Assembly: GCA_025458245.1 (NCBI GenBank) | Contig: JALOSW010000002.1 | Span: forward strand, 4,361 to 68,360 | Reading direction: 5' to 3' | Source: Burkholderiales bacterium | Lineage (GTDB): Bacteria > Pseudomonadota > Gammaproteobacteria > Burkholderiales > SG8-39 | DNA length: 64,000 nt | Part shown: in pieces, positions 1-64,000 of the stretch | Position numbering within the stretch: position 1 is the first letter of the stretch | How the letters are laid out: each line of letters opens with the position of its first letter | The notes under the pieces: model-generated | What the model saw: only the letters and a program-made list of their open reading frames with translations | Database searches by the model: none | Told to the model about the DNA's origin: nothing | Program-made: the position numbers and the translations under genes

Positions 1-92
1 CGCTCGGTGGACCGGGCTCTGCGGAAGCAGGTCTCCAGGCATTGCTTTGCGGACCGTTGCGCCCTTCGCGACTTTGCGGTTCTGAGGTGACC

Positions 93-1103
93 ATGGAATA
101 CCGTCGACTCGGCGCAAGCGGGCTCCGCGTCTCGCCGATCTGCCTCGGCACGATGATGTTCGGCGATCGCACCGACGAGGCGGAAGCGAAGCGCATCGTG
201 GACTCGGCGCGCGACGCCGGCGTCAACTTCGTCGATACGGCCGACGTCTACGCGAACGGCGAGTCGGAGCGGATCCTCGGACGGCTCCTGCGCGAGGACC
301 GCGACCGCTGGGTGCTCGCGACCAAGGTCGGCAATCGCATGGGCGCCGGCGCGAACGACGCAGGCCTCTCCCGCGCCTGGATCATGCGGGCGATCGATGC
401 GAGCCTCACGCGGCTTGCCACCGATCACGTCGACATCTACTACCTGCATCGCGACGACGAGGACACGCCGCTCGAGGAGACGGTGCGCGCAGTCGGCGAC
501 GTGATCCGGGCCGGCAAGGCACGCTACTTCGGCGTCTCCAACTATCGCGGCTGGCGCATCGCCGAGGTCGTGCGCGTCTGCGACGCCCTCGGCGTCGCCC
601 GTCCGGTGATCTGCCAGCCTTACTACAACGCGATGAACCGCATGCCGGAAACCGAGGTGCTGCCGGCCTGCGCCCATTACGGCCTGGGCGTCGTGCCCTA
701 CAGCCCGCTCGCGCGCGGCGTGCTGACGGGCAAGTACCGGCCCGATGCGAGCCCGGACCCGGAAAGCCGCGCCGGGCGCAACGACGAGCGGATGATGCAG
801 ACGGAGTTCCGGCCGGAGTCGATCGCGATGGCCGCACGCATCAAGGCGCACGCCGAGGCGCGCGGCATGACCGCCGGCGGCTTCGCCCTGCACTGGGTGC
901 TCGCGAACACGATCGTGACCTCGGTTCTCGCCGGGCCGCGCACGCTGGAGCAGTGGCAGGGCTACCTCGGCGCGCTCGCGCACCGTTTCACCGCCGAGGA
1001 CGAGGCGCTCGTCGATTCGATGGTGCCGTCCGGGCACCCGTCCACGCCCGGCTACAACGATCCGCGCTACCCGCTGCGCGGTCGCCGCACGCGGCTTGCG
1101 TGA
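93..1103 (+). CDS. aldo/keto reductase family oxidoreductase
   Basis: ORF 42..1103. MEYRRLGASGLRVSPICLGTMMFG N-terminus and DIYYLHRDD / FGVSNY motifs are typical of AKRs. ATG at 93 is preceded by GAGGTG. Confidence 0.9.
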   Translation: MEYRRLGASGLRVSPICLGTMMFGDRTDEAEAKRIVDSARDAGVNFVDTADVYANGESERILGRLLREDRDRWVLATKVGNRMGAGANDAGLSRAWIMRAIDASLTRLATDHVDIYYLHRDDEDTPLEETVRAVGDVIRAGKARYFGVSNYRGWRIAEVVRVCDALGVARPVICQPYYNAMNRMPETEVLPACAHYGLGVVPYSPLARGVLTGKYRPDASPDPESRAGRNDERMMQTEFRPESIAMAARIKAHAEARGMTAGGFALHWVLANTIVTSVLAGPRTLEQWQGYLGALAHRFTAEDEALVDSMVPSGHPSTPGYNDPRYPLRGRRTRLA

Positions 1104-1130
1104 CCCGCGCGGACTCCGCCGAGCGCGGAA

Positions 1131-2000
1131 CTAGCGCCGCTGCCGCAGCACCACGTAGGCGCCGCTCGCGACGATGAGCGCCATGCCGACGAGCGACCAG
1201 CCGTCGGGAAAGTTGCCGAACACGAGGTAGCCGAGCAGCAGCACGGCCGCGAGCTGCGCATAGACGAACGGCGCGAGCGTCGAGGCGGGCGCGTTCTCGA
1301 AGGCACGGATCAGCATGAAGTGTCCGGCCGTGGCGAGAATGCCCATCGCGAGGAGCAGCGCGCCATGCCAGGGCGAGAGCAGGGGCTGCCAGTAGATCGG
1401 CACGACGAAGCACATCACGGCCGCGCCGACCAGCGCCGAGATGAAGAGGGTCGCGACGGTCGAGTCGACCCCCGCGAGCTTGCGGGTGAGGAGCTGGTAG
1501 CCCGCGAAGAAGAACGCAGTCGCGACGGGCAGGATCGCCGCCGTCGAAAAGATTCCCGAGCCGGGGCGGATGATCACCAGCACGCCGGCGAATCCGGCGG
1601 CGACGGCAATCCACGTCGAGGGCTGCACCTTCTCCTTGAGCAGGAACACCGACATCGCCGTGAGGATGAGCGGCGAGATGAACGTGATCGCCGAGGCCTC
1701 CGCGATCGGCATGCGCGAGATCGCGTTGAAAAAGAGCATCGTCGACGAGACCAGCACGAAGCCGCGCAGGATCTGGAGTCCGGGGCGGCGCGTGCGCACG
1801 AGCCCGGCGCGATGGCGCGGCCCGAGCAGCACCACCATCACGAGCACCTGCGACACATAGCGCGCCCAGACGACGGCGGGCACGGGATAGCTCTGGGCGA
1901 GCCACTTCGCGATGGTGTCCATCACGGCGAACGTACTCACCGCCGCGATCATCAGCGCGATGCCGCGCAGGTGCTGGCGATGGTCTGCGGCGGCGGTCAC
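1131..2000 (-). CDS. EamA/DMT-family transporter
   Basis: 289-aa ORF, about 10 hydrophobic segments. N-terminus RGIALMIAAVSTFAVMDTIAKWL is typical of the EamA repeat. GTG start at 2000. Confidence 0.85.
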   Translation of the reverse strand: MTAAADHRQHLRGIALMIAAVSTFAVMDTIAKWLAQSYPVPAVVWARYVSQVLVMVVLLGPRHRAGLVRTRRPGLQILRGFVLVSSTMLFFNAISRMPIAEASAITFISPLILTAMSVFLLKEKVQPSTWIAVAAGFAGVLVIIRPGSGIFSTAAILPVATAFFFAGYQLLTRKLAGVDSTVATLFISALVGAAVMCFVVPIYWQPLLSPWHGALLLAMGILATAGHFMLIRAFENAPASTLAPFVYAQLAAVLLLGYLVFGNFPDGWSLVGMALIVASGAYVVLRQRR

Positions 2001-2025
2001 GCGCTTCGTGCCGGCGTCGACGCAC

Positions 2026-3087
2026 TCAAGCCTGGAACTCCTGGAACCACAGCGCGCGCGTAACGTCGAAGTCCGCGACCTCGCCCGTCAGCAGGAACCG
2101 GGCGATACGCCGCACGCGGTTCGCGTCGTTCTGGTTGACGATGAACGGCGCCCGGGCGCGGCCGTCCACCCCCGCGAGCAGGAGGGCGGGCACGATCGCT
2201 CCGACGCGCGCCGCCAGCAGGCTCGGCATCTCCCACGTGACATGCTGCAGGTAGGTCGCGAGCAGGGCGTCGAGCGCGGGCCGCGTACGGCGCGCGGTTC
2301 CCGGCCGCACGGCGTGCAGCATCAGCACCGCGGCGAGCGTCGCGACGTCGAACGCGGGATCGCCATAGCGTGCGCAGTCGCCGTCGACGAGTATCGGCCC
2401 GCGCGGCCCGACGAGGATGTTCTCGGGCGACGCGGCGCCGTGGACGAGGGCGATGCGCAGCCTCGACGCGGTGTCCGCCGCGGCGCGCAGCGCGGCGGCG
2501 CAATCCGGGTGCGCGAGCGCAGCGTCGAGAAAGCGCGGCTCGACCGCGAGACGGCGAAAGGCGCGCTCGGCGGCGAACCGATCGGCGAACGCAGGTCGGC
2601 CGGCCGTTGCCGCGTGCAGCTTTCCATAGAGATGACCGACGGCGGCCGCGATCGTCGGCTTGGCGTCGCCGGTTGCGAGGCGCTCGCTCCACTGCGGCGC
2701 ACGTGTCGGGTCGATCCACTCGAGCACGAGCGTGGGCGATGCCGCATGCTCGCCGATCAGCGCTGGAACGGCGCCCGGCGCGATTTCCTGGGCGAGGCGC
2801 AGCCATGCCGCCTCGGTCGCGGCACGCTCGGCAGGGCTCTCCGCGTCGTCCGGCTCGCCGGCGAGCGCCCGCTTGACCACCACCCGGCCCCAGGCGAGAT
2901 CGACCGCGGTGACCTCGGTTGTCGCGCTCGACGCGAGCACGGTGGTCGCCGGCGCCTCACCGGGCAGCAGGAGCTCGAGGTCCTGAAGGGCGCTGCGCAG
3001 GCGCGGCGGGCACTCGCCTCGCGCCTGCAGGGCCGTGCCGCCGCTGCGGGCGGCGAGCTCGTTGAACGCGGTGCGGATGTTCGACAT
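2026..3087 (-). CDS. phosphotransferase (APH/choline-kinase-like) family protein, catalytic Asp substituted
   Basis: 353-aa ORF with kinase-like motifs LVHGAASPENILV and DGDCARYGDPAFD. The Brenner motif reads HGA instead of HGD. Confidence 0.75.
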   Translation of the reverse strand: MSNIRTAFNELAARSGGTALQARGECPPRLRSALQDLELLLPGEAPATTVLASSATTEVTAVDLAWGRVVVKRALAGEPDDAESPAERAATEAAWLRLAQEIAPGAVPALIGEHAASPTLVLEWIDPTRAPQWSERLATGDAKPTIAAAVGHLYGKLHAATAGRPAFADRFAAERAFRRLAVEPRFLDAALAHPDCAAALRAAADTASRLRIALVHGAASPENILVGPRGPILVDGDCARYGDPAFDVATLAAVLMLHAVRPGTARRTRPALDALLATYLQHVTWEMPSLLAARVGAIVPALLLAGVDGRARAPFIVNQNDANRVRRIARFLLTGEVADFDVTRALWFQEFQA

Positions 3088-3142
3088 CGGGAAACGCGGC
3101 CGATCGCCGCGGGAGCGGCAGCGCCGATGATACTTGGTGCGC

Positions 3143-3445
3143 TCAGAACTTGTGCGGCCGGAGCACGCCGCAGTCGGAAACGTACATCGACACCGCGTAG
3201 TTCGGGCAGTAGGTCGCGAGGATGTGCTCCGCGATCGAGCCGATCACGGCCTCGTCGCCGATCACCTCCATGCGGATCGACCGATCCGCTTCCCAGTCCG
3301 CGGCGCGCTCGCCGTGTTCGCCGCCGCCGCGTACGTCGCTCACGGTGTAGCCGTGAGCGCCGAGCCGGCGCACGTCGCGTGCAAGAAGCTTCTCCAGCGC
3401 CCCCTCGGTGATCACGACGAGCAGCTTCTTCGCGTGCGTCTGCAT
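3143..3445 (-). CDS. P-II-like signalling protein (SbtB-type partner of the adjacent permease)
   Basis: 100-aa C-terminal part of ORF 3143..3943, starting MQTHAKKLLVVITEGALEKLL. Its ATG overlaps the stop of the upstream permease (TGATG). Small size and beta-alpha-beta pattern fit a P-II-like fold. Confidence 0.65.
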   Translation of the reverse strand: MQTHAKKLLVVITEGALEKLLARDVRRLGAHGYTVSDVRGGGEHGERAADWEADRSIRMEVIGDEAVIGSIAEHILATYCPNYAVSMYVSDCGVLRPHKF

Positions 3446-4392
3446 CAACGGCCTCCGAGGGTCGCGGCCCATCCCGCCATGTGGGAGTAGAGCGGAATGC
3501 CGAGGGTGATGTTGAAGGGGAAGGTGATGCCGAGCGACGCGGCGATCGACAGCCCCGGGTTCGCCTCGGGCAGCGCGATGCGCAGCGCCGCGGGCGCCGC
3601 GATGTAGGACGCGCTCGCCGCGAGCGTGGCGAGCAGCATGGTTCCGCCGGGCGACAGGCTCATCGCGGTCGCGAACGCGATGCCGATCGCGGCCGACAGG
3701 ACCGGCATGCCGATTCCGAATGCCACGAGGAACACGCCGTAACGCCGCAGCTCGCCGACGCGGCTCCCGGCCACGAGCCCCATCTCGAGCAGAAAGAGCG
3801 CGAGCACGCCCTTGAAGAGGTCCATGAAAAGCGCCTTGATCGGAACCACGCCGGCCGGCCCCGCGATCCATCCGATCGCGAGCCCGCCGAGCAGCAGCAC
3901 GATGCTCTTGCCGAGCAGGACCTCGTGGGCGAGCGCGCCCCATGCGACCGGCTTGCCCGGGGCGCCGCGTCGCGCGAGCACGATGCCGACGACGATCGCC
4001 GGCGCCTCCATGAGCACGACGAACACCGGGAAATAGGCTTCGTAGTCGACGCCGCGGCTGGTCAGGAACGTGATCGCCACGGCGAACGTCACGACGCTCA
4101 CCGAGCCGTAATGCGCTGCGAGCGCGCCGGCGTCGAACCGGTTGAGCCGCCCGACGCTGCGCAGGATCGGAAACGCGACGAGCGGCAGCAGGACGCCGAG
4201 CGCGATCACGGCGATCGCCTGCGGGCCGACCGTGGCGAGCGGCTGGCCGGCCAACTCGACGCCGCCCTTCATGCCGATGGCGAGCAGCAGGAAAATCGAC
4301 AGCGCCTCGTACAGCGCCTCGGGCAGGCGCAGGTCCGATCCCGCAAGGCGGGCGCCGAGGCCGAGCAGGAAAAAAAGGACGACGACGTCCAT
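3445..4392 (-). CDS. sodium-dependent bicarbonate transporter superfamily (SbtA-like) permease
   Basis: ORF 3445..4539. Likely start MDVVVLFFLLGLGARLAGSDLRLPEALYEALSIFLLLAIGMKGG. Polytopic membrane protein resembling the Sbt_1 family. Confidence 0.75.
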   Translation of the reverse strand: MDVVVLFFLLGLGARLAGSDLRLPEALYEALSIFLLLAIGMKGGVELAGQPLATVGPQAIAVIALGVLLPLVAFPILRSVGRLNRFDAGALAAHYGSVSVVTFAVAITFLTSRGVDYEAYFPVFVVLMEAPAIVVGIVLARRGAPGKPVAWGALAHEVLLGKSIVLLLGGLAIGWIAGPAGVVPIKALFMDLFKGVLALFLLEMGLVAGSRVGELRRYGVFLVAFGIGMPVLSAAIGIAFATAMSLSPGGTMLLATLAASASYIAAPAALRIALPEANPGLSIAASLGITFPFNITLGIPLYSHMAGWAATLGGR

Positions 4393-4442
4393 GGCGGGCC
4401 GATGCGGGCGACGCGCCGAAGACGACGGCGCGGGCTGCGCCG

Positions 4443-5942
4443 TCAGGCCTCCGGCCGCATGTGCGGAAACAGGATCACGTCGCGGATCGACGGCGAGTTG
4501 GTGAACAGCATCGCGATCCGGTCGATGCCGATGCCGCACCCGGCAGTCGGCGGCAACCCGAACTCGAGCGCGCGAACGTAGTCGGCGTCGAAGTACATGG
4601 CCTCCTCGTCGCCGGCGGCCTTGGCTTTCGACTGCTGCTCGAAGCGCGACGCCTGGTCTTCGGGGTCGTTCAGCTCCGAAAAGCCGTTCGCCATCTCGCG
4701 GCCGGTGATGTAGAGCTCGAACCGGTCGGTGATCTCGGGGTTCGCGTCGTTGCGGCGCGCGAGCGGCGAAACGATCGCCGGATAGTCGACGATGTAGGTC
4801 GGCTGGATCAGCATCTGCTCGGTCGTCTCCTCGAACAGCGTGAGCTGCAGCTCGCCGATCTCGGCCGTCGGCTTGGCCTGGATGCCGACCTTCGCGAGCT
4901 CGCGCACGAGCACTTCGCGGCTCGCGAGGTCGGCGTCGGTGAAATGCGGGTGGTGCCTGCGGATCGCCTCGACCACCGTGAGCCGCGCGAACGGCTGCGA
5001 CAGGTCGACGACGTTTTCGCCATAGGGGAGCTGGGTCGTGCCGAGCACGTTCTGTGCGACCGTGCGCAGCAGCTCCTCGACGAAGTCCATGAGATACCGG
5101 TGGTCGCGGTAGGCTTCATAGAACTCCATCATGGTGAACTCGGGGTTGTGGCGCGTCGAGATGCCCTCGTTGCGGAAGTTGCGGTTGATCTCGAACACCT
5201 TCTCGAACCCGCCCACCACCAGCCGCTTGAGATAGAGCTCCGGCGCGATGCGCAGATACAGCGTCATGTCGAGCGCGTTGTGGTGGGTCACGAACGGGCG
5301 CGCCGCCGCGCCGCCCGGAATCGGCTGCATCATCGGCGTCTCGACCTCGAGATAGCCCTTGCGAACCATGAACGCGCGCATCTCCTGGATGAGGCCGCTG
5401 CGCGTCGCGAACGTCCGGCGTGCGTCCTCGCTGGTGATGAGATCGAGGTAGCGCTGGCGGTACTTCTGCTCCTGGTCGGCGAGCCCGTGGAACTTCTCGG
5501 GCAGGGGCCGCAGCGCCTTGGCGAGGAGCCGCACGGAGTCGGCGTTGACGGTGAGCTCGCCGGTGCGCGTCTTGAACAGCGTCCCCGTCACGCCCACGAT
5601 GTCGCCGAGGTCCCACTTCTTGAACGCCTCGTGCGCGTCCGCGCCCACGCCGTCGTTCGAGAGGTAGACCTGCAGCCGGCCCGTCATGTCCTGAAGCGTC
5701 GCGAAGCTCGCCTTGCCCATCACGCGCTTCAGCATCATCCGGCCCGCGAACGCGACATGGATCGGGTGAGTCTCGAACTCCTCTTTCGCGAGTTCGCCAT
5801 AGGCGCGATGCAGATCGCCCGCGAAGTGCTTGCGGTCGAAGTCGTTCGGGAACGGGTTGCCGGCGGCGCGCAGCGCGGCGAGCTTGGCGCGACGCTCTGC
5901 GATGACCTGGTTCTCGTCCTGCTGGAGCGGCTGGTCTGACAT
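4443..5942 (-). CDS. lysS: lysine--tRNA ligase (class II)
   Basis: 499-aa ORF. N-terminus [26 protein letters not shown], then class II motifs (FRNEGIS, GLGIGIDR-type [13 protein letters not shown]). Confidence 0.97.
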
Positions 5943-6094
5943 TCTTCGACTCGCGCGGGAACTACGCTAATAGATTCGGGGCAGGGGCGCCGACTGCTGC
6001 GCGCCCGGGTATGCACGCGCCCTCGGCAAGGCGTGCGCACGTCGGGACGGATGCACGTGCCTCCGCGGGCCGGCCGGGGTCGCGCCGCGCGGGC

Positions 6095-7235
6095 TCAATC
6101 GGCTTCCGCGAGCGTCGCCGGCGCGCCCTTGCCGACGCCCTGCTTGAGGCTCGCTTCGATGAAATCGTCGAGTGCGCCGTCGAGCACCGACTGGGTGTTG
6201 CCGATCTCGACGCCGGTGCGCAGATCCTTGATGCGCGACTGGTCGAGCACGTACGAGCGGATCTGGTGGCCCCAGCCGATGTCGGTCTTCGAGTCCTCGA
6301 GCTTGTCGCGCTCGGCCTGCCGCTTGCGCAGCTCCTGCTCGTAGAGCTTCGCCTTGAGCATCGCCATCGCCTCGGCCTTGTTGCGGTGCTGCGAACGGTC
6401 GTTCTGGCATTGCACGACGATGCCGCTCGGGTTGTGCGTGATGCGCACCGCCGAGTCGGTCCGGTTCACGTGCTGGCCCCCGGCGCCCGACGCGCGATAG
6501 GTGTCGATGCGCAGGTCGGCCGGATTGACCTCGATGTCGATCGACTCGTCGACCTCGGGGTACACGAACACGCTCGCGAACGACGTGTGGCGGCGCGCGT
6601 TCGAGTCGAACGGCGACTTGCGCACGAGCCGGTGAATGCCGGTCTCGGTGCGCAGGTGCCCGTAGGCGTGATCGCCGTTCACCTTGATGGTCGCGGTCTT
6701 GATGCCGGCGACCTCGCCGTCGGACTCCTCGAGGATCTCGACCTTGAAGCCCTTGCGCTCGGCGTACTTGAGGTACATGCGCAGGAGCATCGAGGCCCAG
6801 TCCTGCGCCTCGGTGCCGCCGGCGCCCGCCTGGATGTCGACGAAGGCGTTGGCCGGGTCGAGTGGTTCCGAAAACATGCGCCGGAATTCCATCGCCTCGA
6901 CGGCCCTCCGAATCATGGCGACGTCGCCGGCGATGGATTCGAGCGTCGCATCGTCGCTCTCGCCGCGTGCCATCTCGAACAGCTCGGCAGCGTCGCGGCG
7001 CTGCTGATCGACCTCCGCCAGGCCGACGACGACGGTTTCGAGCGCTTTTTTCTCGCGTCCGAGGTCCTGCGCGCGCTTCGCGTCGGCCCAGACGTTGGGG
7101 TCTTCCAGTTCGCGGCCGACGGTTTCTAGGCGGGTCTTCTTGCCGTCGAAGTCAAAGATACCTCCGCAAGTCGTCGAGCCGGGTCCCGAGGTCGGCGAGG
7201 GTGGCGGCGAGGGCGTTGAGACGTTCGGGTTCCAT
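6095..7235 (-). CDS. prfB: peptide chain release factor 2, requires programmed +1 frameshift
   Basis: ORF 6095..7258 carries the RF2 body (SPF-type and GGQ: [12 protein letters not shown]). The true start ATG at 7235 gives [27 protein letters not shown], then in-frame TGA at 7154..7152 within CTT TGA C. Confidence 0.95.
7151..7166 (-). promoter_or_regulatory. RF2 autoregulatory +1 frameshift site (GGAGG-TAT-CTT-TGA-C)
   Basis: Minus strand reads CGGAGGTATCTTTGAC: an internal SD-like GGAGG, slippery CTT, and a UGA stop followed by C. The downstream frame continues as [12 protein letters not shown]. Confidence 0.9.
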
Positions 7236-7310
7236 GGCGGGGAAGCTCGTGCGGGCAAACCGGGATTATAGCGGTTCGCACCCTCGACCCCGATGCGGCC
7301 TGCGGCCTGT

Positions 7311-7319
7311 TGATAGAAT
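7311..7319 (+). promoter_or_regulatory. candidate extended -10 promoter (TGaTAGAAT) for dsbB
   Basis: TGATAGAAT lies 22 nt upstream of the dsbB ATG, with GGAGG at 7332..7336. Confidence 0.35.
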
Positions 7320-7340
7320 CCGGCGCTTTACGGAGGTCCG

Positions 7341-7850
7341 ATGGCCGATCCCCGCGTCGCCGCCGACCGCGCCGGCCGCCTGTTCACGCTCGTCTTCGTC
7401 GTCGCGCTCGGCCTGATCGGGTTCGCCCTCTACCTGCAGCACGGGACGGGGCTCGACCCCTGCCCGCTGTGCGTCGCCCAGCGCGTGTTGTTCATCGGGG
7501 TCGGGCTCCTCGCGCTGGTGGCGGCGCTGCACCGCCCGAGCGGCGCCGGCATCGCCGTCTACTCGACGCTCGCCGGACTGGTCGCGGCGGGCGGCGCCGC
7601 GGTGGCCGTGTATCACCTCTGGCTCCAGTCCGATCCGAAGCGCGCCTCGGCGTGCGTGGGCTCGCCGGTCGAGCGCCTCATCGATGCGAGCCGCCTCGCC
7701 GAATGGGTGCCCCCGCTTTTTCGCTACGACGGACCATGCACGCTCAAGCCCTGGAGCCTGCTCGGGCTCTCGATCCCCGAGTGGTCGCTCGTCTGGTTCG
7801 TCCTGCTCTTCGTCGGCATCGCGCTGATCCCCTGGATCGCGCGGCGCTGA
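7341..7850 (+). CDS. dsbB: disulfide bond formation protein B
   Basis: 169 aa, four TM segments. CPLC pair (LDPCPLCVAQR) and a second Cys pair in the periplasmic loop. Confidence 0.9.
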   Translation: MADPRVAADRAGRLFTLVFVVALGLIGFALYLQHGTGLDPCPLCVAQRVLFIGVGLLALVAALHRPSGAGIAVYSTLAGLVAAGGAAVAVYHLWLQSDPKRASACVGSPVERLIDASRLAEWVPPLFRYDGPCTLKPWSLLGLSIPEWSLVWFVLLFVGIALIPWIARR

Positions 7851-7869
7851 CTGCCACGCGCGCCACGTC

Positions 7870-8082
7870 TCAGCGCAGGCGCCGCCCGGTGTAGTCCTCT
7901 TCGATCTTGTCCTCGAAGAACGCGACCGGCGAAGGCGCCGCCGTGAACCGCCGATGCACTTCGCTCGACACGCCCTTGTACTCCATCACGCGGCCGTCGT
8001 TGAACTCGATCTCGAGCGTCTCGGTGCGAGGGTCGTAGCCGATGCCGCGGATCTTCGACGAGCTGATTCGCTTTCGTTCCAT
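7870..8082 (-). CDS. KTSC domain-containing protein
   Basis: 70 aa. IRGIGYDPRTETLEIEFNDGRVMEYKGVSSEVHRRF matches the KTSC (lysyl-tRNA synthetase C-terminal-like) domain pattern. Confidence 0.8.
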   Translation of the reverse strand: MERKRISSSKIRGIGYDPRTETLEIEFNDGRVMEYKGVSSEVHRRFTAAPSPVAFFEDKIEEDYTGRRLR

Positions 8083-8086
8083 GTCG

Positions 8087-8464
8087 CTACTCCGTCAAAG
8101 TGACGAGCACGCGGTCGCCGTCGCGCACGCCTGCCAGGACGTGCGGATCGCCCTCGATGCGCCCAAGGACGTTGCAACGCGTGACGAGGCGCGGCTCGCC
8201 GCCTCGCGACATCGGCGTCGGGCCGAAGGGCAGGGCGAGCGCGTGGCCTTCCACCCAGAAGCAGACCTCCCCCGGTGCAACGACCTGGCGCGCGTCGGCT
8301 TCGAGCGCGGCCGACACCGGGATCTCGAAATAGACCTCGTCGCCCCAGGTCGACGCTGATCCGGAGCACGGCAGCCGGGCGACGAGGGCGCGCGCCGTCG
8401 GCGTGTCCGCCAGAACCGCCGCTACCGAACCGCGCGGCCAGGCGATCGAGATGCGCGTCGGCAT
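8087..8464 (-). CDS. cyclophilin-like fold protein
   Basis: 125 aa. ...TARALVARLP...STWGDEVYFEIPV...GEVCFWVEGHALALPFGPTP resembles the cyclophilin-like superfamily of small uncharacterised proteins. Confidence 0.65.
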   Translation of the reverse strand: MPTRISIAWPRGSVAAVLADTPTARALVARLPCSGSASTWGDEVYFEIPVSAALEADARQVVAPGEVCFWVEGHALALPFGPTPMSRGGEPRLVTRCNVLGRIEGDPHVLAGVRDGDRVLVTLTE

Positions 8465-8470
8465 TGCGGC

Positions 8471-9733
8471 TCAGGGCAGCAGGAGCGCCGCGGCGAGCAC
8501 CGTGAGGCCCGTCACCGCCATCGGCAGTCCCACTACGCGGAAGAGACCGGTGCCGCCGCGCACCATCACGAACCCGAGCTTCACCGCCTGGTTCGAGACC
8601 AGCGCGACCGCGACCGTGATCACCGCCACTCTCGAAACCGTCGAGCCCTGTTCGAGGAGCGACGCGGTGGAAAGCGTGATCGCGTCCACGTCGGTGAGGC
8701 CCGAGGCGACGGCGACGAGATAGAGGCCCTTCGAGCCGGCGATGTCGTTGAGCCACGCCGAGAGCACGAGCACCGCGGCGAAGAGCAGGCCGAAGCCGAC
8801 GGCCTCGCGCAGCTCGGTCGGGTTGGCGGTCTCGGGAACCGGGATGTCGCCCGGCGAGTCGTTCCGGCGCACGAATGCGAGCGCGAGCACCGCGCCGATC
8901 ACGATGGCGCTGCCGAGCACCGGCGCGAGCTTGATCGCGAAGGCGGGCGACACGAAGCTCGCCACCACGACGACGCGCGCCAGCACCACGAGGTTGGCGA
9001 TCAGGATGACCCGCGTCGCGAGCGGCCGCGCGGCCGGGTCGGTGCCGACCCGCGAGTACGCGAGAGTGGTCGCGGTGCTCGACACGAGTCCGCCGAAAAA
9101 ACCCACGTACAGCGAGCCTCGGGTCCCGCCCACCAGACGCAGCGCGATGTAGCCGGCGAGCCCGATGCCGGACACCAGCACCACCATGAGCCAGATTCGG
9201 TACGGGTTGAGCGCATCGTACGGACCGTAGCCGTGGTTCGGCAGGAACGGCAGCACGATGAACGTGATGACGGCGAACTGCAGCACCGACAGAAGGTCGC
9301 GGCGGCTGAAGCGCTCGAGCACGCCGCGCAGCTCGGGCTTGAAGTAGAGGAGCGCCGTCGTCGCGATGGCGATCATCACGGCGATCTGTCGTTCGCCGAT
9401 GGCCGTGAGCACGCCGAGGAGGTACGCGACCAGCAGCGCGATGACGGTCGTCGTGCCCGGGTCGGCCTCCTCGACATGGCCGCGGTGATAGGCCGCCACG
9501 ATCATGACCCCGACCACGATCGTGCCGGCGGCCACGATCCAGCCCGAGTCGAGGTGGTGCGCGACGATCGCGGACAGCGCGCCGAACAGCGTGACGAGCG
9601 CGAACGTGCGCAGGCCCGCCTTGGCGTTCGGGCTCCGCTCGCGCTCGACGCCGATGAGAAGACCGATGGCGAGTGCGGTGGCGAGCGCGACGAGCTCGCC
9701 GAACGCGTCGCCGGGGATCATGGTCTCGGTCAT
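8471..9733 (-). CDS. MgtC/SapB-family membrane protein with DUF4010-type C-terminal region
   Basis: Last 420 aa of ORF 8471..10519. Start MTETMIPGDAFGELVALATALAIGLLIGVERERSPNAKAGLRTFALV (MgtC signature). Its ATG overlaps the recJ stop (ATGA). Confidence 0.8.
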   Translation of the reverse strand: MTETMIPGDAFGELVALATALAIGLLIGVERERSPNAKAGLRTFALVTLFGALSAIVAHHLDSGWIVAAGTIVVGVMIVAAYHRGHVEEADPGTTTVIALLVAYLLGVLTAIGERQIAVMIAIATTALLYFKPELRGVLERFSRRDLLSVLQFAVITFIVLPFLPNHGYGPYDALNPYRIWLMVVLVSGIGLAGYIALRLVGGTRGSLYVGFFGGLVSSTATTLAYSRVGTDPAARPLATRVILIANLVVLARVVVVASFVSPAFAIKLAPVLGSAIVIGAVLALAFVRRNDSPGDIPVPETANPTELREAVGFGLLFAAVLVLSAWLNDIAGSKGLYLVAVASGLTDVDAITLSTASLLEQGSTVSRVAVITVAVALVSNQAVKLGFVMVRGGTGLFRVVGLPMAVTGLTVLAAALLLP

Positions 9734-11424
9734 GCCGCGGCCTCCGCGTGCTCGACGACGAGCTGCACGCTCTGCGCGCCGTTCCACTCGTCGATGGCGA
9801 GGCGGTACGCGGCGCGGACGCGCGCGGGGAGCGGCGCCTCGCGCCGGAAGTGGATGGCCGACAGGCTGCGGCCGTCCTTGGCGAGCTTGAGCTTGAGGTG
9901 CTTCTCGCCGACCAGGCGTTGGCTCTCGACGACGAATTCGTCGGCGAACAGCGGCTGCGGGAACCCCTGGCCCCATACCGGCTCGTCGAGCATTCGCACC
10001 GTGTCGAGATTGAAATAAGCGGCATCGAGCGGGCCGTCGGTCTCGAGGGTGCGGCGGAAGAGTTCGGGCCCGGCCAATTCGCGCGCGACCCCCTCGAACG
10101 CGTCGCGGAAGCGCGCGAGGTCCGCTGCTGCGAGGGTGAGGCCCGCCGCCGCCGCGTGGCCGCCGAAGCGGCGGATGAGGCCCGGGTCGCGCTTGGACAC
10201 GAGATCGAGCGCGTCGCGCAGGTGGAACCCCGGAATCGAGCGGCCCGAGCCGCGCAGCTCGCCGCCGTCGCTCGGCGCGAACGCGAACGTCGGACGATGC
10301 GTGCGCTCGCGGATGCGCGAGGCGAGGATGCCCACCACGCCCTGATGCCAACCGGGATCGAAGAGCGCGACGCTCGCGCGGCGCTCGACGTCGAGGTCGG
10401 CGAGCAGCCCCTCCGCCGATTCGATCATGCCGCTCTCGATGTCGCGCCGTTCGCGATTGAGGTCGTCGAGCTGCCGGGCGATGGCGAGCGCCCGCTCCAT
10501 GTTTTCGGTGACGAGACACTCGATGCCGAGGCTCATGTCCGCGAGCCGCCCCGCGGCGTTGAGGCGCGGCCCCAGCGCGAAGCCGAGGTCGAAGGCGGTC
10601 GCGCGGCGCGCGTCGCGCCCCGCCACGGCGAAGAGCGCCGCGATGCCGGGCTGCATGCGCCCGGCGCGGATGCGCCGCAGGCCCTGCGACACGAGCACGC
10701 GATTGTTCGCGTCGAGCCGCACGACGTCGGCCACCGTGCCGAGCGCCACGAGGTCGAGCAGTGCCGCGAGGTTGGGCTCGGGGCGATCGGCGAAGGCGTT
10801 GCGGCGGCGCAGCTCGGCGCGCAGCGCGAGCATGACGTAGAACATGACGCCGACGCCCGCGATCGCCTTGGATGGGAACGCGTCGCCCGGCTGGTTCGGG
10901 TTCACGATCACCGTCGCCGCGGGCAGCGTCTCGCCCGGCAGGTGGTGATCGGTGATCACGGTCGCGATGCCGAGCGCGCTCGCTGCCGCCACGCCGTCGA
11001 CGCTCGCGATGCCGTTGTCCACCGTGACGATCACGTCCGGCCGTCGCGCGGCGGCGAGCGCGACCAGCTCCGGGGTGAGCCCGTAGCCGAGGACGAAGCG
11101 ATCCGGCACCAGGTATTCCACCGTCGCCCCGAACGCCGCGAGTGCGCGCATCCCCACCGCACAGGCGGTGGCCCCGTCGCAGTCGTAGTCGGCGACGATG
11201 AGAAGACGCTTCGCTGCAGCAATGGCGTCGGCGAGAAAGCGGGCCGCGGCGTCGGCGTTGCGGAGTTGCCCGGGCGGAACGAGGCGCTCGAGCGCGATGT
11301 CCACCTCGGCCGCGCTGCCCACGCCGCGCGCGGCATAGAGCCGCGAGAGCAGGGGATGCACCCCCTCGCGCACGAGACGCTGCTCGAGGACGAGGGGTGC
11401 CTTGCGGACCGTGAGCCGGGTCAT
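9730..11424 (-). CDS. recJ: single-stranded-DNA-specific exonuclease RecJ
   Basis: ORF 9730..11772, likely start MTRLTVRKAP at 11424. DHH motifs (IVADYDCDGATA, VTVDNGI, VITDHH) and DHHA1 (GGHAAAAG). Confidence 0.95.
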   Translation of the reverse strand: MTRLTVRKAPLVLEQRLVREGVHPLLSRLYAARGVGSAAEVDIALERLVPPGQLRNADAAARFLADAIAAAKRLLIVADYDCDGATACAVGMRALAAFGATVEYLVPDRFVLGYGLTPELVALAAARRPDVIVTVDNGIASVDGVAAASALGIATVITDHHLPGETLPAATVIVNPNQPGDAFPSKAIAGVGVMFYVMLALRAELRRRNAFADRPEPNLAALLDLVALGTVADVVRLDANNRVLVSQGLRRIRAGRMQPGIAALFAVAGRDARRATAFDLGFALGPRLNAAGRLADMSLGIECLVTENMERALAIARQLDDLNRERRDIESGMIESAEGLLADLDVERRASVALFDPGWHQGVVGILASRIRERTHRPTFAFAPSDGGELRGSGRSIPGFHLRDALDLVSKRDPGLIRRFGGHAAAAGLTLAAADLARFRDAFEGVARELAGPELFRRTLETDGPLDAAYFNLDTVRMLDEPVWGQGFPQPLFADEFVVESQRLVGEKHLKLKLAKDGRSLSAIHFRREAPLPARVRAAYRLAIDEWNGAQSVQLVVEHAEAAA

Positions 11425-11491
11425 GGGATCCGCGTCGGGTTCAGCCCGGCGCTCGCTGCTGCCGATTCTCGGACATGTGAGGAGCGCCCTT

Positions 11492-12541
11492 TCAGTCGTC
11501 GGGCTTGCCCGCAGCCCACGCGACATGCTCGCCGAGGCTGCGCGTGCGCCGCCAGAAGTATCGCAGGTCCTGTCGCGTCGTCTCCACGCGCAGCGAGCCG
11601 CCTTCTCCGGGCGAGGCAATCGTGAGCATCCCGACGCGGCCTTCCTTGAGCGCGGCGAGCAACGGCGCGATCCAGTTGTGCTCGATCGCGGCCAGGCGCT
11701 CCCGCCATGCGCCCGCCTCGCCGTAGGCGGCGGGGCTGCGCAGGTCGTCGAGCACGACGAGCGCGACGCCATCGCGTGGCGCTTGCGCGAGAAGCGTGGC
11801 GCCGGATGCGGGCAGGCTGCCGAGCGCCGCCCGCGACGCGATCGCCAGGCCGCGCGCGAGGGGCTCGTTCGCGTAGACGTGCACGTCGCTGCCGGGCGCC
11901 ACGGGTGCGATCCGCCCCGCGCCCCAGAGCCAGATGCTGTTGACGGCCGGCGCGCCCCGGCTTTCGCGCGCGGCGTTCACCGGATCGGCGTGCAGGAGCA
12001 TCTGCGCCTCGTTCGCGATGCCGTGCCACTTGACGGCGTCCGCACCGATCGCGAGTTCCATCGAGACGGCGCGTCCGCGCGCATGGGGAAGCGGCGTCGT
12101 CGTGAGCCGCGGCAGCGCGCTCAGGCGCAGGTACCACCGGTCGGGTCGCACCGGAAAGAAAACCAGGCCGTCCGCCGCGAAGTGCCGGTTGAGCGACTCG
12201 GCGAGCTGCTCGGCCTCGGCGCGATCGATCGCGAACGTGGCCGCGTCGGCGAGCAGCAGCGCCTCGCGCGCGACCTGCACGTGCACGGGATCGGCGCGCA
12301 TCCACGCGTCCGCACCGGGGTCGCCGCCGTCCGCGAGCAAAGTGTAGGGCGCCACGGGGAGTTCGTCGCCGAGCGCCACGCCGAACTCGGCAAGCAGCCA
12401 GCCCTCGAGCGTTTCGGCGGGGGCCGACGTGCGCCGACCCTTCGCGAGCAGATGCTCGAGGGCGGGCGCCGGAAGGTCGTCGTAGACCCCGGAAACCTCG
12501 CCGGGCCACACGAGATCCGGAATGACGAGACGGACGTTCAT
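11492..12541 (-). CDS. conserved hypothetical protein (resembles the family often labelled RpfE-type regulatory / phosphoglycerate-mutase-like)
   Basis: 349-aa ORF with strong third-position GC bias and a non-repetitive acidic composition. The family assignment is from memory only. Confidence 0.55.
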   Translation of the reverse strand: MNVRLVIPDLVWPGEVSGVYDDLPAPALEHLLAKGRRTSAPAETLEGWLLAEFGVALGDELPVAPYTLLADGGDPGADAWMRADPVHVQVAREALLLADAATFAIDRAEAEQLAESLNRHFAADGLVFFPVRPDRWYLRLSALPRLTTTPLPHARGRAVSMELAIGADAVKWHGIANEAQMLLHADPVNAARESRGAPAVNSIWLWGAGRIAPVAPGSDVHVYANEPLARGLAIASRAALGSLPASGATLLAQAPRDGVALVVLDDLRSPAAYGEAGAWRERLAAIEHNWIAPLLAALKEGRVGMLTIASPGEGGSLRVETTRQDLRYFWRRTRSLGEHVAWAAGKPDD

Positions 12542-12663
12542 GCTGTCGATTCCAGTCTAGCATGCGGCCCGCACGACGGAACCCTGCGCGGGCCTGCCGC
12601 CGGCGTCGCGCCTATCGCCGCGGCCCTTGTGGGACAATCCCGCCCAAGGAATCCGCCCGCCAC

Positions 12664-13905
12664 GTGCCGTACGAGCTCTTCATCGGCCTGCGCTACACCC
12701 GCGCAAAGCGCCGCAACCATTTCATCTCGTTCATTTCGCTCATCTCGATGCTCGGCATCGCGCTCGGCGTCGCGGCGCTGATCGTCGTGCTCTCGGTGAT
12801 GAACGGGTTCCAGAAAGAGCTGCGCGCGCGCATTCTCGGCGTCGCGTCGCACGTCCAGATCACCGGGCCGGACAACCAGCTCGCGGACTGGCAGCGCGTG
12901 GCGCGGGACGCGCTCGCGGCGCGGGGCGTGGTCGCGGCGGCGCCGTACGTGAACGCGCAGGGCCTGCTCGCGAACGAAGGCAACGTCCGGGGTGCGATCG
13001 TGCGCGGCATCGTGCCGGGCCGCGAGGACCAGGTCGCCGACATCGGGCAGCACATGCTCGCGGGCTCGCTCGACCGCCTCGTGCCGGGAGAGTTCGGCGT
13101 CGTGCTCGGCTCGGATCTCGCGCGCGCGCTGCGTGTCGTGCCTGGCGAGAAGGTCACGCTGATCGCGCCGCAGGGTCTCGTCACGCCCGCGGGCCTGGTG
13201 CCGCGGCTCAAGCAGTTCCGGGTCGTCGGCATCTTCGAGGTGGGCATGTTCGAGTACGACTCGGGGCTCGCGCTCGTGAGCATCGAGGACGCGCAGAAGC
13301 TCTTTCAGCTCGGCGACCGCGTCTCGGGTGTGCGGCTCAAGCTCGAGGATCTGTTCCAGTCGCGCCAGGTCGCGCGCGAGCTCTACAAGGTGCTGGGTAG
13401 CGACGTGGCGATCAGCGACTGGACGCGCAGCCACGCGAATTTCTTCCGCGCGGTCGAGATCGAGAAGCGCGTGATGTTCATCATCCTCACGCTGATCGTC
13501 GCGGTCGCGGCGTTCAACATCGTCTCGACGCTCGTGATGGTGGTGACCGACAAGCAGGCCGACATCGCGATCCTGCGCACGCTCGGCGCGACGCCCGCGT
13601 CGATCATGGGAATCTTCCTCGTGCAGGGTGCGCTGATCGGGGTGATCGGCACGCTGCTCGGCGTCGCGGGCGGCGTGGCGCTCGCGCTCAACATCGACGT
13701 CGTGGTGCCGTTCCTCGAACGGCTCCTCAACGTCCAGTTCCTCGCCAAGGACGTCTACTACATCAGCGAGCTGCCTTCCGATCTGCAGCGGGGCGACGTC
13801 CTCACCATCGCCGGCATGGCGCTCGTGCTCGCGTTCCTCGCGGGCCTCTACCCGAGCTGGCGTGCAGCACGGGTGCGTCCCGCGGAGGCGCTGCGCTATG
13901 AATGA
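12664..13905 (+). CDS. lolC: lipoprotein-releasing system transmembrane subunit LolC/E
   Basis: ORF 12562..13905. GTG at 12664 gives (M)[48 protein letters not shown], the canonical LolC/E N-terminus. FtsX-type C-terminal domain. Confidence 0.9.
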
Positions 13906-14657
13906 CGGGACGACGCGCGGTGGCTGAGGTCCATGACGCACGCCGGGGCGGCGCGGGCGATGGCGCGGAGCAGCCGACCGTGCTCGCCTGCCGCGGGCTC
14001 GCGAAAACCTATTCGCAGGGGCCGCTCCACGTGCCGGTGCTCCTCGGCGTCGACTTCGCGGTAAGGCGCGGCGAGGTCGTGGCCATCGTCGGTGCGTCCG
14101 GCTCGGGCAAGAGCACGCTGCTGCATCTGCTCGGCGGGCTCGACGAGCCGACCGCCGGCGAGGTGGAAGTGCTCGGCCGGCGCATGAGCGCGCTTTCGGA
14201 CGCCGAGCGCGGACGGTTGCGCAACGAGGCGCTCGGCTTCGTGTACCAGTTTCACCACCTGCTCATGGAGTTCACGGCGCTCGACAACGTGGCGATGCCG
14301 CTTCTGGTGCGGCGCATGCCGCGGGCCGAGGCGCGTGAACGGGCGGCTGCGATGCTCTCCGAGGTCGGCCTCGGCGCGCGCCTCGAGCACATGCCGGGCG
14401 AGCTCTCCGGCGGCGAGCGGCAGCGGACCGCGCTCGCGCGCGCGCTCGTGACGCGGCCGGCGTGCGTCCTCGCCGACGAGCCGACCGGCAACCTCGACCG
14501 TCACACCGCGGCGGGGGTCTACGAGCTGATGCTCGGGCTGAATCGCGGCATCGGCACGAGCTTCGTCATCGTGACCCACGACCCGACGCTCGCGGCGCGC
14601 ACCGACCGCGTGCTGCGCATCACCGACGGGCGGATCCAGCCCGACGCCGGGGCTTGA
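13902..14657 (+). CDS. lolD: lipoprotein-releasing ABC transporter ATP-binding protein LolD
   Basis: Walker [10 protein letters not shown], signature LSGGERQR, Walker [12 protein letters not shown]. The start overlaps the lolC stop (ATGA). Confidence 0.93.
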
Positions 14658-14675
14658 GCGGGCGTCGCCGCGCGC

Positions 14676-15695
14676 TCAGGAGAGCCGCGCCTCGATGCGG
14701 CGCCGGCCCTCGGGCGTGGTCATGAACACGAGCGTGTCGCCGGCCACCAGCGTCTGGTCGTCGGGCGGGTTGAACCGCCACTTCCCGGCGCTCCGGATCG
14801 CGAGGAGCAGGTAGTCCGCGCCGCGCGCCCCGAGCGCCCCGCAGGACGAGCCGGCCAGCTGCGCCGGCACGACGAGTTCTTCCACGCGCAGCGCCTCCTC
14901 GGAGCGCAGCATCTCGTCGAGGAACGAGACGACCTTGGGGCGGAGCATCGACGAGGCGATGCGCATGCCGCCGGTGAAGTCGGGCGAGACGATCGCGTCG
15001 GCGCCGACGCGGCGCATCTTCTCCGTGTAGCTCACGTCGTGACAGCGCGCGACCACGCGCGCGTCCGGGTTGAGCTGCTTCACCGACAGCGTGATCACCA
15101 GGTTCTTCGCGTCGTCGCCGGTAATCGCGAACACGCCGGCGGCGCGGGCTACGCCGGCGTCGGCGAGCACCTGGTCCTCGGCCGCGTCGCCGTGCAGCCA
15201 GAGCGTATCGGAGTAGCGGTCGCGGAACGCGTCGATCTTCGCCTGGGCGACATCCACGATCACGTGCCGCCGGCCCGTCAGGGTGAGCTCCTGCGCGACG
15301 TTCGTGCCGACGCGGCCGATGCCGCACACGATGTAGTGGCCGGAGAGCTTCTCGATCGCCTTCAGCATCCTGCGCCTCCTCAGCGGAACGTTGATCTCGC
15401 CCTCGACGATGAAGGCGGTCATGGTGGAGAAGATGTACCAGGTCGTCGCGATTCCGGCGAAACCGATCACCATGGTGAAGAGTCGCCCGACCGGGTCGTC
15501 GTCGAGGCTGATGACCTCGGCGTAGCCGATCGTGGCCACGGTGATGAACGTCATGTAGAGCGCGTCGAGCCTGGGGTCCTGGGGGCCGCCGATGATCTTG
15601 TAGCCGACGGTGCCGACGACGTGGATCCCGACGAGCACCGCGAGCGGCTTGGCGAAGCGCCTGCGCAGGCGCTCGATGATGATCGGCGTCGTCAT
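14676..15695 (-). CDS. 2-TM potassium-channel-like protein with RCK (TrkA-N/TrkA-C) domains
   Basis: Last 339 aa of ORF 14676..16256, start MTTPIIIERL. Pore region ALYMTFITVATIGYAEV, Rossmann HYIVCGIGRVG, C-terminal TrkA-C-like segment. Confidence 0.85.
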   Translation of the reverse strand: MTTPIIIERLRRRFAKPLAVLVGIHVVGTVGYKIIGGPQDPRLDALYMTFITVATIGYAEVISLDDDPVGRLFTMVIGFAGIATTWYIFSTMTAFIVEGEINVPLRRRRMLKAIEKLSGHYIVCGIGRVGTNVAQELTLTGRRHVIVDVAQAKIDAFRDRYSDTLWLHGDAAEDQVLADAGVARAAGVFAITGDDAKNLVITLSVKQLNPDARVVARCHDVSYTEKMRRVGADAIVSPDFTGGMRIASSMLRPKVVSFLDEMLRSEEALRVEELVVPAQLAGSSCGALGARGADYLLLAIRSAGKWRFNPPDDQTLVAGDTLVFMTTPEGRRRIEARLS

Positions 15696-16240
15696 GGGTT
15701 CCCCGCGCGCTGCCGTCGCCTGCGCCACGCGAGTGCGACGTAAGCGCGCCAGGCGACCTGCACGGCGACATAGCCGATCACTGCGAGCGACGCGGCCAGG
15801 GCGACGAGCCCCGCCATCAGGGGCTTGCCGAGCGAAAGCGCCCAATCGCCCATCCCCGCGAGCCATTCGCCGGCGTGCGCGAGGCTGAACTCGGGCGGCG
15901 CGACCACGTCGCGCGCCTGTGTGCCGGTGAGCAGCGCCCCCAGTTCGTACGCGACCAGGTACAGCGGCACGATGGTGAAGGGATTGGTATAGAGCGTGGT
16001 CACGAGGGCCACGGGGAGGTTGACGCGCAGAGGAATGGCGAGGCACGCGGCGGTGAGCATTTGCAGCGGGCCGGGCACGAGCCCGGAGAAGAGCCCCACC
16101 GCGACACCCCCAGAGACGGAGCGGCGGTTCAGGTGCCAGAGATTCGGGTGATGCAGGAAGGCGCCGAACCGGGCGACGACGCGGTTCGAGCGGACGGCCT
16201 CGTGGTCGGGGAGATACTTGCGGAAGAACTTTCGGGGCAT
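15692..16240 (-). CDS. DUF2062 domain-containing membrane protein
   Basis: 182 aa. MPRKFFRKYLPDHEAVRSNR...HPNLWHLNRRSVSGGVAVGLFSGLVPGP is the typical DUF2062 N-terminus. Its stop overlaps the channel-gene ATG (ATGA). Confidence 0.8.
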   Translation of the reverse strand: MPRKFFRKYLPDHEAVRSNRVVARFGAFLHHPNLWHLNRRSVSGGVAVGLFSGLVPGPLQMLTAACLAIPLRVNLPVALVTTLYTNPFTIVPLYLVAYELGALLTGTQARDVVAPPEFSLAHAGEWLAGMGDWALSLGKPLMAGLVALAASLAVIGYVAVQVAWRAYVALAWRRRRQRAGNP

Positions 16241-16373
16241 GATGCGTGGCCGGCAATCGCGGCCTCGGGCGCGCCCGTCGGCACGCCGACGTGTCCGCCT
16301 TCCGCGGCGCTCGCGCGTTGCTTCACGTTACGAGTTTAGCGGACTTCGGCCCTGCAGCGGCCGCCTCATCGGG

Positions 16374-18748
16374 ATGCGCCTCGCGATTCTCTGCTTCGCC
16401 GCCGCCGTGCTCGCGGTGGCTCGACTCCCCTCGCTCGCGCCGTGGGCGGCGATCGCCGCCGGGTTCACCGCTGCGCTGGCGCTCGCGCTGCTCGGAGCCC
16501 GGACAGAGGGCGCCACGCGTGCCGCGGCGGTTGCGCTGGCCGCGGCCCTCGCGGGCTTCGCCTGGGCCTCGGCCTACGGTCAGCTGCGGGTCGCGGATCG
16601 TCTGCCGGCAGCGCTCGAAGGGCGCGACCTCGTCGTCACGGGCGTGATCGCCAGCCTGCCGCAGCCGTTCGAGCGCGGCGTGCGCTTCGATCTGGACGTC
16701 GAAGCAGCGCGGCTCGCCGACGGTGCCGCGGTGCGGGTTCCGAGCCGGATCTCGCTGTCGTGGTTCAACGGCTACACGCGCGAGGACTTCCAGGCGGTGC
16801 AGCCCGTCCGCGCCGGCGAACGCTGGCGTCTCGCGGTGCGGCTCAAGCGTCCGCACGGCAACGCGAATCCGTTCGGCTTCGATTTCGAAGGCTGGCTCAC
16901 CGAGCGCGGGATCGGCGCGACGGGCTACGTGCGCGGCCGGCGTACGTCGTCGAGCGCGCCCGCGAGGACATCCGCCGGCGCTTCCTCGAGGCCCTTCCGG
17001 AGGGCCGCTACACCGGCGTGCTCGTGGCGCTCGCGATCGGCGACCAGCGCGCGATCCTCACGCAGGACTGGGACGTGTTCACGCGCACGGGCATCGGCCA
17101 CCTGATGAGCATCTCGGGACTGCACGTCACCATGATTTCGGGGCTCTTCGCCGCGCTCGTGGGCTTTGCCTGGCGCCGATCGGAACGGCTCACGCTCGCG
17201 CTGCCTGCGCGCAAGGCCGCGGCACTCGCCGCCGTCGCCGCCGCGCTCGCCTACACGCTGCTCGCCGGTTTTCAGGTCCCCGCGCAGCGGACGCTCTACA
17301 TGATCGCCGTGGTCGCGCTCGCGCTCTGGTTCGATCGGCTCGAGTCGAGTTCCCGCGTGCTCGCCGCGGCCCTCCTGATCGTGCTGCTCCTCGATCCGCT
17401 CGCGGTCACGGCTCCCGGATTCTGGCTTTCCTTCGCGGCGGTCGCGGCGATCCTCTACGTCGCGGCCGGCCGGGCAGCCGATCGGCACTGGCTCGCGGGC
17501 GCGGCGCGCACCCAGTGGGCTGTCACCCTCGGGCTCGCGCCGCTCGCGGTGGCGCTATTCCAGCAGGTGTCGATCATCTCGCCGATCGCAAACGCGATCG
17601 CCATCCCGGCGGTGAGCTTCGTGGTGACGCCGCTCGCGCTCCTCGCCACGGTGCTCCCGGCGCAGTGGCTGCTGCCGCTCGCCCACGGCGTGCTCGAGCT
17701 GATGATGGCCGGCCTCGATCGGCTGGCGCTGGTGCCGGGTGCCGTTTGGCAGCAGCACGCGCCCGTCGGTTGGGCGGTGGCGCTCGCACTCGGAGGCGCG
17801 CTCTGGATGCTCGCCCCGCGCGGCGTTCCGGCCCGGTGGGTCGGGGCGCTGCTCCTGCTGCCGCTGCTTTTGGCGCCCCCGGCGTTGCCCCGAGGCACGG
17901 CCGAGATCGCGGTGCTCGACGTGGGGCAGGGGCTCGCGGTCGTGGTGCGCACCCGTTCGTACACCATGGTCTACGACGCCGGGCCGCGCTACAGCCTGGA
18001 GGCCGATGCGGGCAATCGGGTGGTCGTGCCCTACCTGCGCGGCGCCGGCGGGACCGCAGTGGACGCACTCGTAGTGACGCACGACGACATCGATCACGCG
18101 GGCGGCGCGGCATCGGTGATGCGCGTGTTCCCGGCGTCCGCGCTCTACACCTCGGTCGACGCGGCGTCGCCGCTCGTGGCCGGTTCTGCCTCGTTCCGGC
18201 TGCCGTGCCGTGCGGGCCAGCGCTGGCGTTGGGACGACGTCGAGTTCGAAGTCCTGTACCCGGCCGACGCCGCGCATGCCGACGCGCGGCACGCCAACGA
18301 CCGCAGCTGCGTCGTGCGCGTCTCGGCCGGCGGGAAGGTCGCGCTGCTCACGGGCGATGTCGAGGAGGCTGCCGAGCGGGCGCTTCTCGCGAGCGCGTCG
18401 GGCGCCCTGCGCGCCGACATCGCGCTCGTGCCGCATCACGGCAGCCGAACCTCTTCGACCGCGGCGTTCGTGGCCGCCGTGTCGCCGCGCTTCGCGGTCG
18501 TGCCCGTGGGCTATCGCAACCGGTTCGGTCATCCCCGGCCCGACGTGCTCGACCGTTACGTCGCGGCCGGCGCACGGATTCTGCGCACCGATCGCGACGG
18601 CGCGCTGTCGTTCCGCATCGGTGCCGAGGGCGTCGCGGTCGCACGACACCGCGACGCGGCGCGCCGCTACTGGTCCGACTGGGTTCCCGGAGAAGGACGT
18701 GACTTCCTTCCCGCCGGCGCGATTGCACGGCCCGGAGCCGAGGAGTAG
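16374..18748 (+). pseudogene. comEC: ComEC/Rec2 DNA internalisation protein, reading frame broken near 16,94x
   Basis: The N-terminal (DUF4131-like) part lies in the frame of ORF 16218..17105, up to ...GWLTERGIGATGYVRG. The Competence and metallo-beta-lactamase parts (GIGHLMSISGLHVTMISG ... VTHDDIDHAGG ... VPHHGS) lie in the frame of ORF 16442..18748. Confidence 0.6.
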
Positions 18749-18822
18749 CATCGACCGGCTCATTGGCGGCGTGTCCGCTGCAGGTACTCCGCAATCCTCC
18801 CGCGCGCGCGGCGGACCCCGAC

Positions 18823-19389
18823 ATGATTCGACGCAGCTTCCTGAACGCCCTCGGCGCCGGTTTGGCGGCCGTCGCGCTCGCTCTCTGCGGCACGGCTTTC
18901 GCCTCGCCCGACACGAGCAGCGAGCCGGGCGGCGCCGACACGACGCTCGCGCGGTTCTTCGCGCTCGTCTCGGGCGGGAAGGGCGAGGCGCGCGACCGCG
19001 AGACCCTCAAGTCGCTGTTCCGCTCCGATGCGCGCTTCGTCTATACGCGCAGGGCCGACGGTCAGGACGCGGCGGCGGCGACGCTGCCCTCGCCCGAATC
19101 GTTCATCGATGTGATGGTGCCGCTATACGAACGCGTCGGCCGGCGCGAGAAGCCGCGCTGGATGCACGGCGACACCAAGGGCGATCTCGCGGTGATCCGG
19201 GTGCAGTACGAGTGGTGGGACGAGGGCCACGCGGCGCGGCCCGTGCAGGGCATGAAGTTCGTGACGCTCGTGCGCGACGGGGGCGCGTGGCGGATCGCCT
19301 TCATGGCATGGCAGGACGACGCGCCGACCGCTGAACTCGCTCCGGCGGCGACCCCCGCGCGCGCGCCGTCGGCGCAGCTTACGCGCTGA
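18823..19389 (+). CDS. secreted hypothetical protein (signal peptide; NTF2/SnoaL-like fold suspected)
   Basis: ORF 18763..19389. MIRRSFLNALGAGLAAVALALCGTAFA signal-like N-terminus. The fold guess is weak. Confidence 0.5.
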   Translation: MIRRSFLNALGAGLAAVALALCGTAFASPDTSSEPGGADTTLARFFALVSGGKGEARDRETLKSLFRSDARFVYTRRADGQDAAAATLPSPESFIDVMVPLYERVGRREKPRWMHGDTKGDLAVIRVQYEWWDEGHAARPVQGMKFVTLVRDGGAWRIAFMAWQDDAPTAELAPAATPARAPSAQLTR

Positions 19390-19555
19390 CACCCGCCGAG
19401 AGACGGCAGTCGCAGCTCCCTGGCCCTTTCCAAGCGGGCCCACGGAGTCTCGCCTGTCTCCTCCGGAGACCCGCTAGGGCCGCGAACCCGGCGCCGGGAA
19501 GCCGATTCCCGACAGCGCGCAAGCCCGGTCTCGGCGGCGGCTCCGCCTGCGCGCC

Positions 19556-22500
19556 TCAGTCCGGCGCGCGCCGGAGGTCGAGCGTGTAGGGAAAGCTTCG
19601 GTTCGGCCCCTCGGACGCGAGGCTCATCGGGCCGGGCGTGTGGCCGTGGTCCCAGAACCGCGCGAAGCGCCGCGCCTCGGCCTCGTTGGCGTTGACCGGG
19701 AAGGTCTCGTAGTTGCGGCCGCCCGGATGGGAGACGTGATAGGTGCAGCCGCCGATCGCGCGCCCGCTCCAGGTGTCCACGATGTCGAACACGAGCGGCG
19801 TGTTCACGCCGATGGTCGGATGGAGGGCCGAGGGCGGCGCCCACGCCTTGTAGCGCACGCCGGCGACGAACTCGCCGTGCACTCCGGTCGGATGCAGCGG
19901 CACGAAGCGGCCGTTGCACGCGACCGTGTGCCGCTCGCCCACCATGCCGCGAACCTTCACCTGCATGCGCTCGACCGAGGAGTCGACGTAGCGCGCCGTG
20001 CCTGTCCCGGACATCTCCTCGCCGAGGACATGCCACGGCTCGATCGCCTGCCGCAGCTCCATCTCGACGCCTTCGTACGCCACCGTGCCGTAGCGCGGAA
20101 AGCGGAACTCCAGAAAGGGCGCGAACCACTCGTCGCGGAACGGATAGCCGAAGGCGCGCAGGTCGCGCGCGACGTCGCGGATGTCCTCGGCGACGAAGTG
20201 GGGCAGCATCCAGCGGTCGTGGAGTTGCGTGCCCCAGTGCACGAGGCGTCCGCGGTAGGGCGCCTTCCAGAAGCGCGCCACGAGCGCGCGCAGCAGCAGC
20301 ATCTGGACGAGGCTCATGCGCGCGTGCGGCGGCATCTCGAACGCGCGGAACTCGACGAGGCCGAGCCGTCCGGTCGGACCGTCGGGCGAGTAGAGCTTGT
20401 CGATCGAGAACTCGGCGCGGTGCGTGTTGCCGGTGAGATCGACGAGCAGGTTGCGCAGCAGGCGATCGACGAGCCAAGGCTTCTCCGACTCCGTGCCCGC
20501 AGGGAGCTGCTCCTCCATCTGCTGGAACGCGATCGCCAGCTCGTAGAGGTTATCGTCGCGCGCCTCGTCGACGCGCGGCGCCTGCGAGGTCGGGCCGATG
20601 AACATCCCCGAAAAGAGATACGAGAGCGCGGGATGGTTCTGCCAGTAGGTGATCAGGCTGCGCAGCAGGTCGGGACGGCGCAGGAACGGCGAGTCTGCCG
20701 GCGTCGCACCGCCAAGGGTGACGTGGTTCCCGCCGCCCGTGCCGGTGTGCCTGCCGTCGAGCATGAACTTCTCGGTGCCGAGCCGCACCTGCCGCGCCTC
20801 GTCATAGAGGTCGGTGGTGTTGCGCACGAGCTCCGCCCACGCTGCCGCAGGCTGGACGTTCACTTCGATCACGCCCGGGTCCGGCGTCACGGCGAGCGAC
20901 TTGAGACGCGGATCGCGCGGTGCCGGATAGCCCTCCACGCGGATCGGCCGCCTCAGCCGCGCCGCGACGCCCTCGAGCGCCGCGGCGAGATCGACGAAGC
21001 GCTCGAGATGCGTGAGCGGCGGCAGGAAGACGTGCAACCGGCCGCCCCGCGGCTCGATCACGAGCGCGGTGCGCACCACCTCGCGCGGCTCGGGGGCCGC
21101 GCGCGTCGCGCGGCCGGGGCGATGGGTGATCCGCTCGTTCCGCTCGTGCGCGTCGTGGAGTTCCTCGCGCGGGTCGAAGGGGTCGCGATCGAACGCAGGC
21201 TCGACATCGGCGGGGGTGACCTCGGGAAGCGACGCGAGCGGCAGCCGGTAGCCGGCGGGCGAGTCGCCAGGCAGGAGGTACAGCTGCTCGCGCCGCAGCG
21301 GCCAGGCCGAGCTTTGCCACGCGGTCGCCTTATCCGTCCCGGCGGCGCGCAGCGGCAGCACGAATGCGGCCGGCTCGTCGAGGCCGCGTCCGAGCGAGCG
21401 GGCCAGCCGTGAGCGCTCGTCGTAGTCTTTCATCGGCACGCGCGCCGGATCGAGGTTTGGCGGGAGGTTCGCCTCCAGCGCGAGGAGCGGCAGCGGGTCC
21501 TCGTAGGCGGTGATGACGAAGGACTTCGCCAGCCCCAGGGCTTCGGCGAGCGCGTCGGCGAAGTCGCGCGCGTCGTCGAGGGTCGCGTCGGCGGGCAGGT
21601 CTTCGGTGGCGATGAGCCCCGGGTCGCGCCACAGCGGCTTGCCGTCTGCGCGCCAGTAGATCGGCAGCGCCCAGCGCGGCAGCGGCTCGCCCGGATACCA
21701 CTTGCCCTGCCCGTAGAAGACGAGGCCCCCCGGCGCGAACCGGGCCCGCAGCCGTTGCGCGAGCTTCTCCGCGAGCGCCCACTTTGCCGGCGAGAGCGCG
21801 GTGAAATTCCACTCTTCCCCGTCCATGTCCGCCACCGACACGAACGTCGGCTCGCCGCCCTGCGTGAGCCGCACGTCGAGCGCCGCGAGGTCGTGGTCGA
21901 CGCGGTGGCCGAGCGCGTCGATGGCGGCCCACTCGCCGTCGGAATAGGGTTTGGTGACGCGCGGATCCTCGTGGATGCGCGTGACCTTCATCTCGAACTG
22001 GAGCGTCGACTCGCACGGGTCCGTGTAGCCGACGACCGGGGCGGCCGACGCGGGGAACGCGGTCGCGGCGAGCGGGATATGCCCTTCGCCCGCCAGCAGG
22101 CCCGAGGTTGGATCGAGTCCGATCCAGCCCGCGCCGGGCAGGTAGACCTCGGCCCATGCGTGCAGGTCGGTGAAATCGTGGGCCGGACCGGCGGGACCGT
22201 CGAGCGGTTTCACGTCGGCTGCGAGCTGGACGAGATAGCCGGACACGAAGCGCGCCGCGAGCCCGAGGCGGCGCACGATCTGCACGAGCAGCCAGCCGGT
22301 GTCGCGGCACGAGCCGCAGCCGAGCGTGAGCGTCTCCTCGGGCGACTGCACGCCCGGCTCCATGCGCACGAGGTACTTCACGTCCTGCTGCAGCCGCTGG
22401 TTGAGGTGAACGAGCATGTTCACCGTGTTGTCGCCGGGCTTGAATCCCGAGCGCCGGAAGGATTCGATCCACGCCGCGAGCCGCGGGCCCATGTCTTCGC

Positions 22501-22858
22501 ACACGAGATAGGGCGCGAGCTCGGTGCGGAGCGCCGCAGGGTAGTCGAAGGGGAATTGCTCCGCCCAGCTCTCGACGAAGAAGTCGAACGGGTTGATGAC
22601 GGTCATGTCGGCGACGAGGTCGACCGTCACCGCCATCGACTCGGCCTTCTCGGGAAAGACGTAGCGCGCGATCCAGTTCCCGTAGGCGTCCTGCTGCCAG
22701 TTCACGAACTGCTTCGCCGGCTCGACCTTCAGCGAATAGGACAGGATCGGCGTGCGGCAATGCGGCGCGGGGCGCAGCCGGATCTCGTGCGGCGAAAGCG
22801 CCACCGGCCTGTCGAACGCATACCGGGTGGCGTGATGCAGGGCGACGCGGATGGCCAT
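19556..22858 (-). CDS. large transglutaminase-family protein (Bact_transglu_N + transglutaminase core + DUF2126-like region)
   Basis: 1100 aa. N-terminus MAIRVALHHATRYAFDRPVALSPHEIRLRPAPH. Catalytic-type Cys in GCGSCRDTGWLL and His/Asp in DLHAWAEVYLPGAGWIGLDPTSG. Confidence 0.9.
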   Translation of the reverse strand: MAIRVALHHATRYAFDRPVALSPHEIRLRPAPHCRTPILSYSLKVEPAKQFVNWQQDAYGNWIARYVFPEKAESMAVTVDLVADMTVINPFDFFVESWAEQFPFDYPAALRTELAPYLVCEDMGPRLAAWIESFRRSGFKPGDNTVNMLVHLNQRLQQDVKYLVRMEPGVQSPEETLTLGCGSCRDTGWLLVQIVRRLGLAARFVSGYLVQLAADVKPLDGPAGPAHDFTDLHAWAEVYLPGAGWIGLDPTSGLLAGEGHIPLAATAFPASAAPVVGYTDPCESTLQFEMKVTRIHEDPRVTKPYSDGEWAAIDALGHRVDHDLAALDVRLTQGGEPTFVSVADMDGEEWNFTALSPAKWALAEKLAQRLRARFAPGGLVFYGQGKWYPGEPLPRWALPIYWRADGKPLWRDPGLIATEDLPADATLDDARDFADALAEALGLAKSFVITAYEDPLPLLALEANLPPNLDPARVPMKDYDERSRLARSLGRGLDEPAAFVLPLRAAGTDKATAWQSSAWPLRREQLYLLPGDSPAGYRLPLASLPEVTPADVEPAFDRDPFDPREELHDAHERNERITHRPGRATRAAPEPREVVRTALVIEPRGGRLHVFLPPLTHLERFVDLAAALEGVAARLRRPIRVEGYPAPRDPRLKSLAVTPDPGVIEVNVQPAAAWAELVRNTTDLYDEARQVRLGTEKFMLDGRHTGTGGGNHVTLGGATPADSPFLRRPDLLRSLITYWQNHPALSYLFSGMFIGPTSQAPRVDEARDDNLYELAIAFQQMEEQLPAGTESEKPWLVDRLLRNLLVDLTGNTHRAEFSIDKLYSPDGPTGRLGLVEFRAFEMPPHARMSLVQMLLLRALVARFWKAPYRGRLVHWGTQLHDRWMLPHFVAEDIRDVARDLRAFGYPFRDEWFAPFLEFRFPRYGTVAYEGVEMELRQAIEPWHVLGEEMSGTGTARYVDSSVERMQVKVRGMVGERHTVACNGRFVPLHPTGVHGEFVAGVRYKAWAPPSALHPTIGVNTPLVFDIVDTWSGRAIGGCTYHVSHPGGRNYETFPVNANEAEARRFARFWDHGHTPGPMSLASEGPNRSFPYTLDLRRAPD

Positions 22859-22870
22859 GACTGAAGTTCA

Positions 22871-22965
22871 GGATCTAGGATCTAGCATCCAGGATTCAGG
22901 ATTCAGGATTGAGGATCTAGGATCGAGCTCTCAATCCTCAATCCTCAATCGTCAATCCTGAATCC
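22871..22965. repeat. palindromic array of 7-bp tandem repeats (8 x GGATnnA, GAGCTC centre, 5 x TCAATCC-type inverted units)
   Basis: Read directly: ggatcta ggatcta gcatcca ggattca ggattca ggattga ggatcta ggatcga gctc tcaatcc tcaatcc tcaatcg tcaatcc tgaatcc. In-register arm pairing is about 30/35. Confidence 0.9.
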
Positions 22966-22968
22966 TGC

Positions 22969-23718
22969 TCACTGCGGCGTGCGCTCCTCGTCCCAGCTGG
23001 GGTTCGGGAGCTGCGCGAACACGCGCCGCAGGCCTTCGCCCCACTGGGTGTGGATCATGTTGAAGTACGGATCGGATTCGAGGATGCGCCGTTGCATGCC
23101 GACGCGCAGCGCGTCGCGCTCGCACATGAGGAGGTCGATCGGCAGCCCGACGGAGACGTTGGAGCGCATGGTCGAGTCGAACGACACCAGCACGCACTTG
23201 GTCGCGTCGGTGAGCGACGTCGTCGGCTTGATCACGCGGTCGATGATCGGCTTGCCGTACTTGGTCTCGCCGATCTGGAAGAAGGGCGTCTCCGGCGTCG
23301 CCTCGATGAAGTTGCCTTCCGCGTAGACCATGAAGAGCCGCATCGGCTCGCCCTGGATCTGGCCGCCGAGGATGAAGGAGGCGCTCGAGTCGATGTTGTT
23401 CTGCATCAGATAGGCGCCGTCGCGGCGCTTCACCTCGCGCAGGCAGTCGCCGAGAAGCTGCGCCACCTCGAACATCGACTGGGCGTTCCATAGTGTGAGC
23501 GTCCCGTCGACGCGCCGCGCGTTCTGGTCGAGCAGGTTGATGGCGTTCTGCGTGACCGACAGGTTGCCCGAGCTCATGATCACCACGAGCCGGTCGCCGG
23601 GGCGCTCGAACACGCGCATCTTGCGAAAGCTCGATACGTTGTCGACGCCCGCGTTGGTGCGCGAGTCCGAAGCGCACACCATGCCGGCGTCGATGAGGAT
23701 GCCCACGCAGTACGTCAT
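22969..23718 (-). CDS. Anbu-type proteasome beta-subunit-like protease (T1 family)
   Basis: ORF 22969..23781, start MTYCVGILIDAGMVCASDSRTNAG. Thr follows the initiator Met directly, with no propeptide. Overall pattern matches bacterial Anbu proteins. Confidence 0.88.
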   Translation of the reverse strand: MTYCVGILIDAGMVCASDSRTNAGVDNVSSFRKMRVFERPGDRLVVIMSSGNLSVTQNAINLLDQNARRVDGTLTLWNAQSMFEVAQLLGDCLREVKRRDGAYLMQNNIDSSASFILGGQIQGEPMRLFMVYAEGNFIEATPETPFFQIGETKYGKPIIDRVIKPTTSLTDATKCVLVSFDSTMRSNVSVGLPIDLLMCERDALRVGMQRRILESDPYFNMIHTQWGEGLRRVFAQLPNPSWDEERTPQ

Positions 23719-23826
23719 GGCCGTTTTTCCGCGCCGCTGTCGAAGAGCCGCGAGCATAGAGAATCGGCGGCGCGGCGGCAAGGAAGCGAAACACGCATCG
23801 CCGTGCGCACTGTCCCCGCGAGGCGC

Positions 23827-24786
23827 CTACGCGTAGACCGGCACCAGGAAATGCCGGTTGATCTCGTCGTTGAGCGACTGCAGCTTCTCCAGGAACTCGA
23901 GCAGATACTCGTGCAGCCCGACCGCGAAGATGCGCTCGGTCTTGCCGTAGTGGAGCTGCGCATGGATCTCCCCCGCGAGCCGCTCGGGCTCGAGCTTCGC
24001 GCCGGCCGAGAGCTCCTGGAGGATTTCGTACAGCTGGTTCATGCAGGCGTGCAGCGACCGCGGCATGTCCTCGCGCAGCACCAGCAGCTCGGCGACCCGC
24101 AGCGGCGTGATCACGTCGCGGTAGATCTTCCGGTAGGCGTTGAAAGCCGACACCGAGCGCAGCAGCGCCGACCACTGGTAGTAGTCGACCGCGCCGCCCA
24201 CGTCGTGGATGCTCGGCAGCAGCGTGTGGTACTTCACGTCGAGGATGCGCGCCGTGTTGTCGGCGCGCTCGAAGAAGGTCCCCAGGCGGATGAACTGATA
24301 GCCCTCGTCGCGCAGCATGGTGCCGAACGTGACGCCGCGGAACAGGTGGCTGCGGTCCTTCACCCAGTCGAAGAACGCCGAAACCCCCTCGGCGGTCAGC
24401 GTGCCGTAGGACTTCTCGCGGATGCGCAGCCACGTCTCGTTGAGGCTTTCCCACATCTCCACCGAAATCGCGCCGCGCTGCGCCCGCGCGTTCTCGCGCG
24501 CGTGCTGCAGGACCGAGTAGACCGACGAGGGGTTCGACGCGTCGAGCACCATGAAGCGCAGCACGTTCTCGGCGGTGAGCTCGGGATAGCGCTGGTAGTA
24601 AGTCGTGGCGAGCCCGGTGATGACGAGCGGCACCGCCCACGGCTCGGCCCATTTCTCGCCGGGCTCCATGACGCGGTAGGGGAGCATCGACATGCGGTAG
24701 GTCACGTCCAGCATGCGCGCGGTGTTCTCGGCGCGCTCCACCTGGCGCGACATCCAGAACAGGTCGTTCGCGGTTCGGCTCAGCAT
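23827..24786 (-). CDS. alpha-E domain-containing protein
   Basis: 319 aa. MLSRTANDLFWMSRQVERAENTARMLDV and FFERADNTARILDVKY are the duplicated alpha-E signature helices. Confidence 0.9.
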   Translation of the reverse strand: MLSRTANDLFWMSRQVERAENTARMLDVTYRMSMLPYRVMEPGEKWAEPWAVPLVITGLATTYYQRYPELTAENVLRFMVLDASNPSSVYSVLQHARENARAQRGAISVEMWESLNETWLRIREKSYGTLTAEGVSAFFDWVKDRSHLFRGVTFGTMLRDEGYQFIRLGTFFERADNTARILDVKYHTLLPSIHDVGGAVDYYQWSALLRSVSAFNAYRKIYRDVITPLRVAELLVLREDMPRSLHACMNQLYEILQELSAGAKLEPERLAGEIHAQLHYGKTERIFAVGLHEYLLEFLEKLQSLNDEINRHFLVPVYA

Positions 24787-24788
24787 GG

Positions 24789-26213
24789 CTACTGCTCCAG
24801 AACCCAGGTGTCCTTGGTCCCGCCGCCCTGGGACGAGTTGACCACCAGCGAGCCCTCTTTCAGCGCTACCCGGCAAAGGCCGCCGGGGGCCATGCGGATC
24901 TCGCGGCCGGACAGGACGAACGGACGCAGGTCGATGTGGCGGGGCGCGATCCCGGACTCGACGAAGGTCGGGCAGGTCGAGAGCGCGAGTGTGGGCTGCG
25001 CGATGTAGTTGTCGGGCTTCGCGATGATGCGCTCGCGGAACTCGGCGCGCTGCGTCATGGTCGCCGCCGGTCCGACCAGCATTCCGTAGCCGCCCGAGCC
25101 GTGCACCTCCTTCACGACCAGCTCGTCGAGATGCTCCAGGACGTACTTGAGATCGTCGCGCTTGCGCAGCTGCCAGGTCGGCACGTTGGCGAGGATCGGC
25201 TCCTCGGCGAGATAGAAGCGGATCATGTCGGGCACGTGCGGATACATCGACTTGTCGTCGGCCACGCCCGTGCCGATCGCGTTCGCGAGCGTCACGCGCC
25301 CGGCCCGGTACGCGCCGAAGAGCCCCGGCACGCCGAGAATCGAGTCCGGGCGGAAGACCTGCGGGTCGAGGAAATCGTCGTCGATGCGCCGGTAGATCAC
25401 GTCGACGCGCTTCGGTCCGCGCGTCGTGCGCATGTACACCGTGTCGTCGCGCACGAAGAGATCCTGCCCCTCGACGAGCTCCACGCCCATCTGCTGCGCG
25501 AGGAACGTGTGCTCGAAGTAGGCCGAGTTGTACTGTCCGGGCGTGAGCAGCGCCACCGTCGGGTCGGCGACGCCCTCCGGCGCCGCCTGCCGCAGGGTGT
25601 CGAGCAGGAGGTCGGGATAGTGATCGACCGGCGCGACCTGGTAGCGCGCGAAGAGCTCCGGGAAGAGCCGCATCATCACCTTGCGGTCCTCGAGCATGTA
25701 AGAGACGCCCGAGGGCACGCGCAGGTTGTCTTCGAGCACGTAGAACTCGCCCTTGCCGGCGCGCACGATGTCGACCCCGGCGACGTGCGCGTAGATCGCG
25801 TTGCGCACGTCGAGGCCCTGCATGACCGCACGGTACTGGCTGTTCTCCAGCACCCTGCGCGGGGGAATGATTCCTTCCTTCAGGATCGCCTGCTCGTGAT
25901 AGACGTCGTGCAGGAAGAGATTCAGCGCCTTCACGCGCTGCTGCAGGCCGCGCTCCAGCGTCGCCCACTCGTCGGCGGCGAGGATGCGCGGCACGATGTC
26001 GAAGGGGATCAGACGCTCGGTGCCGGTCTCGTCGCCGTAGACGGCGAACGTGATGCCGACGCGGTGGAACATGACCTCGGCCTCGCGGCGCTTTTGCGTG
26101 AGCCGGTCCGGCGGAATCGAGGCGAGCCAGTCCGCGTAGCCGCGGTAGTGCGGCAGGACGCCGCCGTCCAGGCCGCACATCTCGTCGTAGAACACCTGCG
26201 GAGCGGCAGTCAT
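24789..26213 (-). CDS. circularly permuted type-2 ATP-grasp protein
   Basis: 474 aa. FYDEM...HYRGYADWL...REAEVMFHRVGITFAVYGD...ERLIPFDIVPRI is the typical CP_ATPgrasp N-terminus. Ends 2 nt before the alpha-E start. Confidence 0.9.
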   Translation of the reverse strand: MTAAPQVFYDEMCGLDGGVLPHYRGYADWLASIPPDRLTQKRREAEVMFHRVGITFAVYGDETGTERLIPFDIVPRILAADEWATLERGLQQRVKALNLFLHDVYHEQAILKEGIIPPRRVLENSQYRAVMQGLDVRNAIYAHVAGVDIVRAGKGEFYVLEDNLRVPSGVSYMLEDRKVMMRLFPELFARYQVAPVDHYPDLLLDTLRQAAPEGVADPTVALLTPGQYNSAYFEHTFLAQQMGVELVEGQDLFVRDDTVYMRTTRGPKRVDVIYRRIDDDFLDPQVFRPDSILGVPGLFGAYRAGRVTLANAIGTGVADDKSMYPHVPDMIRFYLAEEPILANVPTWQLRKRDDLKYVLEHLDELVVKEVHGSGGYGMLVGPAATMTQRAEFRERIIAKPDNYIAQPTLALSTCPTFVESGIAPRHIDLRPFVLSGREIRMAPGGLCRVALKEGSLVVNSSQGGGTKDTWVLEQ

Positions 26214-26269
26214 CGTTTTGGCGGTTCCTTGGGCTTCACGGGCAGTCTAGCTCACTGCACCCTTCGAAT

Positions 26270-26286
26270 TGCAACCTGCGTGCCAG
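26270..26286 (-). promoter_or_regulatory. sigma-54 (RpoN) -24/-12 promoter
   Basis: Minus strand reads CTGGCACGCAGGTTGCAA. This is TGGCACG-N4-TTGCA with exact consensus spacing, about 57 nt upstream of the ATP-grasp ATG. Confidence 0.75.
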
Positions 26287-26419
26287 GCGCGGGGCAAGGC
26301 CAAAACGCGCTTCGGATCAGTGGCTTGAATCGTCGCCTCGCAGAGCCGGCGACGGCGATGCACCGAATCGGCCGGAGTCGCCCCGGCTTGGTGCGCCGCG
26401 CGGTCGGCGGAGGTCCGCT

Positions 26420-26428
26420 TGCTATACT
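26420..26428 (+). promoter_or_regulatory. candidate extended -10 promoter (TGcTATACT)
   Basis: TGCTATACT lies 52 nt upstream of the GTG at 26480. No clear -35. Confidence 0.3.
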
Positions 26429-26479
26429 CGCGCGCCGTGCGGTCGCAGGGCGCCGCGCGCGGGATCCGAGGAACGAGAA

Positions 26480-27337
26480 GTGGCGAGCGTGATCGAGGCG
26501 ACGGTGCGGGTGCGGGGCGATGCCGGGCGGCTGGAGTCGTTCCGCCGCGAAGCCAACGCGCTGCTCGACGCCGAGTTCGAGCACGAGTATCGCGAGCTTC
26601 ATACCGCCGAGGGGCTCGACTGGCGCATCAAGGCGCGCAAGGGGCTGCCGTTCCCGGCCTTCGCGAGCGCGTCGAGCGCGTTTCCGGAGCTTCTGGTCGA
26701 GATCGAGTGGCGCAACCGCGGCGACGGCACGAGCGGCCAGGCGCTCGTGCAGGCCGGCAAGCTCGTCACCCAGGACGAGCGCCCCTCCGGCCTGCCCCCC
26801 GAGCTTTCGCTCTCGGTCCGGGCCGCGGCGGACGGCACGATCGGGCTCGCGATGGTGCTCAAACGCCGGCGCGACGGCGCATGGGTCGGGTACGCGCTCA
26901 CCGAGTCGCAGCATGCGTTCTTCCGCCTCGCGCCGAGCGCAGAGGGCGAAGAATTGGTCACCACCGACGGGGTCGAGCCCGAGTGGGCCGAGCGCTGGAC
27001 GCTCGCGCCGTCGGGAAACCGGTACGAGGCGCTCGAGACACCCGAACTCGTTCCGGACGACGTGCTCGAGGAACTCGATTGGCTCGCGCACGCGTTCGCC
27101 GACGAATGGATCTGGTTCGCCGAGGCGCCGGCCGACGAAACGGCGGTGGAGCGCCACCGGTTCGAGCTCTACGGCTATCGCGTGCACCCGGCGAACCTCC
27201 GCGCCGAGAAGCTCAAGCGACTCATGACCGCCGAGTCCGGCGGCCTCGTCTACGAATCGCTCGACGACGCGGCGCGCCGCGCCGCCGGCGTCGTCGCGAC
27301 GCACTGGCTGCAGTCCGCAGCCGCAGGGAGAGCGTGA
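26480..27337 (+). CDS. hypothetical protein, no recognisable domain
   Basis: 285-aa ORF. GTG start with GAGGAA 7 nt upstream, strong GC3 bias, balanced acidic composition. Preferred over antisense ORF 26252..27304, which is Arg/Ala/Pro-rich. Confidence 0.7.
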   Translation: MASVIEATVRVRGDAGRLESFRREANALLDAEFEHEYRELHTAEGLDWRIKARKGLPFPAFASASSAFPELLVEIEWRNRGDGTSGQALVQAGKLVTQDERPSGLPPELSLSVRAAADGTIGLAMVLKRRRDGAWVGYALTESQHAFFRLAPSAEGEELVTTDGVEPEWAERWTLAPSGNRYEALETPELVPDDVLEELDWLAHAFADEWIWFAEAPADETAVERHRFELYGYRVHPANLRAEKLKRLMTAESGGLVYESLDDAARRAAGVVATHWLQSAAAGRA

Positions 27338-28197
27338 TGGCCGAGCCGTTCCGCCGCCGCCGCGTGTTGTGTGCGAGCCCCACCGGGCTGCACCGGGTCG
27401 CCTACTTCGAATGGGGCGATCCGAAGAACGAGCGCGTCGTCGTGTGCGTTCACGGGCTCTCGCGCTGCGCGCGGGACTTCGACATGCTCGCCGAGTCGCT
27501 CGCCGGCGATTTCCGCGTGGTCTCGGTGGACCTCCCGGGGCGCGGCGAGAGCGACTGGCTGAAGCAGCCGCTCGAATACGTCGTGCCGACCTACGTCAAC
27601 GATCTCGTCACGGTGATCGCGCGGCTCGACGCGGAGTCGGTCGACTGGGTGGGCACCTCTCTCGGCGCCCTTACGGGCATGGTGATCGCCGCGCAGCCCG
27701 AGTCGCCGATTCGGCGTTACGTGGCGAACGACTTCGGGCCGGTGATCACCGCGGTCGCGCTCGAACGCATCGGCACGTACATCGGCAAGGCGCCGACCTT
27801 CGCATCGTTCGCCGACGCCCAAGCCTATGTGCGGGCGGTCAGCGCGCCGTTCGGCCCGCACAGCGACGGCCAGTGGCGAACGCTCACCGAGCACGTGGTG
27901 CGTCCGCTTGCGGAGGGCGGCTTTCGCATGCACTACGACCCGCGCATCGCAGAGCCCTACAACGCGCAGCGCCCGTTCAAGGACACCGACCTGTGGGCCG
28001 TGTGGGATGCGGTGAGGGTGCCGACGCTGCTCCTGCGCGGCGCCGAGTCGGATCTCCTCACGCACGAGACGGCGCTCGAAATGTCGCGCCGAGGCCCGAA
28101 GGCCGAGCTGGTCGAGTTCCCCGGCGTGGGCCACGCGCCGACGCTCCTCGCGGAAAGTCAGATCGCGCCGATCCGGGAGTTCCTGTCCCGCGGCTAG
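27337..28197 (+). CDS. alpha/beta hydrolase
   Basis: C-terminal 286 aa of ORF 26419..28197. VVCVHGLSRCARDF (HG oxyanion), nucleophile elbow GTSLGA, C-terminal GVGHAP. The ATG overlaps the upstream stop (TGATG). Confidence 0.88.
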   Translation: MAEPFRRRRVLCASPTGLHRVAYFEWGDPKNERVVVCVHGLSRCARDFDMLAESLAGDFRVVSVDLPGRGESDWLKQPLEYVVPTYVNDLVTVIARLDAESVDWVGTSLGALTGMVIAAQPESPIRRYVANDFGPVITAVALERIGTYIGKAPTFASFADAQAYVRAVSAPFGPHSDGQWRTLTEHVVRPLAEGGFRMHYDPRIAEPYNAQRPFKDTDLWAVWDAVRVPTLLLRGAESDLLTHETALEMSRRGPKAELVEFPGVGHAPTLLAESQIAPIREFLSRG

Positions 28198-28361
28198 CGC
28201 AGGTCGTCACGGAGGCGTGACGGACGCAGGGAAGTTCTCGTGTGGAGCACTCTGGATCGGAGCAGAATGCGTTTCCGGCGACCGCTCCCGCGCCCGGCTT
28301 CGGCGCGCCGCGGCGCTGAGGCTCCCAAGTGCGTGGTCGAACGCCTCTGGGCTGCGCTCCG

Positions 28362-29147
28362 CTACCGTCCACGCGTCTCGCGCTCCGCGCGCTCCACCCG
28401 CGCGGCCGGGTCCTGCCGATAGAAGAGCGCGAGCTGGGCGTACAGCTCCGGCAGCTCGTCGCGCAGCAGGATCGGGTCGGTGAAGAACTCCTCGCTCATG
28501 ACCGCGAAGAACTCCGCGGGATGCTCGGCGGCGTACTCGTCGAAAGGCGTCTCCTCGCCGGCGTCGACGCGCTCGCAGAATCGCCGGAAATGCGTCTCCA
28601 GGACGTCGTACCACCGGCCCGCGTCCATCCCCGCGTGCGGCGTCGGGTAGCCGTCGGCGTCGCCGTGGAGCATGTCGATCTTGTGCGCGAACTCGTGGAT
28701 GACGACGTTGTAGCCCGCGCCGCTCATGTCGACGTCCTGCCACGAAAGGACGACCGGGCCGCCGGGCATCGCCTCCCCGGAGAGCTCGTCGCCCCACTCG
28801 TGGAGCACGCCGTCCTCGTCGACCTCGGAGCGCCGCACCTGAAACTGGCCCGGGTAGACGACGACGCCGACGAAGCCGTCGTAGACGTCGAGCCCCAGCT
28901 CGAGGATCGGCAGGCACGCCTGCGCGGCGATCGCGACGCCGATCTCGTCGGTGATGCGCATGCCCTGGGCGCCATGCAGCTCCTTCTCGCCGAGAAAGAG
29001 GACCACGAGGTCGCGCAACCGCACGCGCTCGTCGGGCGACAGGTCGGAAAGGAACTCGTAGGCGGCGACGACGCGCTCCCACAGCGCGGGCTCCACCGTC
29101 ACGCGCTCGAGCCGCCGTTTGCGCCGCCAGGATTTGAGGAAAGGCAT
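28362..29147 (-). CDS. mtfA: zinc-dependent peptidase MtfA (M90 family)
   Basis: Last 261 aa of ORF 28362..31589, start MPFLKSWRRKRR. HEFAHKID zinc motif and EFFAVMSEEFF. Confidence 0.85.
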   Translation of the reverse strand: MPFLKSWRRKRRLERVTVEPALWERVVAAYEFLSDLSPDERVRLRDLVVLFLGEKELHGAQGMRITDEIGVAIAAQACLPILELGLDVYDGFVGVVVYPGQFQVRRSEVDEDGVLHEWGDELSGEAMPGGPVVLSWQDVDMSGAGYNVVIHEFAHKIDMLHGDADGYPTPHAGMDAGRWYDVLETHFRRFCERVDAGEETPFDEYAAEHPAEFFAVMSEEFFTDPILLRDELPELYAQLALFYRQDPAARVERAERETRGR

Positions 29148-29217
29148 GTCGGGGGAGTCGATCCGCGAATCGGCGAGGGGTTCACACGCCGCAGCCCGGT
29201 GAAGCGCAATCTGCGGA

Positions 29218-29226
29218 TGGCATAAT
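29218..29226 (+). promoter_or_regulatory. candidate extended -10 promoter (TGgCATAAT) for relA
   Basis: Motif lies 66 nt upstream of the relA ATG in the mtfA/relA divergent gap. Confidence 0.3.
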
Positions 29227-29291
29227 ACCCGGCGTCCGCAGTGCGAACTCCGCGCGAGCGCGCCGGCGTTCTTCCGGCGCCTGAGTGTCCC

Positions 29292-31472
29292 ATGGTTTCC
29301 GTCGCCCGCATCGCCGCCAACGATTCCGCCGAAGTGCTCGACACCGTCGCCGCCGGCCTCGACGGAGCCGAGCGCGATCTCGTGGCGCGCGCACTCGATT
29401 TCGCCGCGCCCGTCTACGAAGGCAAGACGCTCGGCACCGGCGAGGGCGCGATGCAGCACGCGTTCGGCGTCGCGCGGCGGCTCGCCGAGCTGAAGCTCGA
29501 CGGCGAAGCGCGCGCCGGCGCGATCCTGTTCGGCATCCCCTCGTACCTCGACGACGCCCACGGCAAGCTCGATCAGGAGTTCGGCGCCGCGGTCACCACG
29601 ATCGTCGAAGGCATCGCGCGGCTCAACACGCTGCGCGTCGTGACGCGCGGTCTCGCGGCGCAGGAGAAGAGCGCGAACAAGGCGGCGCAGGCCGAGGTGC
29701 TGCGCAAGATGCTGCTCGCGATGGTCGAGGACATCCGCGTCGTGATCATCCGGCTCGCGAGCCGCACCCAGACGCTCGCCTTCCTCGCCAGGGCGGCCGA
29801 CGAAGTCCGCCGCCCGGTGGCGCAGGAAACGCTCGATCTCTACGCTCCGCTCGCCAACCGGCTCGGCATCTGGCAGCTCAAGTGGGAACTCGAGGACATG
29901 TCGTTCCGGTTCCTCGAGCCGGATCTCTACAAGCGCATCGCGTCGATGCTCGACGAGAAGCGCGGCGAGCGCGAGTCCTTCATCGCCGCGGCCATGGCGA
30001 CGCTCTCGCGCGAGCTGGCGGCGGCAGGGGTGAAGGCCGAGCTCGCGGGCCGGCCCAAGCACATCTTCTCCATCTACAACAAGATGCGCGGCAAGGGGAT
30101 CGATTTCTCGGAGCTCTACGACGTCCGGGCGCTGCGCATCGTCGTCGACACGGTGAAGGACTGCTACACGGCGCTCGGCGTCGTGCACAACCTCTGGACG
30201 CCGATCCCGAAGGAGTTCGACGACTACATATCGCGCCCGAAGGGCAACGACTACCGCTCGCTCCACACTGCGGTGGTCGGGCCGGACGGACGCCCGGTCG
30301 AAGTGCAGATCCGCACCTGGGAGATGCACCGGCACGCGGAGCTCGGCGTTGCGGCGCACTGGCGGTACAAGGAGAAAGCGAAGCACGACCCCTTCGACGA
30401 GAAGATCGCGCTGCTGCGGCAGGTGCTCGCGTGGCGCGACGAGGTCGTCGACTCGTCCGACTGGAAAGAGCAGTTCAAGCGGGCCGCGCTCGACGAGACC
30501 GTCTACGTGCTCACGCCGCAGGGGCGCGTGGTCGACCTGGCGCATGGCGCGACGCCGATCGACTTCGCCTACGCGCTGCACACCGATCTCGGCCACCGAT
30601 GCCGCGGCGCGAAGGTGGATGGCGTGATGGTGCCGCTCGACTACAAGCTGCAGAACGGCCAGCGCGTCGAGATCATCGCCGCCAAGACCGGCGGCCCGTC
30701 GCGCGACTGGCTGAACCCGAACCTCGGCTATCTCGCCAGCTCGCGCGCGAAGAACAAGGTACGGCAGTGGTTCAACGCGACCGAGCTCGCACAGACGATC
30801 GCCGACGGCCGCGCGGCGGTGGAGCGCGAGATGCAGCGCGAGGGCCAGACCGGCGCGAGCCTCGACGCGCTCGCGCAGACGTTCGGCTACGACAAGACGG
30901 ACGATTTCTTCGCCGCGGTCGGGCGCGAAGTGATCCGGCCGCGCGAGATCCAGAACGCGCTGCGCGGCGAGGCGCCGGCTGCGCCGGAGCCCGAGCCCGT
31001 CGTCGCGAAGAAGTCGAAAGCCGAGGCGGGCGGAAGCGGCATCCTGATCGTGGGCGTGGACCGCCTGCTCACGCAACTCGCGCGGTGCTGCAAGCCCGCG
31101 CCGCCCGACGGCATCGTGGGGTTCGTCACGCGCGGCCGCGGGGTCTCGATCCATCGTGCCGGCTGCAAAAGCCTCGCGGCGCTCCTGCGGGCGCATCCGG
31201 AGCGCGCCATCGAGGCGCACTGGGGCGAGCAGAACGCCGGCGTGTTCGCCGTCGACCTGGTCGTGCAGGCCCACGACCGGCAGGGCCTGCTGCGCGACGT
31301 CTCCGAAGTGTTCTCGCGCCAGCGGATCAACGTGACCGCCGTCAACACGGCGAGCCGGCAGCATGTCGCGACCATGGCGTTCACGGTCGAGGTCGCCGGC
31401 GTCGACCAGCTCGCGCGCGCGCTCGCGGAAATCCGCGAGGTGACCGGCGTCTTTTCGGCCGGACGGCGGTAG
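29292..31472 (+). CDS. relA: GTP pyrophosphokinase / (p)ppGpp synthetase RelA
   Basis: 726 aa from MVSVARIAAND. Degenerate HD region, RelA_SpoT synthetase (RPKHIFSIYNKM...DVRALRIVV...YRSLHTAV), TGS (VYVLTPQGRVVDL) and ACT-like C-terminus. Confidence 0.95.
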   Translation: MVSVARIAANDSAEVLDTVAAGLDGAERDLVARALDFAAPVYEGKTLGTGEGAMQHAFGVARRLAELKLDGEARAGAILFGIPSYLDDAHGKLDQEFGAAVTTIVEGIARLNTLRVVTRGLAAQEKSANKAAQAEVLRKMLLAMVEDIRVVIIRLASRTQTLAFLARAADEVRRPVAQETLDLYAPLANRLGIWQLKWELEDMSFRFLEPDLYKRIASMLDEKRGERESFIAAAMATLSRELAAAGVKAELAGRPKHIFSIYNKMRGKGIDFSELYDVRALRIVVDTVKDCYTALGVVHNLWTPIPKEFDDYISRPKGNDYRSLHTAVVGPDGRPVEVQIRTWEMHRHAELGVAAHWRYKEKAKHDPFDEKIALLRQVLAWRDEVVDSSDWKEQFKRAALDETVYVLTPQGRVVDLAHGATPIDFAYALHTDLGHRCRGAKVDGVMVPLDYKLQNGQRVEIIAAKTGGPSRDWLNPNLGYLASSRAKNKVRQWFNATELAQTIADGRAAVEREMQREGQTGASLDALAQTFGYDKTDDFFAAVGREVIRPREIQNALRGEAPAAPEPEPVVAKKSKAEAGGSGILIVGVDRLLTQLARCCKPAPPDGIVGFVTRGRGVSIHRAGCKSLAALLRAHPERAIEAHWGEQNAGVFAVDLVVQAHDRQGLLRDVSEVFSRQRINVTAVNTASRQHVATMAFTVEVAGVDQLARALAEIREVTGVFSAGRR

Positions 31473-31476
31473 ACCC

Positions 31477-33018
31477 GTGACCGGCACCCCGACGGAAATC
31501 GAGCTGAAGCTTCTGCTCGAGCCGCGCGACGGCCGCCGACTGCTGCGGCATCCCGCGGTCATGGCGCTCAAAGCGGGGCGTGCGCGCACGCTGCGATTCG
31601 TCGCGACCTATTTCGACACGCCGGAGCGCGATCTCGGCCGGGCCGGCATCGCCTTGCGCGTTCGCCAGGAGGGCGCGCGCTGGATCCAGACCGTCAAGGC
31701 GGGAGGCGAAGGCGCGGGCGGGCTGCATCGGCGCGAGGAGATCGAGTGGCCGCTCGCCGCGGACCGCGTCGACCTCGCGCTTCTGGCGGACTCGCCGTTC
31801 GCGAAGCTCTTCTCGCGGCCGCGCGTGCGCGAGGGGCTCGCGCCGGTGTTCGTCACCGAGTTCACGCGCACCTCGGTGCCGCTCGCGTTTCCCGATGGCT
31901 CGGCAGGCGAGCTGGCGCTCGATGTCGGCGAAATTCGTGCGGCGGGCAAGGTCGAGCCGATCGCTGAAGCCGAGATCGAGATGCGTGGAGGCTCGCCGGC
32001 GACGGCTTTCGCGCTCGCGCTCGCGGTGTGCGACGACATCCCGCTGCGCCTCGGTGCGGCGAGCAAAGCCGAGAGGGGGTTCGCGCTCGCGGAAGCGCGC
32101 GCGCCGGGGCCGCGCAAGGCCGCCGCGGTGGCGCTGGATCCGCGTATGACCGCGGGCGAGGCGCTGCGGCGCATCGCGTGGGCTGCGATCGGGCAAATGC
32201 AGGCGAACGAGGCGGGCACCGTCGAGGCGGCCGATCCGGAGTACCTGCACCAGCTCCGCGTCGGCCTGCGCCGCCTGCGCTCGATCCTCGCGCTCGCGCG
32301 CGCGCCGCTCGCGGCGTCGATTCATGCGGCGTTGCTCGACGACTTGCGCGCGCTGCAGCAAGCGCTCGGGCCGGCGCGCGACTGGGACGTGTTCGCGACC
32401 GAGACGCTGCCGCCGATCGTCGCTGCGTTTCCCGCCGTGACGGGCCTCAAGGGCATCCGGGTGCGCGCGGGCCAGCTGCGACGGGCGCACGATCGGGAAG
32501 CGGCGGAGGTCGTCGCTGCGCGCGAGTTCCAGAAGCGTCTGCTGCGGCTCGGGCTCGCGCTCACCGACGCGACGCTGGCGCCGCGCGACGAGGCGTCGGC
32601 ATGGCTCGGAAAGCCCGCGCGCGAGTACGCCGCCGGCATTCTCGACTCGCGCCATCGCAAGCTCGGCAAGCGGGGCGCGCGCCTCGCCACGGCGACGGCG
32701 GAAGAACGCCACGCGACGCGCATTGCCGGCAAGAAGCTCCGCTACGCGGCGGAGTTTTTCGCCCCGCTTTTTCCGGGCAAGCGCGCGAAGCGCTTTGCCG
32801 GCGCGCTGGCGGAGCTCCAGGACGTGCTCGGGGCGCTGAACGACGCGGCCGTGACCACGAAGCTCCTCGGGGAGCTGGAGGGCGCGGGCAAGACGCCGCC
32901 AGATGCGGCCTCGGTCGGCATCGTGCGCGGCTGGGTGGGTGGCGCCGCGCACCATGGCACCACGGAGCTCGCCGCGCGCTGGAAGGCCTTCCGGCGCCAC
33001 GATCCGTTCTGGCGCTAG
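31477..33018 (+). CDS. CYTH and CHAD domain-containing protein
   Basis: GTG start 4 nt after the relA stop. EIELKLLL CYTH signature at the N-terminus. The C-terminal half has CHAD-type helices (YLHQLRVGLRRLRS, RHATRIAGKKLRYAAEFF). Confidence 0.88.
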   Translation: MTGTPTEIELKLLLEPRDGRRLLRHPAVMALKAGRARTLRFVATYFDTPERDLGRAGIALRVRQEGARWIQTVKAGGEGAGGLHRREEIEWPLAADRVDLALLADSPFAKLFSRPRVREGLAPVFVTEFTRTSVPLAFPDGSAGELALDVGEIRAAGKVEPIAEAEIEMRGGSPATAFALALAVCDDIPLRLGAASKAERGFALAEARAPGPRKAAAVALDPRMTAGEALRRIAWAAIGQMQANEAGTVEAADPEYLHQLRVGLRRLRSILALARAPLAASIHAALLDDLRALQQALGPARDWDVFATETLPPIVAAFPAVTGLKGIRVRAGQLRRAHDREAAEVVAAREFQKRLLRLGLALTDATLAPRDEASAWLGKPAREYAAGILDSRHRKLGKRGARLATATAEERHATRIAGKKLRYAAEFFAPLFPGKRAKRFAGALAELQDVLGALNDAAVTTKLLGELEGAGKTPPDAASVGIVRGWVGGAAHHGTTELAARWKAFRRHDPFWR

Positions 33019-33061
33019 GCGCGCGGCACTGGCCCACGGCCCTGCGAAGTCGAGAGAGACC

Positions 33062-34039
33062 ATGGCATCCGACCAACCCGGCAAGAAACCGTCGCTCGCG
33101 GCGCGCGTACCGGCGGGGCTCTATTCGATCGTGATGGGACTCGCCGGGCTCGGCGGGGCGTGGCTTCAGGCGGCACAGCTCCTGGCATGGCCCGCGGCGC
33201 CGGGCTTCGGGCTGATCGTCCTCGCCGGCATCGCATGGCTCGTCGTGACCGCGCTCCTCGCCGTCAAGTTCGTTACGGCGCGTGAACGGTTCGACGCCGA
33301 GCTCGCGCATCCCTCGCATGGCGCCCCGTACACGCTCGCGCCGGCGACGCTGTGCCTCCTGGTGCCGCTCTTCGATGCCTGGACGCCGGCGCTCGCGCGA
33401 CCCATCCTTCTGGTGGGGGCCTTCGGCGCCGTCGCACTCGGCGCCGGGCTGGTCGGGCGCTGGGTGAGCGAGCGGCGCGAGCTCTCGAGCTTCACGCCGA
33501 CGCTGCATTTCCCGCTGGTTGCAGGCGGCCTGCTCGGCGCGCTCGGCGCCGGCGTCCTCGGCATGCCCGGCCTGGGCGTCATGCTCTTCGGCGCCGGCCT
33601 GTTCGCATGGCTGATCGGCGCGTCGGTGTCGCTGCACCGGCTCCTCTTCGGCGAGCCCCTGCCGCCTCCGATGCGACCGCTGGTCGCGATCGAGCTCGCG
33701 CCGCCTGCCATCGGCGCCGTCGCGTGGATCGTGCTTTCCGAAGGCGCACCGGATGCGCTCGCGGCGCTCTTCTTCGGCTATGCGCTGTTTCTCGCGGCCC
33801 TCCTCGCCGGACTCGCGCGCTGGTTCGCCGCCGCGCCGTTCGGTCCGCCCTGGTGGGCGTTCACCTTTCCTGCGGCTGCGCTGTCGAATGCCGCGATCCG
33901 GTTCGCGCTCGGCTATCCCGAAACCGGCCTGACCGTGCTGGCCGTCGGCCTGTTCGCGCTCGCGAATGCGATCGCGCTGTACGTCGCACTGCGCACGGCT
34001 GTCGCGCTCGCCCGCGGCCGATTTCTGCCGCCCGGTTGA
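33062..34039 (+). CDS. TehA/Mae1 (TDT, SLAC1-like) family anion transporter
   Basis: 325 aa from MASDQPGKK. About 10 TM segments. GLYSIVMGLAGLGGAW N-terminal motif is typical of TehA-like proteins. Confidence 0.8.
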   Translation: MASDQPGKKPSLAARVPAGLYSIVMGLAGLGGAWLQAAQLLAWPAAPGFGLIVLAGIAWLVVTALLAVKFVTARERFDAELAHPSHGAPYTLAPATLCLLVPLFDAWTPALARPILLVGAFGAVALGAGLVGRWVSERRELSSFTPTLHFPLVAGGLLGALGAGVLGMPGLGVMLFGAGLFAWLIGASVSLHRLLFGEPLPPPMRPLVAIELAPPAIGAVAWIVLSEGAPDALAALFFGYALFLAALLAGLARWFAAAPFGPPWWAFTFPAAALSNAAIRFALGYPETGLTVLAVGLFALANAIALYVALRTAVALARGRFLPPG

Positions 34040-34051
34040 GCGGCACGTCGG

Positions 34052-35269
34052 TCACGCGGCGGGCGTCGCCTTCGCGGCACGAGGTGCGGCGGCGAATGCG
34101 GGCGGCTGTCTGCCGGACGCGTTTGCGACGAGGTCTGCGTAGAGCTGCGCGAGCCGTTCCGCAGTTGCGCTCGCGCTCCACGTCGCCGCGTAGCCGACGG
34201 CGCGCAGCGCGAGGCGCGAGCGCGCCGAGGGATCCCGCAGCACGCCCACGACGACGTCCGCGAATGCCGCCGGATCGTCCGGTGCGATGCGCGCGCCTTC
34301 GCCCTCGCTGAGCACATCGCGCGTGCCCATGACCGCCAGGGCGACCACCGGCGTGCCGCAGGCCATCGATTCCAACAGGACGAGGCCTTGCGTCTCGGTG
34401 CGCGAGGCGAACACGAAGAGGTCGGCGGCGCGGTAGCAGTCGGGAAGCTGGGTCGACCGGTCGAGGTATCCGATAAAGCGCGTACCGTCGGCGATTCCGA
34501 GCTCGCGCGCGCGCCGGGCGAGGCTCTCTTCGGCCGGTCCGGCGCCGCAGACGACGAGCAGGGCGTCGGGAACAGCGCGCCGGACATGCACCAGCATCTC
34601 CAGCAAGAAGCCGATGTTCTTCTCGAACGCGACCCGGCCCACGAAAAGGAGCACCGGGCGTTTCGGGGCGATGCCGTGCCGCGCGCGGAAGGCGCTGCCG
34701 TCGCCGCCGCCGAACGCGTGTGCCGGAAGGCCGGTCGGGATGACGTGCATCGGCGCCGTGACACCGTACGCGGCGAGCGTGTCGCGCATCGGGCCCGACG
34801 GCACGACCACCGCATCGAGCGCGTTGCACTGCCCGCGGGAGAAGCGGCGCGCGAGGCCCTTCATCCAGCCCTTCGGCGCGAACGGGACGTAGTGGTAGAG
34901 ATACTCCTCGAACAGCGTGTGATAGGTCGCGACCACCGGAACGCCCGCGGCGCGCGCATAGCGAAGCCCGGCGTAATGCGCGAGGAACGGCGTTTGCACG
35001 TGAACGAGATCGAAGCGCTCGCCGCCGAGCACGCGCTCGAGCCGCCCGACCCGGCCCCACTGCATCGCCCGATCCTCGGGGTCGCGCGGCACGGGCCGTG
35101 CGGGCAGCCGTACGAGGCCGGGCTCCGGCGCCTCGGCTCCCGGGTACGCCGGGCAGACGAGGACGCTCTCGTGTCCCAGGCGCGCGAGCTCCGCGCGGAA
35201 GGTCTCGATCGAGGTGGAGACGCCGTTGATGCGCGGGAAATAGACGTCCGAAACGAAGAGGATCCGCAT
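34052..35269 (-). CDS. GT4-family glycosyltransferase (Agt-like, candidate glycolipid synthase)
   Basis: 405 aa from MRILFVSDVYFPRINGVSTSI. C-terminal E-x7-E region FVFASRTETQGLVLLESMACGTPVV. Lies 11 nt downstream of the metallophosphoesterase gene. Confidence 0.85.
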   Translation of the reverse strand: MRILFVSDVYFPRINGVSTSIETFRAELARLGHESVLVCPAYPGAEAPEPGLVRLPARPVPRDPEDRAMQWGRVGRLERVLGGERFDLVHVQTPFLAHYAGLRYARAAGVPVVATYHTLFEEYLYHYVPFAPKGWMKGLARRFSRGQCNALDAVVVPSGPMRDTLAAYGVTAPMHVIPTGLPAHAFGGGDGSAFRARHGIAPKRPVLLFVGRVAFEKNIGFLLEMLVHVRRAVPDALLVVCGAGPAEESLARRARELGIADGTRFIGYLDRSTQLPDCYRAADLFVFASRTETQGLVLLESMACGTPVVALAVMGTRDVLSEGEGARIAPDDPAAFADVVVGVLRDPSARSRLALRAVGYAATWSASATAERLAQLYADLVANASGRQPPAFAAAPRAAKATPAA

Positions 35270-35280
35270 CCTGCCGGCCT

Positions 35281-36114
35281 TCAGGCCGCCTCCTCGGCAA
35301 CGACCGGCGGCGCTTCGATCTCCGGACGCGGCGAGCGCGGCTCGAGCGCCATCGGCTTCGCCGCGCCGGTCTGCCCCAGCCCGATCCGCAGGAGCTCCAT
35401 GCGGCCGTCGTCGTGCTCGACGATCGCCGTGCAGCTGTCGACCCAGTCGCCGCAGTTCAGGTAGGCGAGGCCGTCGACGTCGCGGATCGTCGCCGCGTGG
35501 ATATGTCCGCAGATGACGCCGTCGACGCCGCGCTCCCTGGCGTGCCGGACCACGGCCTCCTCGAAGTCGAAGACGAAGTTGACCGCTTTCTTGACCTTGC
35601 TCTTGGCATAGCCTGCGAGCGACCAGTACCCGGCGATGCCGAGGCTGCGGCGCGCCCACGAGAGAAGGACGTTCAAGCGCACGACGACCGCGTAGGCGTG
35701 GTCGCCGAGGACGGCGAGCCAGCGGTGGTACTTCGTCACGCCGTCGAACTCGTCGCCGTGCAGCAGGAGGTAGCGTCGTCCGTCCGCGGCCGTGTGCAGG
35801 TACTCGCGCAGCACCTGGATGTTGCCGAACGAGGTGCCGACGTGGTCGCGCGCGACCTCGTCGTGATTGCCGGGAATGAAGACGACATGGGTGTGGTGGC
35901 GTGCCCGCTTGAGGATCTTCTGCACGAGCGTGTTCTGGGCGGCGGACCAGTAGACGCCGCGCCGCTTCATCGCCCAGAAGTCGACGATGTCCCCGACGAG
36001 GAACAGGTAGTCGGAGTCGTAGCTGCGCAGGAGTTCGAGCAGCCGGTCGGCCTGGCACGCGCGGGTGCCGAGGTGGACGTCGGAGATGAAGATCGCGCGC
36101 ACGCGGCGGGTCAT
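35281..36114 (-). CDS. LpxH-like metallophosphoesterase (PlcP-type phospholipase C candidate)
   Basis: Start MTRRVRAIFISDVHLG, then GDIVDFW, GNHD, GHIH metallophosphoesterase motifs. The upstream in-frame ATG at 36183 is less likely. Confidence 0.85.
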   Translation of the reverse strand: MTRRVRAIFISDVHLGTRACQADRLLELLRSYDSDYLFLVGDIVDFWAMKRRGVYWSAAQNTLVQKILKRARHHTHVVFIPGNHDEVARDHVGTSFGNIQVLREYLHTAADGRRYLLLHGDEFDGVTKYHRWLAVLGDHAYAVVVRLNVLLSWARRSLGIAGYWSLAGYAKSKVKKAVNFVFDFEEAVVRHARERGVDGVICGHIHAATIRDVDGLAYLNCGDWVDSCTAIVEHDDGRMELLRIGLGQTGAAKPMALEPRSPRPEIEAPPVVAEEAA

Positions 36115-36278
36115 CGGCGCCGCCGCTCGTCCGATGCGCCGGTGCAGGGCGCGCTGCCAGGAGGCAGCCCGCCTCGGAGCCATTCAGGCGCGGTTGCGGA
36201 CCGCGACTTCGGGATCTTCGCTCGGACGAAAACGCTCATGGGCTGGGCGCTTGTATCTCGTTCTTCGCGTCGCCGCGC

Positions 36279-36334
36279 AGGGTAGGGGCCGCACATGACG
36301 CGTCCATGACGAATTCGTTGCGACGCGATGACCC
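36279..36334 (-). promoter_or_regulatory. Pho-box array (four 7-mers at exact 11-bp phase) plus -10 TACCCT
   Basis: Minus strand reads GGGTCAT cgcg TCGCAAC gaat TCGTCAT ggac GCGTCAT, then a 10-nt gap, then TACCCT. This is the same geometry as E. coli pstS. Confidence 0.6.
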
Positions 36335-36506
36335 GGCTTCGGGCGTGCGCGGGGAATCGGCCACGCGCCGGATGTGACGGCCGGATGAAGTTTTCGTGAA
36401 ACCGTCGCGAGATGCGGGTCGAGCGATTCTCACTGGCGACGGTGCGAGCTAAATTGGCTTCGCGCCTCGCGTTGCCGGCGCCTAACCCGAACAATTACTT
36501 CGCGCC

Positions 36507-39500
36507 GTGACCAAACAGAGCGCGAGCCGCCGCAAGCCGGCAGCAAGCTCGAACCGCACCCGCCGCACGCCGCGCCGAACGCGATTCGCCCCGCGCGCCG
36601 ACGCGGACGCGAGCGTCGCGGCGGGCGCGATCTCTCATGCCATGGCGGGGCTCGATGTCCTGCACGACACGGTGCCTGGTCGGGTCCGGTTTCGTTGCGA
36701 GGCGATCATCGACCGTCCCGCCCGTGCGCAGGCAGTCACTGCGGCGTTGGCCGATCTCGCCGGCGTCGCCAAGGCATCCGCGAGCGCACTGACCGGGTCC
36801 GTGCTCGTCGCGTTCGCGCCGCCCGCGACTTCGGCGTCGCTCGCCACCGCCGTCGCGGCCGCGGCGCGCGGCGCGCGCGCGAATGGGCGAGTCAGCGCGA
36901 ACGGCGCGTCCGGCGGCGCGGCGTCGGCTCCGCGATCGGCCATCCGTGACCGGCAGCCCGTACGCGTCGACGCGGGCGTTGCGCCGCACGCCGGACCCGC
37001 GTGGCACAGCCTGCCGCTGCAGCAGGCGATCTCGCGCCTCGCGGCAAATCGCATCTCGGGATTGGCCGACGCCGAGGCCGCGTTTCGGCTGCGCAAGTTC
37101 GGGCCCAACGAGCTGCCGCGCAGCGAGCCGCGTTCGGCGGGAGCGATCTTCCGGGAGCAGCTCACGACCCTCCCGATCGCGCTGCTCGACGCATCCGCCC
37201 TCGTCTCCCTGCTTACCGGCGGCCTCGCCGACGCGATCGCGATCGCCGGCGTGGTGCTGCTCAACGCGGGGATCGCGACCGCCACCGAGAGGCAGGCGGA
37301 GCGCACGATTCTCGGGCTGGCGAGCTATGCGCCGCACCCGGTGCGCGTGATCCGCGACGGGCGGCGGCACGAAGTGCTGCCCGCGGCTCTGGTTCGAGGC
37401 GATCTCATCGAGCTCGAGCCGGGCACGCTCGTTCCCGCCGACGCACGGCTCGTCGCGGCGGACGACCTGACGGTGAACGAGGCGGCGCTGACCGGCGAGG
37501 CACTGCCCGTCCACAAAGACGCCACGGTCAGGCTGCGTCCGGAGGTGCCTCTCGGCGACCGCGTCAACTTCGTGTTCCGGGGCACTGCCGTGACCGGCGG
37601 GCGCGGCCTGGCGATCGTTACGGCCACCGGCGCGGAGACCGAGATCGGCCAGATTCAGGGCCTGCTCGGCTCGGTGCGTCCGCCGGAGACGCCGATCCAG
37701 CGGCAGCTCGGCGAGGTCGGACGCGAACTCGTGATCGCGAACGGCCTCATCTGCGCCGGCGTGCTGGCGCTCGGGCTCTTGCGGGGCCAGGGTCTGGTGC
37801 CGATGCTCCGCAGTGCGATCGCGCTGGCGGTTGCCGCGATCCCCGAGGGCCTGCCCGCCGTCGCGACGACGACGCTCGCGCTGGGCGTGCAGGACATGCG
37901 CCGACGGAACGTGCTCGTGCGCAAGATCGAGGCTGTCGAGACGCTCGGCGCGGTGCAGGTCGTCGGTCTCGACAAGACCGGTACGCTCACGGAAAACCGT
38001 ATGGCGGCCGTCGCGATCCACGTCGGCGGCGAGCGCTACGCCCTCGACGGCGGCCGCATGACGCGCGACGGACAACCGGCGGACGGGGCGGCGAGGGACC
38101 TCGCTGCGCGCATGTTCGAAGCGGCGTCGCTTTGCAGCGACGCGACCCTCGGCAAGGCGAATGGCGCGACGATCGTCGGCGGGACGCCCACAGAGACCGC
38201 GCTGGTGCAGGCTGCGCTCGACCTCGGCGTCGATGTCGCCGCGGCGCGCCGCGCCGCGCCGGTGCTCGCGACCGTGCCGCGGACGCTGGGCCGCAAACGG
38301 ATGAGCACGCTTCACGGCGCCGGGCGCGCGCGCGTGCTCTACGTGAAGGGCGATCCGGTGGAAGTGCTCGAGCGCTGCAGCCACGTACTCGGGCGCGAGG
38401 GCCGGTTGCCGATCGACGCGGCCGCGCGGAGCGAGATCCTCAAAGCGAACCAGCGCATGGCCGGAAAGGCGCTGCGCGTGCTGGGCATGGCGTTTCGCCC
38501 GGGCGCGGGCGGTGCGAGGAGCGACAAGGGCCTCACCTGGCTCGGGCTGGCGGGACTGGCGAACCCGATCCGCGCGGGGTCCGTGCGGGCCATCAAGACG
38601 CTGCATGGCGCCGGCATTCGCACGGTCATGATCACCGGCGACCAGAGTGCGACCGCATTCGCGATCGCGCGGGAGCTCGACCTCGGCGATGGCGGCGAGA
38701 TCCGCGTCCTCGAAGCAGGGCAGGTGAAGGGCGTCGATCCCAAGGTCCTCGCTGCCATCGCTGCGAACCCGCACGTGTTCGCGCGCGTGAGCCCGGTCGA
38801 CAAGCTCGAGATCGTGCGCGCGCTGCAGGCCGACGGCCGCATCGTCGCGATGACCGGAGACGGCATCAACGACGGTCCTGCGCTCAAGGCCGCGGACGTC
38901 GGCGTTGCCATGGGTGCCGGCGGGACCGACGTCGCGCGCGAGGTCGCCGACATCGTGCTCGCCACCGACGATCTGGACGGCGTGGTCGAGGCCGTGCGCC
39001 TCGGGCGGGCGACCTACGCGAACATCCGAAAAGTGCTGCGCTTTCTGGTGAGCACCAACTCTGCCGAGACCATGGTCATGCTCGGTGCCGCCATCGCCGG
39101 GTGGCCCGAGCCGCTCAAGCCGATGCAGCTCCTCTGGCTCAATCTGGTGACCGACGTGCTGCCGGGCCTCGCGCTCGGACTCGAGCCGCCGGAGCCGGAC
39201 GTGCTTGCGGAGCCGCCGCACGATCCGCGTGCGCCGATCCTGGCGCCGCGCGACTTCCGACGGCTGCTGGTGGAAGGCTCGGTGCTCGGCGGCGCAACGC
39301 TCGCCGCGTTCCTCGCCGAAGGCGGTGCACGCGGTCCGCACCAGGCCGCGCCCACGCCCTCGCCGTCCCGCGCGAGCACGGTTGCGTTCCATGGGCTCAC
39401 ACTTTCGCAGCTCGCGCACGCGGTCGTCTGCCGCTCCGAGCACCATGGGATCCTCGAGGAGCTGCGCCGTCCGCCGAACCGAAAGCTCTACGCCGCGCTC

Positions 39501-39701
39501 GCTGCGTGCCTCGCGATGCAGGCGGGCGCGCAGCTCGCACCGTTCACGCGGCGGCTGCTCGGCCTCACGCCGCTGGCGGCCTCCGACCTCGCGGCGATCC
39601 TCGCAGTGGGCTTGGGCTCGGTGGCCGCCAACGAGGCGATCGGGGCGATCATTCGCGGGGCGCGGCACGCCCGCATCCCTACGGCAAGGAACACCTCATG
39701 A
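36507..39701 (+). CDS. P2-type (SERCA-like) cation-transporting P-type ATPase with N-terminal cysteine-less HMA-like domain
   Basis: DKTGTLTENRM, TGDGINDGPALKAADVGVAMG, TM4 motif AIPEGLPAV, TGEALPV. The N-terminal roughly 90 aa contain PGRVRFRCEAI...LAGVAKASASALTGSVLVAF. The start could be GTG 36507 or ATG 36642. Confidence 0.9.
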   Translation: MTKQSASRRKPAASSNRTRRTPRRTRFAPRADADASVAAGAISHAMAGLDVLHDTVPGRVRFRCEAIIDRPARAQAVTAALADLAGVAKASASALTGSVLVAFAPPATSASLATAVAAAARGARANGRVSANGASGGAASAPRSAIRDRQPVRVDAGVAPHAGPAWHSLPLQQAISRLAANRISGLADAEAAFRLRKFGPNELPRSEPRSAGAIFREQLTTLPIALLDASALVSLLTGGLADAIAIAGVVLLNAGIATATERQAERTILGLASYAPHPVRVIRDGRRHEVLPAALVRGDLIELEPGTLVPADARLVAADDLTVNEAALTGEALPVHKDATVRLRPEVPLGDRVNFVFRGTAVTGGRGLAIVTATGAETEIGQIQGLLGSVRPPETPIQRQLGEVGRELVIANGLICAGVLALGLLRGQGLVPMLRSAIALAVAAIPEGLPAVATTTLALGVQDMRRRNVLVRKIEAVETLGAVQVVGLDKTGTLTENRMAAVAIHVGGERYALDGGRMTRDGQPADGAARDLAARMFEAASLCSDATLGKANGATIVGGTPTETALVQAALDLGVDVAAARRAAPVLATVPRTLGRKRMSTLHGAGRARVLYVKGDPVEVLERCSHVLGREGRLPIDAAARSEILKANQRMAGKALRVLGMAFRPGAGGARSDKGLTWLGLAGLANPIRAGSVRAIKTLHGAGIRTVMITGDQSATAFAIARELDLGDGGEIRVLEAGQVKGVDPKVLAAIAANPHVFARVSPVDKLEIVRALQADGRIVAMTGDGINDGPALKAADVGVAMGAGGTDVAREVADIVLATDDLDGVVEAVRLGRATYANIRKVLRFLVSTNSAETMVMLGAAIAGWPEPLKPMQLLWLNLVTDVLPGLALGLEPPEPDVLAEPPHDPRAPILAPRDFRRLLVEGSVLGGATLAAFLAEGGARGPHQAAPTPSPSRASTVAFHGLTLSQLAHAVVCRSEHHGILEELRRPPNRKLYAALAACLAMQAGAQLAPFTRRLLGLTPLAASDLAAILAVGLGSVAANEAIGAIIRGARHARIPTARNTS

Positions 39702-40867
39702 CGCTCAAGGAAATGATCTTCACGTCGGAGTCGGTCACGCCCGGTCACCCCGACAAGCTCTGCGACCAGATCAGCGACGCTGCGGTCGATGCGTTCCTGC
39801 AGCAGGACGAGGACGCCCGCATCATCGTCGAGTGCGCCATCGCGACCGGCGTGCTCTTCCTCGCCGCCCGGTTCGCGGCCCAGGCGAACGTGGACATGCC
39901 GACGCTCGCGCGGGGTGTGATCGCCGACGTGGGCTACACGGGCGAAAGCTTCGACGCGCGCAGCTGCTCGATCCTCACGAGCTTCACGCCGCTCGACGGC
40001 TCGGCGCGTCCGGACGCGCGCCGTGACGGGTCGGAGCCCGCGCAGGAGCAGGCCAACGCGTTCGGATTCGCCTGCCGCGAAACGGCTGCGTTCATGCCGA
40101 TGCCGATCTGGCTCGCGCACAAGCTCGCGCGCGAGCTCGAGGCGGCGCGGGGACGCGGGCTCGATTGGCTGGGGCCCGACGGCAAGACCCAGGTCGCCGT
40201 GCATTACCGCGACGGGAAGCCGGTCGGGATCAACAGCCTGACCATCACTGCGGCGACCGCCGATCGCCCGTTGCGGAAATCGATGGTCGAGGAAGCGATG
40301 CGCGAACTGGTGATCAAGCGGGCCTTCCGCGACGAGGCGCTCAGGCCCGATGCTTCCTGCACCGTTCACGTGAACCCGGGCGGCCCCTACCTCGTCGGCG
40401 GGCCGGCGAAGCATTCGGGCCTCACCGGGCGCAAGAACGGCATCGACACCTACGGGGAATACGCACGCCAGAGCGGGGCGGCGCTCTCGGGCAAGGATCC
40501 GTCGCGTATCGACCGGATCGGCGCGTACGCGGCGCGCCACGCTGCGAAGAACATCGTCGCCGCCGGCCTCGCCGAGCGCTGCGAGGTGCATCTCTCGTAT
40601 GCGATCGGGAGCGCACACCCGATCAGCGTGGCGGTCGACACCTTCGACACGGGCAGGATCCCCGACGACGACATCGCCGATCGCGTCCTGCAGGCCGCCG
40701 ATTTCCGGCCTGCGGCGATCGAAGCGCGCTTCGGCCTGCGCCGGCGCGCGGCCGCGGCCGGCGAGCGGGGGTTCTTCAAGCCGCTCGCCGTGTACGGGCA
40801 AGTCGGTCGCGTCGACCTCGACGTGCCGTGGGAGGCCGTCGACCTCGCGGCCGATCTCGCGCGATGA
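39698..40867 (+). CDS. divergent S-adenosylmethionine synthetase (MetK) paralogue
   Basis: 389 aa. IFTSESVTPGHPDKLCDQISDAAVD, GPDGKTQV, GLTGRKNGIDTYGE, LSGKDPSRIDRIGAYAARHAAKNIVAAGLA align with MetK. The ATG overlaps the ATPase stop (ATGA). Confidence 0.85.
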   Translation: MTLKEMIFTSESVTPGHPDKLCDQISDAAVDAFLQQDEDARIIVECAIATGVLFLAARFAAQANVDMPTLARGVIADVGYTGESFDARSCSILTSFTPLDGSARPDARRDGSEPAQEQANAFGFACRETAAFMPMPIWLAHKLARELEAARGRGLDWLGPDGKTQVAVHYRDGKPVGINSLTITAATADRPLRKSMVEEAMRELVIKRAFRDEALRPDASCTVHVNPGGPYLVGGPAKHSGLTGRKNGIDTYGEYARQSGAALSGKDPSRIDRIGAYAARHAAKNIVAAGLAERCEVHLSYAIGSAHPISVAVDTFDTGRIPDDDIADRVLQAADFRPAAIEARFGLRRRAAAAGERGFFKPLAVYGQVGRVDLDVPWEAVDLAADLAR

Positions 40868-40885
40868 CGCGGACGCGCGCCGGGG

Positions 40886-41320
40886 TCAGTCGGCCGCGCG
40901 GCGTGCGCGCCGGAAGAGTTCGGTCGCGTACCAGAACAACGTGACCGCAGGCGGGAGGATCCGTTTCTCGCCGATCTGCAGAAGTCCGAAGACAGCGAAC
41001 GCAGCGGCCGCGAGCGCGGGTGCGGCGCGCGCGGTCGGCACGAGCGGTTGATCGCGGCCGGCATCGGGGTCGGCCGCGACGAGCTGAAGCATCCCCGCGC
41101 GCACCGCGCGTTCGGCGTATTCGTCGAACCGACCCTCGTGGGTCATCACGACCGTGCCGCTGAACGCGCGGATGCTCACCGTTTCGATGCCATCCAGTTC
41201 GCCGAGCCGGGTGGCGATGGCGGCGAGTGCGCCGGCGTCGCCGGCGTGCTCGCGGAATCGCAGCCGCGTGCGGCCCTCCATGGCATGTGCCAACTCGGCG
41301 CGCGGCGCATGTTCAGGCAT
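40886..41320 (-). CDS. HMA-like (cysteine-less, HMA_2-type) domain membrane protein
   Basis: 144 aa. HAMEGRTRLRFRE...LGELDGIETVSIRAFSGTVVMTH parallels the ATPase N-terminal domain. C-terminal hydrophobic segment AAPALAAAAFAVFGLLQIG. Confidence 0.6.
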   Translation of the reverse strand: MPEHAPRAELAHAMEGRTRLRFREHAGDAGALAAIATRLGELDGIETVSIRAFSGTVVMTHEGRFDEYAERAVRAGMLQLVAADPDAGRDQPLVPTARAAPALAAAAFAVFGLLQIGEKRILPPAVTLFWYATELFRRARRAAD

Positions 41321-41666
41321 TGGCGGTCGCCTCGGCTGCGGCGCGGCGCGTCACTCGCTTGGCGGTCTTGCGCGCGGGAGATCTGGCTCTGCCGTCCGAC
41401 GCGCGCTTGCGCGCGGGCGCGGCCCCGCCCGACGAGGCCGGCGCGGACGCGGTTGTCGCGGCTTCGAGACGGGCCTCGGCGTAGGTGTCTTCGAGCGTCT
41501 CAACGAACTCGACCGCCTTGACCTGAACCTGGCGCGCGAGCACCAGCGCTGCCTTGATGATTTCCTTCAACGCCGGTTGACTGTTGCGCGAAACGACCGG
41601 CGCGGCCAGCGCGAGGACGGCGCCTGCGAGTGCGCCGAGCGCAAAGGGAACGATGGGAGCTGCCAT
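41313..41666 (-). CDS. small membrane-anchored protein, DUF5132-like
   Basis: 117 aa from MAAPIVPFALGALAGAVLALAAPVV, followed by an amphipathic helix and a basic tail. AAGGAA RBS. Its stop overlaps the next gene by 8 nt. The family call is from memory. Confidence 0.5.
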   Translation of the reverse strand: MAAPIVPFALGALAGAVLALAAPVVSRNSQPALKEIIKAALVLARQVQVKAVEFVETLEDTYAEARLEAATTASAPASSGGAAPARKRASDGRARSPARKTAKRVTRRAAAEATANA

Positions 41667-41874
41667 TGCCTTTCCTTCATGAATGATGAGAAGCAATTCA
41701 TTCTAGTGCGCTGCGGCGCGTATTTCCGCCTTGCCGGTGCGAATTCGAGGGGGCGCTCGAGAGCGCGTATTGCAGGCGAAATATTTCGGTAACAGAGACG
41801 GCGCGCAGATCGCCGGCGCGCCCTCGACCAGCGCGACGGGCCGCGAAGAAGCGGTGTGTCGGCCCGCAGAGCCC

Positions 41875-42408
41875 TCAGAGCAGCGCGAGCGTGCCGAAAG
41901 CGAGCGCCGCGCCGATCGCTGCGCCGGCCACCACGTCGCTCGGATAGTGCAAGCCGAGGATGAGCCGCGAGGCGGCGACGAGCAGGGCGAACGGCGCCAC
42001 GACCGGCGCGAGCACCGGGTAGTAGGCGGCGAAGAGGATCGCGAATGCGACCGCGTGCAGCGTGTGCCCGGAAGGGAAGCTGAACGCGTCGAGCGGGTCG
42101 GCGCCGAGGCGGATGGCGTGATGCACCTCATAGGGTCGCGGGCGCGCAGTGCGCAGCTTGAGCCACTTGTAGAGGGCGAGGCCGCCGATCCCGACGCCGA
42201 GCATGTGCGCGACGGGCGCGATCGCGTCCCGCCCGTCGATCGCCAGGACGGCGCCCATCAACGCGTACCAGAGGATGCCGTCGCCGAGCCGGCTGACGAT
42301 CCGGAAGAACCCTGGCACGCCGCGCCGCGCGAGCGCGCGGTTCGCGCGCAGCGTCGCCGCGGCGTCGAGGGAAGCGAGCGCGCGGAGGCTCAGATCAGGA
42401 CGACGCAT
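41875..42408 (-). CDS. PAP2-family phosphatase
   Basis: 177 aa. KLRTARPRP ... FPSGH ... SRLILGLHYPSDV are the three acid-phosphatase (PAP2) motifs. Confidence 0.88.
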   Translation of the reverse strand: MRRPDLSLRALASLDAAATLRANRALARRGVPGFFRIVSRLGDGILWYALMGAVLAIDGRDAIAPVAHMLGVGIGGLALYKWLKLRTARPRPYEVHHAIRLGADPLDAFSFPSGHTLHAVAFAILFAAYYPVLAPVVAPFALLVAASRLILGLHYPSDVVAGAAIGAALAFGTLALL

Positions 42409-43624
42409 GGTCGCTCTCCGTGCGCAGGAAGCGCGCGGATGCGGTGCGGTTCTCGTCGCTGCGCCGAGCGATGAGACGGAGGAATACCGCTTCGAGGTCG
42501 TCGATCACGCGCGGCCAGGACAGGCCGGCGCCGACCTGCGCGGCCTCGCTGCGCAGCCGCTCGCGCAGCACGGCGTCCGCGGCGAGCGATTGCGCATGCG
42601 CGACGAAGGCGTCGCGATCTCCCGGCCGCGCGAGCAGACCGCTATGGCCGTGCCGGATGTATTGGCGTGCGGCCGCGTAGTCGAACGCGACGACCGCGAG
42701 CCCGCTCGCGAGGGCTTCGGTCGTGACGTTGCCGAACGTCTCCGTGGTGCTCGGGAACACGAAAACGTCGCCCGAAGCGTAATGCGCCGCGAGATCGCTG
42801 CCGAACCGCATGCCGGCGAACACGAAATCGGGATGCCGCTTTCGCAGCGAGGCGGCGTCGGGGCCGTCTCCGACCAGCACGACGCGCAGCGCAGGGTTCG
42901 CGACACGCGCGGCGAGGGCGGCCTCGACGAATAGCGCCAGGCCTTTCTCCGGCGCCAGCCGACCGACGTAAAGCGCGACCGGCTCGTCGGCCCGGCAGCC
43001 CCAGCTCGCGCGGATGCGCGCGTCGCGTCTCTCCGGTGCGAAGACGCGCTGGTCGATGCCCCGCCCCACGACCTCGAGGCGCTGGAAGCCCGCCGCCTCG
43101 AGTTCGGCTTTCAGCTCGCCTGTGGGCACCATCGTGCAGTCGGCGCGATTGTGGAGCGAGCGCAGATATCCGGCGACGACGCCGGCGAAGGGCCCGAACC
43201 CGTAGTGGCGACTGTAGGTGTGAAAGTTCGTGTGGAAATCCGACGCGACGGGCACGCCCAACTGGCGGGCGGCCGCGACCGCCGACCAGCCGAGTGGCCC
43301 TTCGGTGACGACGTGCACGATGTCCGGCCGCCGCGCGCGCCACCGCGCGAGCAGGGCGCGCTTGGCCGGCAGCCCGAGCCGCAGCTCGCGGTAGCTCGGG
43401 ATGGGCATGCCGCGCTTCAGCACCTCCTCGAAGTGCCGCGTGCTCGCCGGCGCATCATTGCGCCCCTGGCGCGGACGGATGAGTTCGATGCGGTGGCCGC
43501 GCCCCCGGAGCGCGTCGACCATCGTGCCGATCGTCCGCGCGACGCCGTTCACCTCCGGCGGAAACGTCTCGGTGACGACCGAGAGCGCGAGCGGCCGGGT
43601 CGACGGGGAGTCGGATGCGCCCAT
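42395..43624 (-). CDS. GT4-family glycosyltransferase
   Basis: 409 aa from MGASDSPSTRPLALSVVTETFPPEVNGVARTI. FVFPSTTETFGNVTTEALASGLAVV (E-x7-E). Its 3' end overlaps the PAP2 gene by 14 nt. Confidence 0.88.
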   Translation of the reverse strand: MGASDSPSTRPLALSVVTETFPPEVNGVARTIGTMVDALRGRGHRIELIRPRQGRNDAPASTRHFEEVLKRGMPIPSYRELRLGLPAKRALLARWRARRPDIVHVVTEGPLGWSAVAAARQLGVPVASDFHTNFHTYSRHYGFGPFAGVVAGYLRSLHNRADCTMVPTGELKAELEAAGFQRLEVVGRGIDQRVFAPERRDARIRASWGCRADEPVALYVGRLAPEKGLALFVEAALAARVANPALRVVLVGDGPDAASLRKRHPDFVFAGMRFGSDLAAHYASGDVFVFPSTTETFGNVTTEALASGLAVVAFDYAAARQYIRHGHSGLLARPGDRDAFVAHAQSLAADAVLRERLRSEAAQVGAGLSWPRVIDDLEAVFLRLIARRSDENRTASARFLRTESDHASS

Positions 43625-43734
43625 AGCGGCGCATGGTCGGCCCGGCCGGTGAAGCTGGCGTGAAGGTTCCTTGAAGCTTCGGTGACGAGGCGCCGGCCCG
43701 CTCGATGGATCGCGCGAGGCGGACCGCCCCGCGC

Positions 43735-44109
43735 TCAACCGAACAGAATGAAGCCCCAGACCGCAGCGACGTTCACGAGCGAGAGAAAGACCGCCGCGCT
43801 GCCGATGTCCTTCGCGCGCTTCGCGAGCGCGTGCCGGTCGAGAGACACGCGATCGACAGCGGCCTCGATCGCCGAATTGAGCAACTCCACGATCAGCACG
43901 AGAACCACCGACGCGACCATCAGTGCGCGCTCCAGGCCGGAGACCGGCAGGAGCAGGGCCGCGGCGACGAGCACGAGCGCCAACAGACATTCCTGACGGA
44001 ACGCGTCCTCGTGGGTGAACGCGTCGCGCAGACCGGAGAACGAGTAGCCCGTCGCGTTGACGATGCGGCGCAGTCCGGTCTTCCCCTTGAACGGGCTCTT
44101 TTCTTCCAT
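43735..44109 (-). CDS. dgkA: diacylglycerol kinase
   Basis: 124 aa. GYSFSGLRDAFTHEDAFRQE ... ELLNSAIEAAVDR ... AKDIGSAAV match DgkA. Confidence 0.93.
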   Translation of the reverse strand: MEEKSPFKGKTGLRRIVNATGYSFSGLRDAFTHEDAFRQECLLALVLVAAALLLPVSGLERALMVASVVLVLIVELLNSAIEAAVDRVSLDRHALAKRAKDIGSAAVFLSLVNVAAVWGFILFG

Positions 44110-44173
44110 CGTTCCTGAAGTCGGGCGCGAAAAACCGCGCGCAATGTAGCACGCTGTCGGCAGGATCTCGCGC

Positions 44174-44229
44174 CGTTCACCGAGACTTCACGCAGCCGTA
44201 ACCTGTGCGTCACCTCGGCAACCTAACGT
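44174..44229 (+). promoter_or_regulatory. Pho-box array (four 7-mers at exact 11-bp phase) plus -10 TAACGT
   Basis: CGTTCAC cgag ACTTCAC gcag CCGTAAC ctgt GCGTCAC, then a 10-nt gap, then TAACGT. Lies 34 nt upstream of the ATG at 44263. Confidence 0.65.
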
Positions 44230-44262
44230 CCCTCGGCGGTTCGTTCACATCAGAGGGACGTG

Positions 44263-45036
44263 ATGCTCCGCGAGAGAAGCTTGAAGGTCGGGTCGAGCGG
44301 CGGACCGCGGTTCGTGGTCGAGTACGCTCGGACGATGCGCGAGATGCGGGAGGCGCAGCGCCTGCGCCATGCGGTCTTTGCCGAAGAGATGGGCGCGCGG
44401 CTCACGGGTCCGGAGCACGGCGTGGACGAGGACCGGTTCGACGTGCTCTGCGATCACCTGCTCGTGCGCGACGCGGTGAACGGCGAGGTGGTCGGGACCT
44501 ACCGCATTCTGTCGCCGGAGGCGGCGCGGGAGGCCGGCGGCTGTTACTCCGCGCAGGAGTTCGACCTCGCGCGGGTCGCGCACCTCCTTCCCCGCGCGGT
44601 CGAGCTCGGCCGATCGTGCATCCACCCGGACTACCGTACCGGCGCCGTGATCTCGCTCCTTTGGGGCGGGCTCGCCGACTACATGGCTCGGGGCGGCTAC
44701 GAGCACCTGATCGGTTGCGCTAGCGTCAGCCTCGCCGACGGGGGGGACTCCGCGGCGGCGATCTACCGCGAGGTCGAGGCGCGGCATCTGGCCCCGCCGG
44801 AATACCGGGTGTTCCCGCGCTGCCCGCTGCCGATGGAGGAGATTCACGCCGGCGGGCCGGGCGTCGTCCCGCCGCTCTTGAAGGGCTACCTGCGGCTTGG
44901 CGCATGGGTGGGCGGCGCGCCGGCGTGGGACCCCGACTTCAATACGGCGGACTTGTTTATGCTTATGCCCCTTGCGCGCATCAGCCCGCGCTACCTGCGC
45001 CACTATCTGGGCGGCGCGCGCCCGCTCGCCGCATGA
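44263..45036 (+). CDS. GNAT-family N-acyltransferase (OlsB-like / hemolysin-like, candidate aminolipid synthase)
   Basis: About 257 aa. LRHAVFAEEMGA...DEDRFDVLCDHLLVRD...VVGTYRIL...ELGRSCIHPDYR are typical of the Acetyltransf_5 family. ATG 44263 is preferred over GTG 44260 on SD spacing. Confidence 0.8.
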   Translation: MLRERSLKVGSSGGPRFVVEYARTMREMREAQRLRHAVFAEEMGARLTGPEHGVDEDRFDVLCDHLLVRDAVNGEVVGTYRILSPEAAREAGGCYSAQEFDLARVAHLLPRAVELGRSCIHPDYRTGAVISLLWGGLADYMARGGYEHLIGCASVSLADGGDSAAAIYREVEARHLAPPEYRVFPRCPLPMEEIHAGGPGVVPPLLKGYLRLGAWVGGAPAWDPDFNTADLFMLMPLARISPRYLRHYLGGARPLAA

Positions 45037-45045
45037 GAGAACGCC

Positions 45046-46971
45046 ATGACCAAGCATCTCGACGACATGCTCGTCAGCAACGCCTCCGCCAACCCCACGT
45101 TCGACGAGATCCTGCAGGCCTCGGTGACGCGCCGGCGCTTCCTCGGCATCGCCGGCGCGGTGGTGTCGCTGCCGGCGTTCGCCGTGCTCACGGGCTGCGC
45201 GACCAGCGACATGGGCAGCGCTCCGACCATCGGCTTCGCGTCCGTGCCGCCATCGACCGAGGACCGGTTCATCGTGCCGCCCGGTTACCGCGCGCAGGTG
45301 CTCTACCGCTGGGGCGACCCGGTCGGCATGGCGAGCGGACTGCCCGCGTTCCGTTCCGACGCGTCGAACTCGGCGGAGGACCAGGCGCTGCAAGCCGGCA
45401 TGCATCACGACGCGATCGAGTTCTTCGCGCTCCCGGAGGGGCCGGGCGGCGCGACGCGCGGACTGCTCGCGATGAACCACGAGTACACCGACGATGGGCT
45501 GCTGCACGCCGACGGCATGAAGACCTGGAGCGCGGAGAAGGTGCGCAAGTCGCAGGCGGCGCACGGCGTGTCGGTGATCGAGGTCGAGTTCGCGGGCGGC
45601 GAATGGCGCGTCGTGCGGCCCTCGCCCTATGCGCGGCGCGTCACCGCGAGCACGCCGATGACGATCGCCGGTCCAGCCGCCGGCAGCGAGTTCGTCAGGA
45701 CGGCCGCGGATCCCGAGGGCCGCGAGGCGCGCGGCACGCTCAATAACTGCGCCGGCGGACGCACGCCGTGGGGCACTTACCTGACCTGCGAGGAGAACTT
45801 CAACGGCTACTTCGCGGCGGGCGCGACCATCGCGGCCGACCAGGGGCGCTACGGCATCCGCAAAGGGGGCTGGGGATATCGATGGCACGAGTTCGACTCG
45901 CGCTTCGATCTCGCCCAGAACCCGAACGAAGCCAACCGCTTCGGCTGGGTCGTGGAGATCGATCCCTACGATCCGCAGTCCAAGCCGGTGAAGCGCACCG
46001 CGCTCGGCCGGGTCAAGCACGAGGGCGCGACGCTGACGCTCGCCGCCGACGCGCGGGTGGTGGTCTACACGGGCGACGACGAGCGCTTCGAATACGTCTA
46101 CAAGTTCGTGTCGCGCGACCGCTACGATCCGGCGAAGGGGAAGGCGAACGGTGCGCTGCTCGACCACGGCACGCTGTACGTCGCGCGGTTCGACGCCGAC
46201 GGGTCCGGACAATGGATCGCGCTCGAGCACGGCGCGAACGGGCTCACGGCGGCGAACGGCTTCCCGGACCAGGCGGCGATCTGCATTCGCACCCGGCAGG
46301 CGGGCGATCAGGTCGGCGCGACCAGGATGGATCGCCCCGAGTGGATCGCGGTCCACCCCGTCACCAAAGAGGTGTACTGCGCGCTCACCAACAATTCAGA
46401 GCGCGGGGGCAAGGGACAGGTCGGACCGGATGCGGCGAATCCGCGTGCCGCGAACCTCTACGGCCACATCGTCCGCTGGCGCGAGGCGGGGGGAGACCCG
46501 GCGGCGACACGCTTCGAGTGGGACGTGTTCGTCCTCGCGGGCGACAAGCAGAATCCCGATCCCGCCCGGCGCGGGACCGTCAAGGGCGACGACTTCGGCT
46601 GTCCGGACGGACTGTCGTTCGACGCGCGCGGCATTCTCTGGATCCAGACCGACGCCTCGTCCGGCGCGATGCGCAGCGCGGACTGGGCGCGCATCGGCAA
46701 CAACCAGATGCTCGCGGCGAACGTCGCGACCGGCGAGATCCGCCGCTTCATGACCGGTCCCCGCAACTGCGAGGTCACCGGCGCGACGCTGACGCCCGAT
46801 GGACGCACGATGTTCGTGAACATCCAGCATCCTGGCGAGACGCCGAGCGAGCGCTCGGATCCCGCGAATCCGCGGCAATACTCGAACTGGCCCGACCACG
46901 ATCCTGCGGGCCGCCCGCGCTCGGCGACCGTGGCGATCCGTCGCGAGGACGGCGGCGTCGTGGGAACCTGA
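45046..46971 (+). CDS. phoX: PhoX-family alkaline phosphatase (Tat signal, probable lipoprotein)
   Basis: 641 aa. Twin-arginine SVTRRRFLGIAG followed by lipobox LTGC. DUF839/PhoX body (VPPGYRAQVLYRWGDP, NCAGGRTPWGTYLTCEE, MDRPEW). Confidence 0.9.
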   Translation: MTKHLDDMLVSNASANPTFDEILQASVTRRRFLGIAGAVVSLPAFAVLTGCATSDMGSAPTIGFASVPPSTEDRFIVPPGYRAQVLYRWGDPVGMASGLPAFRSDASNSAEDQALQAGMHHDAIEFFALPEGPGGATRGLLAMNHEYTDDGLLHADGMKTWSAEKVRKSQAAHGVSVIEVEFAGGEWRVVRPSPYARRVTASTPMTIAGPAAGSEFVRTAADPEGREARGTLNNCAGGRTPWGTYLTCEENFNGYFAAGATIAADQGRYGIRKGGWGYRWHEFDSRFDLAQNPNEANRFGWVVEIDPYDPQSKPVKRTALGRVKHEGATLTLAADARVVVYTGDDERFEYVYKFVSRDRYDPAKGKANGALLDHGTLYVARFDADGSGQWIALEHGANGLTAANGFPDQAAICIRTRQAGDQVGATRMDRPEWIAVHPVTKEVYCALTNNSERGGKGQVGPDAANPRAANLYGHIVRWREAGGDPAATRFEWDVFVLAGDKQNPDPARRGTVKGDDFGCPDGLSFDARGILWIQTDASSGAMRSADWARIGNNQMLAANVATGEIRRFMTGPRNCEVTGATLTPDGRTMFVNIQHPGETPSERSDPANPRQYSNWPDHDPAGRPRSATVAIRREDGGVVGT

Positions 46972-47013
46972 GCCCGCTGCGACCGCTGCGACGAACGGTT
47001 GCCTCGTATTCAC

Positions 47014-47150
47014 CACGGAGACACGGGGAACACAGAGGGCCACGGATCGGACGATGCGGGAGGCGATGACCTACGTCCGCCTCGGCCGCCGCGACGGCAA
47101 CGACACCCGCGGGAGATCACGCCTTCTTCCGTGTCCTCCGTGTCTCCGTG
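47014..47150. repeat. inverted CACGGRGA-type repeat pair flanking an 80-nt spacer
   Basis: Left cacggagacacggggaacacagag (47014-47037). Right 47127-47150 reverse-complements to cacggagacacggaggacacggaa. 13 bp are perfect, about 20/24 overall. Confidence 0.8.
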
Positions 47151-47162
47151 CTGAACCGGCTT

Positions 47163-49271
47163 CTACACCGGCTTCTGCTCGCCGCCGAGGAGCATGAGCA
47201 GTTCGTCCTGCGCTCGGCGCGCCCGGCCGCGCGGCACGCGTCGGGTGTACACGCCGTTCGCATCCATCTCCCAGGCCTGGCTGTTGTCGGCGAGATAGGG
47301 TCGGAGCCCTTCACGGATCACGCGCTGCTTCAGGCTCTTGTCGAGCACCGGGAACGCGAGCTCGATGCGGCGGAAGAAGTTGCGGTCCATCCAGTCGGCG
47401 CTCGAAAGATAGACGGACTCCTTGCCGTCGGCATGGAAGTAGAAGACGCGCGAGTGCTCGAGAAATCTGCCGACGATCGAGCGCACGCGGATGCGTTCCG
47501 AAACGCCGGGGATGCCCGGACGCAGGGCGCACACGCCGCGAACAATGAGGTCGATCTCGACGCCCGCCTGCGAGGCCGAGTAGAGCGCGTCGATGACGTC
47601 CGGCTCGAGGAGCGCATTCATCTTGGCGATGATCCGCCCGCGCCTGCCCGCTTTCGCGATGCGCGTCTCGTTGCGGATCGCGTCGATGACGTTGTTGTGC
47701 AGCGTGAACGGCGCCTGCCAGAGGTGCTTCAGCTTGCTCGCCTTGCCGAGGCTCGTGAGTTGCACGAAGACGTCGGCCACTTCCGCGGTGATCGCTTCGT
47801 TCGCGGTGAAAAGGCCGAAGTCCGTGTAGAGGCGCGCCGTGCGCGGGTGATAGTTGCCGGTCGACAGATGGGCGTAGCGGCGCAGCTTGCCGTCCTCGCG
47901 CCGCACGACGAGAAGCGCCTTGGCGTGCGTCTTGTGACCCACGACGCCGTAGACGACATGGGCGCCGACCTCTTCCAGCCGCGCCGCCCAGTTGATGTTC
48001 GCCTCTTCGTCGAAGCGCGCCTTCAGCTCGACCACCGCGGTCACTTCCTTGCCGTTCGTGGCCGCCTCGATCAGCGCTTCCATGAGCACGGAGTCGGTGC
48101 CGGTGCGATACACGGTCTGCTTGATCGCGACCACGTTCGGGTCGCTCGCAGCCTGCTCGACGAATTCCACGACCGGCGCGAAGCTCTGGAACGGATGGTG
48201 CAGCAGGATGTCGCCGTCGCGCACCGCCTCGAAGATGTCGCGCCCCTTCTTGAGGCCCTTGCGCAAGGCCTTGGGCAAACCCGGCATGAACGGCCGGAAG
48301 AGCAGATCCTCGCGATCGATCCCGCCCGGCACCTGCATCAGCCGGACGAGGTTGACCGGCCCGTTCACCTGGTAGAGATCCGCGGGGCCGAGCTGGAACT
48401 GCTCCAGCAGGAACTCGACCATCTGCGCCGGGCAGTCGTGCGCGACTTCCAGGCGGACCGCGTCGCCGAAATGGCGCTGCGGCAACTCGCCCTGCAGCGC
48501 GAGGCGCAGGTCCTTGACGTCCTCTTCCTCGACGAAGAGATCGCTGTTGCGCGTGACGCGGAACTGGTAGCAGCCCGTGGTCGTGCGCCCCGCGAACAGC
48601 TCGCCGACGTGCTCGTGCAGGATCGAGGTCAGGAAGACGAAATTGATCGCGTCCTTCGCCGCCAGCTCCCTGGGCAGCCGGATCACGCGCGGCAGGATGC
48701 GCGGCGCCTGCACGATCGCGGCGCGGGAATCGCGGCCGAAGGCGTCGCGGCCCTCGAGTTCGACGGCGAAGTTGAGGCTCTTGTTGAACACGCGCGGGAA
48801 GGGGTGCGCCGGATCGAGCCCGATCGGCGTGAGCACCGGCAGCATCTCGCGCTCGAAATAGCTGCGGATCCAGGCGCGCTGCGCCTCGGTGAATTCGGAG
48901 CGGCGCAGGAACCGGATGCCCTCGCGGGCGAGATCCGGGACGATCACCTTCTGGAAGAGCTCGTACTGGCGCTGCACCAGCGCATGCGCGCCCTGGGAGA
49001 CGCGCGCGAAGACTTCGCGCGCGCTCATGCCGTCGGGGCCGATGCCGGGCACGCCGAGCTTGATCTGCTCCTTCAGGCCGCCGACGCGCACTTCGAAGAA
49101 CTCGTCGAGATTCGAGCTGACGATGCCGAGGAACCGCAGGCGCTCCAGCGCCGGCACGCGCTTGTCCTCGGCCTGGGCGAGCACGCGCCGATTGAACTCG
49201 AGAATCCCGAGTTCGCGATTGAGCAGGCGGCTCTCCGGCGCGGCGAGCGGGGTTCCGGCCTTGATGAGCAT
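47163..49271 (-). CDS. ppk: polyphosphate kinase 1
   Basis: 702 aa. LNRELGILEFNRRVL, SNLDEFFEVRV, and two PLD-like HKxxxxD-type regions (GHKTHAKALLVVRRE; RFLEHSRVFYF). Confidence 0.96.
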   Translation of the reverse strand: MLIKAGTPLAAPESRLLNRELGILEFNRRVLAQAEDKRVPALERLRFLGIVSSNLDEFFEVRVGGLKEQIKLGVPGIGPDGMSAREVFARVSQGAHALVQRQYELFQKVIVPDLAREGIRFLRRSEFTEAQRAWIRSYFEREMLPVLTPIGLDPAHPFPRVFNKSLNFAVELEGRDAFGRDSRAAIVQAPRILPRVIRLPRELAAKDAINFVFLTSILHEHVGELFAGRTTTGCYQFRVTRNSDLFVEEEDVKDLRLALQGELPQRHFGDAVRLEVAHDCPAQMVEFLLEQFQLGPADLYQVNGPVNLVRLMQVPGGIDREDLLFRPFMPGLPKALRKGLKKGRDIFEAVRDGDILLHHPFQSFAPVVEFVEQAASDPNVVAIKQTVYRTGTDSVLMEALIEAATNGKEVTAVVELKARFDEEANINWAARLEEVGAHVVYGVVGHKTHAKALLVVRREDGKLRRYAHLSTGNYHPRTARLYTDFGLFTANEAITAEVADVFVQLTSLGKASKLKHLWQAPFTLHNNVIDAIRNETRIAKAGRRGRIIAKMNALLEPDVIDALYSASQAGVEIDLIVRGVCALRPGIPGVSERIRVRSIVGRFLEHSRVFYFHADGKESVYLSSADWMDRNFFRRIELAFPVLDKSLKQRVIREGLRPYLADNSQAWEMDANGVYTRRVPRGRARRAQDELLMLLGGEQKPV

Positions 49272-49321
49272 GCGGGGGGATCGATGAGGTGGGACGCGAC
49301 GATGTTACACGACGGCCCCCG

Positions 49322-49355
49322 GTTAAATACAACTGTCATATCTCTGTAATAGGGT
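49322..49355 (+). promoter_or_regulatory. consensus Pho box CTGTCAT-ATCT-CTGTAAT
   Basis: CTGTCAT at 49333-49339 and CTGTAAT at 49344-49350. A weaker GTTAAAT lies one phase upstream. A possible -10 TAGGGT lies at 49350-49355. Located in the ppk/phoU divergent gap. Confidence 0.7.
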
Positions 49356-49383
49356 GCGGGACATCGCCGACGGGAGTCCTGCC

Positions 49384-50094
49384 ATGCAGTCACCGAGCCA
49401 TACGTCCAAGGAGTTCGACGCCGAGCTGGAGCTCCTGCGCCGGCAGATCCTCACCATGGGCGGGATCGCCGAGCAGCAGATCCGCTACTCGGTCGAGGCG
49501 CTGCGCACGGGCGACCCGAAGCTCGTGACGCGCGTGGCGGCGGAGGAGCTGCGCATGAACGAGCTCGAGCGGAAGGTGGACGAGCTGGTCGCGAGCGTCA
49601 TCGCGCGCCGCAATCCCACCGCCGGCGATCTGCGCATGGTGATGGCGATCCTCAAGACGGGGACCGATCTCGAGCGCATCGGCGACGAGGCGAAGAAAAT
49701 CGCGCTCGCGAGCCGGTCGCTTTCGACGGGCGATCGGCTGCGGCATCCGGGGTACGCCGAAATCGCGCAGGTCGCCGCGGTCGTCGTCGAGATGCTGCAG
49801 CGTTCGCTCGATGCGTTCGCGCGCCTCGATCTCGTCGACACGCCCGAGATCGTGCGTCTCGACGACGAGGTCGACGACCGCTTCCGCGCCATCCTGCGGC
49901 AGCTGCTGACCTACATGATCGAGGATCCGCGCACGATCTCGCCGGCGCTCGAGACGATCTTCGTCGCCAAGGCGCTCGAGCGGATCGGCGACCACGCCAA
50001 GAACATCTCCGAGTATCTGATCTACATGATCAAGGGAAAGGACGTTCGCCACCTGCCGGTCGCTGCGCTCGAGGAGGCGGTGCGCGGAGGTTGA
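49384..50094 (+). CDS. phoU: phosphate signalling complex protein PhoU
   Basis: 236 aa from MQSPSHTSKEFDAELELLRRQILTMGG. Duplicated E(R)IGD motifs (DLERIGDEAKKIA, ALERIGDHAKNIS). Confidence 0.93.
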   Translation: MQSPSHTSKEFDAELELLRRQILTMGGIAEQQIRYSVEALRTGDPKLVTRVAAEELRMNELERKVDELVASVIARRNPTAGDLRMVMAILKTGTDLERIGDEAKKIALASRSLSTGDRLRHPGYAEIAQVAAVVVEMLQRSLDAFARLDLVDTPEIVRLDDEVDDRFRAILRQLLTYMIEDPRTISPALETIFVAKALERIGDHAKNISEYLIYMIKGKDVRHLPVAALEEAVRGG

Positions 50095-50127
50095 TCGCCG
50101 CGGTTGCGACGCCCGGTGGGGGGTGCT

Positions 50128-51660
50128 ATGGTCGACGCGCACAGGGGACGGCTCAGGCTCGTGGACTACGATTCGCTCGCTGCCGTCGATCTCGGCTCGA
50201 ACAGCTTTCATCTGCAGATCGGCCGCGTCGTCGACGACCAGATCTACCCGCTCGACAGCCTGCGCGAACCGGTGCGGCTCGGCGCGGGTCTGACGCGCGA
50301 CAAGCGCCTCGACCGGGCCACGCAGGCGCGTGCTCTGGAGTCGCTCGCCCGCTTCGGCGAGCGGCTGCGCGGGTTCGCGCCCGGGGCGGTGCGCGCGGTC
50401 GGCACGAACGCGTTGCGCGTCGCCAAGAACGCGGCCGACTTTCTCGCCGAGGCGGAGCGGGCGCTCGGCTTCCCCATCGAGGTGATTTTCGGCCGCGAAG
50501 AGGCGCGCCTCATCTATCTCGGCGTGTCGCACGCGCTGCCGCCTTCGCCCGAGCGCCGGCTGGTGATCGACATCGGCGGCGGCTCCACCGAATTCATCAT
50601 CGGCACCGGCTATGACCCGCAGGTCATGGAAAGCCTGCCGATGGGATGCGTGAGCTACTCGTTGCGGTATTTCCCCGACGGCCGCATCGACAAGGGTGGC
50701 ATGAAGCGGGCCGAGCTGGCCGCCTCCAACGAGGTGCAGCGCATCGTGGGCGAATACCGGCGGGTCGGCTGGCGCCACGCGATCGCGTCGTCGGGCACCG
50801 CGCGGTCGATCGCCGCGGTGATCGCGGCGTTGGGCTGGGCGGACAACGGCATCACGCCGGACGGGCTCGAGCGCCTGCGCAATCACGTTCTCAAGGCCGG
50901 CGCCGTCGACCGGCTCGATCTTCCGGCGCTCAAGGCCGACCGGCTCGCGATTCTTCCGGGCGGCGTCGCGATCATGTCCGCGATCGTGTCGGAACTCGGT
51001 CTCGCGCAAGTGGAAGTGTCCGACGGCGCGCTGCGCCAGGGCGTGCTCTACGACCTTCTCGGCCGGGTGCAGCACCACGACATGCGCGAGGCGACCGTGG
51101 CGCAGTTCATGCGGCGCTACCATGTCGACGCGGCGCAGGCCGGACGCGTCGAGGCGCTCGCCTTGCGCCTGCTCCGCGAGGTCGCGGGCCGGCCGCGCGC
51201 GGACGAGGTGCAGCTCCTGCGCTGGGCGGCTTCGCTGCACGAGATCGGACTGTCGATCGCGCAGGCGGGCTACCACAAGCACTCGGCGTACATCCTGTCG
51301 AACGCCGACATGCCGGGCTTCTCCCAGGCCGATCAGCGGCGGCTCGCGCGCATCGTCCTCGCGCACCGCGGCAAGCTCACCAAGATCGAGAGCCTGCCGA
51401 TGCGCAGCGCCGACTGGGATCTCATCTTCGCGGTGCGCATCGCCGCGCTGTTCTACCGGAGCCGGGTGGACACGGTGCTCCCGCCGCTCGGATGCCGCGA
51501 GACCGAGAGCGGTTTCCAGTTGCTCCTGCCGTCGCCGTGGCTCGAGGCGCATCCGCTCACCGCCGCGGCGCTCGAATCCGAGGAAGACGACTGGAAGGCG
51601 CTCGGCATGCGCCTCGACGTCAAGGCCGTCGCCGCCGAGAAGCTGGCCGCGGCGGGATGA
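50128..51660 (+). CDS. ppx: exopolyphosphatase (Ppx/GppA family)
   Basis: 510 aa from MVDAHRG. AAVDLGSNSFHLQIG, GTNALR, EEARLIYLGV, DIGGGSTE, and an HD-like C-terminal domain. Confidence 0.93.
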   Translation: MVDAHRGRLRLVDYDSLAAVDLGSNSFHLQIGRVVDDQIYPLDSLREPVRLGAGLTRDKRLDRATQARALESLARFGERLRGFAPGAVRAVGTNALRVAKNAADFLAEAERALGFPIEVIFGREEARLIYLGVSHALPPSPERRLVIDIGGGSTEFIIGTGYDPQVMESLPMGCVSYSLRYFPDGRIDKGGMKRAELAASNEVQRIVGEYRRVGWRHAIASSGTARSIAAVIAALGWADNGITPDGLERLRNHVLKAGAVDRLDLPALKADRLAILPGGVAIMSAIVSELGLAQVEVSDGALRQGVLYDLLGRVQHHDMREATVAQFMRRYHVDAAQAGRVEALALRLLREVAGRPRADEVQLLRWAASLHEIGLSIAQAGYHKHSAYILSNADMPGFSQADQRRLARIVLAHRGKLTKIESLPMRSADWDLIFAVRIAALFYRSRVDTVLPPLGCRETESGFQLLLPSPWLEAHPLTAAALESEEDDWKALGMRLDVKAVAAEKLAAAG

Positions 51661-51727
51661 GCCGGGCGCCTGCGACGGGTTCGCGCGCTTCTCCGCGGGC
51701 CTTGGGCTCGTTCACCACTGCGGCACG

Positions 51728-51790
51728 GGCGACACTCGCGACACTCGGAACATGCGGGACACTCGGGACACGCGGGACACGCGGAACGTG
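51728..51790. repeat. 7 x 9-bp tandem repeat (CGGGACACK consensus)
   Basis: ggcgacact cgcgacact cggaacatg cgggacact cgggacacg cgggacacg cggaacgtg. Lies in the convergent ppx/sixA gap. Confidence 0.9.
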
Positions 51791-51889
51791 GCCGGCCACC
51801 GTGGCGGGGTATCGGACATCCGAAGGCGCTCCGACGCGCCGCGATGATCCTTCGCAGGCCTTCGCGGCCGCCGCGCCCCGGTGGTGAGC

Positions 51890-52342
51890 TCAGAGCAGCT
51901 CGGGTGAAATCACTGCCGTCAGCACGACCTCGACGCGGCCCGCGCGCTCGCGCGCGCTGAACCACCAGATCGCGCCCTTGCGGACGCTCCACTCGGTGTC
52001 GCTGGCGGCGAGCAGCCGCGCCGCCACTTCGCCCAGCGTGGGCTGGTGTCCGACGACCACCACCGTGCCGCCGCGATGCGGCCACTTTGCGGCCTGCAGC
52101 ACATCGTCGGCCGACGCGCCGACGTCGACCGCCGCGTTCGGCGCGTACTTCCTTCCGAGGGCGTCGGCCGTCTCCCGCGCGCGCACGGCCGGGCTCACGA
52201 CGAGCTTCGCTTTGCCGGGCAGCCGGGCGTCGAGCCACTCGGCCATCTTCTTCGCCTGCTTCCGGCCTCGCTTGGTCAGGCGGCGCGCGGCGTCGGGCAC
52301 GCCTTCCTCGGCCTCGGCGTGCCGCCACAGCACGAGATCCAT
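51890..52342 (-). CDS. sixA: phosphohistidine phosphatase SixA
   Basis: MDLVLWRHAEAEEG (RHG-type RHA motif) ... VVVGHQPTLG. An alternative upstream start lies at 52375. Confidence 0.85.
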   Translation of the reverse strand: MDLVLWRHAEAEEGVPDAARRLTKRGRKQAKKMAEWLDARLPGKAKLVVSPAVRARETADALGRKYAPNAAVDVGASADDVLQAAKWPHRGGTVVVVGHQPTLGEVAARLLAASDTEWSVRKGAIWWFSARERAGRVEVVLTAVISPELL

Positions 52343-52415
52343 CAGCCTTCGGGCTTCGTTTTCGCGCGCGAGCATGACCTGCCTTTCGGACCGGAACGCC
52401 TACCCGGGCGCGATG

Positions 52416-52976
52416 TTAGCCGTTCGTCGCCAGGAGCGCGAGCAGGCCGGTCGCGACGAACAGCCCCGCAGCGACGTAGCGCATGACCTTCATGTTGATG
52501 CGCGTCGCCAGCGCTTCGCCGACGAGGACCGCGGGCACGTTGGCGATCATCATGCCGAGCGTGGTGCCGAGCACCACCGGCACGACCTCGCCGTAGCGCG
52601 TGCCGAGAGCGATGGTGGCGAGCTGCGTCTTGTCGCCCATCTCGACGATGAAGAACGCCACGAGCGTCGTCGCGAACGCGTTGCGCGATGTGCGCGATCC
52701 GCGGTCCTCGAGCTTGTCGGGCACGAGCGCCCAGGCGGCGAACGCGAAGAACGCGATCGCGGTGGTCCAGCGCTGCGCCGCGGGCGACAGGAAGGTGGCG
52801 AGCCAGACGCCGAGCGACCCTGCGAGAGCGTGGTTCGCGAGCGTCGCGAACAGGATGCCCAGAATGATCGGCACCGGCTTGCGCAACTGGGCGGCCAGCA
52901 CGAACGAGAGCAGCTGCGTCTTGTCGCCGATCTCGGCGAGCGCGACGAGCGCGGTCGATGTCAGGAACGATTCCAA
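52416..52976 (-). CDS. TMEM165/GDT1 (UPF0016) family cation (Mn2+/Ca2+) transporter
   Basis: 186 aa with the duplicated E-x-G-D-K-T/S motif (AEIGDKTQLL and VEMGDKTQLA). Confidence 0.88.
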   Translation of the reverse strand: MESFLTSTALVALAEIGDKTQLLSFVLAAQLRKPVPIILGILFATLANHALAGSLGVWLATFLSPAAQRWTTAIAFFAFAAWALVPDKLEDRGSRTSRNAFATTLVAFFIVEMGDKTQLATIALGTRYGEVVPVVLGTTLGMMIANVPAVLVGEALATRINMKVMRYVAAGLFVATGLLALLATNG

Positions 52977-53066
52977 GCGGTCGCTCGCGGCGGGTGCTCG
53001 CGCGAAGGTCGGTCGGGTCGAAGGCGCCGCCGTACGCGCAGCGGCGCGGACGGATCGAACAACCGG

Positions 53067-53522
53067 CTACTTCCCCCGATTGCCGCTTCCCGCGCGGGCT
53101 GGCCGGTGCGGGCAGTCGGACTTCAGGCAGTCGGCGTAGATGTACAGAGAGTGCGCGCGGATCGCGAAGCCGCGCTGCTTGGCGATCTTCAGCTGGCGCT
53201 TCTCGATCTCCTCGTCGAAGAACTCTTCGACGCGCCCGCAGGACAGGCATACGAGGTGATCGTGGTGGCTGGAGTCGTTCAGCTCGAACACCGCCTTGCC
53301 GGACTCGAAGTGGTGCCGCTGAAGCAGGCCCGCCTGCTCGAACTGCGTGAGCACCCGGTAGACGGTCGCGAGGCCGACGTCGATGCCCTCTGTCATGAGC
53401 TGCCGATAGACGTCCTCGGCGGAGAGATGGCGCACCGTGCTCTTTTCGAAGAGCTCGAGTATCCGCAGCCTCGGCGCGGTGGCCTTGAGGCCGATCGTCT
53501 TCAGGTCCTGCGAACTGGGCAT
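53067..53522 (-). CDS. fur: ferric uptake regulator
   Basis: [15 protein letters not shown]...HLSAEDVY...[15 protein letters not shown]...[16 protein letters not shown]. Confidence 0.95.
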
Positions 53523-53735
53523 GCGGCGCGTGACGTGCGGGAGGATCGACGAATTCCGCTATGATATACGAGACCTTCTGCACGAAAGAGAACGCGCCGG
53601 AGCGGCTCGGAGCGAGGCGCGCAGGCGCACGTGAACGCGAAATCATGGTTTCCTGAGGCGTCGCTCTCCGGTTTCCTCGCGGCGCGGGCTCCATGGGCTC
53701 GCATCGCGGCCGGAGCGCCCGCCCGATCGTCCCCG

Positions 53736-54128
53736 ATGCGCATCGCGATTCCATTCGCACTCCTCGCCGTCGTCGCGACCGCCGGTTGCAGCATGCCGAG
53801 TTTCGGCGTGCCGCGGTTCCTCGAGCCCTACCGGATGGAGGTCCAGCAGGGCAACTACATCCCGCAGGAGGCCGCGCTGCAGCTCAAGCCGGGGATGACG
53901 AAGGACCAGGTGCGGTTCCTCCTCGGGACGCCGCTTCTCAACGACGTGTTCCACCAGGACCGCTGGGACTACGTGTTTCGCCGTCAGCGCGCCAACGCGA
54001 CCGAGATCGAAGAGCAGCGGCTGACGCTCCTCTTCAAGGACGACCGCCTGGTGCAGATGATCGGCGACGCGGCGCCCGAGATCGTGAGCGAGGATGCGCC
54101 GCCGGCCGGCGCGTCGCGACCCCGCTAG
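53736..54128 (+). CDS. bamE: outer membrane protein assembly factor BamE
   Basis: Lipoprotein signal [62 protein letters not shown] is the SmpA/OmlA domain. Confidence 0.9.
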
Positions 54129-54136
54129 GAACGACG

Positions 54137-54943
54137 ATGACGCTGAAGATTGCGATCGCCGGCGCCGCCGGCCGGATGGGCAGGACGCTGATCGAAGCAG
54201 TGCTCGCGGCGCCCGACCTCGCGCTGGCAGCGGCGCTCGATGCGCCGGGCACGGTGGCGATCGGCCGCGATGCGGGCGAGCTCGTCGGCGCACGCTCGAC
54301 CGGCGTCGCCGTGACCGATGACTTCCGCGCCGGCATCGCTGCCGCCGACGCGCTCGTCGATTTCACGCGGCCGCAGGGCACGCTCGCCCATCTCGATGCG
54401 AGCCTCGCTGCCGGCAGGGCGATCGTCATCGGCACGACCGGCTTCTCCGCCGCCGAGAAGACGCGAATCGCCGCGGCCGCGAAGCGGATCCCGATCCTGT
54501 TCGCGCCGAACATGGCGGTCGGCGTCAACGTCGTGTTCAAGCTCGCGGAGGTCGCGGCGCGCGCGCTCGGGGACGAATACGACGTCGAGATCATCGAGGC
54601 CCACCATCGCCACAAGGTCGACGCGCCTTCGGGGACCGCCCTGCGCCTCGGCGAGATCGTGGCCGGGGCTCTGGGCCGCGACCTCGCGCGCACCGCGGTG
54701 CACGGACGCGAGGGCGACACCGGCGAGCGCGATCCGAAGGCGATCGGCTTTCACGCCGTCCGCGGCGGCGACATCGTCGGCGAGCACACGGTCATGTTCG
54801 CCGGCACCGGCGAGCGCGTGGAGGTCACCGTGCGTTCGGGCAGCCGGCTCACGTACGCGATCGGTGCGCTGCGGGGGGCGCGTTTCCTCGCCGACAAGCC
54901 GCATGGGCTTTTCGACATGCAGGACGTCCTGGGGCTGCGTTAA
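54137..54943 (+). CDS. dapB: 4-hydroxy-tetrahydrodipicolinate reductase
   Basis: [16 protein letters not shown] ... [15 protein letters not shown] ... signature. Confidence 0.95.
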
Positions 54944-55009
54944 GGGGATCTGGCGGGCCGGTGCCCCCGGGCGAGGTCCGGCACTGTCCCCGCGGCAGCC
55001 GGGGCCGCG

Positions 55010-55039
55010 TTGAGGCGCTTACCCCGGTTGCGCTATAAT
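55010..55039 (+). promoter_or_regulatory. sigma-70 promoter candidate (TTGAGG - 18 nt - TATAAT) for carAB
   Basis: Perfect TATAAT at 55034-55039 with TTGAGG at 55010-55015, 66 nt upstream of the carA GTG. Confidence 0.5.
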
Positions 55040-55051
55040 TCGCCGCATCGC

Positions 55052-55084
55052 AACGGGACGGGCCATCGCCGGTCCCGTTTTCGC
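55052..55084 (+). terminator. leader hairpin plus U-tract (candidate carA attenuator)
   Basis: AACGGGAC (55052-59) pairs with GTCCCGTT (55072-79) across a 12-nt loop, followed by TTCGCG. Lies between the promoter candidate and the carA start. Confidence 0.4.
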
Positions 55085-55104
55085 GTCAGACCGCCCGAAC
55101 GCCC

Positions 55105-56298
55105 GTGCCCGCGCCGCTCTCGTCCGCCATCCTCGCGCTCGCAGACGGGACCGTTTTCCGCGGGCGCTCCATCGGTGCCGACGGGCTGTCGGTCGGCGAA
55201 GTGGTGTTCAACACCGCCATGACGGGCTATCAGGAAATCCTGACCGACCCGTCCTATTGCCGGCAGATCGTCACGCTGACCTACCCGCATATCGGCAACG
55301 TCGGCGTCAACGACGAGGACGCCGAGTCGAGCGGGATTTTCGCCGCGGGCCTCGTGATCCGCGACCTGCCTCTCACGCACTCGAACTGGCGCGCGCAGCA
55401 GACGCTGGATGCGTACCTGCGGGCGCGCGGCGTGCCCGGCATCGCGGGGATCGACACCCGCAAGCTCACGCGCGTGCTCCGCGAGGGCGGGGCGCAGGCC
55501 GGTGCGCTCATGGCCGGCCGCATCGACGAAGCCGAGGCGATCGCCGCGGCCCGCGCGTTTCCCGGCCTCGCCGGGATGGATCTCGCCAAGGTCGTCTCGA
55601 CCCGGCAGGGCTACGCGTGGACCGAGGGCGAGTGGCGGCTCGGCAGCGGCTATCCGGCAGCGCGCGAGATGCGCTTTCGCGTCGTCGCGTACGACTTCGG
55701 CGTGAAGCGCAACATCCTGCGCATGCTGGCCGAGCGCGGCTGCGCGGTCACGGTCGTTCCGGCGCAGACGCCGGCGAACGACGTGCTCGCGATGAAGCCG
55801 GACGGCGTCTTTCTCTCCAACGGCCCCGGCGACCCGGACCCCTGCGATTACGCCATCGCGGCGATCCGCGCGATCATCGAGACCACCGACATCCCGGTGT
55901 TCGGCATCTGCCTCGGGCACCAGCTCCTCGGCCTTGCCTCCGGGGCGAAGACGATCAAGATGAAGTTCGGCCACCACGGCGCGAACCACCCGGTGAAAGA
56001 CCTCGACACCGGCGAGGTCGTGATCACCAGCCAGAACCACGGCTTCGCGGTCGATCCGGCGACGCTTCCCGCGAACCTGCGGCCGACGCACGTGTCGCTT
56101 TTCGACGGCAGCCTGCAGGGCGTCGCGCGCACCGACAAGCCTGCGTTCTCGTTCCAGGGCCACCCCGAGGCGAGCCCCGGGCCGCACGACATCGGTTACC
56201 TGTTCGGCCGGTTCGTGAAGCTGATGGAAGAGCGCGCGAAGCCCCGTAGCGACGCCGATCGGCGCGGGTCGGCCGAGCAGAAGGCCAACGCGGCCTGA
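55105..56298 (+). CDS. carA: carbamoyl-phosphate synthase small (glutaminase) subunit
   Basis: [16 protein letters not shown]...[21 protein letters not shown]...GICLGHQ...[11 protein letters not shown] start. Confidence 0.96.
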
Positions 56299-56401
56299 TC
56301 GCCGCGGTGGGCCGCGGCCGGTTCCGCGGCGCACCGGCGAGGCCGGGATTGTTTGGCGAAACCGCGCGTACCGCGAGCGACGCCGCAGCTGGAAAGAACC
56401 C

Positions 56402-59614
<3,213 letters not shown>

Positions 59615-59629
59615 CTAGGCTCGCATCGC

Positions 59630-59666
59630 GACGCCCCCCGGCACGCCCGGGGGGCGCGTCGTTTCT
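59630..59666 (+). terminator. rho-independent terminator candidate after carB
   Basis: GACGCCCCCCGG / CCGGGGGGCG(CG)TC stem (10 contiguous bp plus a bulged extension), 5-nt loop, followed by GTTTCT. Confidence 0.6.
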
Positions 59667-59753
59667 GACTCCTCACCGGCACGCTCCCCCGTCCCAGCAC
59701 CCGCGCGACGGCACGGCGAGCCGGCGGAAGTCGCGTTGATTGGAAGGCCCGCA

Positions 59754-60230
59754 ATGGCGAAGATTCCCCTTACCGTGGTCGGCGCGGAGAAGCTCCGGGC
59801 CGAGCTGCAGCGGCTGAAGACCGTCGACAGGCCGAGCGTGATCGCGGCGATCGCCGAGGCGCGCTCGCACGGCGACCTGTCGGAGAACGCCGAGTACGAC
59901 GCCGCGAAGGAGCGGCAGGGGTTCATCGAGGGCCGCATCGCCGAGGTCGAGGCGAAGCTCGCGAACGCGCAGGTCATCGACCCGAAGCTCATCGACACCG
60001 ACGGACGCTGCGTGTTCGGCGCGACCGTGGAGCTGGAGGATCGCAAGGGCGGTGAGGCGGTGACCTATCAGATCGTCGGCGACGACGAGGCCGACATCAA
60101 GGAGAGCAAGATCTCGATCAGCTCGCCGATCGCGCGGGCGCTGATCGGCAAGTACCCTGGCGACATCGCGGAGGTGCAGGCGCCGGGCGGCGTGCGCGAG
60201 TACGAGATCCTCGATGTCCGGTACGAGTGA
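59754..60230 (+). CDS. greA: transcription elongation factor GreA
   Basis: [22 protein letters not shown]...[33 protein letters not shown]. Confidence 0.95.
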
Positions 60231-60284
60231 CCGGCGACGCGGGGTGGGGCAGACGCCTTCCTGCCGATGGTCGGGCGGAGTCGG

Positions 60285-60869
60285 CTATCCCTGAGCGGGG
60301 CCGGGCCCGCGCGAGCGCGAGCGGCGTGAGCGTCGGCCGCGGCGTCCCTCGCCGGCGGGGCTCTGTCCGGCGGGTTGCCCGCCGCCCTGTCCGCCCCCGG
60401 GGTTCGGTGCGGCGCCGCTGCGCGGCGGCTTCTTCGGCGCGCGTCCCGGGCGGGGCGGGCGGTTGCCCTGCGGCGCGCCCTGTCCCTGTCCCTGGCGCTG
60501 CCCGCCGCCCTGACGGCGGCGTTGCTCAGGGCGGACGTGGTGCGGGCGCTCGCGTCGCGGGGCCGGCGGCTGCTCGTCCGAGACGCCTTCTCCGGGCTGC
60601 CGCTCGCGGAAGATGACGAAGATCTTGCCGATGTGCTGGACGGGCGACGCGCCGGAGGACGCGCACACGAGGCCGAACAGGTCGTCGCGTTCGTCGCGGT
60701 TCGCGTCGAGGACGCGGATCTTGATGAGTTCGTGGGCGGTGAGGTTGCGGTCGATTTCCTGGATGACCGCCTCGGTGAGCCCTTCGGCGCCGATCATCAC
60801 GACCGGCTCGAGTTTGTGCGCCCGCGCCTTCAGCGCCTGGCGTTCCGCGGGATTGAGGTTGCGTACCAT
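60285..60869 (-). CDS. yhbY: YhbY-family (CRS1/YhbY) RNA-binding protein with long Gly/Gln/Arg/Pro-rich C-terminal tail
   Basis: The N-terminal roughly 90 aa ([49 protein letters not shown]) form the YhbY core. Residues 91-194 are low complexity. Confidence 0.85.
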
Positions 60870-60908
60870 CGTTCTTTCCGTTTGCCGGCGATTCTACTTG
60901 CCCTTGGC

Positions 60909-61535
60909 ATGAAGCGCACTAAATCGAGTCGGGCCTGGCTGCACGAGCATGTCACCGACCCCTACGTCCACCGGGCGAAGGCGGAAGGCTATCGCTCGCG
61001 CGCGGCGTTCAAGCTGATCGAGATCGACGCGAAGGATCGCCTGCTCGCCCCGGGGCAGACGGTCGTGGACCTCGGCGCCGCACCGGGCAGCTGGGCGCAG
61101 GTGGCGGCCGCGAAGATCGGGCGGCGCGGGCGTGTGATCGGATTGGATCTCCTCGAGGTCGAGCCGTTGGCGGGGGCGCTGTTCCTGCGCGGCGACTTCC
61201 AGGACGAGCGCGTCGAAGCCGAACTCGCCGCGGCGCTCGACGGGCGCCCGGTGGACCTTGTGCTCTCCGACATGGCCCCCAATATGTCGGGAATTGCGTC
61301 GAGCGACCAGGCGCGATCGATGGCGCTCGCCGAACTCGCGCTCGATTTCGCGCGCCGCCACCTGAAACCGGACGGGGCCTTCCTGGTCAAAACCTTCCAG
61401 GGCGCGGGCTTTCCGGAGCTGTTGGCCTCCATGCGGCGGGCGTTTCGCACGGTCGCCACGAGGAAGCCGAAAGCGTCGCGCGAGCGATCGAGTGAGATAT
61501 ATCTCGTCGCGCGCGGCTTGCGCGGGGCGCCGTGA
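60909..61535 (+). CDS. rlmE: 23S rRNA (uridine2552-2'-O)-methyltransferase
   Basis: [35 protein letters not shown]...[11 protein letters not shown]...VLSDMAPN... Confidence 0.95.
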
Positions 61536-61622
61536 GAACTAGGGCGCAGTCCCGCGAGCCCGGGCCCCGGTAATTGGGATTAGAATCAAGCGCAAATCGA
61601 CGCTGCGCGCGAAGGAGCCAGC

Positions 61623-63503
61623 TTGAACAACCTCGTGAAGAACCTCGTGATCTGGCTCGTGATCGGCCTCGTGCTGATGACGGTGTTCAACCAGTTCAAT
61701 ACCCGCCAGACGACCACGTCGCCGGTCGAGTACTCCCAGTTCATCGAGGACGTGAAATCCGGGAAGGTCAGCAAGGCGCTGATCGAGGGGCGCGTGATCA
61801 AGGCGACGATGGCCGACGGCAAGCGCGTGACGGTCTACTCGCCCGGTGACATCTGGCTCGTCTCGGATCTGCTCAAGTACGGCGTCAAGATCGAGGCGAA
61901 GCCCGAGGAGGAGCCCTCGCTCCTCATGAACATCTTCGTGTCGTGGTTCCCCATGCTGCTGCTCATCGGCGTGTGGGTCTTCTTCATGCGCCAGATGCAG
62001 GGCGGCGGGCGCGGCGGCGCGTTCAGCTTCGGGAAGTCGCGCGCGCGGATGCTCGACGAGTCGAACAACAACGTCACGTTCGCCGACGTCGCCGGCTGCG
62101 AAGAGGCCAAGGAAGAGGTCTCCGAACTGGTCGACTTCCTCAAGGATCCGTCCAAGTTCCAGAAGCTCGGCGGGCGCATTCCGAAGGGCGTCCTGATGGT
62201 CGGCAATCCCGGCACGGGCAAGACGCTGCTCGCGCGCGCGATCGCCGGCGAGGCGAAGGTGCCGTTCTTCTCGATCTCCGGTTCGGACTTCGTCGAGATG
62301 TTCGTGGGCGTCGGCGCGGCGCGCGTGCGCGACATGTTCGACCAGGCGAAGAAGCACGCGCCGTGCATCGTGTTCATCGACGAGATCGACGCAGTCGGTC
62401 GCCAGCGGGGCGCGGGCCTCGGCGGCGGAAACGACGAGCGGGAGCAGACGTTGAACCAGCTGCTCGTCGAGATGGACGGCTTCGAGGGCACCACCGGCGT
62501 GATCGTGATCGCCGCGACGAACCGCCCCGACGTGCTCGACCCGGCGCTCCTGCGGCCCGGCCGGTTCGACCGGCAGGTCGTCGTCCCGCTGCCCGACATC
62601 CGCGGGCGCGAGGAGATCATCAAGGTTCACATGCGCAAGGTTCCGGTCGCGCCGGACGTCAAGGCCGACATCATCGCGCGCGGCACCCCCGGGTTCTCCG
62701 GCGCCGACCTCGCGAACCTCGTGAACGAGGCGGCCCTGTTCGCGGCGCGCGCCAACAAGCGTCTGGTGGACATGGAAGACTTCGAGCGCGCCAAGGACAA
62801 GATCATGATGGGCGCGGAGCGCCGCTCGATGGTGATGAGCGAGGAAGAGCGCCGCAACACCGCGTACCACGAGTCGGGCCACGCCGTCGTGGCGAAGCTC
62901 CTGCCGAAATCGGACCCGGTGCACAAGGTCACCATCATCCCGCGCGGCCGCGCGCTCGGCGTCACGATGCAGCTGCCCGAGCAGGACCGCTATGCCTACG
63001 ATCGCGATTACCTCATGAGCCGGATCGCGGTGCTGTTCGGCGGACGAATCGCCGAAGAGGTCTTCATGAACCAGATGACCACCGGAGCGTCGAACGACTT
63101 CGAGCGGGCGACGTCGATGGCCCGGGACATGGTCACGCGCTACGGCATGTCGGATGCGCTCGGACCGATGGTGTATGGCGAGAACGAGGGCGAAGTGTTC
63201 CTCGGCCGCTCGATCACCACGCACAAGAACGTCTCCGAGGCGACGATGCAGAAGGTCGATGCCGAGATCCGCCGCATCATCGACGAACAATACGGGCTCG
63301 CGCGGCGCCTGATCGAGGAGCACCGCGACAAGGTCGAGGCGATGACCAAGGCGCTGCTCGAGTGGGAAACCATCGACGCCGACCAGATCGACGACATCAT
63401 GGCCGGCCTCCCGCCGCGTCCGCCCAAGCCGCCGTCGTCGTCGCAGCAGCCGCAGCCGCCCAAGCCCGACGCGCCGAGCGCTACGGCGCCCGCGGCGGCC
63501 TGA
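61623..63503 (+). CDS. ftsH: ATP-dependent zinc metalloprotease FtsH
   Basis: TTG start preceded by GAAGGAG. Walker [12 protein letters not shown] region, HEAGH-type HESGHAV zinc motif. Confidence 0.97.
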
Positions 63504-63519
63504 CCGGCGCGAAGCAGAG

Positions 63520-63551
63520 AGGGCCTGCCGTTCGGCAGGCCTTTTCGTTTT
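63520..63551 (+). terminator. rho-independent terminator (partial) between ftsH and folP
   Basis: GGCCTGCC gttc GGCAGGCC followed by TTTTCGTTTT. Confidence 0.75.
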
Positions 63552-63563
63552 CTCGGGTCACGC

Positions 63564-64000
63564 ATGCAGGCGCTCCCGGTGCTTCGCCTCGGCCGGTTCA
63601 CCCTCCGGCTCGATCGCCCGCTCGTCATGGGCGTCGTCAACGTCACGCCCGACTCGTTCTCGGACGGCGGGCGGTTCTTCGGCGCCGGACAGGCGATCGC
63701 GCACGCGAAGGCGCTCGTCGAGGAGGGCGCCGACATCCTCGACGTCGGCGGGGAATCGACGCGTCCCGGGTCGCTACCGGTCGACGAGACGGAAGAGCTG
63801 CGACGCGTGATTCCGGTGCTGGAAGCCGTCGCCGGGCTCGGCGTCCCGGTCTCCATCGACACCTCGAAGCCCGCAGTCATGCGCGCGGCGCTGGCGAGCG
63901 GCGCGTCGATGGTGAACGACGTCCTGGCGCTGCGCTCGCCCGGGGCGATCGATGTCCTGAGGGCATCCGATGCCGGGGTCTGCCTGATGCATATGCAGGG
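63564..64000 (+). CDS. folP: dihydropteroate synthase (3' end beyond window)
   Basis: Own translation from ATG 63564: MQALPVLRLGRFTLRLDRPLVMGVVNVTPDSFSDGGRF...EGADILDVGGESTRPG... Open to the window end, so absent from the ORF track. Confidence 0.9.
   Translation, partial: MQALPVLRLGRFTLRLDRPLVMGVVNVTPDSFSDGGRFFGAGQAIAHAKALVEEGADILDVGGESTRPGSLPVDETEELRRVIPVLEAVAGLGVPVSIDTSKPAVMRAALASGASMVNDVLALRSPGAIDVLRASDAGVCLMHMQ

Follow-up and report, generated by a model that had tools for sequence, protein, structure and literature searches.

Four co-oriented genes, each with an ATG start codon and an in-frame stop codon, occupy the minus strand between positions 19556 and 26213 of the window, the 64,000-nucleotide stretch of DNA that was analysed (Table 1). 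In the direction of transcription they encode an ATP-grasp protein, an alpha-E protein, the proteasome-like protease Anbu and a protein in which a transglutaminase-like module is fused to a DUF2126 module. The features of this region go far beyond chance expectation.

Table 1. Genes, protein modules and DNA elements of the Anbu locus.
Feature	Position	Strand	Basis or detail
Circularly permuted type-2 ATP-grasp, 474 aa, COG2308 type, putative carboxylate-amine ligase	24789..26213	-	PF14403
Alpha-E, 319 aa, COG2307 type	23827..24786	-	PF04168, E 1.3e-102
Anbu, Anbu-1 type proteasome beta-subunit homologue, 249 aa	22969..23718	-	PDB 5LOY match
Transglutaminase-like + DUF2126 fusion, 1100 aa	19556..22858	-	Pfam
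Transglutaminase-like module, residues 1-280	22019..22858	-	Bact_transglu_N + Transglut_core
DUF2126 module, residues 281-1100, putative glutamine-synthetase-like amidoligase	19556..22018	-	PF09899
Spacer repeat, inverted tandem GGATTSA-type heptamers	22867..22967		Arms 22890-22927 and 22930-22967
Sigma-54 (RpoN) -24/-12 element, TGGCACGCAGGTTGCA	26270..26285	-	57 nt upstream of the ATP-grasp ATG
NtrC-type enhancer-like dyad, GCACCAAGCCGGGGC	26380..26394	-	1 mismatch to GCACC-N5-GGTGC

Gene products of the locus

The ATP-grasp protein matched the Pfam families PF14403 (CP_ATPgrasp_2, E 1.7e-169) and PF04174 (E 3.4e-156). Its closest solved relative was PDB entry 3N6X (E 2e-227 over residues 8-473), deposited under the name 'putative glutathionylspermidine synthase', which is a structural-genomics label and not a tested function. 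The Yersinia ATP-grasp protein liberates phosphate from ATP (PMC6376114). At the junction with the alpha-E gene (...CAG TAG cc ATG...), only two nucleotides separate stop from start. The alpha-E protein contains two ER(A)(E/D)NTAR motifs and its AF2 model is all helix (pLDDT 77.6); neither sequence nor fold searches returned a PDB relative.

Anbu matched the solved Anbu structures 5LOY (3e-102), 5NYW, 5NYJ and 5NYF. Its matches to Pfam Proteasome and TIGR03634 were weak, the generic Proteasome model giving 20.8 bits, just below the cut-off of 22.4. The N-terminus, MTYCVG, has the threonine directly after the methionine and lacks a propeptide, and Thr1, Asp17 and Lys32 (T2, D18 and K33 in ORF numbering) vary little or not at all among 23 homologues. 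The protein falls into the Anbu-1 subtype, for which Fuchs et al. 2017 describe a narrow amphiphilic S1 pocket as opposed to the basic pocket of Anbu-2: counted from Thr1, and provided that residues 1-55 are free of indels, the pocket positions are T20, F30, S48, L52 and T55 (compare T20, F30, T48, L52 and S55 in the Pa-Anbu reference). The best PDB match, 5LOY, is itself an Anbu-1 consensus design. Pa-Anbu is known to bind proteasome inhibitors, and a T1A mutant was made to substantiate Thr1 as catalytic (PMC5666114). Purified Anbu proteins were inactive on all standard proteasome substrates, and no stable complexes formed among the operon proteins (PMC6376114; PMC5666114). HslVU and the bacterial 20S proteasomes have the Ntn-hydrolase fold and catalytic Thr1 in common with Anbu; unlike them, Anbu has neither an ATPase partner nor a propeptide and stays below the Pfam Proteasome cut-off.

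The N-terminal module of the 1100-aa protein matched Bact_transglu_N (5e-26) and Transglut_core (3e-16), its triad Cys184, His233 and Asp249 was invariant in 44 homologues, and its fold resembled 3ISR (E 4.5e-10) and TgpA (6G49/6G4H) in a Foldseek search. DUF2126 was matched by the full PF09899 profile (positions 1-826, E = 0), a family that Pfam describes as 'putative amidoligase'. Many of its charged and histidine residues are invariant among homologues, and profile and sequence searches found no PDB relative for it. The AF2 model was mediocre (pLDDT 65.5); 17 of the 50 top Foldseek PDB matches were glutamine synthetase, GmaS or GS-homologue chains, including gamma-glutamylmethylamide synthetase and a 'novel glutamine synthase homolog', at weak scores (E 0.09-0.5, TM 0.25-0.30). 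From the Pfam description and these weak fold matches, we regard DUF2126 as a putative glutamine-synthetase-like amidoligase. The invariant stretches GTGGGNH and VEFRAFEMPP, which presumably recall glutamine synthetase motifs, offer a lead. Given the Pfam description of DUF2126, the operon would encode two ligase-type enzymes, not one.

These results agree with most of the first-pass annotation. The gene order it gave follows from the coordinates and domain matches, its 2-nt gap and the Met-Thr start of Anbu can be read directly from the sequence, and the Cys-His-Asp core that it called intact is present and invariant. Its domain calls were recovered by Pfam (PF14403, PF04168, Bact_transglu_N, Transglut_core and DUF2126) and, for Anbu, by the solved structures; among the HMMs that it listed, CP_ATPgrasp, Alpha-E, Bact_transglu_N, Transglut_core and DUF2126 were found, whereas the generic Proteasome model remained below cut-off. 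Its term 'giant transglutaminase' is right as to the large fused form with DUF2126 and needs adjusting as to content, about three quarters of the protein being DUF2126.

Membership and layout of the operon

We compared the locus with the Anbu operon as defined by Valas & Bourne 2008 and Iyer et al. 2009, whose families are COG2308 ATP-grasp, COG2307 alpha-E, COG1305 transglutaminase-like and Anbu. The canonical operon of Pseudomonas and Yersinia (P. aeruginosa PA1733; P. putida PP_2685-PP_2688) consists of the same four families as found here. In both, ATP-grasp is directly followed by alpha-E, Anbu is propeptide-free with Thr1, Asp17 and Lys32, and there is no AAA+ partner; the present cluster also contains a transglutaminase-like protein with an intact triad. 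What differs is the order. In the canonical operon, ATP-grasp and alpha-E are followed by a gene for a small transglutaminase-like protein and then by Anbu (PMC6376114), whereas here the transglutaminase-like gene comes after Anbu and is fused to the 820-residue DUF2126. Of 80 related genome loci, 44 have the complete gene order seen here; the difference is thus one of layout within the family and does not count against membership. By gene and domain identity, the region is almost certainly a self-contained four-gene copy of this known and widespread family. It is a real but ordinary copy that adds no new kind of system.

Among the 68 loci that could be assessed, 57 have the fused transglutaminase next after Anbu. 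The 'giant' form is thus the usual one in this Anbu clade; the first-pass annotation was correct in placing it after Anbu, although this is the dominant layout and nothing peculiar to this copy. In relatives the two genes lie on the same strand, short or overlapping spacers being the rule (median about 27 nt). The pair is kept in Nitrospira loci and in relatives with an 87% identical Anbu, though ATP-grasp and alpha-E have moved or are missing, and in the six-gene cluster of locus L042 every Anbu paralogue adjoins a transglutaminase-domain gene. Anbu and the transglutaminase-DUF2126 protein thus form the most stable and most tightly linked module, which marks these two proteins as the pair to study together.

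The genes flanking the cluster lie on the opposite strand and are not conserved in relatives, and a promoter/terminator scan found neither a sigma-70-like promoter nor an intrinsic terminator inside 19000-27000. Together with the 2-nt gap between ATP-grasp and alpha-E, this is why we read the four genes as an operon. The neighbourhood comparison with relatives showed no transporter or amine-catabolic gene conserved beside the cluster, and a comparison with the PADLOC defence-system models gave no match for any of the four proteins.

The 110-nt spacer between Anbu and the fusion gene (22859-22968) is filled by a hairpin of heptamers whose 38-nt arms are 87% complementary (RNA MFE -59 kcal/mol, z = -6.4). 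The heptamer motif had 7 matches against 0.13 expected, all within the spacer, and similar arrays occur in at least 120 unrelated metagenome contigs. A structured repeat had been noticed earlier at this place; it is present, but the closest relatives lack it, including one with a 94% identical Anbu, and it is a strain-specific spacer insertion and no conserved part of the system. Could it split the cluster in this strain, ending or attenuating the ATP-grasp/alpha-E/Anbu transcript so that the 1100-aa gene is expressed separately? The stability of the hairpin, a spacer longer than the median of the relatives and the lack of a clear Shine-Dalgarno sequence before the large gene would fit such an arrangement. 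We nevertheless hold it improbable: the stem is not followed by a T-run, the terminator scan was empty, nothing in the spacer resembles a sigma-70 or sigma-54 promoter, and close same-strand adjacency is the rule in relatives. Moreover, hairpins of this type stabilise the upstream mRNA more often than they terminate transcription.

A sigma-54-type promoter motif upstream of the ATP-grasp gene

TGGCAC-N5-TTGCW is matched exactly at a single place in the 64 kb (0.01 expected), the -24/-12 element in front of the ATP-grasp gene. In 39 of 53 related loci the motif TGGC-N7-TTGC occurred in the 150 nt preceding the ATP-grasp gene, compared with 0.34% of control windows, and it was essentially absent upstream of Anbu in the 15 loci without the ATP-grasp pair there. 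From the -24 TGG it is another 109 nt upstream to an NtrC-type dyad. Dyads with at most one mismatch were found in 25 of the 53 related upstream regions (5.2% of control windows), with a fixed spacing of about 100 nt to the -24 element (97-119 nt in most related loci). These motifs make it likely that the four genes are transcribed from a sigma-54 promoter with an NtrC-type activator, i.e. in response to nitrogen limitation, an idea that gains sequence support because the promoter is conserved. As to the nitrogen reading, it should be kept in mind that the NtrC-like site has one mismatch and that sigma-54 promoters also drive non-nitrogen regulons.

Published nitrogen induction of the P. putida operon agrees with the regulation proposed for this copy. 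A note added in proof to PMC3235984 ranks the Anbu operon with the most strongly induced genes under limiting nitrogen, and on nitrate versus ammonium the log2 changes were 4.44 for PP_2685 (Anbu) and 3.99 for PP_2688 (ATP-grasp) (PMC8050072). The literature describes Anbu as not under heat-shock control (PMC3235984). Sigma-54/NtrC-type control would be conserved well beyond Pseudomonas, which makes nitrogen limitation the condition to study.

Discussion

That ATP-grasp, alpha-E, transglutaminase and Anbu genes go together has been described before, with proposals that they serve in tagging or in peptide synthesis (PMC3235984, PMC5666114, PMC6376114). According to PMC5666114 and PMC6376114, Iyer et al. 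2009 suggested tagging on the basis of comparative genomics. As the first-pass annotation had said of this literature, no substrate is reported in the three papers. Our literature search found no later functional study of the Anbu operon. To our knowledge, no member of its ATP-grasp, alpha-E or DUF2126 families has a demonstrated substrate. The operon is among the most widespread bacterial clusters without an assigned biochemical function, and it bears on the origin of proteasomes. New here are the sigma-54/NtrC-type promoter motif, the clade-wide layout counts and the strain-specific hairpin.

The products are cytoplasmic, and the overall best explanation, to which we give a probability of roughly 0.55, is a nitrogen-induced system that makes and breaks amide bonds and turns over peptides or proteins. 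Under nitrogen limitation, an NtrC-type enhancer-binding protein and sigma-54 would switch on the operon. Two ATP-dependent carboxylate-amine ligases would then be produced, the ATP-grasp protein with alpha-E as its obligate partner and the DUF2126 domain, along with two amide-bond hydrolases or transferases, the Cys-His-Asp transglutaminase-like domain and Anbu with its Thr N-terminal nucleophile. More tentatively, the ligases might attach marks to peptides or proteins through amide bonds, probably gamma-glutamyl or isopeptide ones, the thiol domain might edit or remove these marks or deamidate glutamine, and Anbu might hydrolyse the marked polypeptides, so that amino-acid nitrogen is mobilised. 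Substrates, mark and reaction order are inferred only. Two ATP-consuming ligases are not obviously economical for scavenging, and the inactivity of purified Anbu on standard substrates and the lack of stable complexes speak against peptide turnover (PMC6376114; PMC5666114).

The same inactivity on peptides in vitro (PMC6376114) would agree with a scheme in which the ligases make, and the thiol domain and Anbu break, an amide-linked compound of low molecular weight. The candidates would be a gamma-glutamyl-amine or a glutathionylspermidine-like peptide, by the logic of E. coli Gss or of Puu/Pau gamma-glutamylation, with amines serving as a nitrogen source. Gss combines an ATP-grasp synthetase with a cysteine amidase, and PuuA and PuuD are a synthetase/amidase pair; each of these systems, like the present operon, combines an ATP-dependent amide ligase with a Cys-based amide hydrolase, and the ligase-like and thiol hydrolase-like domains in one chain may mirror such pairs. 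The glutathionylspermidine synthase label of 3N6X, the weak DUF2126 fold matches to glutamine synthetase and its homologues, and a plausible nitrogen-linked regulation, which amine scavenging would fit, point the same way. On the other hand, the 3N6X label is not a tested function, the thiol domain is transglutaminase-like and neither CHAP nor class-I amidotransferase, alpha-E and the proteasome-like protease are additional parts, and the cluster has no conserved transporter or amine-catabolic neighbour. The multi-subunit ring-like assembly of Anbu, with many identical sites and binding of peptide-type inhibitors, indicates polypeptide substrates (PMC5666114). We therefore consider a small-molecule substrate possible but doubtful, and prefer the turnover of peptides or proteins.

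Within peptide and protein turnover, a Gram-negative nitrogen-starvation counterpart of pupylation, built on Anbu and the fusion protein and using a gamma-glutamyl-type isopeptide mark with no AAA+ unfoldase, appears very unlikely. DUF2126 would act as PafA does in attaching a tag or gamma-glutamyl link, the thiol domain of the fusion would, in the manner of the Dop deamidase, make the mark ready or take it off, ATP-grasp and alpha-E would supply or extend the tag, and Anbu would degrade. The tagging proposal of Iyer et al. 2009 (cited in PMC5666114 and PMC6376114) and the tight linkage of Anbu to the fusion gene, even where the ATP-grasp pair lies elsewhere and for each paralogue of L042, are in its favour, and the actinobacterial Pup-proteasome (PafA, Dop, Mpa, 20S core) likewise has a Thr protease beside a putative GS-like amidoligase, a functional analogy only. 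Against it, a Pfam search of the called genes up to 10 kb away in each direction found no Pup-like tag gene, AAA+ unfoldase/ATPase or alpha-type subunit, DUF2126 has no detectable sequence relation to any solved ligase, Anbu forms an open-ring dodecamer and not a closed barrel like the 20S cores (PMC5666114), and pull-downs gave no complex of Anbu with the other operon proteins (PMC6376114). The locus does not belong to the Pup-proteasome itself, as no PafA/Dop family occurs nearby and no operon protein matches PafA or Dop. If tagging did take place, proteobacteria would possess a ubiquitin- or Pup-like degradation pathway.

Identity of the four genes

Four minus-strand ORFs, each with an ATG start and an in-frame stop, occupy positions 19556 to 26213 of the window, whose G+C content is about 70%. 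They encode, in this order, a circularly permuted ATP-grasp protein, an alpha-E protein, Anbu and a transglutaminase-like/DUF2126 fusion. The first-pass annotation had described these co-oriented genes in this order and at these positions, and the ORF and Pfam analyses bore it out in every detail; taken as a whole, its description and interpretation of the operon are supported. The 2-nt gap that it reported between the first two genes is seen at their junction, where the alpha-E ATG lies 2 nt past the ATP-grasp TAG. Its identification of Anbu, with a Thr directly after Met, was confirmed by the sequence and by the match to a solved Anbu structure. Thr1, Asp17 and Lys32 are present, and by position the S1 pocket is Anbu-1-like (T20, F30, S48, L52, T55, compared with T20, F30, T48, L52, S55 in Pa-Anbu). 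All domains proposed for the other three proteins were recovered with Pfam, and only the generic Proteasome model failed, Anbu scoring slightly under its cut-off. In the 1100-aa protein, the Cys-His-Asp core said to be intact (Cys184, His233, Asp249) showed no variation in 44 homologues, and the DUF2126 region is indeed there. No paralogues were found within the 64-kb window. Contig JAOQIA010000390, from an uncultured Burkholderiales MAG (GCA_025491015.1), carries an exact Anbu, and tblastn placed each of the four operon proteins there at 100% identity.

Coordinates of the operon genes, the spacer and the upstream promoter-type elements
Feature	Position	Strand	Remarks
NtrC-type dyad GCACCAAGCCGGGGC	26394-26380	-	109 nt upstream of the -24 TGG
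Perfect sigma-54 -24/-12 element TGGCACGCAGGTTGCA	26285-26270	-	57 nt upstream of the start codon of the ATP-grasp gene
Circularly permuted ATP-grasp, 474 aa	24789-26213	-	PF14403 E 1.7e-169; PF04174 3.4e-156
Alpha-E, 319 aa	23827-24786	-	PF04168 E 1.3e-102, alignment starts at residue 1
Anbu, 249 aa	22969-23718	-	PDB 5LOY 3e-102; also 5NYW, 5LOX, 5NYJ, 5NYF
Repeat-bearing spacer, 110 nt	22859-22968		Inverted repeat with 38-nt arms, both carrying GGATTSA-type heptamers
Transglutaminase-like/DUF2126 fusion, 1100 aa	19556-22858	-	Bact_transglu_N, Transglut_core, full-length DUF2126 (E = 0)

Layout of the cluster in related genomes

All components belong to very large families: for Anbu, the fusion and alpha-E, 8000 or more homologues apiece were scored, and DUF2126 has 6254 representatives of 50%-identity clusters at E <= 0.001, among them fused proteins of about 1030-1190 aa as well as forms of about 750-850 aa. 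When 185,579 species genomes were scanned with profile guidance, no fewer than 592 Anbu loci emerged. Of these we kept the 80 nearest (Anbu 59-76% identical), which belong to Casimicrobiaceae and other Burkholderiales, Rhodocyclales, Nitrosomonadales, Methylococcales, Chromatiales and Nitrospira.

The exact gene order of the window was found in 44 of these 80 loci; the cultured Sulfuriferula multivorans TTN (L063) is an example of an organism with this layout. The fusion directly follows Anbu in 57 of the 68 whose downstream side could be assessed, with an approximate median spacer of about 27 nt and often an overlap. Other layouts were still clustered. The fusion comes first in two loci (L053 and L059); in three Nitrospira loci (L065, L070, L082) Anbu and the fusion come first, and the ATP-grasp/alpha-E pair lies after them, divergent and on the opposite strand. 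In the relatives L204 and L205, whose Anbu is 87% identical, Anbu precedes the fusion and no ATP-grasp/alpha-E pair lies within 6 kb. A Methylococcales MAG (L042, 5267-14128) has six genes, namely a small transglutaminase, a second Anbu, ATP-grasp, alpha-E, Anbu and the fusion. From these layouts, the giant fused form after Anbu is the normal arrangement in the clade, Anbu and a transglutaminase-domain gene are the most stable pair of the cluster, and ATP-grasp with alpha-E makes up a second, separable pair. This two-module structure is new from the present analysis. The large transglutaminase that the first-pass annotation had singled out in this copy is thus present, but typical of the clade rather than special.

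The six-gene cluster was also seen in L024, L046 and L064; the second Anbu paralogue is 38-53% identical, and every Anbu copy in the six-gene loci adjoins a transglutaminase-domain gene. In L204 (4337-10191) and L205 (1135-6989), Anbu is instead preceded by genes for an alpha/beta hydrolase and for a 204-aa protein with no assigned function. In the closest distinct relative (L203, 4950-6000; Anbu 94% identical), alpha-E was not called by the gene caller and its tblastn match is split near 5000, pointing to either a frameshift or a fault in the assembly.

A sigma-54/NtrC-type signal upstream of the operon

TGGCACGCAGGTTGCA is the sole exact match to TGGCAC-N5-TTGCW in the 64 kb, where 0.01 would be expected. 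Of 53 related loci, 39 have the motif TGGC-N7-TTGC in the 150 nt that precede the ATP-grasp gene, compared with 0.34% of control windows drawn at random from the same strand. The NtrC-type dyad (GCACC-N5-GGTGC, at most one mismatch) was found in 25 of the 53 upstream regions and in 5.2% of controls; in the related loci it mostly precedes the -24 TGG by 97-119 nt. As a negative control, we looked upstream of Anbu in 15 loci that have no preceding ATP-grasp pair, and there the sigma-54 motif was essentially absent. This putative promoter signal, whose conservation in front of the operon is a new observation, fits the nitrogen-linked induction published for Pseudomonas: the Anbu operon was among the most up-regulated genes in nitrogen-limited P. 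putida (PMC3235984, note added in proof), and on nitrate relative to ammonium, PP_2685 (Anbu) and PP_2688 (ATP-grasp) changed by log2 +4.44 and +3.99, respectively (PMC8050072).

The enrichment of tRNA-like 7-mers in the upstream regions led to another observation. In Casimicrobiaceae-type loci the ATP-grasp gene is preceded, at a distance of about 250-300 nt, by a divergently oriented gene for tRNA-Val(CAC) (L009, 7239-7313; same position in L010, L013, L014, L017, L020 and L039); the window has none.

Structural predictions and possible function

The ATP-grasp protein matched PDB 3N6X (E 2e-227), deposited by structural genomics under the name 'putative glutathionylspermidine synthase', and a Yersinia ATP-grasp hydrolyses ATP (PMC6376114). 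The AF2 model of alpha-E is all-helical (pLDDT 77.6) and confident in only one of five models; neither sequence nor fold comparison with the PDB gave a relative (best fold match E 0.66), and sequence matches to Hsm3 (E 0.35) were dismissed as noise. For the fusion, the model was of moderate quality (pLDDT 65.5). In fold searches its N-terminal part resembled a transglutaminase-like cysteine protease (3ISR, 4.5e-10) and TgpA, and glutamine synthetases or gamma-glutamylmethylamide synthetase made up 17 of the top 50 matches of the DUF2126 part, all weak (E 0.09-0.5). Sequence and profile searches of the PDB gave no solved relative of DUF2126, the matches being confined to the N-terminal transglutaminase part, and Pfam, scanned with a threshold of E <= 10, assigned it to no second family. 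Pfam labels DUF2126 a putative amidoligase, and many charged residues are invariant in its homologues. A glutamine-synthetase-like nature of DUF2126 is plausible, and the presence of two ligase-type enzymes in the operon, with DUF2126 as the putative amidoligase, is new from the present analysis.

We propose, with a probability of roughly 0.3, that under nitrogen limitation the cell would produce a pair of ATP-dependent amide ligases along with a pair of amide hydrolases/transferases; acting jointly, these enzymes may mark peptides or proteins of the cytoplasm and degrade them, so that nitrogen is released. P. aeruginosa Anbu binds proteasome inhibitors, and a T1A mutant was made to substantiate Thr1 as catalytic (PMC5666114); in vitro, standard substrates were not cleaved and stable complexes were not formed (PMC6376114, PMC5666114), which weighs against simple models. 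The same enzymes could instead run a cycle of small-molecule gamma-glutamyl/amine conjugates, a reading only slightly less probable, in line with the names of the 3N6X entry and of the weak DUF2126 fold matches.

A strain-specific repeat in the Anbu/transglutaminase spacer

The structured repeat reported between Anbu and the fusion gene is present, and its GGATTSA-type motif occurs nowhere else in the window. The predicted RNA hairpin has an MFE of -59 kcal/mol (z = -6.4). This repeat is, however, a strain-specific insertion: it is absent from L203 and from L204/L205, whose spacers differ. (AGGATTG)n arrays occur on at least 120 unrelated metagenome contigs (GC 0.36-0.69), only 8 of 80 in hairpin form, and other lineages carry unrelated insertions in the same spacer. 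Given these observations, we rejected the idea that the repeat is a conserved regulatory element of the system; its role would be, at most, to tune how strongly the last gene is expressed relative to the others. The Rfam matches on the repeat were hairpin look-alikes below threshold (MIR7994, 33 bits; gathering score 100), and a riboswitch or other known RNA in the leader or spacer was likewise rejected. The hairpin might also split the locus into two transcription units. No T-run follows it, and neither a sigma-70-like promoter nor an intrinsic terminator was detected in 19000-27000; we consider such a split unlikely and, as it concerns expression, compatible with all three functional readings.

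Judging from the sequences compared, repeats seem to insert into this spacer recurrently: tandem 12-13-mers in L005 (3051-3357), a near-perfect 281-nt palindrome of -185 kcal/mol in L036 (10727-11007) and G/C-rich hairpins in L057 (10724-10968). In the window, no obvious Shine-Dalgarno sequence was seen in the 20 nt ahead of the start codon of the 1100-aa gene (22859-22878, CTAGATCCTGAACTTCAGTC).

Relation to known systems

The locus belongs to the known Anbu operon family and would not surprise a specialist; its layout is a variant common in databases. The published order is ATP-grasp, alpha-E, small transglutaminase, Anbu (PMC6376114, PMC3235984); whereas the small transglutaminase precedes Anbu there, the large DUF2126 fusion follows it here, and we found no description of this variant in the accessible Anbu-operon literature. 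Since the host is uncultured, the locus alone leaves the question of Anbu function no more tractable. The operon lacks a tag gene, an AAA+ ATPase and a PafA/Dop relative, so a Pup-proteasome system is ruled out. A true pupylation-like tagging pathway, the third functional reading, is improbable. A defence system was rejected, PADLOC giving no match for the four proteins.

Operon boundaries and neighbouring genes

Upstream, on the opposite strand, lie genes for a 285-aa protein without Pfam match and an alpha/beta hydrolase, followed by those for peptidase M90 and RelA/SpoT; downstream are a convergent 188-aa ORF (secreted-looking) and ComEC. Each is present in at most 5 of 82 related loci and was rejected as part of the system; because the neighbours are not conserved, we take the four genes as the unit. 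The RelA/SpoT (p)ppGpp synthetase/hydrolase gene (29292-31472), encoded on the opposite strand, is 3 kb away from the operon and, as it adjoins the operon in only 5 of the 82 loci, its nearness is probably a coincidence. Past it (about 31.5-33.0 kb), the matching MAG contig JAOQIA010000390 encodes a CYTH-CHAD protein and a SLAC1-type channel.

Follow-up and report, generated by a model that had tools for sequence, protein, structure and literature searches.

A hypervariable heptad-repeat palindrome with a long predicted RNA hairpin between the Anbu and transglutaminase genes of a Burkholderiales bacterium

The window analyzed here, a 64-kb stretch of DNA from a Burkholderiales bacterium, carries a cluster of ATP-grasp, Alpha-E, Anbu, and transglutaminase genes that all run in the same direction. 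The last two lie on the minus strand and are separated by exactly 110 nt, a gap built almost wholly of 7-nt repeats, as the preliminary description of this DNA had claimed. The Anbu ORF has an exact protein match called as a gene in two NCBI assemblies, and its product matches the solved Anbu structures 5LOY, 5NYW, 5LOX, 5NYJ, and 5NYF with E values of 3e-102 to 3e-72. The transglutaminase gene contains the Pfam domains Bact_transglu_N, Transglut_core, and DUF2126, and its N-terminus is conserved across orthologues. In the order of transcription, the features of the locus are as follows.

22969–23718, minus strand: gene for Anbu (ancestral beta-subunit, proteasome-type protease), 249 aa, N-terminus MTYCVG, stop codon TGA at 22969–22971
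22933–22967, minus strand: 5′ hairpin arm, CAGGAUU CAGGAUU GACGAUU GAGGAUU GAGGAUU, beginning 2 nt past the Anbu stop
22925–22932, minus strand: centre GAGAGCUC, with the GAGCTC palindrome at 22926–22931 and a predicted 4-nt apical loop GAGC at 22927–22930
22890–22924, minus strand: paired portion of the 3′ arm, GAUCCUA GAUCCUC AAUCCUG AAUCCUG AAUCCUG
22869–22889, minus strand: three surplus 3′ heptads, GAUGCUA GAUCCUA GAUCCUG, outside the main stem, with small local hairpins predicted
22859–22868, minus strand: linker AACUUCAGUC, 10 nt abutting the transglutaminase ATG, with no SD-like 4-mer
19556–22858, minus strand: transglutaminase-like/DUF2126 gene, 1100 aa, ATG at 22856–22858, N-terminus MAIRVALHHATRY

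A scan of 22500–23300 found neither a sigma-70-like promoter nor an intrinsic terminator. A conserved TTGCCG-17 nt-TATGCT motif in the Alpha-E-to-Anbu spacer was considered as an internal promoter and set aside, as it falls below the promoter-scan threshold. Because the genes are co-directional and no promoter or terminator was detected, the array is most likely transcribed within the operon mRNA. A gathering-level search of the whole window against Rfam 15 gave zero matches, and a permissive search at the locus returned only generic miRNA-precursor-like hairpins, at no more than 33 bits against thresholds of 50–100.

On the plus strand, the array (22869–22967) consists of eight AGGATNN-type heptads, a GAGCTC centre, and five inverted heptads. 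It reads AGGATCT AGGATCT AGCATCC AGGATTC AGGATTC AGGATTG AGGATCT AGGATCG, followed by AGCTC and then by TCAATCC TCAATCC TCAATCG TCAATCC TGAATCC. The earlier count of eight GGATnnA heptads is right as to number, although one of the units has GCAT instead of GGAT; the GAGCTC centre and the five inverted TCAATCC-type heptads, also described before, are present at 22926–22967. Tandem Repeats Finder reports a period of 7 with 8.0 copies at 22869–22924 and 5.3 copies at 22930–22966, and the best inverted repeat pairs 38-nt arms (22890–22927 and 22930–22967) that are 87% complementary across a 2-nt gap. On both strands, the array reads 5′-(AGGATNN)n-centre-(NNATCCT)m-3′, a convergent pair with the purine-rich arm first. 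In the mRNA sense, the 5-unit arm (CAGGAUU-type) comes first, as the 5′ arm, and contains four AGGA motifs spaced 7 nt apart; the 3′ arm has the 8 units of AUCCU type.

The GC content of 22871–22965 is 46%, against 70% for the whole window, which agrees with the earlier estimate of roughly 45% in a roughly 70% GC genome. The pattern GGATTSAGGATTSAGGAT, with at most three mismatches, has 8 matches in the window where 0.08 are expected, all within this locus, and lag-7 autocorrelation across the 64 kb detected a period-7 array nowhere else. Perfect tandem repetition extends over 3 units at most (CAGGATT at 22890). The units have GG and no tract of three or more G, which places the window allele outside the G-quadruplex subclass (GGGAATC / GGGGAYT) and rules out a G-quadruplex in it; the sister alleles L123 and L228 carry GGG or GGGG. 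A coding role for the repeat region was also rejected, since UGA or UAG interrupts every frame. As a side observation, mini-ORFs of 5 codons are conceivable in the 5′ arm, from SD-like GAGGA together with UUGA start/stop overlaps. We regard these overlaps as a numerical consequence of the 7-nt period; in the survey of the repeat class, the units that create them differ from the main unit types of the window.

Folding of the spacer RNA yields −62.9 kcal/mol, compared with −38.7 ± 3.7 kcal/mol for shuffled sequences (z = −6.6; 0 of 200 shuffles as stable), and bears out the palindrome with a long mRNA hairpin that had been proposed. The predicted stem spans 22967–22890 and comprises 34 bp, including 2 G-U pairs, with three one-base interruptions; it is retained when folded in a 451-nt context. 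Only 2 nt separate the stem from the Anbu stop codon, and 31 nt lie between its end and the transglutaminase ATG, not 12 nt as first stated; the repeat array itself runs on to 10 nt before the ATG. With 31 nt between stem and ATG, masking of the start codon would be weak in the window allele; in most sister alleles, the predicted stem ends 1–14 nt before the transglutaminase start codon. A hairpin that slips between registers by recruiting the three spare 3′ units was ruled out, as the shifted registers are about 12–22 kcal/mol worse. The hairpin might also be thought to juxtapose stop and start codons, an idea without statistical support: the folded spacer has no fewer unpaired exterior nucleotides than the shuffles.

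The transglutaminase start has no obvious Shine-Dalgarno (SD) sequence in the window, as the preliminary description noted, but this is not peculiar to the repeat spacer. An SD-like 4-mer precedes the start in 0 of 8 clade members and in 13 of 41 more distant orthologues, leaving 28 of the 41 array-free orthologues likewise without one. The idea that the array accounts for the missing SD was set aside. These 41 orthologues, whose transglutaminase start is identified and whose Anbu is 60–78% identical to that of the window, have mostly short spacers (−4 to about 60 nt), and none contains a heptad array. Since array-free orthologues are the majority, the element is dispensable for the operon.

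We compared the same junction in other assemblies. A sequence identical to the window array accompanies the same Anbu protein in GCA_025491015.1 and GCA_025490995.1, so that the window allele is identical across three contigs and an assembly artefact is excluded; diverged versions occur in many independent metagenome assemblies. Ten contigs with an identical Anbu protein (Anbu DNA 99.2–100% identical, transglutaminase 5′ DNA 99.0–100% identical) show four spacer lengths, 117, 129, 130, and 143 nt, and differ by whole heptads, in accord with the expectation that unit number could vary. L219 and L210 differ by exactly two units, and L213 and L211 by one unit and a different leader. Seven contigs with Anbu DNA 99.9–100% identical carry at least four spacer alleles, and further length alleles occur within flanks of at least 99% identity (123 and 131 nt; 108 and 113 nt). 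Between L228 and L229, with Anbu 99.7% and transglutaminase 99.8% identical, the whole spacer is exchanged for an unrelated heptad palindrome. In total, at least eight heptad-palindrome alleles, each with a predicted long hairpin, lie between the same two genes in backgrounds of at least 99% identity. In contrast, the Alpha-E-to-Anbu spacer of the same contigs is constant in length and 97–100% identical. The alleles also recur: 7 independent samples share the 117-nt allele without change, and 4 each have the 113-nt or the 108-nt allele.

Four unit families occupy this junction, GGAT/ATCC, CAGGGAT/ATCCCTG, GGTCAGC/GCTGAAR, and GCGGTCG/CGACCGC, and all four form one dominant long predicted hairpin (−45 to −93 kcal/mol). 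The centre GAGAGCTC is found again in sister alleles L210, L219, L220, and L237–L239. The exception is L123 (96% Anbu identity), which has two unrelated arrays and an unexceptional fold (z = −0.6). L125 and L128 have array remnants only, and L203/L209, of another lineage, carry a different long palindrome at the same junction (z = −4.8 and −7.8).

We then surveyed (AGGATNN)≥4 arrays in species-representative genomes of many phyla, with at least 120 loci and at least 114 usable arrays. Among the matches listed, an inverted partner within 250 nt lies downstream in 25 cases and upstream in 0, the same purine-arm-first polarity as in the window, and about 78% of the arrays are unpaired. The pairs among the matches listed lie between co-directional ORFs (13), convergent ORFs (6), or divergent ORFs (1), and several fill the whole spacer. 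Also among the matches listed, the variable positions are complementary between the arms in 19 of 25 pairs, where the null mean is 9.6 and the null maximum 16. In 484 kb of related contigs, 12 arrays appear at lag 7 against 0–4 at other non-harmonic lags, and arrays occur at further loci in related betaproteobacterial contigs, with two more convergent pairs in L156 as an example.

From these observations, we propose a repeat palindrome that is driven by slippage and recombination, is transcribed in the operon, and alters transglutaminase expression post-transcriptionally, a reading to which we give about an even chance. The array would occupy an Anbu-to-transglutaminase junction that was ancestrally short and tightly coupled. 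At the DNA level, slipped-strand mispairing within each arm would remodel the array, and recombination could replace the entire spacer. In the operon mRNA, a hairpin of about 34 bp would loop out the insertion, with its stem base 2 nt past the Anbu stop. The effect would be graded and post-transcriptional, not ON/OFF, and would set the amount of transglutaminase relative to Anbu. Two routes may be envisaged: initiation without an SD might require that ribosomes arriving at the Anbu stop open the base of the stem, and the long double-stranded RNA might be a target of RNase III. Arm lengths would alter the geometry in either case. The preliminary description suggested that the element uncouples the downstream gene, which stands as one possibility; the geometry suits enforced coupling equally well, since the stem base adjoins the upstream stop and, in most sister alleles, the start codon.

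A possible but less probable alternative is that the array is a neutral or selfish by-product, in which polymerase slippage enlarges a small palindromic seed into heptamer SSRs, the spacer tolerates them, and the hairpin has no effect on expression. Turnover at the junction is fast, the sequence is not conserved, and the arm lengths vary independently; the element is absent in most orthologues, and pairing is lost in L123. Heptamers are the dominant SSR period in the 484 kb of related contigs, slippage has been named as the source of heptamer excess (PMC4692102), and neutral, independent expansion of a palindromic seed within each arm can also make the arms complementary. However, each of the four unrelated unit families found at this junction forms a palindrome from stop to start, whereas about 78% of the arrays listed elsewhere are unpaired. 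The strict polarity among the matches listed (25 to 0), and the near absence of pairs from divergent (promoter) spacers both among those matches and in Xanthomonas, likewise count against neutrality, and the hairpin may be under selection. Furthermore, ribosomes and RNase III are unlikely to miss a stable double-stranded RNA of 34 bp in the mRNA that lies 2 nt from a stop codon.

A bolder, doubtful extension of the post-transcriptional reading is that purine-arm-first heptad palindromes constitute a selected pan-bacterial intercistronic RNA module. Such a module would loop out, tie SD-less initiation to upstream termination (or to RNase III cleavage), and, with 7-nt units gained, lost, or swapped, act as an evolvable rheostat of intra-operon stoichiometry. 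If this were true, these Burkholderiales would offer a natural allelic series of the module at their Anbu-transglutaminase junction.

It is improbable that the array is instead a set of binding sites read in a 7-nt register, by a cold-shock protein, ribosomal protein S1, CsrA (AGGA), or a DNA-binding regulator, with binding in competition with the hairpin. Double-stranded DNA binders are ill served by sites 7 bp apart, which fall out of phase with the helix. In favour of binding, the periodicity holds as the sequence drifts, and the 5′ arm presents its four AGGA motifs in register; S1, Csp, and CsrA have also been proposed as binders of the TAACTGA heptamers that stand just upstream of SD-less starts in Beggiatoaceae (MacGregor 2015, PMC4679880), and a binding partner has been postulated for Nostoc heptamers (bioRxiv 10.1101/2022.06.06.494920). 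Nevertheless, the near-identical L228 and L229 have wholly different unit sequences, a change that would defeat a sequence-specific binder; the predicted stem that encloses the motifs is very stable, and no candidate gene adjoins the locus. A CsrA sponge in particular was ruled out because of the buried AGGA motifs and of unit sequences that are unconserved between near-identical genomes.

The preliminary description also considered a phase-variable element. In its full form, this would be a contingency switch in which frequent gain or loss of heptads flips the transglutaminase ON or OFF in a clonal population. Whole-unit indels between backgrounds of at least 99% identity would be expected of such a switch, many contigs break inside the array (L131/L233, L224–L227), which fits within-sample heterogeneity, and the 7-bp repeats of hmw are a precedent (PMC12721329). 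This proposal is weak and an ON/OFF switch is not supported; we consider it very unlikely. The arrays are imperfect and lack a long perfect tract, the window allele is the same in three contigs, and the 117-nt allele is constant in 7 independent samples, with the 113-nt and 108-nt alleles so in 4 each. With the repeat neither in a reading frame nor placed between elements of a promoter, there is no evident binary mechanism, and the products of the operon are cytoplasmic enzymes of a housekeeping type instead of surface antigens.

There is very little probability that a mobile or dispersed palindrome (REP/BIME-like or MITE-like) was inserted at the junction, even though the element is palindromic, AT-richer, and about 100 nt long where other lineages have a short spacer, L203/L209 carry a different long palindrome at the same place, and its position between genes resembles that of REPs, which lie between co-directional or convergent genes. 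All 8 of the 8 pattern matches fall in one locus, with no second copy in the 64-kb window, and the internal 7-nt periodicity with whole-unit indels is unlike REPs or MITEs. The arms are unequal in unit number, ATP-grasp, Alpha-E, Anbu, and transglutaminase are the only domains of the neighbouring ORFs, and neither a target-site duplication nor a transposase was noticed. Least probable, with almost no weight, is an intrinsic terminator or attenuator between the two genes: a strong hairpin directly follows the stop codon, but no U-tract comes after the stem (the following sequence is GGAUGCUAG), the scan of 22500–23300 was empty, a 34-bp stem far exceeds typical terminators, and the stems of sister alleles run up to the next start codon.

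The locus has a wider interest, as heptamers are the most over-represented long SSRs in many large bacterial genomes. The junction is a compact natural experiment, with at least eight alleles in backgrounds of at least 99% identity and an invariant nearby spacer as control. If allele geometry changes transglutaminase output, this would be the first function for the class outside Haemophilus hmw, and a repeat would be seen to tune product ratios inside an operon. Should the alleles all behave alike, the locus would be a clean example of a tolerated, self-folding repeat expansion.

Several known systems resemble the element in part. Like the REP/BIME sequences of enterobacteria and pseudomonads, it is a palindrome of the intercistronic or 3′-end kind that folds in mRNA, and such palindromes lie between co-directional or convergent genes and are rare at divergent promoters. 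REPs differ in their conserved units of about 35 nt, their hundreds of dispersed copies, and their link to RAYT transposases, whereas the window element has 7-nt units, whole-unit changes, and no second copy in the window. Liang, Rudd, and Deutscher are said to have found in 2015 that REP hairpins stabilise the upstream mRNA and, within about 15 nt of the stop, lower translation of the upstream gene.

Closer in unit length are the multicopy elements of Geobacter metallireducens, which consist of four or five tandem heptanucleotides, GGACCGG or MTYCTGA; Aklujkar et al. (2009, PMC2700814) draw the MTYCTGA elements as looped sites in pairs. They share with the window short arrays of 4–5 heptamers in partly palindromic pairs and are annotated as putative regulatory; in contrast, they have a fixed consensus at 15–49 sites, are read as binding sites of a global regulator, and have no reported hypervariability. 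The TAACTGA repeats of Beggiatoaceae and the cyanobacterial STRR/Nostoc heptamers also end a few nucleotides upstream of an SD-less start and are suspected of a post-transcriptional role, but they are nearly always direct (169 direct sets versus 1 inverted), use a single unit genome-wide, and form no hairpins.

The most direct functional precedent is Haemophilus influenzae hmw1A, in which the upstream (ATCTTTC)n repeat forms one arm of a long 5′-UTR hairpin and RNase III cleavage sets expression (PMC12721329). As in hmw1A/hmw2A (Rapun-Araiz et al. 2025, PMC12721329), the window has a heptamer SSR as a hairpin arm directly upstream of a gene, natural variation in repeat number, and a stem long enough for RNase III. 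The hmw repeats, however, are perfect and at least 11 in number, the other arm is non-repeat and G-rich, the array follows a promoter, and phase variation is demonstrated; in the window element, both arms are imperfect arrays and the position is intercistronic.

The best overall fit is to the intergenic heptameric SSR class, with convergent inverted pairs as in Xanthomonas, a class that is already known. In Xanthomonas, 89–93% of the (GGGANTN)n SSRs are intergenic, and each genome has 70–75 convergent inverted pairs. The SSRs lie at a mean distance of 28 nt from the upstream ORF, the genes on either side are mostly co-directional, and closely related genomes differ in both the length and the sequence of the arrays (Rehm et al. 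2015, PMC4692102). Heptamer excess is ascribed to slippage (PMC4692102), and Mrazek (2007), as cited in that paper, attributes 5–11-bp SSRs of large free-living genomes to an expansion tendency, not to function. The window element has the 7-nt unit, the intergenic position near the end of the upstream ORF, the co-directional genes, the convergent arms, and the variation between alleles; as to dispersal, one period-7 locus is seen in the 64-kb window. Its units, like Xanthomonas (GGGAATC)n/(GGGANTN)n and Nostoc GGGGA(C/T)T, combine a GGAT or GGGAT core with two variable bases. On the coding strand, the G-rich array directly follows the upstream ORF and the C-rich array precedes the next one, and the same spacer varies in length and sequence among relatives, again as in Xanthomonas. 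Unlike the Xanthomonas and Nostoc units, those of the window have GG instead of G3–4 and hence no G-quadruplex potential, and, in a further difference from Xanthomonas, the arms abut across a 4-nt loop to give one continuous 34-bp hairpin. Against this known background, the spacer-specific hypervariability, the swap of a whole cassette in near-identical backgrounds, the purine-arm-first polarity shared by all 25 pairs among the matches listed, and the retention of a predicted hairpin in every allele save L123 are new here.

The repeat element occupies the 110-nt spacer between the Anbu gene and the transglutaminase/DUF2126 gene. The surrounding genes are as follows.

Genes around the repeat spacer
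24789-26213, minus strand: ATP-grasp gene, circularly permuted
ending at 23827, minus strand: Alpha-E gene
22969-23718, minus strand: Anbu gene (249 aa), matching solved Anbu structures
19556-22858, minus strand: transglutaminase/DUF2126 gene (1100 aa)

The gene names given in the preliminary description are right, because the 249-aa protein matches solved Anbu structures with E = 3e-102 to 3e-72. Its source is an uncultured Burkholderiales bacterium, the nearest homologues being designated MAG Burkholderiales proteins. In mRNA sense, the spacer reads UGA-G-(CAGGAUU CAGGAUU GACGAUU GAGGAUU GAGGAUU)-GAGAGCUC-(GAUCCUA GAUCCUC AAUCCUG AAUCCUG AAUCCUG)-(GAUGCUA GAUCCUA GAUCCUG)-AACUUCAGUC-AUG. Tandem Repeats Finder, a repeat finder and lag-7 autocorrelation all detect two inverted period-7 arrays, whose arms are 38 nt each and 87% complementary; the palindrome of 7-nt repeats described initially is thus real. 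The eight GGAT heptads counted then are indeed eight units, but one reads GCAT, and the transcript has the short arm on its 5' side, which corrects the original order. Across the 64-kb window, the heptad pattern gives 8 matches against 0.08 expected, every one at the element, and lag-7 autocorrelation finds no other period-7 array. The low GC content also holds, at 46% in the element versus 70% in the window.

The predicted RNA hairpin is very stable (-62.9 kcal/mol, z = -6.6), in agreement with the long mRNA hairpin anticipated by the preliminary description. Its 34 bp include 2 G-U pairs; single-base interruptions break the stem at three points, and 4 nt make up the loop. The fold is retained in a 451-nt context, and shifted registers are ~12-22 kcal/mol worse. 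The hairpin base lies 2 nt after the Anbu stop codon, and the stem ends 31 nt before the ATG rather than the 12 nt first stated. Additionally, the window allele is base-for-base identical in two other NCBI assemblies, and diverged versions occur in many independent metagenome assemblies; the suspicion of an assembly artefact can therefore be set aside.

An allelic series was obtained by individual look-up of Anbu protein cluster members. In ten contigs encoding one identical Anbu protein (P0122), the Anbu DNA is 99.2-100% identical and the opening 600 nt of the transglutaminase gene 99.0-100%. A spacer of 117 nt recurs in seven of them, which come from different samples, and the other spacers measure 129, 130 and 143 nt. 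Exactly two heptads of the 3' arm separate L219 from L210, and L213 is set apart from L211 by one extra heptad together with another leader. Unit number can thus vary, as had been proposed, with whole-heptad differences (L219 versus L210) in backgrounds at least 99% identical. A second set of seven contigs (Anbu protein P0123; Anbu DNA 99.9-100% identical) carries at least four spacer alleles, the array being interrupted by the contig end in four of the seven. Moreover, L229 and L234, 99.7% identical to L228 in Anbu and 99.8% over 900 nt of the transglutaminase gene, carry an entirely unrelated heptad palindrome of 102 nt where L228 has one of 113 nt. These unrelated palindromes occupy one junction (L229:1936-2037 versus L228:1936-2048). 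The stop codon differs (TGA in L229, TAG in L228) and the few Anbu differences are clustered in the last 105 nt, which suggests a recombination breakpoint right beside the spacer. The whole-unit and cassette polymorphism is restricted to the Anbu-transglutaminase spacer. The Alpha-E-to-Anbu spacer, which serves as an internal control, does not change length across these contigs and is 97-100% identical; the instability therefore belongs to the repeat spacer and not to non-coding DNA generally. The window allele is itself invariant in the three contigs where it occurs.

The Alpha-E-to-Anbu spacer, 102-179 nt long (window 23719-23826; L211:1399-1500; L228:1022-1200), contains a conserved motif, CTTGCCGC..GATTCTCTATGCTCGCGG (TTGCCG-17 nt-TATGCT), which resembles an internal promoter before Anbu and falls below the consensus-scan threshold. 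Heptamer arrays are also frequent break points in metagenome and MAG contigs (L131/L233 and L224-L227; also L023, L030, L042, L046, L062, L102, L110 and L120), reflecting either within-sample length heterogeneity or repeat-graph tangles. GCA_025490995.1 holds two versions of the whole Anbu operon with ~90% DNA identity (L220 on JAOQHZ010002708.1, L002 on JAOQHZ010000513.1), and the two versions differ in spacer allele (108 and 110 nt); the bin is either a mix of two related populations or has two operon copies per genome.

We gathered the Anbu-to-transglutaminase junction from ~90 related loci. In the 41 more distant orthologues whose transglutaminase start could be identified (60-78% Anbu identity to the window), spacers are mostly short, from a 4-nt overlap to ~60 nt, and none of the 41 has a heptad array there. 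Some orthologues have a different gene after Anbu. In L140, L155, L159, L164, L174 and L176, all among the more distant orthologues, the following ORF starts ..RTRFAPSPTGFLHLG.., as is typical of the glutamyl-tRNA synthetase N-terminus; Anbu is therefore not linked to the transglutaminase gene everywhere. The clade to which the window belongs (74-96% Anbu identity) has spacers of 69-226 nt made of short tandem repeats, and the unit changes lineage by lineage.

Spacer repeat units in the window's clade
GGAT/ATCC heptads: window, L130, L210-L227, L220, L237-L239
CAGGGAT/ATCCCTG: L131, L228
GGTCAGC/GCTGAAR: L229, L234
GCGGTCG/CGACCGC: L124
Two unrelated heptad arrays: L123
Remnants only: L125, L128
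12-nt units: L133 (two arrays with a 12-nt period)

Thus, periodicity and palindromic arrangement are kept in these spacers, and sequence is not. The long predicted hairpin is retained across unrelated unit families, with one dominant hairpin of -45 to -93 kcal/mol per allele except in L123 (z = -0.6) and the remnant alleles. Another lineage has a 170-nt non-heptameric long palindrome at this junction (L203:366-535, z = -4.8; L209:206-375, z = -7.8); structured or repetitive inserts were acquired here repeatedly (L203, L209, L133).

An expanding repeat that is neutral and merely tolerated, although less probable than not in our estimation, remains a strong reading because most orthologues are without the element, arm pairing is absent in L123, complementary arms can result when the two sides of a palindromic seed expand independently, our statistical test of the spacers failed to show stop/start juxtaposition, and a Shine-Dalgarno sequence is commonly missing in orthologues without arrays too. 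Other candidates fared worse: an intrinsic terminator was rejected (no hairpin-plus-U-tract at the element), a dispersed element of the REP or MITE type is disfavoured because the window contains no second copy, a G-quadruplex is excluded for the window allele because its units carry GG only, and the window element lacks the perfect tract expected of a contingency locus. Rfam returned no family at threshold, only generic hairpin-like miRNA models far below the cut-offs, and no sigma-70-like promoter was found at the element.

We consider it highly probable that the element is a slippage- and recombination-driven palindrome of the heptamer-SSR class (intergenic 7-nt simple-sequence repeats). 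A specific post-transcriptional role is a tentative proposal, and for the slippage- and recombination-driven palindrome together with such a role the balance is even. The element would be transcribed within the operon mRNA, since the genes are co-directional with no promoter or terminator signal between them, and would form 34 bp of double-stranded RNA beginning 2 nt after the Anbu stop codon. A ribosome reaching this codon would have to melt the stem bottom, freeing the complementary strand on the transglutaminase side, which in sister alleles lies 1-14 nt from the AUG. This geometry is that of classical translational coupling by unmasking, as in the rpmI-rplT and atp operons. RNase III, for which stems of this length are canonical substrates, may also cut here, with hmw as the precedent. 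For REP elements, Liang, Rudd and Deutscher reportedly found in 2015 that a hairpin near the stop codon can lower upstream gene output; the hairpin here could likewise lower Anbu output. The expected effect on the Anbu-to-transglutaminase ratio is graded, shifting with gain or loss of arm units, rather than ON/OFF.

A scan for (AGGATNN)4, with one genome per species, returned at least 120 loci, and the matches listed include Acidobacteriota, Planctomycetota, Verrucomicrobiota, Gemmatimonadota, Chloroflexota, Cyanobacteria, Bacteroidota, Gallionella and other Betaproteobacteria. Among these matches, an inverted (NNATCCT)n partner lies within 250 nt downstream of 25 of the 114 arrays with enough flank and upstream of none (background 0.005 per 250 nt), and in 19 of the 25 pairs the two arms are complementary at the variable dinucleotide (null mean 9.6, maximum 16, 2000 permutations). 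Context counts among the matches listed are approximate because ORFs were crudely called as longest ORFs: 13 pairs lie between co-directional, 6 between convergent and only 1 between divergent ORFs, several take up all but 0-15 nt of the spacer next to each gene, and unpaired arrays are nearer the ORF 5' of the AGGAT strand (42 versus 22). In 484 kb of Anbu-related contigs, 12 arrays occur at lag 7 versus 0-4 at other non-harmonic lags.

L156, a betaproteobacterial contig with 67% Anbu identity, carries another two convergent heptad pairs, in spacers that have no link to Anbu (L156:1276-1390 and L156:7051-7171; units AAGGATG/TCATCCT and GGGGATA/TCATCCC), both between co-directional ORFs with the purine-rich arm first. 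Among the survey matches listed (L003-L122), arrays of four units predominate by a wide margin (93/133), under a query that required at least four and left out shorter arrays; AGGATGA is the commonest unit (51/133). Rehm et al. reported a preference for four units too (PMC4692102). Side-by-side arrays of different heptamers are common (e.g. L006, L011, L014 and L117). The window has a single strong period-9 array, an intergenic tandem run of ~seven nonamers, (GACACNCGG)n, at 51724-51787, starting ~60 nt after a stop codon between apparently convergent ORFs (50104-51660, plus; 51890-52375, minus).

The (AGGATNN)n class follows the same rules as the Xanthomonas (GGGANTN)n and Nostoc GGGGAYT repeats, which form ~186 arrays per genome, 89-93% intergenic, with 70-75 convergent inverted pairs, a mean distance of 28 nt from the upstream ORF, placement mostly between co-directional and rarely divergent genes, and strong differences in length and sequence between close relatives; their function was not found (PMC4692102). 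Related heptamers include Beggiatoaceae TAACTGA repeats ending just before start codons without a Shine-Dalgarno sequence (PMC4679880), multicopy heptanucleotide elements in Geobacter metallireducens (PMC2700814) and Nostoc repeats near start codons (bioRxiv 10.1101/2022.06.06.494920). Of these cases, only H. influenzae hmw is solved mechanistically: there the (ATCTTTC)n repeat is an arm of a long 5'-UTR hairpin and RNase III cutting sets expression and repeat dynamics (PMC12721329). Collectively, since the window element shows the tested features of the heptamer-SSR class, its typical placement and polarity included, and neither those of the G-quadruplex subclass nor a perfect tract, we file it as a further member of this known, functionally unexplained kind.

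Follow-up and report, generated by a model that had tools for sequence, protein, structure and literature searches.

We describe a real conserved unit of four genes, present in at least seven bacterial phyla, in which a predicted P2-type cation pump with an N-terminal CoBaHMA domain is encoded together with a MetK-like (MAT-fold) paralogue, an HMA_2 protein and a DUF5132 protein. Its function has not been described so far and the one we propose is inferred, not shown: a membrane module built around a Ca2+-type pump and a MAT-fold partner that does not make SAM, in a phosphate setting. We give this explanation, taken as a whole, an even chance of being right. In the window, i.e. the whole stretch of 64,000 nucleotides that was analysed, the module is laid out as follows:

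36507-39701, + strand: ATPase gene (1064 aa, GTG start)
36648..36860, + strand: CoBaHMA (HMA_2-like) domain of the ATPase (about residues 48-118, no CxxC)
39698-40867, + strand: MetK-like gene (389 aa, three S-AdoMet_synt domains)
40886-41320, - strand: 144-aa HMA_2 gene (PF19991 match)
41313-41666, - strand: gene of the 117-aa divergent DUF5132 protein (assigned via family members)

Recomputed positions bear out the coordinates and spacings given in an earlier note on this DNA. The ATPase TGA and the MetK-like ATG share 4 nt (ATGA), 18 nt separate the convergent stops of the MetK-like and 144-aa genes, and the 117-aa gene overlaps the start of the 144-aa gene by 8 nt. The two pairs do face each other here, as described, but this convergent layout is one of two arrangements; the other, with the four genes colinear, is found in other phyla.

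That the genes form one unit, as first proposed from this locus, is supported by their linkage in other genomes. A CoBaHMA-ATPase lies directly upstream of this MetK subtype at 50/50 informative genome loci, against 0/29 loci for canonical MetK. Of 28 lineages, 17 have the ATPase stop overlapping the MetK-like start and nine more have 4-15 nt between them (26/28 together). On metagenome contigs, the MetK-like gene is found downstream of 31/37 CoBaHMA-ATPases and of none of about 22 ATPases without the N-domain. The coupling is thus strong, yet not obligate, since six CoBaHMA-ATPases stand without a MetK-like gene and one MetK-like gene (locus L005) stands without an ATPase. The DUF5132 and HMA_2 genes, in this same order in all lineages, accompany the first pair in 20/24 informative lineages, covering both arrangements. 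The four families occur together well outside this genome, with Alpha-, Beta- and Gammaproteobacteria, Nitrospirota, Desulfobacterota and Chloroflexota among the groups concerned, so the first of the two refuting outcomes named in the earlier note does not arise.

Cysteine-less HMA-like domains had been noticed in both the ATPase and the 144-aa protein; CxxC is indeed absent from both, and the 144-aa protein has no cysteine anywhere. Judged by profile matches, this domain is the published CoBaHMA family (HMA_2 in Pfam; Benzerara 2022). The 144-aa protein matches HMA_2 with E 3.7e-7 and 30.7 bits, which passes the gathering score of 30; the ATPase domain falls short of it (residues 55-104, E 3.5e-5, 24 bits). 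Compared by hhalign, the profiles of the ATPase N-domain and of the free-standing HMA_2 family align over 67 columns (probability 98%, E 2.4e-13), by which the two are homologous, as had been suspected, and the second refuting outcome does not arise either. CoBaHMA was reportedly found by Gaschignard in 2024 in membrane proteins of transport and lipid metabolism. The H-x3-GR pattern first read in both proteins is exact in the 144-aa protein (H12-x3-GRxRxR), whereas the ATPase has H-x4-GR (H53-x4-G58R59xR61xR63 ... T96G). All 44 ATPase orthologues have G58, R59, R61 and T96, while 37/44 keep H53 and 40/44 keep R/K63; H12, R17 and R19 are invariant in the family of the 144-aa protein, whose relatives cover HMA_2 model positions 10-153 of 154. 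Its AF2 model (pLDDT 76) predicts b0-b1-a1-b2-b3-a2-b4 and then helices at residues 95-117 and 123-143, a C-terminal hairpin with a conserved PPAxTLFWYA motif.

The 117-aa protein alone has no Pfam match, though 18/21 members of its family match DUF5132 (PF17195, best E 2.3e-16) and nearly all its database relatives carry PF17195. On this basis it is a divergent DUF5132 protein, in line with the earlier assignment. A hydrophobic helix at its N-terminus is followed by a long helix and a disordered, basic tail; in the AF2 model the helices span residues 5-21 and 30-74.

As in the N-domain of calcyanin, these domains combine a ferredoxin-like HMA-superfamily fold, an extra b0, a conserved His and Arg/Lys in b1 with the lack of metal cysteines (PMC8890360). 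However, they are fused to a P2 pump or free-standing with a hairpin, and not joined to glycine-zipper repeats. Having one domain on the pump and a free copy encoded nearby also recalls CopA/CopZ, the P1B pump with N-terminal HMA and its soluble chaperone. Here, in contrast, a metal site is missing, the free copy is anchored in the membrane, the pump belongs by its motifs to P2 rather than P1B, and the ligand is presumably anionic instead of a metal. The earlier note knew of no described function, which holds for the unit, but the CoBaHMA family had been named and a DUF5132 + CoBaHMA gene pair beside a Ca2+ transporter was on record for Microcystis (bioRxiv 10.1101/2024.07.07.602159). In that ccyA neighbourhood (DUF5132, CoBaHMA-DUF454Cter, cax) a DUF5132 gene and a gene for CoBaHMA plus a helical hairpin adjoin a Ca2+ transporter, much as they adjoin the putative one here; our module differs in having no calcyanin, a P-type ATPase as transporter, an added MAT paralogue and hosts in many non-cyanobacterial phyla.

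Around the module, the window holds genes and one candidate site of phosphate and polyphosphate metabolism, identified with Pfam or NCBIfam except for the site:

31477..33018, + strand: CYTH-CHAD protein (Pfam)
34052..36183, - strand: plcP-agt-like pair (metallophosphoesterase and GT4; Pfam/NCBIfam), divergent from the ATPase
36295..36311, - strand: Pho-box-like direct repeat CGTCATggacgCGTCAT in the plcP-like/ATPase intergenic region, candidate only
45037-46971, + strand: PhoX (Pfam/NCBIfam)
47163-49304, - strand: PPK1 (Pfam/NCBIfam)
49327-50094, + strand: PhoU (Pfam/NCBIfam)
50095-51660, + strand: PPX (Pfam/NCBIfam)

SpoT and OlsB are encoded in the window as well. The plcP-like protein resembles LpxH but scores far under the LpxH cut-off; in P-limited methanotrophs, plcP-agt brings about the remodelling of lipids (PMC9239053). 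Elsewhere, a CYTH-CHAD family member lies inside the Methylocystis echinoides cluster, PhoD, PPK1 and PPX adjoin the module in Nitrococcus, and pstSCAB-phoU is adjacent to it in several loci. Phosphate genes were found in the flanks of 13/94 module loci versus 2/54 control loci; most module loci have none within 7-10 kb. CGTCATggacgCGTCAT has two mismatches to TGTCAT-N5-TGTCAT, lies nearer to the plcP-like gene than to the ATPase and, within the window, is not above chance. Across lineages, a Pho-box-like repeat precedes the ATPase or DUF5132 gene in 9/26, while 119 hexamer permutations averaged 1.1 lineages and never exceeded 5. All positive lineages are Proteobacteria, in which the module seems to be linked with the turnover of phosphate and polyphosphate (Pho regulon).

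The same neighbours, CHAD, PPK1 and PPX, are compatible with another destination of the ion. The pump or a CAX exchanger, the hairpin and single-pass proteins and sometimes a phasin-like protein could load Ca2+ into a polyphosphate or carbonate inclusion (acidocalcisome- or iACC-like) instead of exporting it. CoBaHMA first came to light in calcyanin, which marks iACC formation (PMC8890360), and in Microcystis ccyA and cax lie between DUF5132 and CoBaHMA genes and show co-expression with these. Two module carriers, Methylumidiphilus and Methylococcus, belong to genera with reported ccyA, and operons of Nitrospirota, Desulfobacterota and Gammaproteobacteria contain an amphipathic, phasin-like repeat protein of about 230 aa. 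Yet no calcyanin-like gene was seen beside the module, an untyped 370-aa neighbour in Methylococcus lacks the glycine-zipper repeat, and the module is spread much wider than ccyA. Export is the usual direction for P2 pumps and CAX exchangers of bacteria, and there are no localisation data. Loading of an inclusion survives best among the alternatives, but we consider it unlikely.

The MetK-like protein matches S-AdoMet_synt_N, M and C and falls in a monophyletic clade that evolves faster than canonical MAT, which confirms the paralogy read from its translation. Its three-domain fold and its ATP/PPPi-binding and catalytic residues are those of MetK: catalytic His14 and Lys165 and the metal-binding Asp residues are retained, and H14, D16, K17, E42, D163, R244, K245, K265 and D271 are kept. 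The methionine pocket, in contrast, is rebuilt. At each of the four main-chain contacts to methionine the clade has fixed a different residue (R/K for E55, L/M for Q98, H for D238 and R for K269), GAGDQG has become xA[HQK][EN]Q[AV], also fixed, and the gating loop is remodelled. These contacts are structurally defined in the human enzyme as E70, Q113, D258 and K289, where patient mutations of D258 and K289, like gating-loop mutations, lower SAM synthesis and leave phosphatase activity unaffected (PMC6850014). With an acidic pocket turned basic and the ATP/triphosphate residues kept, we infer that the protein is probably not a SAM synthetase; there is no assay, and a canonical metK in the same genomes is unconfirmed.

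The opposite reading takes the protein as a genuine divergent SAM synthetase, bound to the module by shared regulation and not by mechanism, in phosphate-starved cells that need more SAM, for instance for P-free betaine lipids or methylations. It can draw on the complete set of MAT domains, the retained catalytic residues, the many lipid-remodelling genes in the window and a TIGR01034 score of 326.9, above the NCBI metK cut-off of 309.4; given the latter, the protein could bind methionine in some unforeseen way. But the pocket replacements are fixed across phyla with the GAGDQG signature gone, stop/start overlaps in seven phyla point beyond co-regulation, and no SAM-using lipid enzyme (BtaA, BtaB) is conserved in the neighbourhood. 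We therefore place this reading second among the alternatives, as a doubtful one.

The pump matches E1-E2_ATPase (1.3e-45), Cation_ATPase_N, Cation_ATPase_C and Hydrolase. The IPEGLPAV motif is present (as AIPEGLPAV), and the best solved relatives are Ca2+ pumps, namely Listeria LMCA1, SPCA1 and SERCA (E about 1e-127). TGE, DKTGT, TGDQ and GDGxND are invariant across 44 orthologues, as are the ion ligands: TM4 PEGLP Glu, TM5 N..E, TM6 N..TD and TM8 Q...H. All but the last are shared with LMCA1, SPCA1 and SERCA; the position of SERCA E908 is Gln in every orthologue, followed by the invariant His. "SERCA-type" suits the ligands, but the protein, with scores under the curated cut-offs for Ca-ATPase equivalogs, is better called P2-type, closest to LMCA1, SPCA and SERCA by similarity. 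It differs from these pumps by the extra CoBaHMA domain, and from P2A Ca2+ pumps by its genetic coupling to a MAT-fold protein, for which we know of no precedent with any P-type pump.

Ion identity rests on similarity. In another reading the pump moves a cation other than Ca2+, such as Mg2+, Mn2+ or, in methanotrophs, lanthanides, and the module would then serve homeostasis of that metal. The TM8 Gln...His differing from SERCA, SPCA (a Ca2+/Mn2+ pump) among the best structural relatives, MgtE-type genes adjoining the module in Methylocystis and Methylocapsa and the many methanotroph hosts speak for it. However, the ligands in TM4, TM5 and TM6 correspond to Ca2+ sites, CAX exchangers share operons with the ATPase or take its place, and many hosts are no methylotrophs (Roseiflexus, Desulfobacterales, Syntrophales, Trueperaceae, Scytonema). 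Another cation ranks third, and seems improbable to us. Finally, a heavy-metal (Cu/Zn/Cd) resistance unit, despite weak HMA (PF00403) matches and weak copper-chaperone fold matches and an RND CzcB-like system near one locus, is already contradicted by the missing CxxC, the cysteine-free 144-aa protein, PEGLP in place of the P1B CPx motif and top scores to P2 families; with chance adjacency of unrelated genes, excluded by the cross-phylum conservation, it is barely credible.

Returning to the Ca2+ pump with a non-SAM partner, we propose the following, with no experiment on any step. The active P2-type pump would most likely export Ca2+, or a Ca2+-like divalent cation, from the cytosol; both ion and direction are inferred. 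It carries a CoBaHMA domain and would work with the membrane-anchored HMA_2 protein and the single-pass DUF5132 protein, a pair that also accompanies CAX Ca2+/H+ exchangers, as in Methylococcus; a physical complex is likewise inferred. Much as P1B pumps have regulatory HMA domains and PMCA pumps have lipid-sensitive tails, basic CoBaHMA surfaces might tune the pump on sensing an anionic ligand, either an acidic phospholipid or polyphosphate; this is inferred by analogy. Being translationally coupled, the MAT-fold partner would be made in amounts matching the pump. With its machinery kept, it could bind ATP and split off or hydrolyse tripolyphosphate, acting on ATP/PPPi with another, probably anionic, co-substrate or simply as a tripolyphosphatase. 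Altogether, a plausible role of the module would be Ca2+ handling while polyphosphate and phospholipids are mobilised.

Four genes make up the module, and the earlier note's placement of them was reproduced in coordinates and junctions alike:

36507-39701, + strand, CoBaHMA-fused P2-type ATPase, 1064 aa
39698-40867, + strand, MetK-like paralogue with the methionine adenosyltransferase (MAT) fold, 389 aa, its ATG overlapping the ATPase TGA as ATGA
40886-41320, - strand, 144-aa HMA_2 protein, its stop 18 nt from the MetK-like stop
41313-41666, - strand, 117-aa DUF5132-like protein, with an 8-nt overlap with the start of the 144-aa gene

The window has a G+C content of about 70%, and a database record from a Burkholderiales MAG holds a protein identical to the MetK-like product. 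Most of the proposed domains stood when scanned by HMM: the ATPase has the complete P-type domain set, the MetK-like protein has three S-AdoMet_synt domains and passes TIGR01034 (326.9 bits vs a cut-off of 309.4), and the 144-aa protein matches HMA_2 (PF19991) at 30.7 bits, barely over the gathering score of 30. The HMA_2 match of the pump (aa 55-104, E 3.5e-5, 24.2 bits) stayed under that score, and the 117-aa protein alone gave no Pfam match at E<=1. A scan for sigma-70 promoters found none, and terminator-like sites are weak only. Upstream of the ATPase, a 19-nt block, GATGAAGnnTTCGTGAAAC (36384-36402), is almost identical in the closest relative, locus L006, and the intergenic DNA around it has diverged between the two; the block may be an operator or promoter element. 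A further cluster, unrelated to the module, occupies window positions 19556-26246; it encodes a circularly permuted ATP-grasp protein and a 1103-aa protein of DUF2126/transglutaminase-like type.

The four genes had been read as one functional unit, and a neighbourhood survey did find the four families together beyond this genome, across phyla. We scanned genomes with the MetK-like query, one genome per species, and annotated the 80 returned loci. A CoBaHMA-ATPase lies directly upstream, on the same strand, in 50/50 informative loci with the window subtype of MetK, vs 0/29 loci with canonical MetK. In the converse scan of metagenome contigs with the ATPase as query, a MetK-like gene follows 31 of the 37 CoBaHMA-ATPases with room downstream, and none of about 22 related ATPases without CoBaHMA. 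In 17 of 28 representative lineages the stop of the ATPase gene overlaps the MetK-like start; the distance is 4-15 nt in nine others and 35-38 nt in the remaining two. DUF5132 followed by HMA_2 is found in 20/24 informative lineages, in constant order and frequently overlapping. This pair lies convergently downstream of MetK-like, as in the window, in Alpha-, Beta- and some Gammaproteobacteria; Chloroflexota, Desulfobacterota and Nitrospirota have the colinear layout DUF5132, HMA_2, (a ~230-aa repeat protein), ATPase, MetK-like.

Module hosts include Burkholderiales, Methylocystis, Methylosinus, Methylocapsa, Rhodoplanes and Pseudolabrys, and also Methylomonas, Methylumidiphilus, Methylococcaceae, Nitrococcus, Dissulfurispiraceae, Thermodesulfovibrionales, Binataceae, Scytonema, Trueperaceae, Desulforhabdus, Syntrophales, Desulfobacterales, Roseiflexus and Caldilineales. 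Exceptions exist on both sides. A few ATPases have the small pair and no MetK-like gene. One Burkholderiales locus (L005 8001-10342, CP070753) has HMA_2 and DUF5132 genes converging on a MetK-like gene of the paralogue type, and no P-type ATPase within 8 kb, so the enzyme and the small pair can persist without the pump. From the survey, the coupling and the exceptions together, the four families form a real, ancient and loosely modular unit, and we are highly confident that the four genes are functionally one.

Several further features were observed around the module in other genomes. The ATPase is split into two consecutive ORFs in a Syntrophaceae MAG (L039 6966-10002) and a Caldilineales MAG (L048 1891-5483), for which a frameshift, assembly error or pseudogene could be the reason. 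In two unrelated lineages the gene immediately 3' of MetK-like is of the ArsC/low-molecular-weight phosphatase-like kind (L037 11596-12198, L038 11350-11778). Short MgtE-type proteins, in which a CBS pair is combined with the MgtE membrane domain, adjoin the module in Methylocystis and Methylocapsa (L001 13108-13713; L002 5381-6370; L028 12219-13232; L003 3732-3911). Finally, an amphipathic V/G/A/K/E-rich repeat protein of ~225-325 aa, absent from the window, sits between HMA_2 and ATPase or adjoins the module in Nitrospirota, Desulfobacterota and Gammaproteobacteria (L026 1024-1719; L088 9855-10532; L089 10070-10759; L172 8570-9331; L038 5115-6854; L018 12405-13124). Pfam gave only faint Phasin/Senescence matches, and no confident family, for the ~230-aa form and other small neighbours.

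In Pfam, CoBaHMA is represented by the model HMA_2. The family, first recognised in calcyanin, is a cysteine-free branch of the HMA superfamily, marked by a conserved His on an additional strand, b0, and by basic residues in b1 and b2 (PMC8890360; bioRxiv 10.1101/2024.07.07.602159). Both window domains carry this signature. In the N-domain of the pump, G58, R59, R61 and T96 are invariant in 44 orthologues and H53 is kept in 37 of them; in the small HMA_2 proteins H12, R17 and R19 are invariant. The earlier note held that the two regions share one pattern lacking the CxxC metal site, and this is borne out: neither contains CxxC, the 144-aa protein has no cysteine at all, and the profiles of the pump N-domain and the small proteins match each other (hhalign 98%, E 2.4e-13, 67 columns). 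Relatives of the 144-aa protein score 36-51 bits against HMA_2, spanning model positions 10-153 of 154.

The AlphaFold2 model of the 144-aa protein (pLDDT 76) has the order b0-b1-a1-b2-b3-a2-b4 (E7-14, E17-21, H29-40, E45-51, E56-61, H65-74, E79-81), a ferredoxin-like b-a-b-b-a-b fold with an additional N-terminal strand, followed by a helical hairpin (95-117 / 123-143) where the conserved PPAxTLFWYA motif is located. A Foldseek search of this model against the PDB returned no significant match; those to HMA and ferredoxin-like structures are weak. Outside the Alpha- and Betaproteobacteria the module is often bordered by a second, shorter HMA_2 type of 84-148 aa, which has the pattern 'YYVHxVPGRLRVK...' and differs in its C-terminal helix:

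L018 11764-12147
L039 11239-11685
L045 12172-12552
L049 11793-12161
L088 8559-8813
L172 7169-7498 and 9457-9852

The 117-aa window protein can be assigned to DUF5132 (PF17195) by transitivity only. In its family, 18 of 21 aligned members match the model (best E 2.3e-16), and in a profile search of a 5.8-billion-sequence collection PF17195 is found on nearly all matches. Its AlphaFold2 model, with a hydrophobic helix (5-21), a long helix (30-74, pLDDT 81-89) and a basic disordered tail, agrees with the published description of DUF5132, in which a transmembrane helix at the N terminus precedes a long one (bioRxiv 10.1101/2024.07.07.602159).

The module is set in a stretch of ~24 kb (window 29226-53066) rich in phosphate, polyphosphate and lipid-remodelling genes:

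SpoT, a CYTH-CHAD protein and a TehA/SLAC1 channel
a plcP-agt-like pair (metallophosphoesterase and GT4), divergent from the ATPase
PAP2, GT4 and diacylglycerol kinase, upstream of the DUF5132 gene
an OlsB-like protein and PhoX; PPK1, then PhoU and PPX
a SixA-like phosphatase and a GDT1/UPF0016 cation/H+ antiporter

In proteobacterial methanotrophs, plcP-agt constitutes the lipid-remodelling pathway under phosphate limitation (PMC9239053). Comparable neighbours are met again in lineages independent of one another. Nitrococcus has PhoD, PPK1, PPX and His_Phos_1; in two loci (L088, L129) pstSCAB-phoU is oriented divergently to the colinear operon; Methylosinus, Desulfobacterales, Methylumidiphilus and others have PstB or PstS; and the Methylocystis echinoides cluster includes CYTH-CHAD. 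Phosphate genes occur in the flanks of 13/94 module loci vs 2/54 control loci.

We also searched for a Pho-box-like repeat (TGTCAT-N5-TGTCAT, 7+4 direct repeats, <=2 mismatches) up to 400 bp upstream of the ATPase or 300 bp upstream of DUF5132. It is present in 9 of 26 representative lineages, all Proteobacteria; 119 permutations of the hexamer gave a mean of 1.1 lineages and a maximum of 5, so none reaches the observed number. The site in the window (36295-36311) has 2 mismatches, is at chance level within the window and lies closer to the plcP-like gene than to the ATPase; Pho regulation of this copy is unproven. The best window match, TGTCATatctcTGTAAT (49334-49350, + strand, 1 mismatch), falls where ppk1 and phoU-ppx diverge, overlapping the phoU start as listed. 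No expression data for the module genes were found in the literature, and the study of Methylosinus under P limitation (PMC9239053) has no proteomic or transcriptomic table on them.

With such neighbours the module might serve to load an intracellular inclusion of Ca/polyP or carbonate, a reading that we find unlikely but keep in view. Among the annotated neighbours of the module nothing resembles calcyanin, the ccyA product with its (GlyZip)3 domain and a marker of iACC biomineralisation, although this was judged without a reference calcyanin sequence. A 370-aa untyped Methylococcus neighbour in L086, considered as a calcyanin candidate, has no glycine-zipper repeat.

A neighbour-joining tree places the MetK-like protein in a monophyletic clade that is internally more divergent (median identity 52%, minimum 43%) than canonical MATs (58-80%); identity between paralogue and canonical sequences is 37-51%. 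Its signature is in all 120 closest 90%-identity clusters and in 22 of the top 150 50%-identity representatives. In E. coli numbering, the ATP/PPPi and catalytic residues H14, D16, K17, K165, R244, K245, K265 and D271 are kept in the window protein. Across the clade H14, D16, K17, E42, D163, R244, K245 and K265 are kept, with D271 as D/E and K165 in 42/53 members. The four residues gripping the methionine main chain, in turn, are all replaced:

Replacements in the methionine pocket of the paralogue clade (E. coli numbering)
E55 to R/K, 52/53 of the clade, R in the window
Q98 to L/M, 48/53 of the clade, L in the window
D238 to H, 52/52 of the clade, H in the window
K269 to R, 52/52 of the clade, R in the window

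In addition, GAGDQG has become xA[HQK][EN]Q[AV] in the clade, and the gating-loop region is remodelled too. The corresponding Glu70, Gln113 and Asp258 of human MAT-alpha2 form hydrogen bonds to the N and O atoms of methionine, and mutations of D258, K289 or the gating loop lower SAM synthesis and leave the phosphatase activity (tripolyphosphate hydrolysis) unaffected (PMC6850014).

The pocket has switched from acidic to basic with the triphosphate site intact, from which we infer, on sequence alone, that the protein probably no longer makes SAM. It would instead act on ATP/PPPi together with another, probably anionic, partner, or be a tripolyphosphatase. That it is a genuine SAM synthetase, merely co-regulated with the pump, fits its three MAT domains and its score over the TIGR01034 cut-off, but the loss of all four methionine contacts makes it rather improbable.

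The pump has Listeria LMCA1, human SPCA1 and SERCA as its best solved relatives (E ~1e-127 to 1e-112). The TGE, DKTGT, TGDQ and GDGxND motifs are in the window protein and invariant across the 44 orthologues, and so, or nearly so, are the ion ligands: the Glu of TM4 PEGLP, Asn/Glu in TM5, and Asn, Thr/Ser and Asp in TM6. In TM8 the position of SERCA E908 is an invariant Gln, with an almost invariant His three residues on. As far as sequence can tell, this is a catalytically intact cation pump with Ca2+-type sites; Ca2+ transport itself is inferred. The protein falls under the cut-off of every curated Ca-ATPase equivalog compared, of the SERCA, PMR1 and PMCA types (TIGR01522, 535 vs 798; TIGR01116, 498 vs 703; TIGR01517, 372 vs 507), and passes only the generic TIGR01494, hence its ion specificity remains an inference.

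Independent support for Ca2+ comes from three associations with a CAX (Ca2+/H+ exchanger) gene: in Methylococcus it takes the place of the ATPase after the DUF5132 and HMA_2 pair, in locus L170 it shares one operon with the ATPase, and in Methylomonas rivi it adjoins the module. They resemble the DUF5132 / CoBaHMA / cax neighbourhood of Microcystis ccyA (bioRxiv 10.1101/2024.07.07.602159). The Methylococcus variant operon (L086 8274-10952, CP104311) reads EcsC - DUF5132 - HMA_2 - Na_Ca_ex (CAX), with two PhoX genes flanking it and PhoU nearby. That the pump moves Mg, Mn or a lanthanide instead we think quite improbable in the face of the CAX associations. The lanthanome paper does not mention the module genes. 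Heavy-metal resistance or chance adjacency is scarcely credible, the former being ruled out by the absent cysteines and a pump of type P2, not P1B, and the latter by the cross-phylum survey.

We propose that a Ca2+-type P2 pump would clear Ca2+ from the cytosol, and that its CoBaHMA domain and the membrane-tethered HMA_2/DUF5132 pair may act together in regulation or targeting, sensing an anionic ligand. The pair would be a generic accessory of Ca2+ transporters, since it is associated with CAX as well. Acidic phospholipid is given as the hypothesised CoBaHMA ligand by authors who cite Gaschignard 2024; because of the gene context, we add polyphosphate as a candidate. The MAT-fold partner, made in step with the pump, would use ATP/PPPi chemistry to act on a substrate other than methionine. 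The unit seems, in Proteobacteria, to be part of the phosphate-stress response, which is partly supported here and lacks expression data; a link of Ca2+ to this stress is plausible, as cells then break down polyphosphate and anionic phospholipids, which both bind Ca2+. Taken whole, from pump to phosphate regulation, this statement is in our estimate as apt to fail as to hold.

A bolder version, which we offer as a long shot, makes the MAT-fold partner a new enzyme that displaces tripolyphosphate from ATP as a MAT does, has a charge-reversed pocket for an anionic substrate (phosphate, polyphosphate or another acid) and is complexed with the CoBaHMA-gated Ca2+ pump. This complex, joined by the DUF5132 and HMA_2 hairpin proteins, would make or maintain a store of Ca-polyphosphate or carbonate under phosphate control. 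If true, the complex would be a bacterial counterpart of acidocalcisome chemistry.

The CoBaHMA family and the DUF5132 / CoBaHMA / cax neighbourhood are already in the literature, and CoBaHMA is reported in fusion with transporters as well. A full-text search of the literature gave no description of the four-gene unit as such, no report of a CoBaHMA pump in near-obligate, translationally coupled association with a MAT-fold paralogue, and nothing on the rebuilt methionine pocket or on the tie of the unit to phosphate/polyphosphate genes. No other P-type pump is known to us whose gene is tied in this way to that of a soluble ATP-cleaving enzyme, and the literature search found no precedent; the pairing would possibly be the first.

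Altogether, the unit may be a regulated P2 cation pump that conceals a new enzyme. A new activity may sit behind a housekeeping label, for databases call this protein a methionine adenosyltransferase while its pocket is rebuilt and fixed across phyla. CoBaHMA and DUF5132, until now tied only to calcium-carbonate biomineralisation, gain a testable setting as accessories of Ca2+ transporters, and cultivable hosts are at hand in Methylocystis, Methylosinus, Methylocapsa, Methylomonas and Methylococcus. The module would also link Ca2+ handling to phosphate/polyphosphate economy and lipid remodelling, a connection poorly understood in bacteria.

Follow-up and report, generated by a model that had tools for sequence, protein, structure and literature searches.

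Few enzymes are known to be as conserved as MetK, and its active site counts as invariant in bacteria and eukaryotes alike. In E. coli numbering, which is used throughout, D16 and D271 are Mg ligands, E42 belongs to the K+ site, and H14 contacts O5'/P-alpha. H14, D163, K165 and the aromatic residue at position 230 serve adenosyl transfer, not PPPi hydrolysis. The E. coli MetK mutants D238N and D118N of Taylor and Markham (JBC 1999) are said to be reduced about 1000-fold in SAM synthesis with tripolyphosphatase activity mostly kept, and mutation of D16 or D271, both of which bind Mg, reportedly leads to loss of tripolyphosphatase activity.

Among the Ca2+-ATPases of the P2A type, no MetK-like partner is known for LMCA1, SPCA1 or SERCA. 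The CoBaHMA domain family (Pfam HMA_2) was reportedly described by Gaschignard and co-workers in 2024. In Microcystis aeruginosa PCC 7806, the genes around ccyA (calcyanin) are a candidate for a locus of intracellular amorphous Ca-carbonate (bioRxiv 10.1101/2024.07.07.602159).

In the window analysed here (the whole stretch of 64,000 nucleotides), a stop-free ORF of 389 codons for a MetK-like protein adjoins the gene for a P-type ATPase. Public records name this gene 'methionine adenosyltransferase', which is probably wrong. We consider it very likely that the encoded protein is not a SAM synthetase and that it is a functional partner of the pump. The features of the locus are as follows:

31477..33018, + strand: CYTH-CHAD protein (triphosphate-tunnel plus CHAD domain), assigned by Pfam, 3.5 kb upstream; context only, membership in the module being at most putative
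36507..39701, + strand: P2A-type (Ca-type) P-type ATPase, 1064 aa, with an N-terminal CoBaHMA domain (Pfam HMA_2), assigned by Pfam, NCBIfam, structure matches and motifs
39698..39701, + strand: ATGA start/stop overlap of the pump TGA with the MetK-like ATG, in the sequence ctcATGAcg
39698..40867, + strand: MetK-fold paralogue of the pump-linked clade, 389 aa, assigned by Pfam, TIGR01034, alignments, AF2/Foldseek, tree and dN/dS
40886..41320, - strand: CoBaHMA (HMA_2) protein, 144 aa, with a hydrophobic hairpin at the C-terminus; gene convergent to the MetK-like one (PF19991, 30.7 bits at a cut-off of 30)
41313..41696, - strand: DUF5132-like protein, 127 aa, with a single TM segment, assigned by BLAST clustering

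The MetK-like protein matches all three S-AdoMet_synt Pfam domains (PF00438, PF02772, PF02773; E 1e-49 to 5e-29). Its AF2 model, a monomer with a pLDDT of 87.8 and two active-site loops of low confidence, superposes on E. coli MetK with Foldseek TM scores of 0.89/0.92 and an rmsd of 2.2 Å. Against the metK model TIGR01034 it scores 326.9 bits and passes the cut-off of 309.4 only marginally. The first-pass annotation had proposed a search for a canonical metK elsewhere in the genome; one was found, with 601.6 bits to the same model, and the two proteins are 41-44% identical. A canonical MetK was likewise present in 24/24 other paralogue-bearing genomes tested (463-628 bits vs. 303-416 bits for the paralogue), so that the paralogue was never the sole MetK in these genomes.

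E. coli MetK binds methionine by Q98, D238 and E55' and adenosine by D163, R229, F230 and S99' (Kozbial & Mushegian 2005, PMC1282579). The corresponding residues were called by phmmer against solved MetKs, by MAFFT together with the genome's canonical MetK and E. coli MetK, and by hhalign of the family profile against the canonical profile; HMMER, MAFFT and the profile-profile alignment concur at the key positions. They bear out the motifs that had been aligned by eye as retained: HPDK (H14/D16), PDGK (D163/K165), GLTGRK (R244/K245), SGKD (K265) and IDR (D271). All Mg2+/triphosphate ligands (H14, D16, K165, R244, K245, K265, D271) are thus present, as are E42 and D163. The methionine-binding trio is absent: E55 is replaced by R (GGEITT to AARFAA), D238 by H (GDxGLTGRK to KHSGLTGRK), and the loop of Q98 is shortened and rebuilt, with Leu (MAFFT, hhalign) or Thr (phmmer) at the aligned position. 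There is no Asp, Glu or Gln at 55, 98 or 238, in agreement with the three losses first proposed, and the change of GGGAFSGKD to SGAALSGKD (G258S, G260A, F262L) was also read correctly. A proposed loss of D118 has to be withdrawn, since this position is Glu, a conservative change. K269 to R and T43 to C had been missed in the first reading. Of the adenosine-binding residues, D163 is conserved, and F230, R229 and S99 are replaced by Y, P and D, respectively.

The same pattern extends to a family set of 132 proteins from about ten phyla. H14, D16, E42, R244, K245 and K265 are invariant in this set, the motifs GHPDK and GLTGRK strictly so; D163 occurs in 131/132, and position 271 holds either D (109) or E (23). 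The E55/Q98/D238 trio, present in all canonical MetKs examined, is found in none of the 132. H238 and R269 each occur in 132/132, and position 55 is always basic (R 120, K 7, H 5). This pattern (D238H, K269R and a basic residue 55 in every member) is far beyond chance, and the replacements are a conserved basic set (R/K55, H238, R269), not random losses. The gene from the window carries the full clade signature, namely C43, R/K/H55, H238 and R269 with intact H14, D16, R244, K245 and K265. The first reading is refined in a further respect: across the family, adenosine contacts are also changed (S99 and R229, both mostly P) or variable (K165, kept in 115/132, and F230, aromatic in 94/132). Position 118 is N, E, D or H. 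Divergent representatives are devoid of K165, F230 and D118 and still keep the triphosphate set. Neither the gating loop nor the GAGDQG loop is constrained in the family.

In the phylogenetic tree, the pump-linked sequences are monophyletic with a support of 100/100 and a long stem, apart from all canonical MetKs including the one from the same genome. The clade is old and separate. It is clearly under purifying selection, with a dN/dS of 0.14-0.23 (0.16 for the gene from the window in the comparison with locus L006). It was found in Alpha-, Beta- and Gammaproteobacteria, Desulfobacterota, Nitrospirota, Chloroflexota, Deinococcota, Cyanobacteria, Methylomirabilota and Binatota. The core of the original proposal, a MetK paralogue that keeps the triphosphate and metal residues, loses those for methionine, differs from the housekeeping SAM synthetase and is co-produced with a cation pump, is supported by rigorous alignments, family-wide conservation and synteny. 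No description of a pump-linked MetK paralogue was found by a full-text literature search, the reach of which did not extend to the Gaschignard 2024 CoBaHMA paper.

The pump matches the Pfam domains E1-E2_ATPase and Cation_ATPase_N/C, and its N-terminus matches HMA_2 below the threshold (24.2 vs. 30). Its best NCBIfam models are of the PMR1/SERCA type, every one below its cut-off. The nearest solved structures are Listeria LMCA1, SPCA1 and SERCA (E about 1e-127, full core aligned), and the Ca-site motifs PEGL, N..E in TM5 and N..TD in TM6 are kept. A FezB-type P1B-6 ATPase (ferrosome, fez, with FezA/FezC) was considered and, judged by pump class alone, rejected, as Cation_ATPase_N/C, PEGL and the likeness to LMCA1/SPCA/SERCA place the pump in P2A. 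A fusion of pump and MetK-like gene was also rejected: the two genes are in different frames, and long ORFs in the MetK frame (e.g., 37001-40867) are read-through artefacts of high GC.

The pump is encoded immediately upstream in every family locus with upstream DNA, with one exception, compared to 0/32 canonical MetK loci. In the exception (locus L005, genome G151), the paralogue and a 67%-identical pump are 0.46 Mb apart; adjacency is therefore not absolute. The ATGA overlap, taken as a signature of translational coupling, would tie translation of the two genes. Such overlaps recur across phyla; the called genes also overlap by 4 nt in L087, L088, L090 and L091, and by 11 nt in L003, and they are separated by gaps of 4-12 nt in L086 and L089. 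The first-pass annotation had the paralogue made in 1:1 coupling with a cation pump. The overlap and the co-encoding with the pump are confirmed; the stoichiometry goes further, being read from the overlap.

Small membrane proteins of the CoBaHMA/HMA_2 and DUF5132 types usually accompany the pair. Homologues of the 144-aa CoBaHMA protein adjoin it in most loci and represent a recurrent accessory. The DUF5132-like gene overlaps the CoBaHMA gene by 8 nt; its ORF opens at a TTG, the likely true start being the ATG at 41666 (MAAPIVPF...). The 127-aa protein itself has no Pfam match but BLAST-clusters with neighbours in 22/27 loci, several of which match PF17195 (DUF5132). Clustering of neighbours across the family loci revealed no conserved acceptor-pathway genes beside the pair.

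Neighbours related to phosphate or cations (PhoU_div, PHO4, Na_Ca_ex, MgtE, CYTH-CHAD) occur in independent lineages. In Methylocystis echinoides (L003), a CYTH-CHAD gene adjoins the pair, in L012 one is found nearby, and ppk1, ppx, phoU and phoX are present in the window. Phosphate genes were rejected as a conserved core: CYTH-CHAD, PhoU_div, PHO4 and a PlcP-like gene are each limited to one or a few lineages, and we thus treat them as context. In four loci, all from proteobacteria (L011, L027, L088 and L051), E. coli-type Pho boxes scoring 11/14 were found upstream of the operon on the coding strand (shuffle p 0.015-0.03); the consensus holds for proteobacteria only. In the window, the best Pho-box-like site is oriented towards the divergent PlcP-like gene and does not reach significance (p=0.1). 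Because of its orientation and non-significance, and because the consensus is limited to proteobacteria, we do not claim Pho control for this copy.

On balance, we lean slightly towards the view that the MetK-like protein is a neofunctionalised pump partner of MetK fold which handles Mg-triphosphate and is no longer a SAM synthetase, its biochemistry being inferred. It would be a dedicated cytoplasmic partner of the upstream Ca-type P2A pump and would still bind Mg-ATP or Mg-tripolyphosphate. The bound ligand might be cleaved (as tripolyphosphatase, or from ATP to adenosine and PPPi, both partial reactions of MetK) or sensed, and the new R/H/R pocket could hold an anion in place of the methionine zwitterion. 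Either specific mechanism, triphosphate hydrolase or sensor, is proposed only tentatively. The kept and lost residues follow the same split as reported for the E. coli mutants of Taylor and Markham. Through its ligand, the protein might link phosphate, polyphosphate or nucleotide status to pump activity. The recurrent PhoU_div, PHO4, Na_Ca_ex, MgtE and CYTH-CHAD neighbours, and the ppk1/ppx/phoU/phoX genes of the window, suggest a role at the interface of Ca2+/Mg2+ handling and phosphate economy.

Retention of adenosyl transfer with a new acceptor is unlikely but has points in its favour. The C5' of ATP would be attacked by an anionic nucleophile held by R55/H238/R269, such as a methionine analogue of the de-amino, keto or hydroxy type, some other thioether or thiol acid, or an inorganic anion, and the new adenosyl compound, released with PPPi, would be used by the pump system or regulate it. 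H14, D163, K165 and F/Y230 (the latter two in 115/132 and 94/132) are kept in most members, this one included; replacement of two acidic amine-binding residues by Arg/His with 269 still basic looks like re-tuning for an anionic ligand, not like decay, and the purifying selection is clear. However, the divergent representatives drop K165, F230 and D118 and keep the triphosphate set, S99 and R229 are replaced, the gating and GAGDQG loops are unconstrained, and candidate acceptor-pathway genes are not among the conserved neighbours. The variable catalytic-site positions of divergent members and the relaxed substrate loops, together with pump adjacency and translational coupling across about ten phyla (L005 excepted), would also fit a catalytically silent pseudoenzyme, a structural or regulatory pump subunit that merely uses a MetK scaffold and might dock onto the basic CoBaHMA domain. 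We regard this as quite improbable because strict invariance of the Mg/triphosphate ligands (H14, D16, R244, K245, K265, D/E271, with GHPDK and GLTGRK) in 132 sequences is difficult to account for unless a ligand binds there.

A second functional SAM synthetase isozyme for local or conditional SAM supply would agree with the public name, with the score above the TIGR01034 equivalog cut-off and with the intact fold and triphosphate site. It is nevertheless very improbable, as all three methionine contacts, invariant in every canonical MetK examined, are replaced, and the protein scores about half as high as the canonical copy, falls into a clade of its own and was in no tested genome the only MetK. 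The chance of a decaying duplicate or annotation artefact without function is negligible. Nothing beyond the altered motifs points to it, and the intact frame, the conserved synteny across phyla, the dN/dS of 0.14-0.23 and the family-specific residues invariant in 132 sequences speak against it; the latter two rule out a decaying pseudogene.

We thus retain the neofunctionalised pump partner as our preferred reading. A bolder version can be formulated, which we regard as speculative and improbable. Tripolyphosphate is a strong Ca2+ chelator. The protein might be a new enzyme, an obligate partner of a CoBaHMA-gated Ca2+ pump, which releases or holds tripolyphosphate from ATP or adenosylates an anionic acceptor; jointly with the CoBaHMA-hairpin and DUF5132 membrane proteins, it would fill or empty an unrecognised store of Ca-(poly)phosphate or Ca-carbonate inside the cell, tied to phosphate economy.

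A widespread clade with a re-tooled methionine pocket and a firm tie to a Ca-type pump points to an activity of the MetK fold, and to an accessory requirement of a P-type ATPase, that are both undescribed. Because the family genes pass the NCBIfam equivalog cut-off and carry the name methionine adenosyltransferase, they make metK look more redundant than it is when metabolism is reconstructed from genomes. Methylococcus capsulatus, with its 'two divergent metK' (PMC517821), would be an example if one copy belongs to the pump-linked clade. The function is directly testable, since cultured methanotrophs and Nostocales carry the pair.

Compared to MetK (EC 2.5.1.6), the family shares the three-domain fold (TM about 0.9, rmsd about 2 Å), identical GHPDK, GLTGRK and SGKD motifs, D16/D271 and E42. 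It differs by R/L/H in place of E55/Q98/D238, by K269 to R, by a shortened and unconstrained gating loop and a relaxed GAGDQG loop, and by forming a separate clade that is never the sole MetK and is fixed behind a P-type ATPase (L005 excepted). A parallel is offered by the tripolyphosphatase partial reaction of MetK and its D118N and D238N mutants (Taylor & Markham 1999): the Mg ligands and the basic triphosphate clamp, which PPPi hydrolysis would need, are kept in the family, and the lost residues are those at which mutation reportedly stops SAM synthesis with PPPase activity spared. In the family, the replacements are specific basic residues rather than neutral ones. With the P2A Ca2+-ATPases (Listeria LMCA1, SPCA1, SERCA) the pump shares the full aligned core and PEGL, N..E and N..TD, but it is extended at the N-terminus by a CoBaHMA domain of about 165 aa and stays below every NCBIfam equivalog cut-off. 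The ccyA locus resembles the one described here in having CoBaHMA-plus-helical-hairpin and single-TM DUF5132 proteins beside a Ca2+ transporter (here with the HMA_2 match at threshold and DUF5132 by clustering). The ccyA locus has a Ca2+/H+ exchanger as its transporter, and its description mentions no MetK-like gene, whereas here a CoBaHMA-fused P2A ATPase is encoded together with a MetK-like protein.

The MetK-like gene is an uninterrupted frame that directly follows the gene for a P-type ATPase (the pump). The features concerned are:

32903-34039, plus strand: SLAC1/TehA-type anion channel gene, after the CYTH-CHAD gene
36507-39701, plus strand: P-type ATPase (pump) gene, 1064 aa, preceding the MetK-like gene
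39698-40867, plus strand: MetK-like gene, 389 codons
40886-41320, minus strand: HMA_2 protein gene (family about 145-170 aa, hydrophobic C-terminus)
41313-41696, minus strand: single-TM protein gene (family about 90-127 aa, relatives match DUF5132)

The ATG of the MetK-like gene overlaps the TGA of the pump gene (ctcATGAcg), and AAGGA is found 8-12 nt upstream of this ATG. The G+C content of the window is about 70%, which results in many long spurious ORFs, one of which (37001-40867) is in the MetK frame. A fusion of pump and MetK-like protein is ruled out because the genes occupy different frames. The MetK-like protein matches all three S-AdoMet synthetase Pfam domains, scores just above the cut-off of NCBIfam TIGR01034 (metK; 326.9 vs. 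309.4 bits), and aligns end to end with bacterial MetKs (phmmer against PDB sequences, E about 1e-84).

With the family alignment as input, AlphaFold2 gave a model (mean pLDDT 87.8, pTM 0.89) in which confidence is low in only two active-site loops (240-245 and 255-261). When this predicted structure was compared to the PDB with Foldseek, the top 50 matches were MetK chains, with E. coli MetK ranked first (TM 0.89/0.92, rmsd 2.2 A). The fold matches include 8jzg, a crystal of MetK from C. glutamicum in which adenosine, triphosphate, and SAM are present.

Active-site residues were placed using phmmer, MAFFT alignments which included the canonical MetK of the same genome and an E. coli MetK sequence (used for numbering alone), and hhalign (30-sequence family profile vs. 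11-sequence canonical profile). The three methods agree. Retained are H14, D16, K17, D20, E42, D163, K165, Q167, R244, K245, K265, D271, R272, and I302. Substituted are T43 to C, G54 to A, E55 to R, S99 to D, D118 to E, R229 to P, F230 to Y, D238 to H, G253 to E, H257 to Q, G258 to S, G260 to A, F262 to L, and K269 to R; in addition, Q98 is replaced by L (Thr by phmmer) in a loop which is shorter by about 5-12 residues. The list of kept and changed residues in the first-pass annotation is thus borne out, except that D118, considered lost, is conservatively replaced by Glu. In E. coli MetK, adenosine is contacted by D163, R229, F230, and S99', and methionine by Q98, D238, and E55' (Kozbial & Mushegian 2005, PMC1282579), while K165 contacts the nucleotide O4'/O5' (PMC8715544).

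A canonical metK, the presence of which had been proposed as a check, is encoded on another contig of the same assembly and has all canonical residues. It is one of only two TIGR01034 matches in this assembly (601.6 bits vs. 326.8 bits for the MetK-like gene). Within the same order, MetK was found in 150 of 151 genomes and the paralogue in only two (that of the window and one other), both of which also carry the canonical gene. The same holds for 24/24 further paralogue-bearing genomes (canonical 463-628 bits vs. paralogues 303-416). From gene content, we conclude that the paralogue is probably never the SAM synthetase of the cell. In some genomes of Nostocales and Hydrococcus, canonical metK is accompanied by two paralogue-type genes (about 385-416 bits each): Fischerella thermalis PCC 7521 (G161), Chlorogloeopsis fritschii PCC 6912 (G163), Fischerella sp. 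PCC 9431 (G166), and Hydrococcus rivularis (G172). Two paralogue matches, G165:C1:3259323-3260492 and G157:C34:18042-19214, have one in-frame stop each (TAA and TGA); the search may have read through the overlapping stop of the pump gene, or the cause may be an error in sequencing or a pseudogene of local origin.

Among 5.8 billion proteins searched, at least 120 clusters have 61-90% identity to the MetK-like protein; they are named SAM synthetase or not named at all. We collected 160 loci in two scans of one-genome-per-species contigs, and sorting by active site resulted in a clean split between paralogue-type and canonical proteins. All 32 canonical proteins have E55, Q98, D118, D238, and K269. 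H238 and R269 are present in all 132 paralogue-type proteins, position 55 is R, K, or H in every one of them, and C43 is found in 126/131. H14, D16, E42, R244, K245, and K265 are invariant in this set, D163 is present in 131/132, and position 271 is D or E. More variable are positions 98 (L/M), 99 and 229 (mostly P), 118 (N in 72, E in 35, D in 11), and 230 (F in 85, Y in 9, otherwise aliphatic), with K165 kept in 115. Fixed differences from canonical MetK are G54A, D238H, G258S, F262L, K269R, V270I, and A274G. Compared site by site, two loops that are constrained in canonical MetK, the gating loop (98-108) and the GAGDQG loop (115-120), are relaxed in the family. In a maximum-likelihood tree, the paralogues form one clade with 100/100 support and a long stem, and dN/dS among family members is 0.14-0.23. 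In a profile search of 1.84 billion representatives (50% identity clustering), 22 of the best 150 clusters were of the paralogue type; divergent representatives have lost K165, F230, and D118 but retain H14, D16, E42, H238, R244, K245, K265, R269, and D271. On this comparative evidence, the MetK scaffold and its predicted Mg2+-triphosphate clamp are under strict selection, and a putative basic R/H/R cluster has taken the place of the methionine site, which bound a zwitterion. The canonical K+ site is shared by D238 and E42 and would probably be abolished by the D238H exchange. Substitutions that are neither canonical nor pump-linked occur in other MetK-like lineages among the representatives (P0127, P0134, P0173, P0188, P0193, P0201 with 820 aa, and P0243), for example D238 to N/S/L/A/F and K269 to H/Q/G; the MetK fold may have been re-tooled several times independently.

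In all paralogue-type loci with upstream DNA, a pump homologue ends just before the MetK-like start. The only exception is a Burkholderiales chromosome, where the paralogue is alone and a 67%-identical pump is encoded 0.46 Mb away. Such a pump is absent from all canonical MetK loci examined. The linkage spans Alpha-, Beta-, and Gammaproteobacteria, Desulfobacterota, Nitrospirota, Chloroflexota, Deinococcota, Cyanobacteria, Methylomirabilota, and Binatota. By called coordinates, the two genes overlap by 4 nt in four loci (L087, L088, L090, L091) and by 11 nt in Methylocystis echinoides, and are separated by 4-12 nt in two (L086, L089). With its Cation_ATPase_N and Cation_ATPase_C domains, the pump is assigned to the P2A type. 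It has an N-terminal Pfam HMA_2 domain, it scores highest with the NCBIfam models for Ca pumps of the PMR1 and SERCA types (every score below cut-off), and the closest solved structures are Listeria LMCA1, SPCA1, and SERCA. The Ca2+ sites of SERCA consist of the motifs PEGL (TM4), N..E (TM5), and N..[TS]D (TM6), which a pattern scan detected in the pumps of 14/16 sampled lineages. Gene order argues that the paralogue is co-inherited with one kind of predicted Ca-type pump; the two are probably translated together.

Phosphate-economy genes surround the module in the window (CYTH-CHAD, PlcP-like phosphoesterase, PAP2, dgkA), as do candidate phoX, ppk1, phoU, and ppx genes, assigned by position rather than by Pfam. 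The longest SLAC1/TehA ORF shares about 115 nt with the 3' end of the CYTH-CHAD gene, and the actual start codon is therefore probably located more downstream. Phosphate/cation neighbours are lineage-specific (Methylocystis: CYTH-CHAD, MgtE; Desulfobacteraceae: PHO4, PhoU_div, ParA-like ATPase; Methylomonas rivi: Na_Ca_ex, PhoU_div; gammaproteobacterial MAG: PlcP-like gene), and only one canonical MetK locus has such a match. Four proteobacterial loci have E. coli-type Pho boxes (11/14) upstream of the operon and on its coding strand (shuffle p 0.015-0.03), in three of them at -47 to -63. The best site in the window (36295-36312, 10/14 vs. the E. coli-type consensus) is not significant (shuffle p = 0.1); it is a minus-strand direct repeat, ATGAC-N6-ATGAC (TCGTCATGGACGCGTCAT), in the intergenic stretch (36184-36506) that separates the divergent PlcP-like and pump genes, and faces the PlcP-like gene. 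IS605, IS630, and DDE transposase genes flank the pair in Scytonema and a gammaproteobacterial MAG. Both this and the sporadic occurrence of the clade in the order are consistent with horizontal transfer of the module.

We consider the paralogue to be a putative partner of the pump which would cleave or sense Mg-triphosphate and might couple Ca2+ pumping to the status of nucleotides, PPPi, or polyP. Judged by its residues, the protein has probably kept the ability to bind Mg-ATP or Mg-PPPi. The contents of 8jzg, taken from the entry title, suggest that adenosine and triphosphate can share the MetK active site; by analogy, a methionine-less MetK could turn ATP into adenosine and PPPi. Adenosyl transfer to an anionic acceptor is a serious rival, since most members keep H14, D163, and K165 as well as an aromatic side chain at position 230. 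That the protein is a silent scaffold is less likely, because its ligand-binding residues are invariant. In the full-text literature, the coverage of which excludes the Gaschignard 2024 CoBaHMA paper, no description of a pump-linked MetK family was found; the genome paper on Methylococcus capsulatus does not go beyond noting two divergent metK genes (PMC517821).

When all ORFs from 27 diverse loci were clustered, only two further recurrent families were found around the pair, the HMA_2 and single-TM proteins. The order is colinear in Chloroflexota and Desulfobacterota (DUF5132, HMA_2, pump, MetK-like); in Alpha-, Beta-, and Gammaproteobacteria, the two small genes are downstream of the MetK-like gene and convergent with it. 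In a Desulfobacteraceae locus (L087; 11229-11858, 12175-12546), genes for a ParA/MipZ-like ATPase and another HMA_2 protein, the third of the locus, are located after the MetK-like gene, and a MamS_MamX-domain gene and a CBS-CP12 gene are near the pair in Scytonema (L090; 1443-1895). HMA_2 corresponds to the "CoBaHMA" domain, first seen in calcyanin, a marker for intracellular amorphous Ca-carbonate in cyanobacteria; that study includes Chlorogloeopsis fritschii PCC 6912 and the genus Fischerella (PMC8890360). The Microcystis calcyanin gene (ccyA) has DUF5132 genes, CoBaHMA genes, and a Ca2+/H+ exchanger gene as neighbours, several of which, including the exchanger, are co-expressed with ccyA; the text on this locus does not mention a MetK-like gene (bioRxiv 10.1101/2024.07.07.602159).

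The paralogue can also be compared to mutants of E. coli MetK, where tripolyphosphatase activity and SAM synthesis are separable. The Mg ligands D16 and D271 are reportedly needed for tripolyphosphatase activity, whereas D118 and D238 are said to be needed for SAM synthesis and largely dispensable for tripolyphosphatase activity. This split matches the pattern of kept and lost residues in the paralogue.
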